32,000 nucleotides of DNA from contig JBMYVL010000002.1 of the NCBI GenBank assembly GCA_049606355.1, forward strand, positions 229,310-261,309. The letters are read 5' to 3'. Below are positions 1 to 32,000 of the stretch, piece after piece. A program made the position numbers and the translations under genes. Every line of letters starts with the position of its first letter. Position 1 is the stretch's first letter. Under the pieces are notes generated by a model, which saw only the letters and a program-made list of their open reading frames with translations, had not been told where the DNA came from and did no database searches. The stretch is from Opitutales bacterium (GTDB lineage Bacteria; Verrucomicrobiota; Verrucomicrobiia; Opitutales; Coraliomargaritaceae).

Positions 1-278
1 GCCGAAGCAAACTCAAATTCACCTTCGCGTGGCTGAAGGTACTGCATCTTCATACTGTTCTCTGCAGTCAAACAATTGAATTCACCTACCAGTAAAGCCA
101 ACTCACGCTTATCATTTCGAAACAACGAATCGCCATCGATACCGCCTGCCAATACGTTACCAATCAGAAATCGCTCCGCGTAGCGTTCTTTTAATGGAAG
201 ATGTGTTCCACCACCTGCACAGGCCACACCGTGCACAAGAATGAATAAAAATAGGGATAAGTGGATTCCTTTTTGCAT
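1..278 (-). CDS. Glycoside hydrolase family 10 (endo-beta-1,4-xylanase-like), N-terminal fragment; gene runs off the window start
   Basis: Absent from the ORF track because it is truncated. The reverse complement from the ATG (278..276) reads MQKGIHLSLFLFILVHGVACAGGGTHLPLKERYAERFLIGNVLAGG...LLVGEFNCLTAENSMKMQYLQPREGEFEFAS. This is a signal peptide followed by the GH10 hallmark block FNxxTxENxMK...P..G.F.F. It lies 10 nt downstream of the preceding sulfatase gene on the same strand. Confidence 0.7.
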   Translation of the reverse strand, partial: MQKGIHLSLFLFILVHGVACAGGGTHLPLKERYAERFLIGNVLAGGIDGDSLFRNDKRELALLVGEFNCLTAENSMKMQYLQPREGEFEFAS

Positions 279-288
279 AACAAGATCG

Positions 289-1761
289 TTATAGTTTGGG
301 CGTCCCCAAGCGTTCGTGCTTTTTTAAAAAATGCTGATAAGGCATCGTCGCATAACGCTCGACCTCCGCTCGAACCGCGGGGTCATTGAGATCGGGGAAC
401 GGATTTCGTTCCAATGCTTTAAATAGTGCTTCTCTCGCCAATTGGACTTCCTGTGACGAAAAATCGGTCACTAAGGTGTAATCCTTTTTGTGCATCGATC
501 CATTGCATCGATAGAGTCGTCCCTCACGACTGCCGTAAACTGGATCGACCGCCTCTAGCAGCCAATCTTTGGTTCGAACCATGCGCGCGGTTGCAATATA
601 ACTAAGGATGGAATCACGATAGGTATCCACTCGGCCCTGCAAGAAAGCCTTCATACTCACTCCATCGATCGCATAGTCATCTGGAAGATGAATCCCCGCA
701 AAGTCGAGCAAGGTAGGAAACACATCGACAAATTCCATCAACGCATTGGTCGCGCCTCTTTCCGCAACCATTCCAGGGCAATTGACGACAAACGGCACAC
801 GCGGACCCTCCTCGGTAGCGTGCATCTTACTTGCTCCCGAAGTGCCATTATCCGAAGCAAAGATAATAAGGGTATTGTCGCGAAGGCCCAGGCGCTGCAA
901 CGCGTCAATCAAACGTCCAATCATTGCATCTACATACAGATTCAAAGCTTCTAAATTACCTCCCGTATTGCGACCCGGAATGCCGTCAGCGGGAACTGTA
1001 GGCAAGCCGCCACCGGCAATATCGTGGACTAAATTCATCGGGAAATAAGCGAGGAATGGCTGCTCCCGATGACGCTCCATAAAATCTATCAGAAAGTCTG
1101 TATATAGCTCGGGGGCAAAGTCCTCCGCGTCCGTCTCAACCAGTACCCCATTGTGAGTGATGGCTGGATGCCAGAAACGAGATGGTACTGGCTTTGATCC
1201 GGGGAATGCCCACTTCCCCTCAAATAAACCATCAAAGCTCCCATCCGCGGGTAATTTCTCATGCGCATTGATGTGCAGAAAATACTCATCAAAGCCAACA
1301 TACTTTGAGTCTGGCTGGTGGTGGCCTAGGGCCATTTGCTTCCCAGAGATCGCAGTCCGATACCCATGCTCTCTTAAAACACGGGCGAACGTCAAATGCC
1401 CAAGCGCGTAATCCCAGCGACCATAATCCCCCTGTGGGATCCTCAAATCATTATGCCAAACTCCGGTTCGACTCGGATAACGCCCGGTGGTTAACAACGC
1501 GCGCGTGGGTGAGCACATCGGCGTCGCCCAAGCCATGTTAAAAAAAACACCCCCCTCAGCCAAGGTATCCACATGCGGGGTCGCATAGGCAGAATTGCCA
1601 TAGCAACTGAAAGCTTCAGGGCTGATATCATCCACCATGATGATGAGAAAATTCGGCGGCCTTTCCATTTCAGCAGCAGCGACACGCACCCCCGAACAAA
1701 GATTCGCAGCAGTGCAACAGTACACCAGCCATAAAAGTAAGCCTGCTTTGTTTGTCTTCAT
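289..1761 (-). CDS. Exported Cys-type sulfatase (arylsulfatase family S1)
   Basis: 490 aa. It has a signal peptide (MKTNKAGLLLWLVYCCTAANLCSG) and the metal-binding start FLIIMVDDISPE. The formylglycine motif is MCSPTRALLTTGRYPSRTG (C-x-P-x-R), with a later FASDNG block. The ATG at 1761..1759 sits 1 nt after the upstream stop (TAA-A-ATG). Confidence 0.9.
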   Translation of the reverse strand: MKTNKAGLLLWLVYCCTAANLCSGVRVAAAEMERPPNFLIIMVDDISPEAFSCYGNSAYATPHVDTLAEGGVFFNMAWATPMCSPTRALLTTGRYPSRTGVWHNDLRIPQGDYGRWDYALGHLTFARVLREHGYRTAISGKQMALGHHQPDSKYVGFDEYFLHINAHEKLPADGSFDGLFEGKWAFPGSKPVPSRFWHPAITHNGVLVETDAEDFAPELYTDFLIDFMERHREQPFLAYFPMNLVHDIAGGGLPTVPADGIPGRNTGGNLEALNLYVDAMIGRLIDALQRLGLRDNTLIIFASDNGTSGASKMHATEEGPRVPFVVNCPGMVAERGATNALMEFVDVFPTLLDFAGIHLPDDYAIDGVSMKAFLQGRVDTYRDSILSYIATARMVRTKDWLLEAVDPVYGSREGRLYRCNGSMHKKDYTLVTDFSSQEVQLAREALFKALERNPFPDLNDPAVRAEVERYATMPYQHFLKKHERLGTPKL

Positions 1762-1762
1762 T

Positions 1763-3226
1763 TTAAAGGCGAGTTAAGACTACATCGATTTCAGGAGCTG
1801 TGCCTGCATCGGCAACAAAATGACCCAGATACTCATGCCCGTTCAAATTTACGCGCAGTCGGTAGTCCCCGTAAAAACCATTAAACGACAGCGTATTTTC
1901 CTGCGTCAGCTGTCCGTCAACTTCAGTAGTCCACTCATGATTGATCAGTTGATCCAGGACGGCATAGACCGGCTTGGGTGTGCCGTCGGCATCTAATAGG
2001 CCGGCAGGCATCCCTCGCCAGGGATTTAAATCCGTGATCGACCACCACGTGATTGATGCGACCTGCGGATGACTGAACGCCAGGGTATAAAAGTCGCGTG
2101 TTAATGCCGCCTGATAAGCTTCCAACTGTGGCGTGCTGGTCAAGGTAGGGATCGCTGCGCCCTGATCCAGCGCTTGCTGCCAAGCCTTCTCCTGCACATC
2201 AAGGCCCTTCCAGTCTTCAAATCGCCCGCAGCTCAAAATACTCACTTCGGATAAATAAATGGGTTTCTGATACTGCGTATAAACTTCGAGCATGTCCCAC
2301 AGCGCAGCCTCGGAAAAGCTTTGGCTTACGGAATGCATGTGCGTCTGAATACCAATCGCGCCAACATCTGCACCGACCTGCAAGCAATGCTGGATTTGGC
2401 GGTGATAAAAAGGGTCGTCGTGCTGGTAATGGTTGAGAATATAAAAGCCTTCTGGGCGCGAGGCACGAGCGATCTCTAGAATTGCCTCGGTCACATAACC
2501 CGGCCCGGAGGTAAATCGGCCATCCGCCATTTCGTGCCCCATAAACGTCTGCCAGCGGCGCATCCCCGAAGACTCGTCTTTCCAGACAATACCGGGAACT
2601 TCATTGTACAGGTCCCACTCGTCCACCTCAGGGTACTGCTCGATCAGAAATTTAACATGCCGACGTATATCTCGATCGATCGCTCGCACATCGCGCTCTG
2701 CATCGTCAATCCATTCCGGAACCACCTGGTGCCAGACTAACGGGTGCCCCTTCAGGACCATGCCCTGCGCTTTGGCCCACTTTAATAATTCACTGGATAA
2801 AGGTGCCGAATCATAATCCCACTTCCCGCGAATTTTTTCATGGCTCCCCCAATAGAAATTGATCGTGGCGTAGTTAAATAAGCGCGCAAACAGCTGTTTA
2901 AAACGCGCGTACCAGGGCTGCGCCGGCACGCTCCAATCCGCTGCCAAAGAGCCACCAAACAAAAACGCATGTTTCGTTTGCTCTATCTGGTATGTGGCAC
3001 CTGCAGGGATGCTACGTCCACTGCTCTCTTTGATCGTTAACTTAAAATCTCCCTTGCGGTACTTTTCGATACGCTCTTTCGCTCCTTGTAGTTCCCATGG
3101 CACATGCGCCTCAACCACCAGGGGGTGAGCACCGATCTGGCTACTCGTCGAATTTGCCGCGCAGCCGAGCAAGCAAGCAAACTGCAACAAACCAATGATT
3201 GCGTATACCTTGCCCATGGCGTGCAT
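1763..3226 (-). CDS. Divergent GH10-like glycoside hydrolase, probable lipoprotein
   Basis: 487 aa. The signal has a lipobox (FACLLGC). GH10-like blocks are present: GHPLVWHQVVPEW (compare GHTLVWHxQxPxW), WDLYNEVPG (acid/base NE) and PIYLSEVSI (compare ITELDI, nucleophile E). The usual TxENxMKW block is replaced by ATINFYWGSHEK. Confidence 0.65.
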   Translation of the reverse strand: MHAMGKVYAIIGLLQFACLLGCAANSTSSQIGAHPLVVEAHVPWELQGAKERIEKYRKGDFKLTIKESSGRSIPAGATYQIEQTKHAFLFGGSLAADWSVPAQPWYARFKQLFARLFNYATINFYWGSHEKIRGKWDYDSAPLSSELLKWAKAQGMVLKGHPLVWHQVVPEWIDDAERDVRAIDRDIRRHVKFLIEQYPEVDEWDLYNEVPGIVWKDESSGMRRWQTFMGHEMADGRFTSGPGYVTEAILEIARASRPEGFYILNHYQHDDPFYHRQIQHCLQVGADVGAIGIQTHMHSVSQSFSEAALWDMLEVYTQYQKPIYLSEVSILSCGRFEDWKGLDVQEKAWQQALDQGAAIPTLTSTPQLEAYQAALTRDFYTLAFSHPQVASITWWSITDLNPWRGMPAGLLDADGTPKPVYAVLDQLINHEWTTEVDGQLTQENTLSFNGFYGDYRLRVNLNGHEYLGHFVADAGTAPEIDVVLTRL

Positions 3227-3232
3227 TAAAAA

Positions 3233-4972
3233 CTAACGGACCTCTAAGGACATGCTCGCCTCGACTGGCGGATTCACACCATCTGAAACATTTAAAATGA
3301 ATGTGTTGATACCCCGATCCGACGCGGCAGGAGTGCCACTCAAACGTCCATACTGAGCATTGGTCATCTCCAGCCACTCCGGCCCCGAAACCTTGCTGTA
3401 GGTTAAGCGGTCGTCATCCGCATCTGCGACCCTCCAATTGACATAGCTTTGGTAGGCCTCCCCGACAGTTGCAAAGGGCTGGCGAGTTCCTTTCTGGCTG
3501 AAATTCAGCGAGTTCCATTGCGGCGCAGCATTTTCAACCGCACTCGAGCTATCCAACTCGGTGCCGTCGTCGAACGCTAATTTTTCACGGTGCGTTTGGA
3601 GTAGTTGCGCCATTGCCTCTACAACCTTATGATAGCGAGGATCCGCGACCACATTCACGTCCTCGTGTGGATCCCTGCCATGATCAAACAACATACTGCC
3701 CCCATCGCTCCACTCGCTATACTGAAAATTTGCAGTTCGTACCGTCTCTCCCGCATGGTAGCGCCCGAAAATGGCCTGCTTGTGGACACTCTCAGGGTTC
3801 TTCATGGTCGGCACTAAACTTTTACCCTGCAGGTGCGGGGGCAAATTCAAGCCCGCCAATTCACACAAAGTCGGATAGATGTCCACCATCTCCACCAACG
3901 ACTGCACCCTCTGCCCAGCGGTGTAACCGGGTGCACTAATAATTAACGGTGCATGCATCGAGGTTTTAAACAAGGTGTGCTTACACCACAAGGAGTGATC
4001 TCCTAACTGAAAGCCATGATCCCCCCATAGAATAATGATGGTATCATCTAACATCGATTGGGCCTCTAACTCGTCCAACAGACGACCAATCATCGCGTCG
4101 GTGTAAGAGACGCAAGCTAAATAACCGTGCACCAGCGCTTGGGCCATTGCATCGGAAACAGCACCCTGCTTGGGGACGCCGCCATAACTCCGCAATTCAC
4201 CCCAAGTACTCCGGGCGGCATGCGGTGCATCCTCCGGAAAAAATGTGTAATTATGGGGTAGTTCTATGCTGGCTACATCATAGAGATCCCAGTATTTTTT
4301 CGGCGCGATAAATGGTAAGTGGGGTTTAGAAAAACCGGCCGTTAGGAAAAAGGGGCGGTCGGCGACCTTAGCCTCACGAATCTGCTCTATGATCTTGTCG
4401 GTCATTTGACCTGTCGGATAGGCGCTATCAGGTACGTCGGCCGACTCATACGGTGGGCGCAACTCCTTGTTTTCCGGCTTTGCGTAAGCCCTAAAATAAC
4501 TGGCACGGTCAATCACATCCCACGCTTTGGCATTATCATCCGCATGATGATAGATCTTACCCATCGAAAAGGTCTTATACCCACCCTGCTTAAACCAATC
4601 CGCGATGTCGGGCACATTCGGCGCCCCACTGCAGGTGTTGCGTGCATTGTGTCTACTCACGGTCGCTTGATCAAAACGAGACCCATACCAAGTGAAGCGC
4701 TGGTTCGTTGGGTATAAGCCCGACATTAAACTGGCTCTGGATGCACCACACACCGGAACTTGAACATACGCGTTCTCATACAACGTCCCCATCTCGGCAA
4801 GGCGATTGATACTCGGACTACTCACCCGATCGACGCCATAACAACCCAGCTCAGGACGCAAATCATCCACTGCAATAAAAAGTACATGCGGCGTCTTCTG
4901 GTTCGGACCAGCAGATAAGGTCGTAACAGACAGCAAACCGACTAACAGGGATAATAAACAACGAATCTTCAT
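3233..4972 (-). CDS. Exported sulfatase (iduronate-2-sulfatase-like) with a C-terminal cadherin-like/putative-Ig domain
   Basis: 579 aa. It has a signal peptide (MKIRCLLSLLVGLLSVTTLSAG), the block VLFIAVDDLRPELGCYG and the formylglycine motif VCGASRASLMSGLYP, followed by WGDHGF. The C-terminal ~95 aa (ATVGEAYQSYVNWRVADADDDRLTYSKVSGPEWLEMTNAQYGRLSGTPAASDRGINTFILNVSDG) match the dystroglycan-type cadherin-like / He_PIG consensus. Confidence 0.9.
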   Translation of the reverse strand: MKIRCLLSLLVGLLSVTTLSAGPNQKTPHVLFIAVDDLRPELGCYGVDRVSSPSINRLAEMGTLYENAYVQVPVCGASRASLMSGLYPTNQRFTWYGSRFDQATVSRHNARNTCSGAPNVPDIADWFKQGGYKTFSMGKIYHHADDNAKAWDVIDRASYFRAYAKPENKELRPPYESADVPDSAYPTGQMTDKIIEQIREAKVADRPFFLTAGFSKPHLPFIAPKKYWDLYDVASIELPHNYTFFPEDAPHAARSTWGELRSYGGVPKQGAVSDAMAQALVHGYLACVSYTDAMIGRLLDELEAQSMLDDTIIILWGDHGFQLGDHSLWCKHTLFKTSMHAPLIISAPGYTAGQRVQSLVEMVDIYPTLCELAGLNLPPHLQGKSLVPTMKNPESVHKQAIFGRYHAGETVRTANFQYSEWSDGGSMLFDHGRDPHEDVNVVADPRYHKVVEAMAQLLQTHREKLAFDDGTELDSSSAVENAAPQWNSLNFSQKGTRQPFATVGEAYQSYVNWRVADADDDRLTYSKVSGPEWLEMTNAQYGRLSGTPAASDRGINTFILNVSDGVNPPVEASMSLEVR

Positions 4973-5285
4973 AAGCTAGGGGATAAACGTCAAAAGCGAA
5001 AAATGAACCGCACTGTCCTGCAGCAAAGTGTAAAAGCAAAAAACTAACAGTCCTGTAGCGTAACAGCTTTGCAGCGCACTATAAAGAGGTACTAATGACA
5101 ATTATATGTTGAAAAATGAAACTCCACATTCTTCCATAAAACCCTCAATCATTTAAGGACTCGTCACCACAGATGCTGCACGCTGTGTTAACGCGCAGCA
5201 CTCAACCCCACCGAGCAGGCACAGCGCTACAGGATTGACCGCCCCGTGTGGACTCGTTTTAACCCCTATTAGAACTTTATGACTT

Positions 5286-5651
5286 ATGGACCTTCTCGCC
5301 CCAGTCTTGCAACTCGTCCTCGGTCTTGGCATCTTAAATGTGTGGCTGCTACGCCGCAACCAGCCGACCGCTTATCGTGGCGGTGGCGCGCCCTCATTGA
5401 TTGAAGAGTTTCGCGCCTATGGCCTGCCTGAAAGCGTATTTTATTTAGTGGGAGCACTTAAACTCATCGCTGCTGCCCTGCTACTTCTTGGTCTTTCACT
5501 GCCGGCATTGGTCCGCCCGGGCGCCCTCCTTCTGGCCGGATTAATGGCTGCTGCGCTAGCGATGCACCTTAAAATTAGAGACCCGCTGAGCAAATCACTA
5601 CCGGCAGCCAGCCTGCTCGTGTTGTGCATCGTATTGTTGGCCCTTCGCTAA
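5286..5651 (+). CDS. DoxX-like small integral membrane protein
   Basis: 121 aa with four hydrophobic segments. The motif [30 protein letters not shown] resembles the DoxX-like family signature (F..(L/Y)G.P.......G..(K/E)L.......L). ATG at 5286. Confidence 0.6.
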
Positions 5652-5989
5652 GCACTCGCCAGCTGAAGCGCGAGCAGCGCACACAGTACGAGGTAGAGCG
5701 CGGCAGGAGCACACTGCAGCCAATCATCGCCGATTCGTCGGCGCACGATACATCCACAGGCCATCTGCAGGGACAAGCCTGCCGCCGCGACCGCCCCAAC
5801 CTGCGGATAGGCATAGCCAACCAGTAAGCCCACGGCAGCCAGCAACTGCAGGGCTCCGGTGAGCACCCGAAATTGCGGAATGCCGTAGCGCGCAAACTCC
5901 GCAGTCATCTGCGCACTACGCACGCAGCGAACGCCGTAGACGCAGAAGGAAAGGAAACAAAAGGACTGAAGCCAGTGAAGTGCGCTCAT
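5648..5989 (-). CDS. DoxX-like small integral membrane protein (paralog of 5286..5651)
   Basis: The track ORF 5648..6043 begins at a TTG. The first ATG is at 5989 ([15 protein letters not shown]...), giving 113 aa. It carries the same motif as its neighbour: [29 protein letters not shown]. It is convergent with the plus-strand paralog, and the two stop codons overlap (ctaa at 5648-5651). Confidence 0.55.
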
Positions 5990-6067
5990 GGTGTAAAGTG
6001 CCAGACGATGCCATAGGCATATGCGCGCTTGCTTGCAGCGCAAGTCTGAGCCCGCTTTTAGGACTGC

Positions 6068-7618
6068 TTAATGCGCCGACTCGACGGACTCCGCGGTGGT
6101 TGCGCCTACGACTTCGGCCCGAAAGGGAGTTACCGGCAAACCATTGCGATCAAACAAATTGACCACCGGATTATCGGCCCAGCCATAGCGTAGCATTGTC
6201 GGCTCGGCGATTTCGGGGTGAACGACCCGTACCCGATCCTTCGCGACAATCTCAGCCCTAGCTCGATAAAAGCTCCCGTCTGCACCCGCCAGTTCGAAGC
6301 CCTGCACCTCTGCAACGTCAAAGGCGTACAAGCCCTCAGCACTCACATGCTCAAAGCGTACTTCCACAGCAGCGTCCCGCAGCGTTAAGGTCGCAAAGCG
6401 TGGGCTCTCACAGGCCAGCTCGAAGCCATAGGTCTTGGCTAAAGCGTGTCGTGCCAAACGATCCGCTACCGTACGCTTATTACGGGGATGAATATCGCGC
6501 CCTTCACCACAATCAATAATCACCGCCTGCCCGGAGTTGGCCACACTCAAGCTCTCGGTTTGCGCCTCGCGCAACTCAGCCCACGCGCTGCGTTGTTGTG
6601 AGGCGGAGGGCTCCGCCAGGTAATCCGCCAACTGCACCCAATAAAACGGGAAGTCACCTTGCTGCCACTGCTCGCGCCAGGTTGAAATCAATAAGGGGAA
6701 AAGGTGCGCATAATCGCTGGCACGCGCGACATTACTCTCGCCCTGATACCAGATGACCCCGCGCATGCCATAGCCAATGATCGGATGCAAAACGCCGTTG
6801 TACAAATTCGCTGGGCGCTGCTGCCCATCACGAAAATGGTTTGGCCAGGGCGGTGCTTTGCCGACACGGCCATTGGCGTTCCAGGCACGCCAGTTCGCCA
6901 CTCGTTCCGCATGCATGGCATCGGTATAGTTGGCGGCTTTCACATCCCACTCTTCCAGGTGGCTGTGATAGCGCGGATAGGCTTCTAATACCTCACGAGG
7001 CAACCATGCTTCCGCAGAAGAGCCACCCCAAGCATTGTCGATTAACCCGACCGTAACACCTAAGGCGCGTTGGAGGCGTTGCCCGAAATGATAACCTACC
7101 GCCGAGAAGGAGGCCGCGACCCAACGATTGCTGGACTGCCACTTGCCCTTAAAATCCCACTGCGCCTGCTGCGACCCATAGTGGGGCACACTGAGCATCC
7201 GCAGCTGCGCTGAAGCCGCGCCCGTTACCTCTAAATCACCGCCATCCGACTGCGCGACAGACCATTTCATGTTGGACTGCCCGGAACAGAGCCACACCTC
7301 TCCCACCATGACGTCTTCAAAACGCAGCTTTTGCCGCCCCGCGACCTCCAAGGTATAGGGGCCGCCGGCGGGCATCGGCTTCAATTTAACCTTCCAGCGC
7401 CCATCCAGACCTGCATAGGCCGTGGCCTGCTGCCCATTGATGCGGACCGTAATCCGCTCCCCTGGATCTGCCTGCCCCCAAACTGGGTTGAACTGCTGCC
7501 GTTGCAGCACCATGTGGTCACCGAAAATCGCAGGCAGCTTAATTGCAGCGCTCGTCAGTGTCGTCGAGGCGAGTAAACAGAGGAGCGTTTTGAATGGGGT
7601 CGTTCGCAGGAAGCGCAT
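6068..7618 (-). CDS. Exported carbohydrate O-acetylesterase (sialate O-acetylesterase / SASA, SGNH-type)
   Basis: 516 aa with a signal peptide (MRFLRTTPFKTLLCLLASTTLTSAA). The catalytic block GEVWLCSGQSNM (GQSNM serine motif) and the downstream VIWYQGESN are typical of the SASA family. Confidence 0.8.
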   Translation of the reverse strand: MRFLRTTPFKTLLCLLASTTLTSAAIKLPAIFGDHMVLQRQQFNPVWGQADPGERITVRINGQQATAYAGLDGRWKVKLKPMPAGGPYTLEVAGRQKLRFEDVMVGEVWLCSGQSNMKWSVAQSDGGDLEVTGAASAQLRMLSVPHYGSQQAQWDFKGKWQSSNRWVAASFSAVGYHFGQRLQRALGVTVGLIDNAWGGSSAEAWLPREVLEAYPRYHSHLEEWDVKAANYTDAMHAERVANWRAWNANGRVGKAPPWPNHFRDGQQRPANLYNGVLHPIIGYGMRGVIWYQGESNVARASDYAHLFPLLISTWREQWQQGDFPFYWVQLADYLAEPSASQQRSAWAELREAQTESLSVANSGQAVIIDCGEGRDIHPRNKRTVADRLARHALAKTYGFELACESPRFATLTLRDAAVEVRFEHVSAEGLYAFDVAEVQGFELAGADGSFYRARAEIVAKDRVRVVHPEIAEPTMLRYGWADNPVVNLFDRNGLPVTPFRAEVVGATTAESVESAH

Positions 7619-7676
7619 CGTTTAAAGAGGGGTTGGGGATGGATTGAGACAGGCGAAGCTTTCAAAAAGGCAGAAG

Positions 7677-7693
7677 ATTCCCTCCGAGGGAAT
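7677..7693. repeat. Perfect 17-bp palindrome (8-1-8) attccctc-c-gagggaat; function unknown (operator or weak terminator)
   Basis: Read directly: 7677 attccctccgagggaat 7693. It lies in the 196-nt spacer between the regulator stop (7815) and the esterase start (7618). It is about 60 nt upstream of the esterase ATG on the minus strand. Confidence 0.5.
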
Positions 7694-7814
7694 GCAAAAA
7701 TGATTCAGCAGCGTACCGCCCCTGCCTTCCGGCCGCCTTTAATCGAGTATTTCAGTTCAATATTGCTAGGTCGTTTCGCACAGCTCTTTGTTCTCGCGGA
7801 AATCGCCGTGCAGC

Positions 7815-8921
7815 CTAGCTCCTTCCGCGGTACGCACGTGTACCACAGCCATAATGCTTCCGAAAACTATTACTCAAATGCGCAGCATGTGAGAAGCCCG
7901 TCGCTTCGGCAATACGACTTAAATTCCAATCGGTTGCAGTCAACAAAGTCGCAGCCTCACGCAAACGCATACGCATCAATACTTGATGTAAACTCGTTTG
8001 CATAGTCTTGCTGAAGGACTGGTTCAACAAAGTCTTTGAAACCCCCAACATCGCTGCCACTTCAGGCGTTCCTACCTTTTCACTTAAATGCATTTGCAGG
8101 AAGCTCAGCGCTTTACGAACGAGTTCATCCGCGACCGCAAACCCGTCCGTGCTGGCACGCGTGACCACTCCGACTGGCTGTACATACTCAATCGCATCGC
8201 TCGGATCATCAGCGTTCTTCATTAGAGAGTCCAAACGCTTTGCGCCTTGAGCAACGATTTGGTTCGCATTTTTATCGATACTCGAGAGCGGCACCGACTG
8301 CACTTCACAAACCAAGGGGTTATTATCCGTACCAAGGATGGCAAAATCCATTGGCACGTGATAACCCGCATTCTGACACAGATTCGACAACCACCCGGCA
8401 TCGCCATCGTCCATGGCCAAGATGGCACAGGGGCGCTCCAACTGCTGCAGGCGCTGCAACATAAGCTCCGAGCTCTGGCAACCCTTGCCATCCATTCGCT
8501 GCACCTGGTAGCCCCGCTCCGACAAGGCTGATCGATAGCCTGCTAAACGCAAATCGCCATAAGGGGTGCGCGTACTACTGAACCAGGCAAAATTCGTGTG
8601 CTGATAGTGCAACAAATGCTCTGCGGCCAAACGGCCGATGGCTCGGTTGTCGGCTGAAACTCGCGGCAGTTTGAGATCCGTCCGTCCAGTCGAAAGATCC
8701 ACCGCCGGCACGCCCCTAGAGAGGACGTAATCTCCAAGGGCTTTTTCATTTCCGAGTGAACACAGGATTCCCTCCCCACTCCAATTGCGTATCATTCGTT
8801 GGGCCACCAGTAGGTTTGCATCTAAATGCCAATGGTAGCGCTGCGCTGCGGCAACTGCGGCCCGATGTGTCTGCGGATCGTAGGCACTGAGCAAGAGTAA
8901 TACCCGGCGTTGAGTTAACAT
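7815..8921 (-). CDS. XylR-type transcriptional regulator (periplasmic-binding-protein-like sugar sensor domain + AraC-family HTH)
   Basis: 368 aa. The N-terminal LacI/PBP-like fold is indicated by AILAMDDGDAG and FAILGTDNNPLVCEVQSVPLSSID. The C-terminal AraC HTH is indicated by LLNQSFSKTMQTSLHQVLMRMRLREAATLL..TDWNLSRIAEATGFSHAAHLSNSFRKHYGCGTRAYR. It is divergent from uxaC. Confidence 0.85.
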   Translation of the reverse strand: MLTQRRVLLLLSAYDPQTHRAAVAAAQRYHWHLDANLLVAQRMIRNWSGEGILCSLGNEKALGDYVLSRGVPAVDLSTGRTDLKLPRVSADNRAIGRLAAEHLLHYQHTNFAWFSSTRTPYGDLRLAGYRSALSERGYQVQRMDGKGCQSSELMLQRLQQLERPCAILAMDDGDAGWLSNLCQNAGYHVPMDFAILGTDNNPLVCEVQSVPLSSIDKNANQIVAQGAKRLDSLMKNADDPSDAIEYVQPVGVVTRASTDGFAVADELVRKALSFLQMHLSEKVGTPEVAAMLGVSKTLLNQSFSKTMQTSLHQVLMRMRLREAATLLTATDWNLSRIAEATGFSHAAHLSNSFRKHYGCGTRAYRGRS

Positions 8922-8950
8922 CGCTCCAAACTAGCCATCCCGTCTCTTTT

Positions 8951-9006
8951 TGCAATAAATTTAACCCAATCATGCAATAGACGACAGTCCCAATTGCCGT
9001 TATACT
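8951..9006 (+). promoter_or_regulatory. Candidate uxaC promoter (TAGACG-17 nt-TATACT) with an upstream direct repeat TGCAATA x2
   Basis: TGCAATA occurs at 8951-8957 and 8973-8979, 22 bp start to start. The proximal copy abuts or overlaps the -35-like TAGACG (8978-8983). A 17-nt spacer separates this from the -10-like TATACT (9001-9006), which is 36 nt before the uxaC ATG. The motifs are short and could arise by chance. Confidence 0.3.
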
Positions 9007-9042
9007 CGAGCTTTCAACAATTCAGCAAACGCCCGCACAGAA

Positions 9043-10452
9043 ATGAGCTTCATTCACGATCATTTTCTACTCAACACCGCAACCGCGAAGACTCTCTACC
9101 ACGACTTTGCCGCAGCGCAGCCAATCATCGATTATCACTGCCACCTGTCACCGGCCGACCTCGCCAGCAACCGTCGCTTTGACAACCTCTTCGATATATG
9201 GCTTGCCGGCGACCACTACAAATGGCGTGCCATGCGCCTGAATGGCGAAGACGAACGCTTCTGCACGGGCGATGCCGACCCGCAGGAAAAATTCATGGCC
9301 TTCGCCAGAGCGCTGCCCAAGGCCTTACGCAACCCACTCTACCACTGGTCGCATCTGGAATTAAAACGCTACTTTGGAATCGATCGCCTGCTCAATGCAA
9401 ACTCGGCCTCGTCTATCTGGGAAGAAGCGAATGCCCAACTACAAAACCCCTCACACAGCGCGTGGGGGATCCTCCAATCGAATCAAGTCGAAGTCATCGG
9501 CACCACCGATGATCCAACCGATCCACTCACGGATCACGTCACGCTCCAACAATCAGATTGCCCCGCACGGGTCCTGCCCAGCTTTCGACCCGATAAGGCA
9601 TTCACCGTGAACGATACCCTCGCTTGGAATGAGTGGGTCGACAAACTGGAGCAGGTCAGCAACTTACCCTGTAATCATTTGAGCAACTTCCTCGCCGCTC
9701 TGGCGCAGCGGATCGAGTTCTTCAATCAACTTGGATGCGTGGCCTCCGACCATGGCATCGAACGCTGCCCACGCATCATTTACACAGAGGCGCAAGCCCG
9801 TGACATCTTTGCGAAGGCACGTGGTGGTAACACCATTTCAGCGGACGATACCGAAGGCTTTACCGGCTTTCTCCTAAGCTGGCTCGGTGAGCGCTATCAT
9901 CAACAAAACTGGGCGATGCAGTTACATCTGGGTGCGATTCGCAACGTCAATGGTGCCCTCTTCCAGCAGCTTGGTGCAGATGTGGGTTGTGACTCGATCC
10001 ACGATGTCGAGCAAGTGGCTGGCATTGCCAAGGTGCTCGGCGAACTATCCGCACGCGAAACGTTGCCCAAGGTCGTGCTGTACAACTTGGACCCGGCAAA
10101 GAATTATGCATTTGCGACCATGTGCGGTAACTTTTTCGAAGCCGGCGTCCGCGGCAAAGTCCAGTTTGGCAGTGGCTGGTGGTTCTTGGATCAACTCGAA
10201 GGCATGACCTTGCAGATTAACGCACTCTCCAACCTCGGTTTATTGAGCAACTTTATCGGCATGCTTACTGATTCGCGCAGCTTCATGAGTTACCCACGTC
10301 ACGAATACTTCCGACGCCTACTCTGCCGCATCCTTGGTCAGGATGTCGAAGATGGGCAAATCCCGAGAGATCTGGATCTACTCGGCAAGCTGGTCGCCGA
10401 CGTGAGCTACCACAATGCCCGTCAATACTTCGGCCTCACGCCTCAAGCGTAA
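9043..10452 (+). CDS. uxaC: Uronate (glucuronate/galacturonate) isomerase
   Basis: 469 aa, collinear with E. coli UxaC as I recall it: [83 protein letters not shown]. Confidence 0.95.
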
Positions 10453-10499
10453 GCCAACCTCTCCCACAGCTCTACCCATCCAAACAAGACCTTCATTTC

Positions 10500-11963
10500 A
10501 TGAAGCCTCTCAACCGTCACACCGCTCCAGCCCCGCCGATACAGCCAGAGCGCATTCTACAATTTGGTAAAGGTAACTTTCTGCGCGCATTCGCAGAATG
10601 GACAGTCCAACAGTTAAATGAGTCATCGCTGGAATTCCAGAGTTCCATCGCAATCGTCGAAGCAACCCCACGCGGAGGTGGCGAATTGATCAATCAACAA
10701 GATGGACTATATCATTTGATCCTGGAAGGAATTAAAGAGGGGAAGCCCACACGCACCACTCAGTTGATCGACTGCGTCAACCGTTGTATCAATCCGTACA
10801 AGGAGTATAGCGTATACGAGCAATTAATCGAAAGCCCAGACCTGCGCATCATCATCTCCAATACAACCGAAGCAGGGATTCAATGGGCCGAGGGTGAAAC
10901 ACTGGATATGCGGCCGCCGCCCTCCTTCCCCGGGAAGATGACCGCGCTCCTCTACAAACGATTCAAACAGTTCGGAGGTGCTGCCGATAAAGGACTTATC
11001 ATTCTCTGCTGCGAACTCATCGAGAACAATGGCGACCGCCTGAAAGAGCTCGTGCTCAAGCACGCCAACAACTGGAACCTTGAGGCCGATTTTATCGAAT
11101 GGCTGGAGCAGTGCTGCGCCTTCTGTTCCACACTGGTCGACCGTATCGTTTCAGGTTTTCCGAAGGATCGAATTACTGAGATCCAATCCGAACTCGGCTA
11201 CGAGGATCAACTCGTTGTCGTGGGTGAACACTACCACAACTGGGTCGTCAAAGCACCGGACTGGGTAGCCGCAGAATTCCCGGCCGACAAAGTAGGCCTC
11301 AACGTCAGCTTTGTCGATGCAGCGAAGCAACGTGAAATTCGCGAACAAAAGGTGCGCATCCTCAACGGCTCACACACCGGAACCATGGCAGCAGCTTATC
11401 TCAGCGGCTTCGATACTGTTCGTGAAGCAATGGAGGACCCCTGCATCGGCCAATTCGTCAAAGATATGGTCGCTCAGGAAATCGTCCCCCATATTCCGGG
11501 TGACCCAGACTACCTACAACAGTTTGCCGACACGATCCTTGAACGCTTCTACAACCCCTTCATCCATCACGAGTGGCTCTCCATTTCCCTTAACTCCATG
11601 AGTAAATGGGAGACCCGCGTGCTACCAAGCTTACTCGATGCGTTGAAAAATAACGGCGCCCTTCCGGAACGCATCACGCTATCACTGGCAGCCTTGATCG
11701 CCTTCTATCGAGGCAGACGCGGTGAGGATAGCTACAGTTGTAAGGACAATGCCGACATCCTTGAACTTTTTGGCAAAGTTTGGGGCGACTACGAATCGAA
11801 CACGCTGGAACTGGAATCGCTGGTCCGCACCGTGCTCGCCTACGAGGCGAACTGGAAACGCGACCTCAACCAAATCCCAGGCCTAACGACTGCCGTAACC
11901 CGAAAGCTCGCCAGCATCCTTACCTACGGCATGCGCGAAACCCTAAAAACGGTTCAAGCTTAG
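10500..11963 (+). CDS. uxaB: Altronate oxidoreductase (tagaturonate reductase)
   Basis: 487 aa. It matches recalled E. coli UxaB end to end: MKxLNR...[71 protein letters not shown]...[15 protein letters not shown]. Confidence 0.95.
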
Positions 11964-11976
11964 AGACTTTTCATCG

Positions 11977-14694
11977 ATGACTGAGCAATTCCATGATATC
12001 GCACGCCTGCCAGTCCCTAGCGATAACGCCGCAATCTCGCTCGTCGACCTCAAGGCAGGCACCACGGTTGAGGCAGGCAGCACACGCTTCGACCTCAAGC
12101 ATGACGTGCTGACTGGACATCGCTTCGCAATTACCGCCATCCCCAAAGGCAGCTACATTACATCGTGGGCATATCCGTTCGGCACCGCCTGTAGAGATAT
12201 CGCCAAAGGCGAATACCTCTGCAACGCCAACGTCCTCTACCGCCTCTCGATTCAGGAAGCTGTCCAATTTACTGACCTAAAGCTGCCCGACCAAGCAAAC
12301 TTTGTTGATGATATTGAGCCCTTCAGCTTCGACGAATCTACCTGGAAAAAACCTCCGCCAGTGCGCCTCTATGAAACGCCACGCACCTTTCTCGGTTACA
12401 AACGAAGCAAGCGTGGCGTAGGGACTCGCAACCACTTCGTTATCGTCAACACTTGTGCGACGACAGCACCACTCGTTGAACGCCTTGAAGCAATCTACAA
12501 GGACAAGGCCAGTGCATACAAAAATGTCGATGCCATCATCGGACTGCGCCACACCGAAAACTCCAGCATCCATGCTGAAGAGAATGAGCGCACACTGCGC
12601 ACACTCGCTGGCCTCATCAGTAATGCCAATGTCGGTGGTTTCATTGCCATCGACAGTGGCCTGGAAGGTGACCTGAGTAACAACGATCTGATTCGTTGGA
12701 TGAATGAAAATGGTTTGCCAGTTGATGACATGCCCTACGAATTACTCAGTGCAAGCGATTCCTTTGAGGCCGATGTCGCGACTATCGCTCCGTCAATTGA
12801 CCGGATGCTGGAAAAATTGAACCTCGACCTGCGGAGTGAGCAGTCCATCGCTCACCTTAAAATTGGCTTACAATGCGGCGCATCCGATGCCTTCTCTGGA
12901 ATTTGTGGCAACATTCTTTCCGCCGCGATCGGTCGCGAAGTAATTCGTCACGGCGGCGTAGCTAATTTAACCGAAACGCCTGAACTCTCCGGCGCAGAAG
13001 ACTACATCCTAACTCGCATCACAAGGCCTGAGATCGCCCAAACTTTTCTCAGGATGATGGACCGCTTCAAAACTCACCTAGACTGGCATGGCGGAAGAAT
13101 CGACAAGAATCCATCCGAAGGCAACCTGCTGGGTGGACTTTACAACATTACCCTGAAGTCACTCGGCGCTGCCGTCAAACGGGACCCTCAAATACCTATT
13201 CAAGAGATCATAGAGTATGGCGAACGTATGACACAGCCCGGCTTACACTTTATGGATGGCATGGGGGGCGACATTGCCAGCTACACTGGGCAAGCAGCCT
13301 CCGGGTGTAACATTGTACTCTTCGTTACGGGACGTGGTTCACCGACGAGCTCCTCGATCGTACCGACCATCAAAATTGTCAACACGACCCTGCGCTACAG
13401 GATGATGCAGGGCGATATCGACATTAACGCGGGCGAATATCTTAACGGTAAACCGATGGAGCAGCTTACTGAAGAAGCCCTCCAGCAAGTCATTGACATA
13501 GCCAGCGGCGCACACACGAGCGGCGAGGCACACCAGCAAAACATCGATCTACTCTGGAGGCGCAAATTTTTCCACAACAAGCCTGAAAGCGCCCAAGAGT
13601 TTGCGCCGAGTCGTTTCGATGGCCAACCACAGGCCTGCAGCGCCCCAGAAGGCCCGCCTCTCCAATTAGGCTTTGCGGGGCGTAAGACATCGTGCGGTAT
13701 CGTTCCACACGAAAGAATCGCGCTCTTGATTCCGACTGTCGGTTGCTCACTCGCAACTGCACAGCAGGCAGCTGAGCAGCTCAACCAAAGCCAATGGATC
13801 GAGAGCGGACGAATCTCACGATTTGTGGTGCTCAACAACACCGAAGGCTGCGGCGTGACAACCGGAGCCGAAGTACTCAATTTCCTCATCAGCTACGCTA
13901 CCCACCCACTAGTGGATGCCTGCCTCTTTCTGTCGCTTGGTTGTGAAATGGTTTCGCCCAGCTTTATCAAGTCCACCATGCGTGGTGAAGACATCGGCTT
14001 CCCCGAAATCACCCACGTAACCGAAGCAAAAGGCATTGACCCGGAACAATTCGGCTGGATTACGATTCAAGAGACGGGCGGCACTGAGCACGCCGTAAGC
14101 GCGGTACAAGCCTGGTTCGAAAAACGCCTAAAAAGTAGTCCAATCATCGTACCCGCTGAAGGAACAGCAGCGCACATGCGCATCGGTTTAATGACAAGCC
14201 CGAAGCTGCCGTTCGACGTCATCGCCGCCGCGGCCGAATTCACCCGTCAAGTCGTCGCCAACGGTGGCTCAGTCGTCATTCCTCATGATAGTAGCGCACT
14301 GTTGTCTGCTAAACTCTGCGACTCAGTTCCAGTTAAACCGACCCTCTCATTCGCGCAGGCGATTGACAGGCCGGGCCTTCATTTGATGCAGCGGATCACC
14401 GACAATTCAATAGAGCAAGTAACCGGCCTCGGCGCTACCACAGACCTCATCATCCACATCGGCAAAAACCGCCCTATACCGGCACACACACTGACTCCCA
14501 CACTCAACATCACCGCCTCCGAAATACGTGGCGACTTTGACCAGCAACTCCAGTCGACCAGCAAAGACTACTGGCCGCAACAAATCGCCGATCTCACTCG
14601 CGAAGTCCTGTCCGGTCGTTACCAGCCACGCCAAAATAGTCTGGGGAATACAGGCAATCAGATTCCCCGCGGCACGCGCGCTCATGCGATCTAA
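11977..14694 (+). CDS. uxaA: Altronate-dehydratase-family protein of double length (SAF + two tandem UxaA core modules)
   Basis: 905 aa in one uninterrupted ORF. Residues 1-~525 are a full UxaA. They contain the SAF block [15 protein letters not shown]...AKGEYL, plus [56 protein letters not shown] and [19 protein letters not shown]. Residues ~566-885 repeat the middle and C-terminal domains: [52 protein letters not shown]. The gene starts 13 nt after uxaB. Confidence 0.85.
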
Positions 14695-14900
14695 GTAAAC
14701 AAACACCCTCAACGAAACAACGATTACTCATTTCCGCAACTCGCGTTTCAGAACGATGATATCTCGGACTCAAGCAAGCGAGGCAGTGCACCCACAATGA
14801 AATTCTCGAAGGGCCTTTGAATCTATTCCCCCTGACAACTAAAAATCACACTAGACTCTACAAAAAAACGCGTTAAAATTAAATTTACTTCCATTGCTCT

Positions 14901-16049
14901 ATGAAGAAGCCCCATTTACCCCAAAAAGCTGAAATTGCCCTGTTCAACAACGGCCTCTATCACCACGGACGGGAGATCGTAATGGGAGCAAAAAATTACC
15001 TTCTCAAACATAGTAATGTGCAGCTACGGGTCCTCCACGACACCAATTACCTTACCTTAGCAGACTCAGCGCTCGCTAGCCCTGACCTCGCTAGCTTCAG
15101 CGCAGCAATCGCTGTCGACACACCGGACGCCTTGATTGAGCAATTGCAGAAAATCACACCTGTCATTGTGAACGCATCGCCGGAATCCGCGATTCAATCA
15201 CTCCCCGCGGTCATCATTGACGATGTCGAGGTTGGACGTATGGCGGCAGAGTACTACATCCGGCGTAGATATAAATCGTTTGCTTACATCGAAAAGGCAG
15301 GCTTGCCCTGGTCCCAAAGGCGCAACGCTGGTTTTGTTGCCAGACTCCATGAAGAAGGTTATCGCCCCATTCAGGTGGATCGAACAGAAGACAGTGAGTG
15401 GCATCGGCCCGTAGCCGACCTGCCAAAGCCACTCGCAGTGTTTGCCCCCAGCGATGGATTAGCACGGATCCTCATTGAACAATTAATCGATCTCAACATT
15501 CACATTCCGCGGGATGTTGCGGTTTTGGGAGTCGATGACGACCCCTACCAGAACTCCCTCTCCCCAGTTCCCTTATCCTCCGTTCAGTTACCCGGCAGCC
15601 GTATCGGAGAAATCGCAGCCGAACAACTTCTTATCTGGATCGAGACGAATAAGCAACCGCAAGCGGTTCGGAAATTGAAACCAGTCAGGGTCATCACACG
15701 ACTTTCAACCGACAATGCCTACTGCGATGATGAACTCGTCGCCGATGCACTTGATATCATCAACGAAGAACTGCCAGGTCTGAAATCCACTGACGATTTG
15801 GTCCAGCGACTCAAAGTATCGCGACGAACCCTTGAATGGCGCTTCCGCAAAGAACTTGGCCACACGATTAACGATGAACTCAGTCACGCTAGAATAGAAA
15901 ATGCGCGCCTGCTACTATCAACCACCGACTTAACCGGTGAACAGATCGCGCAGCGAGTCGGCCTTTCCGAGGGCCGTATGCTGACTCTGCTTCTGAAGCG
16001 TAAGACCGGCCAGACACCGACGGAATACCGCGAAGGCTCGACCGCTTGA
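14901..16049 (+). CDS. XylR-type transcriptional regulator (sugar-binding domain + AraC-family HTH), second copy
   Basis: 382 aa. The PBP/LacI-like portion is indicated by AVFAPSDGLARILIEQL and VAVLGVDDDPYQNSLSPVPLSSVQLP. The C-terminal AraC HTH is indicated by LVQRLKVSRRTLEWRFRKELGHTINDELSHARIENARLLL.TTDLTGEQIAQRVGLSEGRMLTLLLKRKTGQTPTEYR. Confidence 0.85.
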   Translation: MKKPHLPQKAEIALFNNGLYHHGREIVMGAKNYLLKHSNVQLRVLHDTNYLTLADSALASPDLASFSAAIAVDTPDALIEQLQKITPVIVNASPESAIQSLPAVIIDDVEVGRMAAEYYIRRRYKSFAYIEKAGLPWSQRRNAGFVARLHEEGYRPIQVDRTEDSEWHRPVADLPKPLAVFAPSDGLARILIEQLIDLNIHIPRDVAVLGVDDDPYQNSLSPVPLSSVQLPGSRIGEIAAEQLLIWIETNKQPQAVRKLKPVRVITRLSTDNAYCDDELVADALDIINEELPGLKSTDDLVQRLKVSRRTLEWRFRKELGHTINDELSHARIENARLLLSTTDLTGEQIAQRVGLSEGRMLTLLLKRKTGQTPTEYREGSTA

Positions 16050-16182
16050 GGCCTCGCTCTGCTCTTCCAGTGTTATGGCCCGTGGTGATGCAATCGGTGC
16101 CTACTGCAAGCTAGGCCATTTAATTCATTAATGGTTTAGTTAAATAGTCCTCGCACTTAACTAACAATCACTGACTCTGTTC

Positions 16183-16210
16183 AGGAGAGGAGCTGAGTGG
16201 CTCCCCTCCT
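16183..16210. terminator. GC-rich hairpin in the convergent intergenic region (candidate bidirectional terminator, no U-tract)
   Basis: aggagaggagc (16183-16193) pairs with gctcccctcct (16200-16210) at 10 of 11 positions, with the 6-nt loop tgagtg. It lies between the regulator stop (16049) and the MFS stop (16332). No T-run follows on either strand. AT-rich inverted repeats sit just upstream at 16116-16134, and tagttaa/ttaacta lies around 16137-16163. Confidence 0.3.
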
Positions 16211-16331
16211 TAACGGGCTGGATTGGATCGCGGAATGCGACTGTGTCATTCTCATTAAGGCGGAATCCTCTTGAAAGCGACATTCGCCCGAGACCACTCG
16301 AAGGCGACGGGCTTCTACTACGCTTGCTAGG

Positions 16332-17825
16332 TCAGGCCACAGTTCCTCGGCGTTCCTCCAACAGACGGCGCGTCTCGGTCGCATTTTCCTTTGTGATCGG
16401 ATAGAATTGGAGCAGGAAGAGGGCGATCATATTGGGTATCATGCCACCGAGGACCATTAACAACCGCATCCCCAGGAATGTATCCGCTGTTTGATTACCA
16501 CCTAACTCCGCATCAAATCCAACCAAGACCAGCGCCAATCCTCCGGCAAAGAAACTCAACGAGACCGCGGTCTTGGCGACCCAATTGTACACTGCTCCGA
16601 ACATACCTTCCCGGCGCTCGCCATGTCGGAGTTCATCATTGTCACAAATATCAGCCATCATGGACTGAACAACCGTGCCGACCGCAATCCAATACAGAGA
16701 ACCGAAAATCGCATCGGCAAAGATAAACATATGGTTCCCCGGGGTGTAGACAAACCAACGCACAATGCCGTTAAAGATCACCAAGATATAGACGGTCCGT
16801 AAGGTGAACAATTTGCTGGTTCGCTTGGAAAGCGCCAACATGAGAGGGATCCCAATAAAACCACAAACCGCATACGCTGATGACAACAGGCCCTTCCAGA
16901 CCGAGCCCTGCGCAATGTCACCATCAAACATATAATAGACCAATAAATAGTAATCCATGGAGCTGCTAAACATACCGGCCGCAATTTGCAGCAGGGTCAG
17001 CGCGATAAGGACCAGAAATGCTTTGTTGCCGAATGCTTGACCAACCGTTTTCCAAAAGCCTGCACCGTCCTTCTTGGCGAGGTCCTTTTCCTGAACTTTA
17101 TAGTAACGCTCTTTCGCAAAGATTGCCGGAATGACACCAAAACCAGCGATCATAAGAAAAGCCACGCACCAGAGAACGACTCGTACCCCTTGCACCTGAT
17201 CTGAAAACAGCCCCCAAGTGACACCAAGCGCGGCTGCAGGGATAAACCACTGATACGAAAACTCGCCAACTTTCTGCCAGAAGGTGACATGCCCCATCAC
17301 TTCAGTCCGCTCATCGTAATTGGGCGTCATCTCATAAGTGAGACTGGTGAACGGAACAGCGAAAATGGTAAAGCAGGTATAAAAGATCAACGACGCCACC
17401 AAAAACCAAGCCATCATCGCCCCCTCGTTCCACGAAGTCGGAACCATCCAAATCATCCCAAACGACAGAGCCATGAGAACCGCGCCCAGGAAAATGAAGG
17501 GGCGACGGCGTCCATACTTCGAATGATAGCGGTCCGAAATGCGGCCCATGATCGGATCCGTCAACCCGTCCCAAAAACGAGGAATGGCCAACATGATTCC
17601 AATGAGCGCTGGGTTGACCCCGAGAATCATGTTAAAGAAGGGCATCGCCGTCGCCTTCACCGTCGAATTCCCATGGAAGAAGGTCATCCCCCCAAAACCG
17701 ACCGCGATCTTTTCGCCGAGCCCAATGACGTTACCATTCTTTGGCGCCACTTTTTTGTCCTCAGGGTTTCCCTCGTTGCGGGAGGTGGATGTGGTCTCGA
17801 TTTGGGGTGAAGGAGTTTCGCTCAT
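16332..17825 (-). CDS. MFS transporter, glycoside-pentoside-hexuronide (GPH):cation symporter family
   Basis: 497 aa with about 12 hydrophobic segments. The GPH signature is WDGLTDPIMGRISDRYHSKYGRRRPFIFLGA (D..G...DR.....GRRRP). A hydrophilic N-terminal tail of about 35 aa precedes the first segment. It is the last gene of the long minus-strand cluster. Confidence 0.85.
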   Translation of the reverse strand: MSETPSPQIETTSTSRNEGNPEDKKVAPKNGNVIGLGEKIAVGFGGMTFFHGNSTVKATAMPFFNMILGVNPALIGIMLAIPRFWDGLTDPIMGRISDRYHSKYGRRRPFIFLGAVLMALSFGMIWMVPTSWNEGAMMAWFLVASLIFYTCFTIFAVPFTSLTYEMTPNYDERTEVMGHVTFWQKVGEFSYQWFIPAAALGVTWGLFSDQVQGVRVVLWCVAFLMIAGFGVIPAIFAKERYYKVQEKDLAKKDGAGFWKTVGQAFGNKAFLVLIALTLLQIAAGMFSSSMDYYLLVYYMFDGDIAQGSVWKGLLSSAYAVCGFIGIPLMLALSKRTSKLFTLRTVYILVIFNGIVRWFVYTPGNHMFIFADAIFGSLYWIAVGTVVQSMMADICDNDELRHGERREGMFGAVYNWVAKTAVSLSFFAGGLALVLVGFDAELGGNQTADTFLGMRLLMVLGGMIPNMIALFLLQFYPITKENATETRRLLEERRGTVA

Positions 17826-17936
17826 AATAGATGATGGTTGAATAGGCTATCGCTGTTCGTGTGTGCGCGGCGAAGGGTTGTTTCTAGAGTGCGAGTTCGG
17901 GCACCTGAGCTTTGTGGAGTATTCAATAGCCCGGTT

Positions 17937-19343
17937 CTAATTTGAAAAATCTTTGCCCCAGTTTGCGTAGAGAGTTTGCTGGAGTTTCTGAATTAGCGGA
18001 GCATTTTCCGGATCGCCTGCGATGTTCACAGACTCGCTCGAGTCCTCGTGGAGATCGTAAAGCATTTGAGCGACAACCGTGTTGCCCTTTTCACTCCATT
18101 CCGTGTAAGCGTAACGTTCGGTAAGCAGGGTCATACCATGCTGCCATTTTGAAATCACGAAGTCTTTGAACGGTTGATCCGGTTTTTCAAGAACGGGTAC
18201 AAAACTCTTACCCTCCAACTGATTTGCAGGATTCTCTAAAGCGCATAGTTCAGTCAGCGTTGGATAGATATCCACAAACTCAACCAATGCTTCAGAAGCG
18301 GCACCTCCGGCAATGCCTGGAGCTTTCACAATAAGCGGGCTGTGTAAGACGACTTCAAAGTTCGAGTGCTTTCCCCACTTTCCGTGATCATCCAGACTGA
18401 AGCCATGATCCCCCAGCAGGACAACGATTGTGTTTTTATCGAGTTCAAGTTCCTTTAATGTATCAAGGACCTTTCCAACCAGTGCATCGGAATAGCTGAC
18501 CGTAGCATAGTATGCGTGAATCAAAGTGCGGGCTAAGTCATCATCTTCAAGCCACCCCTTCTTGGGAATTCCGTGATAGGCTCTCATTTCATTGGACCTG
18601 CGCATGGCTTCAAGCGGCGCATGCTCCGGTGCATGATTGTTTTCAGGGCGCTTAATGGCATCATAGTCATACAGGTCCCAGTATTTCTTGGGGGCATTGA
18701 AAGGTAGATGCGGGGAGGTAAAGCCGACTGCCAGGAAGAAGGGCTTACCATCTCTCTTCAAGCGTTTCAGGGTATTTACAGTTCTTTGCGCGACCGAACC
18801 ATCGTCATAGGCAATGTCCGGAACATCCGCACATTCATACGCCGGACCATGCCCCTTGTTCTCAACATCAAGTTGGATATTTTCCGGTTTCAGATAGTTT
18901 CTCCAGCGGGTTTCATTCGTTTTCGCCCCTTTTCGCACATCCCAACTGTCTTCGGCGTCATTCCACTTATGGAATACCTTCCCGTAGGAAATTGTCGTAT
19001 ACCCGTTATCTTTAAATACCTGAGGCAACACCACAGCATCGGGCGCTTCGGCATCCGCCCCGCTGTTATAACGGTTGAAGCGTGTGAGTGTCGGCCGCAA
19101 ACCGGTCATAATACTCGCACGGGAGGCACCACAAACGGGGACATTGCAATACGCTCGAGTAAAGGTGACACCTTCCGCAGCAAGTTTGTCGATATGTGGT
19201 GAAATGATATGACTCTCCCCAAAGCAGTTTAGCTCAGGGCGTAAATCATCCATCATCAGAAACAAGACGTTTGGCTTGGATTCATCCGACCCAAAGCACA
19301 AACCCGCAATAAACATCACTGAAACAATTAATATTTTCTTCAT
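17937..19343 (-). CDS. Exported sulfatase (iduronate-2-sulfatase-like)
   Basis: 468 aa. It has the signal MKKILIVSVMFIAGLCFG, the block VLFLMMDDLRPELNCFG, the formylglycine motif VCGASRASIMTGLRP, and LGDHGF. Confidence 0.9.
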   Translation of the reverse strand: MKKILIVSVMFIAGLCFGSDESKPNVLFLMMDDLRPELNCFGESHIISPHIDKLAAEGVTFTRAYCNVPVCGASRASIMTGLRPTLTRFNRYNSGADAEAPDAVVLPQVFKDNGYTTISYGKVFHKWNDAEDSWDVRKGAKTNETRWRNYLKPENIQLDVENKGHGPAYECADVPDIAYDDGSVAQRTVNTLKRLKRDGKPFFLAVGFTSPHLPFNAPKKYWDLYDYDAIKRPENNHAPEHAPLEAMRRSNEMRAYHGIPKKGWLEDDDLARTLIHAYYATVSYSDALVGKVLDTLKELELDKNTIVVLLGDHGFSLDDHGKWGKHSNFEVVLHSPLIVKAPGIAGGAASEALVEFVDIYPTLTELCALENPANQLEGKSFVPVLEKPDQPFKDFVISKWQHGMTLLTERYAYTEWSEKGNTVVAQMLYDLHEDSSESVNIAGDPENAPLIQKLQQTLYANWGKDFSN

Positions 19344-19430
19344 TATAATTATACTTTTCGACTTTATTTAAACTAATTCTATTTTTTTTGATTCCGCTGC
19401 AGCTCACCGAGCCTCACGTGCTTGCTACTT

Positions 19431-20846
19431 TTATTTCTGGTTCTTCTTAAATTTTTTGGTGTGTTCCAGGCCTAAATAAGCGGGCTCAATCAGACCTTTG
19501 CTCCACGCAGCACGCACACTGTCAATCTCCTTAAAGCGCTCCGGCAATGCCTTGATGATATTATTTTTCTCACTGATATCATCTTTTAAATTAAACATCT
19601 GACGCCCCGTTCCACCGTTATAGGTAATAATCTTATAGTCTCCCATACGCACGGCATATCTACCTTGTGAGCCACCATCACGAAAGAAAATAGCCCTGTG
19701 CGGCGGCCCTTGCTTTGCTCCGGTCAGGTAAGGGATTAGATTCACCCCGTCGAGTGGTTGCTCGGGGTTTAAAGGTGCACCAGATAGATCCGCTATGGTC
19801 GCCAGCACATCCAATGAATTGACTGGATAGTCATACACCGAAGGACGGGTCACCCCTTTCCATTGCATCAGAAACGGCACGCGCCATCCGCCTTCTAAAG
19901 CAGAGCCTTTGCCCCTTCGAAGGACCCCGTTATTCGCACCCCATTTCAGTTTGCCACCATTGTCGGACATGAAAAATACGAGCGTGTTTTCCTCCAGGCC
20001 GGATTCACGAAGCTTATTCATAATCCGCCCCACACCGTCATCCAAGCCGACCACTAGCCCTGCGTATAGCTGCCGGGTTTCGTCTTGTATGTGTGCGACA
20101 CGCTCCAAGTGTCCATCCGCTGGCTGCAATGGAGTATGCGGCGCGTTATACGACATAAACAGGAAAAAGGGCTTATCTTGATGGCGTTCGATAAAATCCA
20201 ACGCCTCATCGGTTAGCGCCTCCGTCAAATGCTTTTCAAAAGCGACTGGTGTATGATCATCCAGAATGAAGGTTCTCATCTGCTGAATCTCTTCCCGGCC
20301 CTCAGTGAGATTGTAGGAGTCTTCAAATTTCATATCCTTCTGGAAATAAAAATGACTCCCGCCTAAGTGGCCATAGAACTCATCGAACCCGCGATTCAGT
20401 GGATGATGCGTCTCCTTGTGCGCGCCAAGATGCCATTTACCAATGATCTTCGACGTATAGCCCACTGGCTTCAGGACTTCAGCAATGGTTTGTTCGCTCT
20501 TTGGCACCCCCATATTGGGATCATTAGGGCGGTACTGCGGATTGCGCTCAGAGCCAAAGCGCTGTTGATAGCGCCCTGTGATAAACCCGGCACGGCTGGG
20601 TCCACAGACTGCATGCGCCGCATACCCACTGGTAAACTGCACGGCACTGCTTGCGAGAGCATCGATATGGGGAGTCGGAATATCCGTGCAGCCGTTATAG
20701 CCGACATCACCATAGCCCAGATCATCCGCCATGATAACGATCAGGTTTGGCTTTTCTTGTGCAGTATCCGCTTGAGCCACCGGCAGCAGAAGCAGAACGG
20801 CGGCGAGCAATTGGATGATATTGATTGTGGGTTTCAGTGGAGTCAT
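19431..20846 (-). CDS. Exported arylsulfatase (arylsulfatase A/B-like)
   Basis: 471 aa. It has the signal MTPLKPTINIIQLLAAVLLLLPVAQA, the block LIVIMADDLGYGDVGYNG, the formylglycine motif VCGPSRAGFITGRYQQR, GKWHLG, and FMSDNGG. Confidence 0.9.
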   Translation of the reverse strand: MTPLKPTINIIQLLAAVLLLLPVAQADTAQEKPNLIVIMADDLGYGDVGYNGCTDIPTPHIDALASSAVQFTSGYAAHAVCGPSRAGFITGRYQQRFGSERNPQYRPNDPNMGVPKSEQTIAEVLKPVGYTSKIIGKWHLGAHKETHHPLNRGFDEFYGHLGGSHFYFQKDMKFEDSYNLTEGREEIQQMRTFILDDHTPVAFEKHLTEALTDEALDFIERHQDKPFFLFMSYNAPHTPLQPADGHLERVAHIQDETRQLYAGLVVGLDDGVGRIMNKLRESGLEENTLVFFMSDNGGKLKWGANNGVLRRGKGSALEGGWRVPFLMQWKGVTRPSVYDYPVNSLDVLATIADLSGAPLNPEQPLDGVNLIPYLTGAKQGPPHRAIFFRDGGSQGRYAVRMGDYKIITYNGGTGRQMFNLKDDISEKNNIIKALPERFKEIDSVRAAWSKGLIEPAYLGLEHTKKFKKNQK

Positions 20847-20876
20847 AGAATTGATAAATCTATGCAGGCTGTAGCT

Positions 20877-22040
20877 CTATTTGCTCAATAGGATGTCGAT
20901 GAGCTCATGATCGATTGTTTTGCTTTCATCATCTGCGATTTTAAAATGGCCTTTGTAGTCCCAGACCGCTTGCGCGATTCCAAGTTTTTCAAAGGCTTTG
21001 ATCCAGTCGCGGTAATAGGCGAGGCGAAGTTCGCGAGGTGCAAACACGATACAACCCCATTCGCCACAATAGACGGGAAGATCATGTTTTTCTGAAAAAT
21101 CGACTGCGATCTGTAAGCGCTCGAGAATTTTTTCATAATCAAACGCGCCATTCACCCTTTTAAGGTAGTCTTTTGTTGCCGGTGTGTACTGATCTCCGAG
21201 TTCGTCTATGAACGAATCCTCCCCAAGAGGTTTCCCCGGATACTGAATCGGTCCATCATAATCTTTTAACCGTGACCAACTCGCTTTGTAGTGGGTTAGA
21301 GGCATCGGTTCGTAATTGTGGAAACTGATGATGAGGTTTTTATCATTATCAGGAACCCACAGCTGTTCCAGTGTGTCGAGCGTTTGCCACCGGTTCGAAC
21401 CGATCACAAAGGTGCGTTTGGGTTCTTTTTCGCGCATGAATGCATAGACTTTTTTAATTAGCTGGTTCCAATCATCCGGATCATCGGCAACCGCTTCATT
21501 CATAAATTCGTAGGCAACGCTGCTCACGCAATTACCACCAATACGGTCTGATATCTCGCCCCAAAGAGCGATGAACTTCTTCTGCTCTTCCGGGTCTTCC
21601 CAAAGCGTATTCGCATGGCCATTACCTTGATTGACGGCATTGAAGTAGTGAGAACGGATAATGTGCAGATCGACAATGATTCGAAGATCGTTTCTGCCAG
21701 CCCAGGTAATGGCCTTGTCCAAATAGTCCCAGGCATCCTCAAGTGGCTTACCTGCTTCATCCCAGAACTCTTTCTCATCGATCGGAAGCCGGATATGGTC
21801 GAAACCTTGCGCTTTCAGCATGATAAAATCATACTCAGTGATGTAGCTCGCCATTAGCTCACGGGGTCGTTCATCACGTTGCGACAACCAATGGCTTAGA
21901 TTAACGCCGCGCTTAATTTCGAATTTATTCTTGCAGCAAGCTGCTCCCGCGATGGCAACATGCGGTAAGCCAACAGCCATTGCCAGGAGGACGGTGATGC
22001 GGGCTAGTAATTTTCTCATCTGTTGAATTCGTTGTATCAT
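20877..22040 (-). CDS. Exported glycoside hydrolase family 5 (cellulase superfamily)
   Basis: 387 aa. An alternative start at 22019, MRKLLARITVLLAMAV..., gives a cleaner signal peptide. GH5 blocks are RGVNLSHWL, FDHIRLPI, VDLH, AYEFMNEA (acid/base E), SFHNYEP and VYCGEWG (nucleophile E). Confidence 0.85.
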   Translation of the reverse strand: MIQRIQQMRKLLARITVLLAMAVGLPHVAIAGAACCKNKFEIKRGVNLSHWLSQRDERPRELMASYITEYDFIMLKAQGFDHIRLPIDEKEFWDEAGKPLEDAWDYLDKAITWAGRNDLRIIVDLHIIRSHYFNAVNQGNGHANTLWEDPEEQKKFIALWGEISDRIGGNCVSSVAYEFMNEAVADDPDDWNQLIKKVYAFMREKEPKRTFVIGSNRWQTLDTLEQLWVPDNDKNLIISFHNYEPMPLTHYKASWSRLKDYDGPIQYPGKPLGEDSFIDELGDQYTPATKDYLKRVNGAFDYEKILERLQIAVDFSEKHDLPVYCGEWGCIVFAPRELRLAYYRDWIKAFEKLGIAQAVWDYKGHFKIADDESKTIDHELIDILLSK

Positions 22041-22064
22041 TGTCAGTATTGAAGCAGAATCATT

Positions 22065-23540
22065 CTACAAACGCTGCGACCTGGCGTTTAAAGACGTTTC
22101 CAGTAGTTTCCAGCCTTCGGCATCGGCATACAGCCCCTCGGCGAGTTCTTGCATGATAGTTGTGTACTTCGGATTCTTAGCCAAACTTTGTGTTTCAAAA
22201 GGGTCTTTCTCATAATCGTACAGGTCGCGACCGACAACTTTCTTGGAATATCTGTTAATCCACTCGATATAGCGGTAGCGCTCTGTCCTGTAGGAGTACC
22301 CCAACGCTCCTTTTTTTCCCGTACTTTTATAAAGCGTGGTGGCTCCTTTGCGTACTTTCACTTCCGGATCATTCATTACCGGCACAAGGCTGACCCCCTG
22401 CAGTTGGTCCAGAACAGGAACTCCAGTGAGTTCGCAGAGCGTTGGAAACACATCCGTAAATTCGGCGGGAGAAACTGTTGTTTGTCCGCTCTTTTTCATC
22501 CGTGGATCCACAATAATCAAGGGGACGCGTGCCGCCTGCTCAAAGGTCGAATGTTTGCCCCAGTAGCCATGATCCCCGAGGTGAAATCCATGGTCTCCCC
22601 AAAGCACGACGATAGTGTTCTCTTTAAGCCCCAACGCCTCCAATTCATTCAGCAAACTGCCAATCAAGTCATCGATGAATGTGACACACGACAGGTAACC
22701 ATGAATCAGTTGTTTCTGCACTTCAACAGGCAGGTCATGCCCCTCTTTCGGGAAAGGATAATAGCTGCGTATCTCGTTCATATCCGGCGGCCCGAATCCT
22801 GAGCTATCTGCGGCATGCTCTTGAAAGGCGTGGACTTCAATGGAGTCGTGCGCATACATATCCCAGTATTTCTTGGGAGAGACAAAAGCGAGGTGCGGTT
22901 TCTTAAAACCGACTGCGAGGAAAAATGGCTGTTCGGCAGCGGCTCTCTCACGCATGAGCTTGAGCCCATGTTGAGCAATCCGATAATCCTGAAAATTTTT
23001 CATCTCCGTGTCATAGGCAATGGAGGCTAGTTTATTCCACCCCTCAGGACATTCGTCCCTGGCCCGGTTATCGGCATCCCCTTTTGGGTATCCGCCCGGG
23101 CTTGTGGTATAGGGCTCGCTCCAGGACTCCTTATCCATAATCTTCTCTGAATCGACACAACGTCGGTCATAAATCTTACCGGTTCCTGTCGTAAAATAGC
23201 CGTGTTGCTTTAAATGCTCGGGAAGCGACACAATGCCGGGATTGGATTCACGCCATTTGGTTTTCAGGTTCATCACGCCCGTTGTTTCTGGACGGAGTCC
23301 GGACATAATGCTTGCCCGCGATGGCCCGCAAACCGGCCATTGACACTGCGCACGAAGAAAAGTCGTTCCTTGCCCCGCCAGCTTGTCTATGTTCGGAGAA
23401 ATCACGCGCTCATCACCATAGCATCCGAGTGCCGGGACAAGATCATCGACGGCGATAAATAAGACGTTCGGCTTGGCTTGTTCCACGCCGAAGCAGAAGC
23501 CGGCAACGAACAGAACTGACGCAATTAATATTTTTTTCAT
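22065..23540 (-). CDS. Exported sulfatase (iduronate-2-sulfatase-like), paralog of 17937..19343
   Basis: 491 aa. It has the signal MKKILIASVLFVAGFCFG, the block VLFIAVDDLVPALGCYG, the formylglycine motif VCGPSRASIMSGLRP, and WGDHGFHLGDHG. Confidence 0.9.
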   Translation of the reverse strand: MKKILIASVLFVAGFCFGVEQAKPNVLFIAVDDLVPALGCYGDERVISPNIDKLAGQGTTFLRAQCQWPVCGPSRASIMSGLRPETTGVMNLKTKWRESNPGIVSLPEHLKQHGYFTTGTGKIYDRRCVDSEKIMDKESWSEPYTTSPGGYPKGDADNRARDECPEGWNKLASIAYDTEMKNFQDYRIAQHGLKLMRERAAAEQPFFLAVGFKKPHLAFVSPKKYWDMYAHDSIEVHAFQEHAADSSGFGPPDMNEIRSYYPFPKEGHDLPVEVQKQLIHGYLSCVTFIDDLIGSLLNELEALGLKENTIVVLWGDHGFHLGDHGYWGKHSTFEQAARVPLIIVDPRMKKSGQTTVSPAEFTDVFPTLCELTGVPVLDQLQGVSLVPVMNDPEVKVRKGATTLYKSTGKKGALGYSYRTERYRYIEWINRYSKKVVGRDLYDYEKDPFETQSLAKNPKYTTIMQELAEGLYADAEGWKLLETSLNARSQRL

Positions 23541-23577
23541 TACAAACTCAGCTTTATGTTCATTCCCTGATTCATGC

Positions 23578-25224
23578 TTATTTCCCCTTCAGTTCACCGA
23601 ACGTACCGGGCAAAGCATTCAGGTAGTTTGTGAGTTCCTTCCGCATTTCGGCGAGTTTCGGTGCATATTCCGGATCGTTCACTAAATTGACGTTTTCGGA
23701 AGGATCCGCCTCCAGGTTATAGAGCTGTTCCAGATCAAAGAAGGCCGGCTTGGTTCCGAAAGTTTTAGCTTCGGCCCCCCCGCCGCCCGGATAGAGCTCC
23801 AGATGTCCGTAAGGCAAGGTCGGGTCCAAATTAATCGCTTCCCCGCCAAACGAACGCCGTTTTGCGTTATAAGCATCCAGCATCTTCGTGCGTTCTTCCA
23901 GAGTGGCATTCTTCGCGTAGTCCGGATAATTTAGAGTCAGATATTTAAACTTTCCTTTGGTCACCGCTCGTGCGTATCCAAGCTCATGATACATGCTCTT
24001 ACGCTCAGTATAGTCTCCGCCTTCCAGCGCCGCTTTGAAACTTTGGCCATCACACAGCGCATCGGGATTTTCATAACCGGCGAAATCGAGCAGCGTCGGC
24101 ATAAAGTCGATGTTCGACACCAGAGCATCAGAGGTGGATCCACATTTAAAGCCGGAACTGCGCCAGATCAGGCTTTGCGAGTGAATCCCGCCTTGATACA
24201 AGGTGCCTTTGTTGTGCTGTCCATGGTCGGTAAAGAACAGGATGATGGTGTTGTCGATTTTTCCGGTTTCTTCCAGCTTATCGAGCAGCGCGCCCAGCGC
24301 ATCATCCAGCCACAAGAGGTTCGTGACCTCGACCCCTTCCAGGCCAGCCTCCTGAATACGGGCGGTTAACGTTTCACGCGCGGGCTGCACATTTAACGGT
24401 TCGTCGAGATACCCGATCGCGGTCACCAGTGGATCCCCCTCATAGGATTGTTCCGGATTCAACGGATCATGCACAAGCGTCGTGGCAAAATAGAGAAAGG
24501 TGGGCTCATCGCGGTAGGTCTCCAGAAACTTCAGTCCCCCGGCAGTCACCCAATCCATATTTTGCACAGCCAGCGCTTTGATACCCAGCCAACTCGGGTT
24601 GTTGTGATAGAGGCTATCGGCAAAATCGAACCCGCAGTTTTGAATATCCTCCTGTAGCAAGCGATGCCGCTCCTCGAGGCCTGCCTTCACCTTTGGGTCG
24701 CGCGGGTCCGCATGCAGATCCGGTTTGTCCTCATAGTTAATCTGCGACGGGCTGTCGACCACATGGTTTTTACCAACAAACCCGGTCTTGTAGCCCAGTT
24801 CCTGGAAATACGAGCCCATGGTCTTGTTCTTTCCGGGAACGATGTGGGTGTTAAAGCTCACCACCGTTTGCCCATCATTCTGTTGCGCAAACTCGAGAAA
24901 CTTTTCATTCACGGCCCGGCTGGCATAGTTCCCCGTCAGACTGTTGTAGCGACTGGGCGTGCAGACCGGTGAGACAACCCGCTGATTGGTCATAAAGACC
25001 CCTTCCGCAGCCAGTCGGTCCAGATTCGGGGTCAGGTTCTTCCCCTGCCCTTCCGGTATGGCATTAAACATTTCAGGCTTCATATCATCCGCGATAAAGA
25101 AGATGACATTGGGACGATCATCCTGAACCGTCTTCGCCTGCAGCGTCGCGACCCCAGTGAAGGCCATTGCCATGGCCAGCCCGATTCCGGCGCGTATTCC
25201 TGTTTTTAGATTCATCTGTTTCAT
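23578..25224 (-). CDS. Exported sulfatase (distinct S1 subfamily)
   Basis: 548 aa. It has the signal MKQMNLKTGIRAGIGLAMAMAFTGVATLQA, the block VIFFIADDMKPEMF, the formylglycine motif VCTPSRYNSLTGNYASR, and FTDHGQ. The ATG at 25224..25222 directly abuts the TAA of the upstream GH94 gene. Confidence 0.9.
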   Translation of the reverse strand: MKQMNLKTGIRAGIGLAMAMAFTGVATLQAKTVQDDRPNVIFFIADDMKPEMFNAIPEGQGKNLTPNLDRLAAEGVFMTNQRVVSPVCTPSRYNSLTGNYASRAVNEKFLEFAQQNDGQTVVSFNTHIVPGKNKTMGSYFQELGYKTGFVGKNHVVDSPSQINYEDKPDLHADPRDPKVKAGLEERHRLLQEDIQNCGFDFADSLYHNNPSWLGIKALAVQNMDWVTAGGLKFLETYRDEPTFLYFATTLVHDPLNPEQSYEGDPLVTAIGYLDEPLNVQPARETLTARIQEAGLEGVEVTNLLWLDDALGALLDKLEETGKIDNTIILFFTDHGQHNKGTLYQGGIHSQSLIWRSSGFKCGSTSDALVSNIDFMPTLLDFAGYENPDALCDGQSFKAALEGGDYTERKSMYHELGYARAVTKGKFKYLTLNYPDYAKNATLEERTKMLDAYNAKRRSFGGEAINLDPTLPYGHLELYPGGGGAEAKTFGTKPAFFDLEQLYNLEADPSENVNLVNDPEYAPKLAEMRKELTNYLNALPGTFGELKGK

Positions 25225-27663
25225 TTATAAGACCTCTCCAAGTGTAACCTCCACCCTATTCACAGAACCTTCGGCCTGCACCGGCACCACATTGTCCGAT
25301 ACCGGCTCACCGTTCACCGTCAGGGATGCGACACCCTTACAAACCCCCGTCGGGTTTTTGATGGTAATGTTGTAGCTGGCACCGCGGTATTCACGGGTGA
25401 CCTTGTATTCTTTCCAATCTTTGGAAACACAGGGATCAATGGTCAGACCGTCATAACCGGGCTTGATCCCGAGAATGTCCTGCGAGATGGCCGCCCAGTT
25501 CCACGCAGCGGTCCCCGTGAGCCACGAGTTTTTGGCTTCGCCCGGCTTAAAGGCATCTTTGCCGGCAATCATCTGCGAATAGACATAAGGCTCCATCTTG
25601 TGGAGTTCGGATTTCTCTTCGCGGAACGCCGGTGCAATACGCTTCCAGTAATCCAGCGCCTTGTCCCCGCGCCCGAGCTTGGTTTCGCCGATGATCACCC
25701 AGGGGTTGTTGTGACAGAAGATGCCCGCGTTTTCTTTATAGCCGGCCGGGTAGGTGGAAATTTCACCATACTCGATGACGTATTTGGTGAAGGCCGGATT
25801 GTTGAGCACGATGCCGTGCTCGCAGGCGAGGCGCTCTTCGACGGAGTCGAGGGCCTTTTCGCACAGGCCGTCTTCTGTGCCGATCTCGGCCATTGTGCAG
25901 AAACCCTGCGATTCGATAAAGATCTGGGCCTCCTCGTTTTCTTTAGAGCCGACCGGCTTGCCGTAGTAGTCGTAGGCGCGTAGGAACCAGTCGCCGTCCC
26001 AGCCGTCTTTCTTGACCGCTTCGATCATCGCGTCGATCTGCTTTTCGGCTTCGGCGGTTTCCACCCCGCGGCGTTTACACAGTTCGACATATTCGCGGCC
26101 ATAGAGGACAAACTGCCCGGCAATCATGAGCGATTCAGCGGTGCGACCCATCTTATTGCTGGTCGTCTGAAACGACTCATTGGGGTCGCTGGAGAAACAG
26201 TTGAGGTTCAGGCAGTCGTTCCAATCGGCACGACCGATCAGCGGCAGGCCATGCGGGCCGAGGTTGTTGACCGTAAAGTTGAACGAGCGGGTCAGGTGCC
26301 CGAACAGGTCGGTCGCCTTCGACGCGTCATTGTCGTACGGAACCGACTCATCCAGAATGCTCCAGTCGCCGGTTTCCTTGATGTAGGCGGAAACGGAAAG
26401 AATCAGCCACAGCGGATCATCGTTAAAGTCGCCGCCGATATCGGCGTTGCCGCGTTTCGTCAGCGGTTGGTACTGGTGATAGGCAGAACCGTCTTCAAAC
26501 TGAGTGGACGCGATATCAATGATGCGCTGCCGTGCCCGCTCCGGCACCTGGTGCACGAAACCGATCAGATCCTGATTGGAATCGCGGAAGCCCATCCCAC
26601 GGCCGATCCCCGACTCGAAGAAGGAGGCGCTGCGCGACATGTTGAACGTGACCATACATTGGTAGGGGTTCCAGATGTTCACCATGCGGTCGATTTTCTC
26701 ATCGCCGGTCGAAACCTGATAGACATCAAGCAGACGCTTCCAATTCGCTGCAATTTCAGCGAGCGCAGCATCGACCTTCGCCACCGTATCGAATTTCGAA
26801 ATAACGTCTTTGGCTTTGGTCTTGTTAATGACGCCCTTCGACTCCCATTTTTCCTCCTCGGCGTTTTCAATATAGCCGAGCACGAAGACCAGTTCGCGCT
26901 TTTCACCCGGAGCCAGATCCACTTCGATGTAATGCGATGCAATCGGTGACCAGCCATGCGCAACCGAGTTGCGCGGAGCACCCGCTTCGACCACCTGTGG
27001 GTTTTCGAAGCCATTGTAGAGACCGATAAAGTTTTCACGATCGGTATCATAGCCGTTGATCGGTGCATTGACGGAGAAGAAGGCGTAATGATCGCGGCGC
27101 TCTTTGTATTCCGTTTTGTGGTAGATGACGGAATCTTCAATTTCCACTTCGCCGCAAGAGAGGTTGCGCTGGAAGTTCTCCATATCGCTCATACCGTTCC
27201 ACAGGCACCACTCTACGAAAGAGAAGAGCTTGAGGCTTTTCGGTACATTGGAACCATTCTCGATGACCAGCTTGTGCACTTCGGCGTTAGTTCCCTTGGG
27301 GACGAAGCAGGTCAGTTCGGAGCGGACGCCGTCTTTTTCGCCAATGAATTTCGAATAGCTGAGCCCGTGGCGGCACTCGTATTTATCCAGGTCTGTTTGG
27401 GTCGGCTTCCACCCCGGATTCCAGACGGTGTCACCATCCTTAATGTAATAATAACGCCCGCCGACATCCATCGGCACATTGTTGAAGCGATAGCGAGTCA
27501 AGCGGCGGAATTTCGCATCCTTGTAAAAACAGTAGCCGCCGGCCGTGTTGGAAACGAGGCCGAAAAACTCCTCGTTTCCGAGGTAGTTGATCCATGGATA
27601 CGGCGTCTTCGGTTCCGTAATCACATACTCGCGAGCTTCATCATCAAAATATCCAAACTTCAT
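25225..27663 (-). CDS. GH94 disaccharide phosphorylase (cellobiose-phosphorylase-like), cytoplasmic
   Basis: 812 aa with no signal peptide. The N-terminus [64 protein letters not shown] is near-consensus for cellobiose phosphorylases. Other family blocks are [26 protein letters not shown] (catalytic Asp block) and [12 protein letters not shown] (phosphate-binding His). Confidence 0.9.
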
Positions 27664-27698
27664 ACTATAGGTTTCCTTAAAAAATTAAACTGTACTAA

Positions 27699-29012
27699 TT
27701 AGTGGCTAACGTGCTTTCCGTTAATGGTCACATCCACCAGCTCGATTTGATCGTGTGCATGGATCTCGACGGGTGTCACAGCCTTTTCGACGGTGACATT
27801 ACGAATGACGACATCGGTGATCGGTGAGTCGACATGCCCCTCGACACGTATACCGGTATCGGCTTCCTTGCAGGTCACATTCTCAATTCGGAAGTTGCGG
27901 AAGGTGGGTGGATGCTCACCTCCACGAAATTCATGGTAGTCGGTCTGAAAGCGAATCAGGTTATGGCTGGCATGCTCCACGGTGATATTGCGCACGTGCA
28001 TATTCTCAACCACCCCACCCCGATCCAAATTGGCTTTGAAGAAGATCAGGTTGCGGCCGCTTTCGATTGTATTGTTTTCGATAAAGACATTCCGCACCGA
28101 TCCGGACATTTCACTGCCGATGGCAAAGCCGTTGTGTACTTCGAGGCAGGTATTGTTGCGGATTACGATATTCTCCGAAGGTTTCGCAAGGTCACGCCCC
28201 TCTCGGTCACGCCCGGATTTAATCGCAACCGCATCATCACCGGTGCGGAACGTGCAGTTCTCAATCAGCACAAAACTCGACGAATCAACATCCACCCCAT
28301 CGTTCTGCAGCACCATGCTGTCAATCGATACATTACGAATCGTGATGTGTTTGGAAAAGGTCGGATGGATGATCCAGAACGGGGCTTGCACGATGCTCAC
28401 CCCTTCGATTTTGATTCGCTCAGAGTCGATAAACTGAATGAAGGATGGGCGCAGGTAATGGCCCTCACCAAAGATCCGCTCCTCCACTGGCGTGGCGCGA
28501 TCGCCCATGCTGCGTAAGCGATCCTGATCCGGCCGTTGCTTTTCAAACCATCCTTTAAACTTACCCTCGGAATTACCGTCGATGGTACCGGCACCGGTAA
28601 TGGCAACATTTTCAACCCCGTTCGCGTAAATAAACGGACTGTAATTCAGAAGCCTCGTCCCCTCCCAGCGTGTGTAGACCACCGGCAGGAAATTATCGAG
28701 CTCCGCACTGAAACGTAGCGTACTGCCCTCCTCCAGCTGAAGGTTAATATGACTCTTCAGGTGCAGCGGTCCTTCCAGCCAATACGTGCCGGCGGGAACC
28801 AGAACCGTACCACCGCCCGCTTCGCTGCATTGATCGACTGCGGCCTGCAGGACGGGCAGGTCATTGTGGGTTCCATCACCTCGTGCCCCGAGTTCACGCA
28901 CATTGACGCGATGTTCCGGAAAATTCGGCTCCTCGATCGCCTCAACGATGTGGTCTGCCTGCTGCCAGGCATCCTCTACCAGTGGTAAAAGCTCAAGACC
29001 TTTGTGTATCAT
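27699..29012 (-). CDS. GH28 glycoside hydrolase (exo-polygalacturonase-like), no signal peptide
   Basis: 437 aa. The N-cap reads NVRELGARGDGTHNDLPVLQAAVDQCSEAGGGTVLVPAGTYWLEGPLHLKSHINL. GH28 catalytic blocks are QNDGVDVDS, TGDDAVAIKSG and HNGFAIGSEMSG. The N-terminus MIHKGLELLPLVEDAWQQ is not signal-like. The start overlaps the upstream stop (ATGA at 29009-29012). Confidence 0.85.
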   Translation of the reverse strand: MIHKGLELLPLVEDAWQQADHIVEAIEEPNFPEHRVNVRELGARGDGTHNDLPVLQAAVDQCSEAGGGTVLVPAGTYWLEGPLHLKSHINLQLEEGSTLRFSAELDNFLPVVYTRWEGTRLLNYSPFIYANGVENVAITGAGTIDGNSEGKFKGWFEKQRPDQDRLRSMGDRATPVEERIFGEGHYLRPSFIQFIDSERIKIEGVSIVQAPFWIIHPTFSKHITIRNVSIDSMVLQNDGVDVDSSSFVLIENCTFRTGDDAVAIKSGRDREGRDLAKPSENIVIRNNTCLEVHNGFAIGSEMSGSVRNVFIENNTIESGRNLIFFKANLDRGGVVENMHVRNITVEHASHNLIRFQTDYHEFRGGEHPPTFRNFRIENVTCKEADTGIRVEGHVDSPITDVVIRNVTVEKAVTPVEIHAHDQIELVDVTINGKHVSH

Positions 29013-31408
29013 TTCTTGACTCCTTCTACGATGGTACCTGCCTGTTGTGAGACCGTAGACTTCCCCAATCGAAAAAGCCCAAAGACCCGGTGCGTTGCTT
29101 TCTTCAGATAGCGTTGCGCATCGTTATCCTCAAAAGGATCATAGCCTGCGTACTTCTCCATCGTCGGAAACAGCGTGCAGGGAAGCAGGCGTTCGGCAGC
29201 GCCTTCCATCCGCAAGCGGGCAAAGCCATTCTTATGCGGATAGGTATGGTTCCGCGTCCGCTCTACACCAACCAGACTACAGGCGCTATTCGCCCCCTCC
29301 ACCCGAAGAATGGAGGCCTTGGTGTCCGGCTCCAGGTAGCGCGATGCTTTTTGATTGAAAAAGGCCGAAAGCAGTTCGGTTTGGCCGCCCCCACGCGTCT
29401 GCATGAACGTTCCTCCGTGCTCCCCCAGCTTTTGTCCGATGGTAAACACCTGACCGCCGTCGTTCACCATGCGGGGCACTCGGGAAGCGGAAAGGAAACG
29501 GTGGGTCTCGCCGTTCAGGCCGGGCAGCTTAAACTCCTGATCCAGGATGGGCATCTCGACATTTAAATTCCGGCCCCAGATCGATTGTTTTTTAAAGACC
29601 ATCAACTCCTGCGGGAAGGCCTTGAAGTAGGCAAATTCGCAGTTATCAAAGAAGACCTCCTGCCCCTCTGCAGCAGCACCGTTCCGGTAGGCCCGGGGTC
29701 CGGCCTTGGCGCGGATATCAACCAAGGTCACTGTACAGGCGGCGTCATTCTGGATCACCTGAAAATCCTCGGCCCGCCAGTTGCTCGACTCCGGACTCCT
29801 CGTCAGTAGCTGCAGACCATGGATAAAGAGCTGCTCGTGCCGGCCGCTATGCAGGTGCAAGCCGACATAGTTGTTTAGCTGCATATAGGGTGGCGAGCGG
29901 GTGATGGAACCGGCCAATAGAACATTACTCATATGACCGTAAATCAGCTCGACATTCCCCAGGGTGCCCGAACGGTTCACATGCAGCGTGTCCTTCACAA
30001 CAAAGTCAGTTCCATTCAGAAGCCCGATATAACGCGCTCCGGAATCCAAGGCAGCCTGTAGCAGTTGCGTATCATCCGCACCTGACGGTTTTACGATAAC
30101 CCAATCAGTCGATACAGAAAGATGACCACCCTTGATATCCTTTTGTGAGACGGTCGTGTAATCCTCTGCCTTCAATCGCTCCCACGCCCGGGCAGGAATC
30201 TCCGGGGTCGATTTGAGCGGCAGGTGCAGCGAGCGGGCAGGTGCCCCGTCTATCGCAACAACGACATTGGATTTTTCCTCCTTGGTGTGGCCGTGCACCA
30301 ACACCAGTTCGCCGCTGGTTGCCGGGCGCAGCCGACCATGGTCGTCGATCGGCTTATCACCATATCCTTTAAAGTCGGCGCCTCGCATGTACAAGTGCCC
30401 CTGTTCGATTCGGATGGCCATTGCAGCAGACTTCACGCCGGCGGCATGATGGAACTGCGGATTCAGCAGCGTCAGATGCGCCATGCCTCCGGTGCTGCTT
30501 TGTTCACTTTTTGTATTGCGCAGGAGCACGCTGGTCACAGCCGCGTACCGCTGACGCACCACCAGGTTTTCGATCGCAATCACCTTGTCCGAAACCGCCA
30601 GCCCGACACCGTCGGCGTTCTGATTCACCAGCTCAATGCGCTTCAGGTAGAAATTCTTGCCGCTTGGATCGTTAATCTCGATTCCCGTGTTGAACCCGTC
30701 GACACGGACGTCTGCGATCATGCCCGGCCCGTTGTTGTTTTGCACCAAAGCCAAGCCCGTGTGCCCCCCATTGCCTTCGGCCTGGATATGCACCCGCTTG
30801 ACAGCCCCCATGTTGGCCACGCCGTAGGAGAGTCCGACGGCATGCGGCTGGTCATCCGGCACCACGATCGACAGGTCGGTCACCCAGAGTTGAAACTTAC
30901 TATTACCGCTTTGCTTCCGATCATAGGAATAGCGCGAGGTCTGCAGGACCGGTTTGGGTGCCTCTGCGGAACCGAAGGTTCCGATCTCCTCGGCGGATCG
31001 CAGGCGCAGAATCGTTTTGCCGACGCCGTCCCCCCAGATCCACTGAAAGCCCTCGGATCCCGGAATTTCAAATCTGCCTTTATGAGCCGGGTTTCCGTTA
31101 TTCATGACACAGGCCAAAGTATCACTGATGTCATAGGTGCCTTCTGGCAGATAAATCACCTGCTGTTTGTAGTAGCGACCCTTCTTCGACTGCTCCAGAG
31201 CAGCTGCCGCCGCAATCGCCGCCTGAATGGCCTTCGTGTCATCCTTGCCATCATCCGGAACCGCACCGAAACGCGCATCGGTCACATCAAACACCAGCGC
31301 ACCCGGCAACAGGGAATGGGCATCCCAATTCAATGACGATGCCGCCGACAGCCAAGCCGCTGTACCCCAGCAATTGATTAATAGAATTAAACGAACTAGT
31401 TTCTTCAT
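29009..31408 (-). CDS. Exported two-lobed right-handed beta-helix protein (pectate-lyase superfamily), CAZy family not assignable by eye
   Basis: The track ORF starts at a GTG (31435). The ATG at 31408 gives MKKLVRLILLINCWGTAAWLSAAS, a clean signal peptide, with GAGGGG 9 nt upstream, for 799 aa. The Pectate_lyase_3-like N-cap is FDVTDARFGAVPDDGKDDTKAIQAAIAAA. A weaker second cap, DWVIVKPSGADDTQLLQAALDSGARYIG, sits mid-protein. The existence of the CDS is secure, but its function is not. Confidence 0.6.
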   Translation of the reverse strand: MKKLVRLILLINCWGTAAWLSAASSLNWDAHSLLPGALVFDVTDARFGAVPDDGKDDTKAIQAAIAAAAALEQSKKGRYYKQQVIYLPEGTYDISDTLACVMNNGNPAHKGRFEIPGSEGFQWIWGDGVGKTILRLRSAEEIGTFGSAEAPKPVLQTSRYSYDRKQSGNSKFQLWVTDLSIVVPDDQPHAVGLSYGVANMGAVKRVHIQAEGNGGHTGLALVQNNNGPGMIADVRVDGFNTGIEINDPSGKNFYLKRIELVNQNADGVGLAVSDKVIAIENLVVRQRYAAVTSVLLRNTKSEQSSTGGMAHLTLLNPQFHHAAGVKSAAMAIRIEQGHLYMRGADFKGYGDKPIDDHGRLRPATSGELVLVHGHTKEEKSNVVVAIDGAPARSLHLPLKSTPEIPARAWERLKAEDYTTVSQKDIKGGHLSVSTDWVIVKPSGADDTQLLQAALDSGARYIGLLNGTDFVVKDTLHVNRSGTLGNVELIYGHMSNVLLAGSITRSPPYMQLNNYVGLHLHSGRHEQLFIHGLQLLTRSPESSNWRAEDFQVIQNDAACTVTLVDIRAKAGPRAYRNGAAAEGQEVFFDNCEFAYFKAFPQELMVFKKQSIWGRNLNVEMPILDQEFKLPGLNGETHRFLSASRVPRMVNDGGQVFTIGQKLGEHGGTFMQTRGGGQTELLSAFFNQKASRYLEPDTKASILRVEGANSACSLVGVERTRNHTYPHKNGFARLRMEGAAERLLPCTLFPTMEKYAGYDPFEDNDAQRYLKKATHRVFGLFRLGKSTVSQQAGTIVEGVKK

Positions 31409-31778
31409 AAAATTAAGCCCCTCAGCTAGATTCACTGAATCGAATGTACTGCCCTTTCCGAACCATCCCCAGCCGTAGCATCGGCGGATGCCTTAGCGGT
31501 TGAAACTGGCGTTCGTTTCCGCACCGATGGACGGAGCGCAGCACTTGCAAAAAAGCGTACACAAGTTGTACATCCGGCAGACAAAACAATCATGGGGCGC
31601 AGTGACATAAAAATAGGTAAAATTGGACGGGATAGAGAGAGTTTACGGCATGGCAGCCAAACACAGAGCCCCATCAATAATACCGAAGCATGCTCCAAAA
31701 AAACAGACAACCAACGACGCACATGCATCAAAATTGCGCAGCACATGCGACACTAGCGCACACAAATGCCGAGTTTGA

Positions 31779-31815
31779 ACCGTTCATTAAGGTAAAACCA
31801 ACCTTAATGAACGGT
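31779..31815 (-). terminator. Perfect 15-bp stem / 7-nt loop hairpin after the right-edge gene fragment (candidate terminator lacking a U-tract)
   Basis: 31779 accgttcattaaggt 31793 pairs perfectly with 31801 accttaatgaacggt 31815, with loop aaaacca. It lies 48 nt downstream (minus strand) of the stop at 31864-31866. No T-run follows on either strand. Confidence 0.4.
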
Positions 31816-31863
31816 ACGAGGTAGAGAACCCAAAAGGATACAGCAGCGTTTAGGACACAAGTA

Positions 31864-32000
31864 CTACTTTGCTGGCGCCAAGGTAACGCGCCGAATATAA
31901 TAGCTAATTGTTACGGGTTGATTGGCCGTGACCTGCATATTCGTCCGAACCCCTTGCCCGTAACGCGTCAAAACGAATGTGCTGCCGGACTGAGCGTGCT
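31864..32000 (-). CDS. C-terminal fragment of an unidentified protein (gene starts beyond the window end)
   Basis: This is the only minus-strand frame open to the window edge: ...HAQSGSTFVLTRYGQGVRTNMQVTANQPVTISYYIRRVTLAPAK-stop (TAG at 31866..31864). The beta-strand-like composition and the hairpin downstream support it. Forty-five open codons alone are weak evidence. One plus-strand frame is also open over this stretch, but it has no in-frame ATG and its only in-frame GTG is at the extreme window edge. Confidence 0.3.
   Translation of the reverse strand, partial: HAQSGSTFVLTRYGQGVRTNMQVTANQPVTISYYIRRVTLAPAK

Follow-up and report, generated by a model that had tools for sequence, protein, structure and literature searches.

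A double-length UxaA-family gene of an Opitutales bacterium, with the four family cysteines divided between two tandem modules

The dehydratases of the UxaA/GarD superfamily are usually three-domain chains of about 500 aa, and the question raised by the locus described here is why a member of the superfamily should have 905 aa in five domains, and where in such a chain an active site could be assembled. These enzymes hold a central place in the catabolism of hexuronates, aldarates and rare sugars, yet little is settled about the geometry of their active site or the nature of their metal centre. To our knowledge, the available data are a single crystal structure, obtained with Ca2+, and a single proposal based on EPR. 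Full-length structural information on the family is, as far as we know, confined to the E. coli galactarate dehydratase GarD (PDB 6u7l), which reportedly homodimerises via its second domain. Four conserved cysteines were proposed as iron ligands by Watanabe 2019 (PMC6336799), which also describes the D-arabinonate dehydratase C785_RS13685, a single-module protein unlike the present one, as requiring Fe2+ and DTT. Canonical members offer precedents for Fe2+- and reductant-dependent sugar-acid dehydration (PMC6336799, PMC12632266).

Domain layout and tandem duplication

The gene lies on the plus strand of the window, by which the whole 32,000-nt stretch of DNA that was analysed is meant. Its reading frame is uninterrupted and has no internal stop; an earlier note on this DNA had claimed as much, and both the ORF translation and the full-length homologs bear it out. 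The domains are the following.

11977–14694, + strand: double-length UxaA-family gene, 905 aa plus stop; homologs cover 100% of its length
11977–12276, + strand: SAF / beta-clip N-terminal domain, aa 1-100 (Pfam SAF, E 0.02; PDB 3k3s; Foldseek)
12382–12831, + strand: D2a, second domain of module 1, aa 136-285 (PF04295; UxaA/GarD alignment; census)
12832–13566, + strand: Ca, C-terminal catalytic domain of module 1, aa 286-530 (PF20629, E 1.8e-78)
12994–13191, + strand: lid segment of Ca, aa ~340-405, NPSxGN..GLYNI.LKS.GAA (hhalign gap; MAFFT alignment)
13567–13671, + strand: inter-module linker, aa 531-565 (35 aa), with a P.G.P motif (conservation; pLDDT 63-80)
13672–14151, + strand: D2b, second domain of module 2, aa 566-725 (PF04295, E 1.7e-14; alignment; census)
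14152–14691, + strand: Cb, degenerate C domain of module 2, aa 726-905 (hhalign; AF2 and Foldseek to 6u7l)

The N-terminal domain stays below the Pfam threshold for SAF (15.6 bits versus 21, E 0.02) and matches the N-domain of UxaA in PDB 3k3s (E 9e-11; Foldseek TM 0.82); the protein possesses the SAF / beta-clip domain of the superfamily, placed N-terminally in the same ORF and not on a separate small subunit as in SuyAB-type members. Pfam matched GD_AH_second (PF04295) at aa 140-282 with 131.8 bits and GD_AH_C (PF20629) once, at aa 292-529, with 263.6 bits, both far over the cutoff. A further copy of GD_AH_second lies at aa ~583-718, with E 1.7e-14 in a scan of module 2 by itself, and Pfam gave no second GD_AH_C match in module 2. 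The forecast made earlier, of one SAF match and two matches each to the other two domains, was therefore right for GD_AH_second and, below threshold, for SAF, and was not borne out by Pfam for GD_AH_C.

The tandem duplication of the second and C domains, likewise proposed in the earlier note, was confirmed by the profile match of module 2 to module 1 (hhalign, aa 564-898 onto aa 136-528, 318 columns, 99.6% probability, E 9e-24), together with the AF2 model of module 2, for which GarD 6u7l was the only significant PDB match (Foldseek, E 5e-15, TM 0.66). Module 2 is a second copy of these two domains. It has no SAF domain, and a single deletion of about 60 aa in its C domain (hhalign) takes out the NPSxGN lid segment, which has no equivalent there in either the hhalign or the MAFFT alignment. 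The best-conserved part of the long forms is Ca, with 57 invariant columns. Cb, devoid of Cys4, lid and TGRG, is the least conserved domain, though it remains under constraint (7 invariant columns); the linker is poorly conserved (mean pairwise identity 0.23, zero invariant columns).

Distribution of the long form and division of its motifs

The gene might be thought to be two adjacent genes that an error of sequencing or assembly has joined, or an accident of recent date in one lineage, and one contig, L084, on which the modules are separate ORFs, could be quoted for it; the coverage of that contig is low (2.69x). The probability of such an artefact is negligible, since full-length homologs of 35-69% identity are present in at least 80 species-level genomes, since about a dozen phyla, along with metagenome clusters in the hundreds, have colinear proteins of about 900 aa, and since a 98% identical copy, P0001, stands on an independent contig. 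The fusion seen in the double-length gene is real, ancient and conserved; Coraliomargarita akajimensis has an ortholog. With module 2 alone as query, 214 protein clusters were matched at E≤1e-10. A search for stand-alone module 2 genes showed that the short matches are mostly contig-edge fragments carrying the tail of module 1; P0195 was rejected as an artefact of an N-run gap, and in L083 the match is too short to judge. L084, with its two adjacent ORFs, is the only fission-like case among them and represents a probable natural fission, which would mean that module 2 is able to function as a subunit of its own.

The long forms are labelled only "UxaA family hydrolase" in the databases. No description of them was found in the literature on the UxaA family and on altronate dehydratase with iron-sulfur, nor is there a double-length subfamily in the nine-subfamily UxaA/GarD tree, as far as the accessible part of its source goes (Watanabe 2019, PMC6336799). 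The architecture is common and widespread, not rare, and apparently undescribed; the statement of the earlier note that no description of it was known has so far been upheld.

The census covered 228 unique long forms. The four positions below are Cys in 228/228 long forms.

12874–12876, + strand: codon of Cys300, the fourth cysteine of the family and the sole one retained in module 1
13744–13746, + strand: codon of Cys590, family Cys1
13849–13851, + strand: codon of Cys625, family Cys2
13942–13944, + strand: codon of Cys656, family Cys3

None of the 228 has a Cys at any of the reciprocal positions, so that C590, C625 and C656 belong to module 2 only and C300 to module 1 only; NPSxGN and TGxG are restricted to module 1 just as strictly. 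In the 905-aa protein, QC300GASD, the NPSEGN lid and TGRGSP all lie in Ca. The motif positions had been located correctly in the earlier note: CGASD at ~12868-12891, TGRGSP at 13327-13344, PTVGC at 13732-13746, NTEGCG at 13837-13854 and SLGCE at 13933-13947. Its claim of reciprocal motif loss held in 228/228 long forms, and this loss is a family trait of the long forms and not a peculiarity of one protein. One detail had to be corrected, as module 1 had been credited with the loss of two Cys motifs and the alignment to authentic E. coli UxaA and GarD, both of which carry all four conserved cysteines, showed that it lacks all three second-domain cysteines. The C160 of the present protein is displaced by one residue from the family register, and only 2/228 long forms have it.

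In the same alignment, D2a retains RGVGTRN and H192-T193-E194 and none of the family cysteines, and D2b has the reverse pattern, a mosaic retention which fits one live site. H192-T193-E194 is invariant in the long forms, and the sites of D2a that match Cys1-3 are variable, without new ligands substituted. The four-cysteine set is complete only across both modules and is incomplete within one D2-C unit.

GarD shares with the long form the order of SAF, second and C domains and the same motifs, but it has 523 aa and all four cysteines in one chain. E. coli UxaA (b3091, 495 aa), of the same family, displays PTVGC, HxYGC, GLGCE, CGGSD, NPSPGN and TGRGTP in a single module, whereas the long form is 410 aa longer and has these motifs spread over two. 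That family parts may be distributed over more than one polypeptide is shown by heteromeric members, namely the sulfolactate sulfo-lyase SuyAB and the two-gene L-fuconate dehydratase; these members, however, split SAF from the rest, in contrast to the duplicated D2-C unit of the long form, and SuyB is without the conserved cysteines (PMC6336799).

Predicted structure, covariation and a candidate composite site

The full-length AF2 model has a pLDDT of 90.3 and a pTM of 0.91, the latter indicating one fixed, compact body. Module 1 superposes on GarD with a TM of 0.84 (Foldseek; PDB match to 6u7l over aa 16-513, E 6e-44), and module 2 folds confidently by itself (pLDDT 91.7). Because each module superposes on one GarD chain as a D2+C unit, a site composed from both modules requires that the site of the canonical enzyme be built across the dimer too.

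Covariation was analysed by our own mean-field DCA on the long forms (Meff 175), using aggregate loop-pair tests against nulls, which were the only informative ones, the raw top-ranked couplings being mostly noise. The catalytic loops of Ca and the Cys loops of D2b were enriched in couplings (fraction of nulls that reached the observed value: mean, 0.002; upper tail, 0.000; top 10 pairs, 0.039), and no enrichment was found between the Ca and D2a loops in the same analysis. Of the contact maps related by pseudo-symmetry, those in trans correlated at z = 5.0 and those in cis at z = 1.5, and a reduced-alphabet DCA pointed in the same direction. The covariation thus weakly but reproducibly favours a cross-module pairing, in which the Cys loops of module 2 go with the catalytic loops of module 1, a signal that the two deep clades, as a phylogenetic confound, could inflate.

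It is rather probable, in our judgement, that the long form is a single-chain pseudo-heterodimer, a D-altronate dehydratase fusion in which one site, a composite one, is live and the other is dead. The composite site, an idea already put forward in the earlier note, appears from sequence and model to be the best fit to the 3+1 split of the cysteines, the single body predicted by AF2 and the weak cross-module covariation. At the live site, the C domain of module 1 would give Cys300, the NPSxGN lid and TGxG, D2a would add RGVGTRN, and the three-cysteine loops of D2b, with Cys590, Cys625 and Cys656, would complete it. C300 and C590/C625/C656 would in this way re-create the iron centre of four cysteines which in canonical members lies within one D2-C unit; we infer both this convergence of the four cysteines on a single site and a dependence of the enzyme on iron. 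The dead site would be formed by D2a and Cb, its cysteines, lid and catalytic motifs gone, and kept as a scaffold. It is tempting to extend this to the whole UxaA/GarD family, and we give an even chance to an iron-cysteine site built in trans throughout, in which the Cys loops of one protomer complete the C domain of its partner; canonical homodimers would then have two shared sites, of which the fused lineage would have retained one and silenced the other.

The covariation and the cysteine census also bear on two other explanations. Module 1 could be a self-sufficient dehydratase with no need of the three second-domain cysteines, and module 2 an independent non-catalytic appendage. It would then be a pseudo-subunit of structural use, or else a separate regulatory module, of metal, Fe-S or ligand-binding type, that has a three-Cys site to itself. 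This is a possibility of clearly lower probability, to which the way each module superposes on GarD with its D2+C unit intact, so that cis clefts may persist, the invariant H192-T193-E194, which could give non-Cys ligands, the weak conservation of Cb and the independent folding of module 2 all lend some weight. It leaves unexplained why the canonical four cysteines are each retained exactly once in all long forms and why the Cys1-3 positions of D2a are variable and not swapped for new ligands, and the covariation ties the D2b Cys loops to the catalytic loops of Ca, not to Cb. A bifunctional protein, with a distinct catalytic site in each module for different substrates or steps, would agree with the purifying selection on both modules and with the heterogeneous gene neighbourhoods in other phyla; it is very improbable, as module 2 lacks the lid, CGGSD and TGRG, which do not vary among the catalytic C domains of the family, and as Cb has so few invariant columns.

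Two systems with folds and chemistry unrelated to UxaA/GarD help to picture the composite site. Eukaryotic phosphofructokinase is a duplicated and fused enzyme with one half degenerate, and it resembles the long form, by analogy only, in that duplication and fusion were followed by the loss of catalysis in one half. In aspartate transcarbamoylase the active site is shared in the oligomer, as shown by hybrid complementation; the likeness here is conceptual only, reciprocal defects complementing each other only where a site is shared between protomers.

Operon, predicted function and meaning for the family

Long uxaA is the third and closing gene of a uxaC-uxaB-uxaA operon, its start lying 13 nt from the stop of uxaB on the same strand. 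The neighbouring genes are as follows.

7815–8921, − strand: divergent regulator with a sugar-binding (PBP-like) domain and an AraC-type HTH (domain search)
9043–10452, + strand: uxaC, glucuronate/galacturonate isomerase, first gene of the operon (PF02614, E 1e-191; NF002794, 562 bits, cutoff 387)
10500–11963, + strand: uxaB, tagaturonate reductase (NF002969, 623.6 bits, cutoff 359)
14901–16049, + strand: paralogous PBP-like and AraC-type regulator, downstream of the operon (domain search)
16332–17825, − strand: GPH-family (MFS_2) glycoside/hexuronide:cation symporter (profile search)

A GH28 gene is also found near the operon. Rfam, promoter and terminator scans gave nothing relevant.

The place after uxaC and uxaB makes D-altronate dehydratase the most likely function, with conversion of D-altronate to 2-keto-3-deoxygluconate in galacturonate catabolism, an assignment drawn from gene order and sequence. 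The pathway context resembles that of E. coli, in which uxaC adjoins uxaA. Among NCBIfam models only that of GarD was hit, under its cutoff, and no UxaA equivalog match was listed; identity with GarD (TIGR03248 equivalog) was rejected at 206.5 bits against a curated cutoff of 730.85. The assayed altronate dehydratase LguB of Luteolibacter LG18 was considered as a long form and discarded, its primer-derived termini, MKRLVQV... and ...GNRV, matching none of them; LguB is probably canonical, and biochemical support for the long form does not therefore come from it.

In the distant clade, to which long forms of Paenibacillus and Rubrobacter belong, uxaB adjoins the long form in 3/80 loci, and the neighbours are heterogeneous (SDR, GFO/IDH/MocA, MR/MLE, aldehyde dehydrogenase). 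As uxaB and uxaC are not adjacent there, substrate specificity may differ, and the long forms outside Verrucomicrobiota probably act on diverse substrates.

Hundreds of entries named "UxaA family hydrolase" can now be flagged as a distinct architecture, which is a useful case of duplication, fusion and reciprocal degeneration. The 3+1 split, with each family cysteine present once in a large cross-phylum subfamily, gives a direct, testable prediction on how the site is assembled. If the trans arrangement is true, the long form would be a natural complementation experiment that defines the architecture of a debated metal centre, and a clean, phylum-spanning single-chain pseudo-heterodimer with a live and a dead site.

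Domain make-up of the long protein

The long form studied here is encoded by an unbroken frame whose module 1 comprises SAF, a second domain (D2a) and a C domain (Ca), followed by a linker and module 2 (D2b and Cb). The Pfam scan gave the following assignments.

11977..14694, +, long UxaA-family ORF, unbroken frame, 905 codons
aa 16-81, SAF, Pfam, sub-threshold
aa 140-282, GD_AH_second, first copy, Pfam
aa 292-529, GD_AH_C, Pfam
aa ~583-718, GD_AH_second, second copy, Pfam, E 1.7e-14 with aa 526-905 scanned alone

Two GD_AH_second matches and one SAF match, as predicted in the earlier note, were thus obtained, the SAF match being sub-threshold, but GD_AH_C was matched once and not twice, no second match being found in the query by Pfam. 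NCBIfam returned only the GarD equivalog, far under its cutoff, and BLASTP of one half of the query against the other was weak (E 9e-5 and 0.002). With profiles taken from a 62-sequence family alignment, module 2 (aa 564-898) was mapped onto module 1 (aa 136-528) with 99.6% probability and E 9e-24 over 318 columns. The one gap, of about 60 residues, corresponds to the NPSxGN..GLYNI.LKS.GAA segment, which is missing from module 2. Judged from this alignment, module 2 repeats both the second domain and the C domain in full, but has neither SAF nor the lid, the NPSxGN-containing segment of Ca.

The AF2 model of module 2 alone was confident (pLDDT 91.7, pTM 0.92) and its sole significant PDB match was E. 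coli GarD, 6u7l (E 5e-15, query-normalised TM 0.66); together with the profile alignment, this upholds the proposed tandem duplication. The full-length model was also confident (pLDDT 90.3, pTM 0.91), with a target-normalised TM of 0.84 to 6u7l. Next after GarD, Foldseek ranked the Ni,Fe-CO dehydrogenases, in which a metal cluster is held by two Rossmann-like domains; since the TM scores are very low (0.11-0.23), this likeness is probably only a generic two-Rossmann-domain resemblance.

Conservation by domain in the long family

Ca: mean pairwise identity 0.64, 57 invariant columns
D2a: mean pairwise identity 0.47, 15 invariant columns
D2b: mean pairwise identity 0.45, 14 invariant columns
Cb: mean pairwise identity 0.39, 7 invariant columns
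Linker: mean pairwise identity 0.23, 0 invariant columns

These figures indicate that module 2 is under clear purifying selection and is no decaying remnant.

Partition of the cysteines and the putative composite site

Eight long forms, each represented by its two modules, were aligned with E. coli K-12 UxaA (495 aa) and GarD (523 aa) as references.

Fate of the family motifs in the two modules

G.VG.RN: module 1, kept (RGVGTRN); module 2, lost
Cys1, PTVGC/TSVHC: module 1, lost; module 2, kept (PTVGC590)
Cys2, HxYGC: module 1, His kept, Cys lost; module 2, kept (TEGC625)
Cys3, GLGCE: module 1, lost; module 2, kept (LGC656E)
Cys4, (E/Q)CGGSD: module 1, kept (C300); module 2, lost
NPSPGNKxGG: module 1, kept; module 2, deleted
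TGRGTP: module 1, kept; module 2, lost

The loss of cysteine motifs from module 1 is real, but it extends to three motifs rather than the two first reported: C160 of the query (codon 12454-12456) immediately precedes the lost Cys1 position and is out of register with it by one residue, so that module 1 is without all three second-domain cysteines. This residue is lineage-specific, occurring in the query and one other of the 228 unique long forms (840-1000 aa) pooled from the homolog, per-species genome and module 2 cluster searches. The reciprocal loss was borne out in every one of them. C300, C590, C625 and C656 are cysteines in 228/228, the module 1 equivalents of Cys1-3 in 0/228, and the position equivalent to Cys4 in module 2 is Ser, Ala, Thr or another non-Cys residue throughout; no further cysteine is invariant. 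Watanabe et al. (PMC6336799) reported that the superfamily conserves exactly four cysteines, three of them in the second domain and the fourth in CGGSD, and proposed that together they bind one iron. The long family keeps one copy of each, with no exceptions: module 2 holds three of them and module 1 the fourth.

If each site were built from the second and C domains of one unit, the loss of one site should leave an intact module beside a degenerate one. The observed reciprocal mosaic is expected if a site joins the C domain of one unit to the Cys loops that the partner unit carries in its second domain, only one of two symmetric sites having been kept. D2a would contribute in cis through G.VG.RN, which fits the retention of this motif in D2a and its loss from D2b.

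Covariation was analysed by mean-field DCA on the 228 long forms (Meff 175). Single couplings were mostly noise, the leading cross-module pairs including T392-T629, L525-V627, I508-F616 and A316-S662; the aggregate tests were directional. With the full alphabet, the catalytic loops of Ca coupled to the Cys loops of D2b above random D2b windows (fractions of nulls as high as the observed value 0.002, 0.000 and 0.039), and no comparable coupling to the D2a loops was seen in the aggregate test. The trans maps (D2a-Cb versus D2b-Ca, hhalign-mapped register) correlated with r = 0.113 and z = 5.0, reached by 0/1000 nulls, the cis maps with z = 1.5 only. A reduced alphabet left the direction unchanged. 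The lowest-confidence internal loops of the full-length AF2 model (block means 64 and 57, respectively) were the following.

13087-13116 (aa 371-380), NPS lid loop, module 1, low AF2 confidence
13837-13866 (aa 621-630), Cys625 loop, module 2, low AF2 confidence

Confidence in the Cys625 loop rose to 74-80 when module 2 was modelled alone. Covariation and the AF2 loop results support a cross-module site, short of proof; phylogenetic confounding of the covariation is possible, because the family splits into two deep clades. The earlier suggestion, a dimer fused into one chain and having one composite site, is best taken as the leading reading, reasonably probable by virtue of the cysteine split, the compact AF2 model and the covariation, though not proven. 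Its main rival, that module 2 is an independent non-catalytic module, appears rather unlikely.

Distribution of the long form

The long form has many homologs of full length (about 900 aa), at 51-69% identity in Verrucomicrobiota (Coraliomargarita akajimensis, Pelagicoccus, Luteolibacter, Haloferula) and at 33-40% in many further groups. The architecture proved common: with each species represented by a single genome, at least 80 colinear loci were found, and module 2 as sole query matched 368 clusters (50% identity) at E<=1e-3 and 214 at E<=1e-10. By record title, the loci listed include Verrucomicrobiota, Chloroflexota, Latescibacterota, Poribacteria, Deinococcota, Gemmatimonadota, Acidobacteriota, Planctomycetota, Pseudomonadota, Actinomycetota (Rubrobacter, Kribbella), Bacillota (Paenibacillus, Aquibacillus, Alicyclobacillus) and one Bacteroidota MAG. 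Database names are no more specific than "UxaA family hydrolase" or "altronate dehydratase". The literature search found no paper describing the double-length architecture, and the available text of Watanabe 2019 (PMC6336799) covers single-module and SAF-split members only; as far as could be found, the architecture is common in databases yet undescribed and uncharacterised. The sole assayed Verrucomicrobial altronate dehydratase, LguB of Luteolibacter LG18, is active with Fe2+ and DTT (PMC12632266). It was considered as an assayed long form and rejected, its primer-derived termini differing from long-form termini, so the long form itself is still uncharacterised.

One locus (L084, positions 4320-6984 of a 24-kb metagenome contig) carries a 541-aa module 1 gene, a 55 nt gap and a 327-aa module 2 gene with a GTG start preceded by a Shine-Dalgarno-like GAGGGG. 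The linker motif LLPGKPVMFK is still legible, with two in-frame TAA codons at its end. The arrangement suggests that the long form was secondarily split here into a true heterodimer, with the low coverage of the contig (2.69x) as a caveat.

Gene context and likely substrates

Upstream on the same strand lie uxaC, which scores 562 bits as a glucuronate isomerase equivalog, and a gene for tagaturonate reductase (NF002969, 623.6 bits against a cutoff of 359), whose stop codon is 13 nt from the ATG of the long ORF. A GPH-family symporter is encoded elsewhere in the window, and two paralogous regulators flank the uxaCBA operon.

7815-8921, -, regulator, PBP-like sugar sensor and AraC-type HTH
14901-16049, +, regulator, PBP-like sugar sensor and AraC-type HTH

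From this context, the query is most likely the D-altronate dehydratase of galacturonate catabolism.

The surroundings (289-4972 and 17937-25224) are rich in polysaccharide-utilisation genes, with seven sulfatases, GH10, GH5, GH94, GH28 and a SASA-type esterase; such sulfatase-rich neighbourhoods are typical of marine Verrucomicrobiota. The ORF at 29009-31435 (-), of 808 aa and starting with GTG, matches in Pfam only a pectate-lyase-like beta-helix (aa 56-290), the other ~500 aa being unannotated. Two small convergent ORFs, 5286-5651 (+, 121 aa) and 5648-6043 (-, 131 aa), hydrophobic and membrane-like in appearance, lie in the sole stretch without a large gene in that part of the window.

Outside the close Verrucomicrobial clade, uxaB/uxaC adjoin the long UxaA in 3 of the 80 loci listed (L002-L081), and the recurrent neighbours are SDR, GFO/IDH/MocA oxidoreductase, MR/MLE enolase-superfamily and aldehyde dehydrogenase genes. 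The scarcity of uxaB/uxaC and these differing neighbours suggest that long forms of the distant clade use other sugar-acid substrates.
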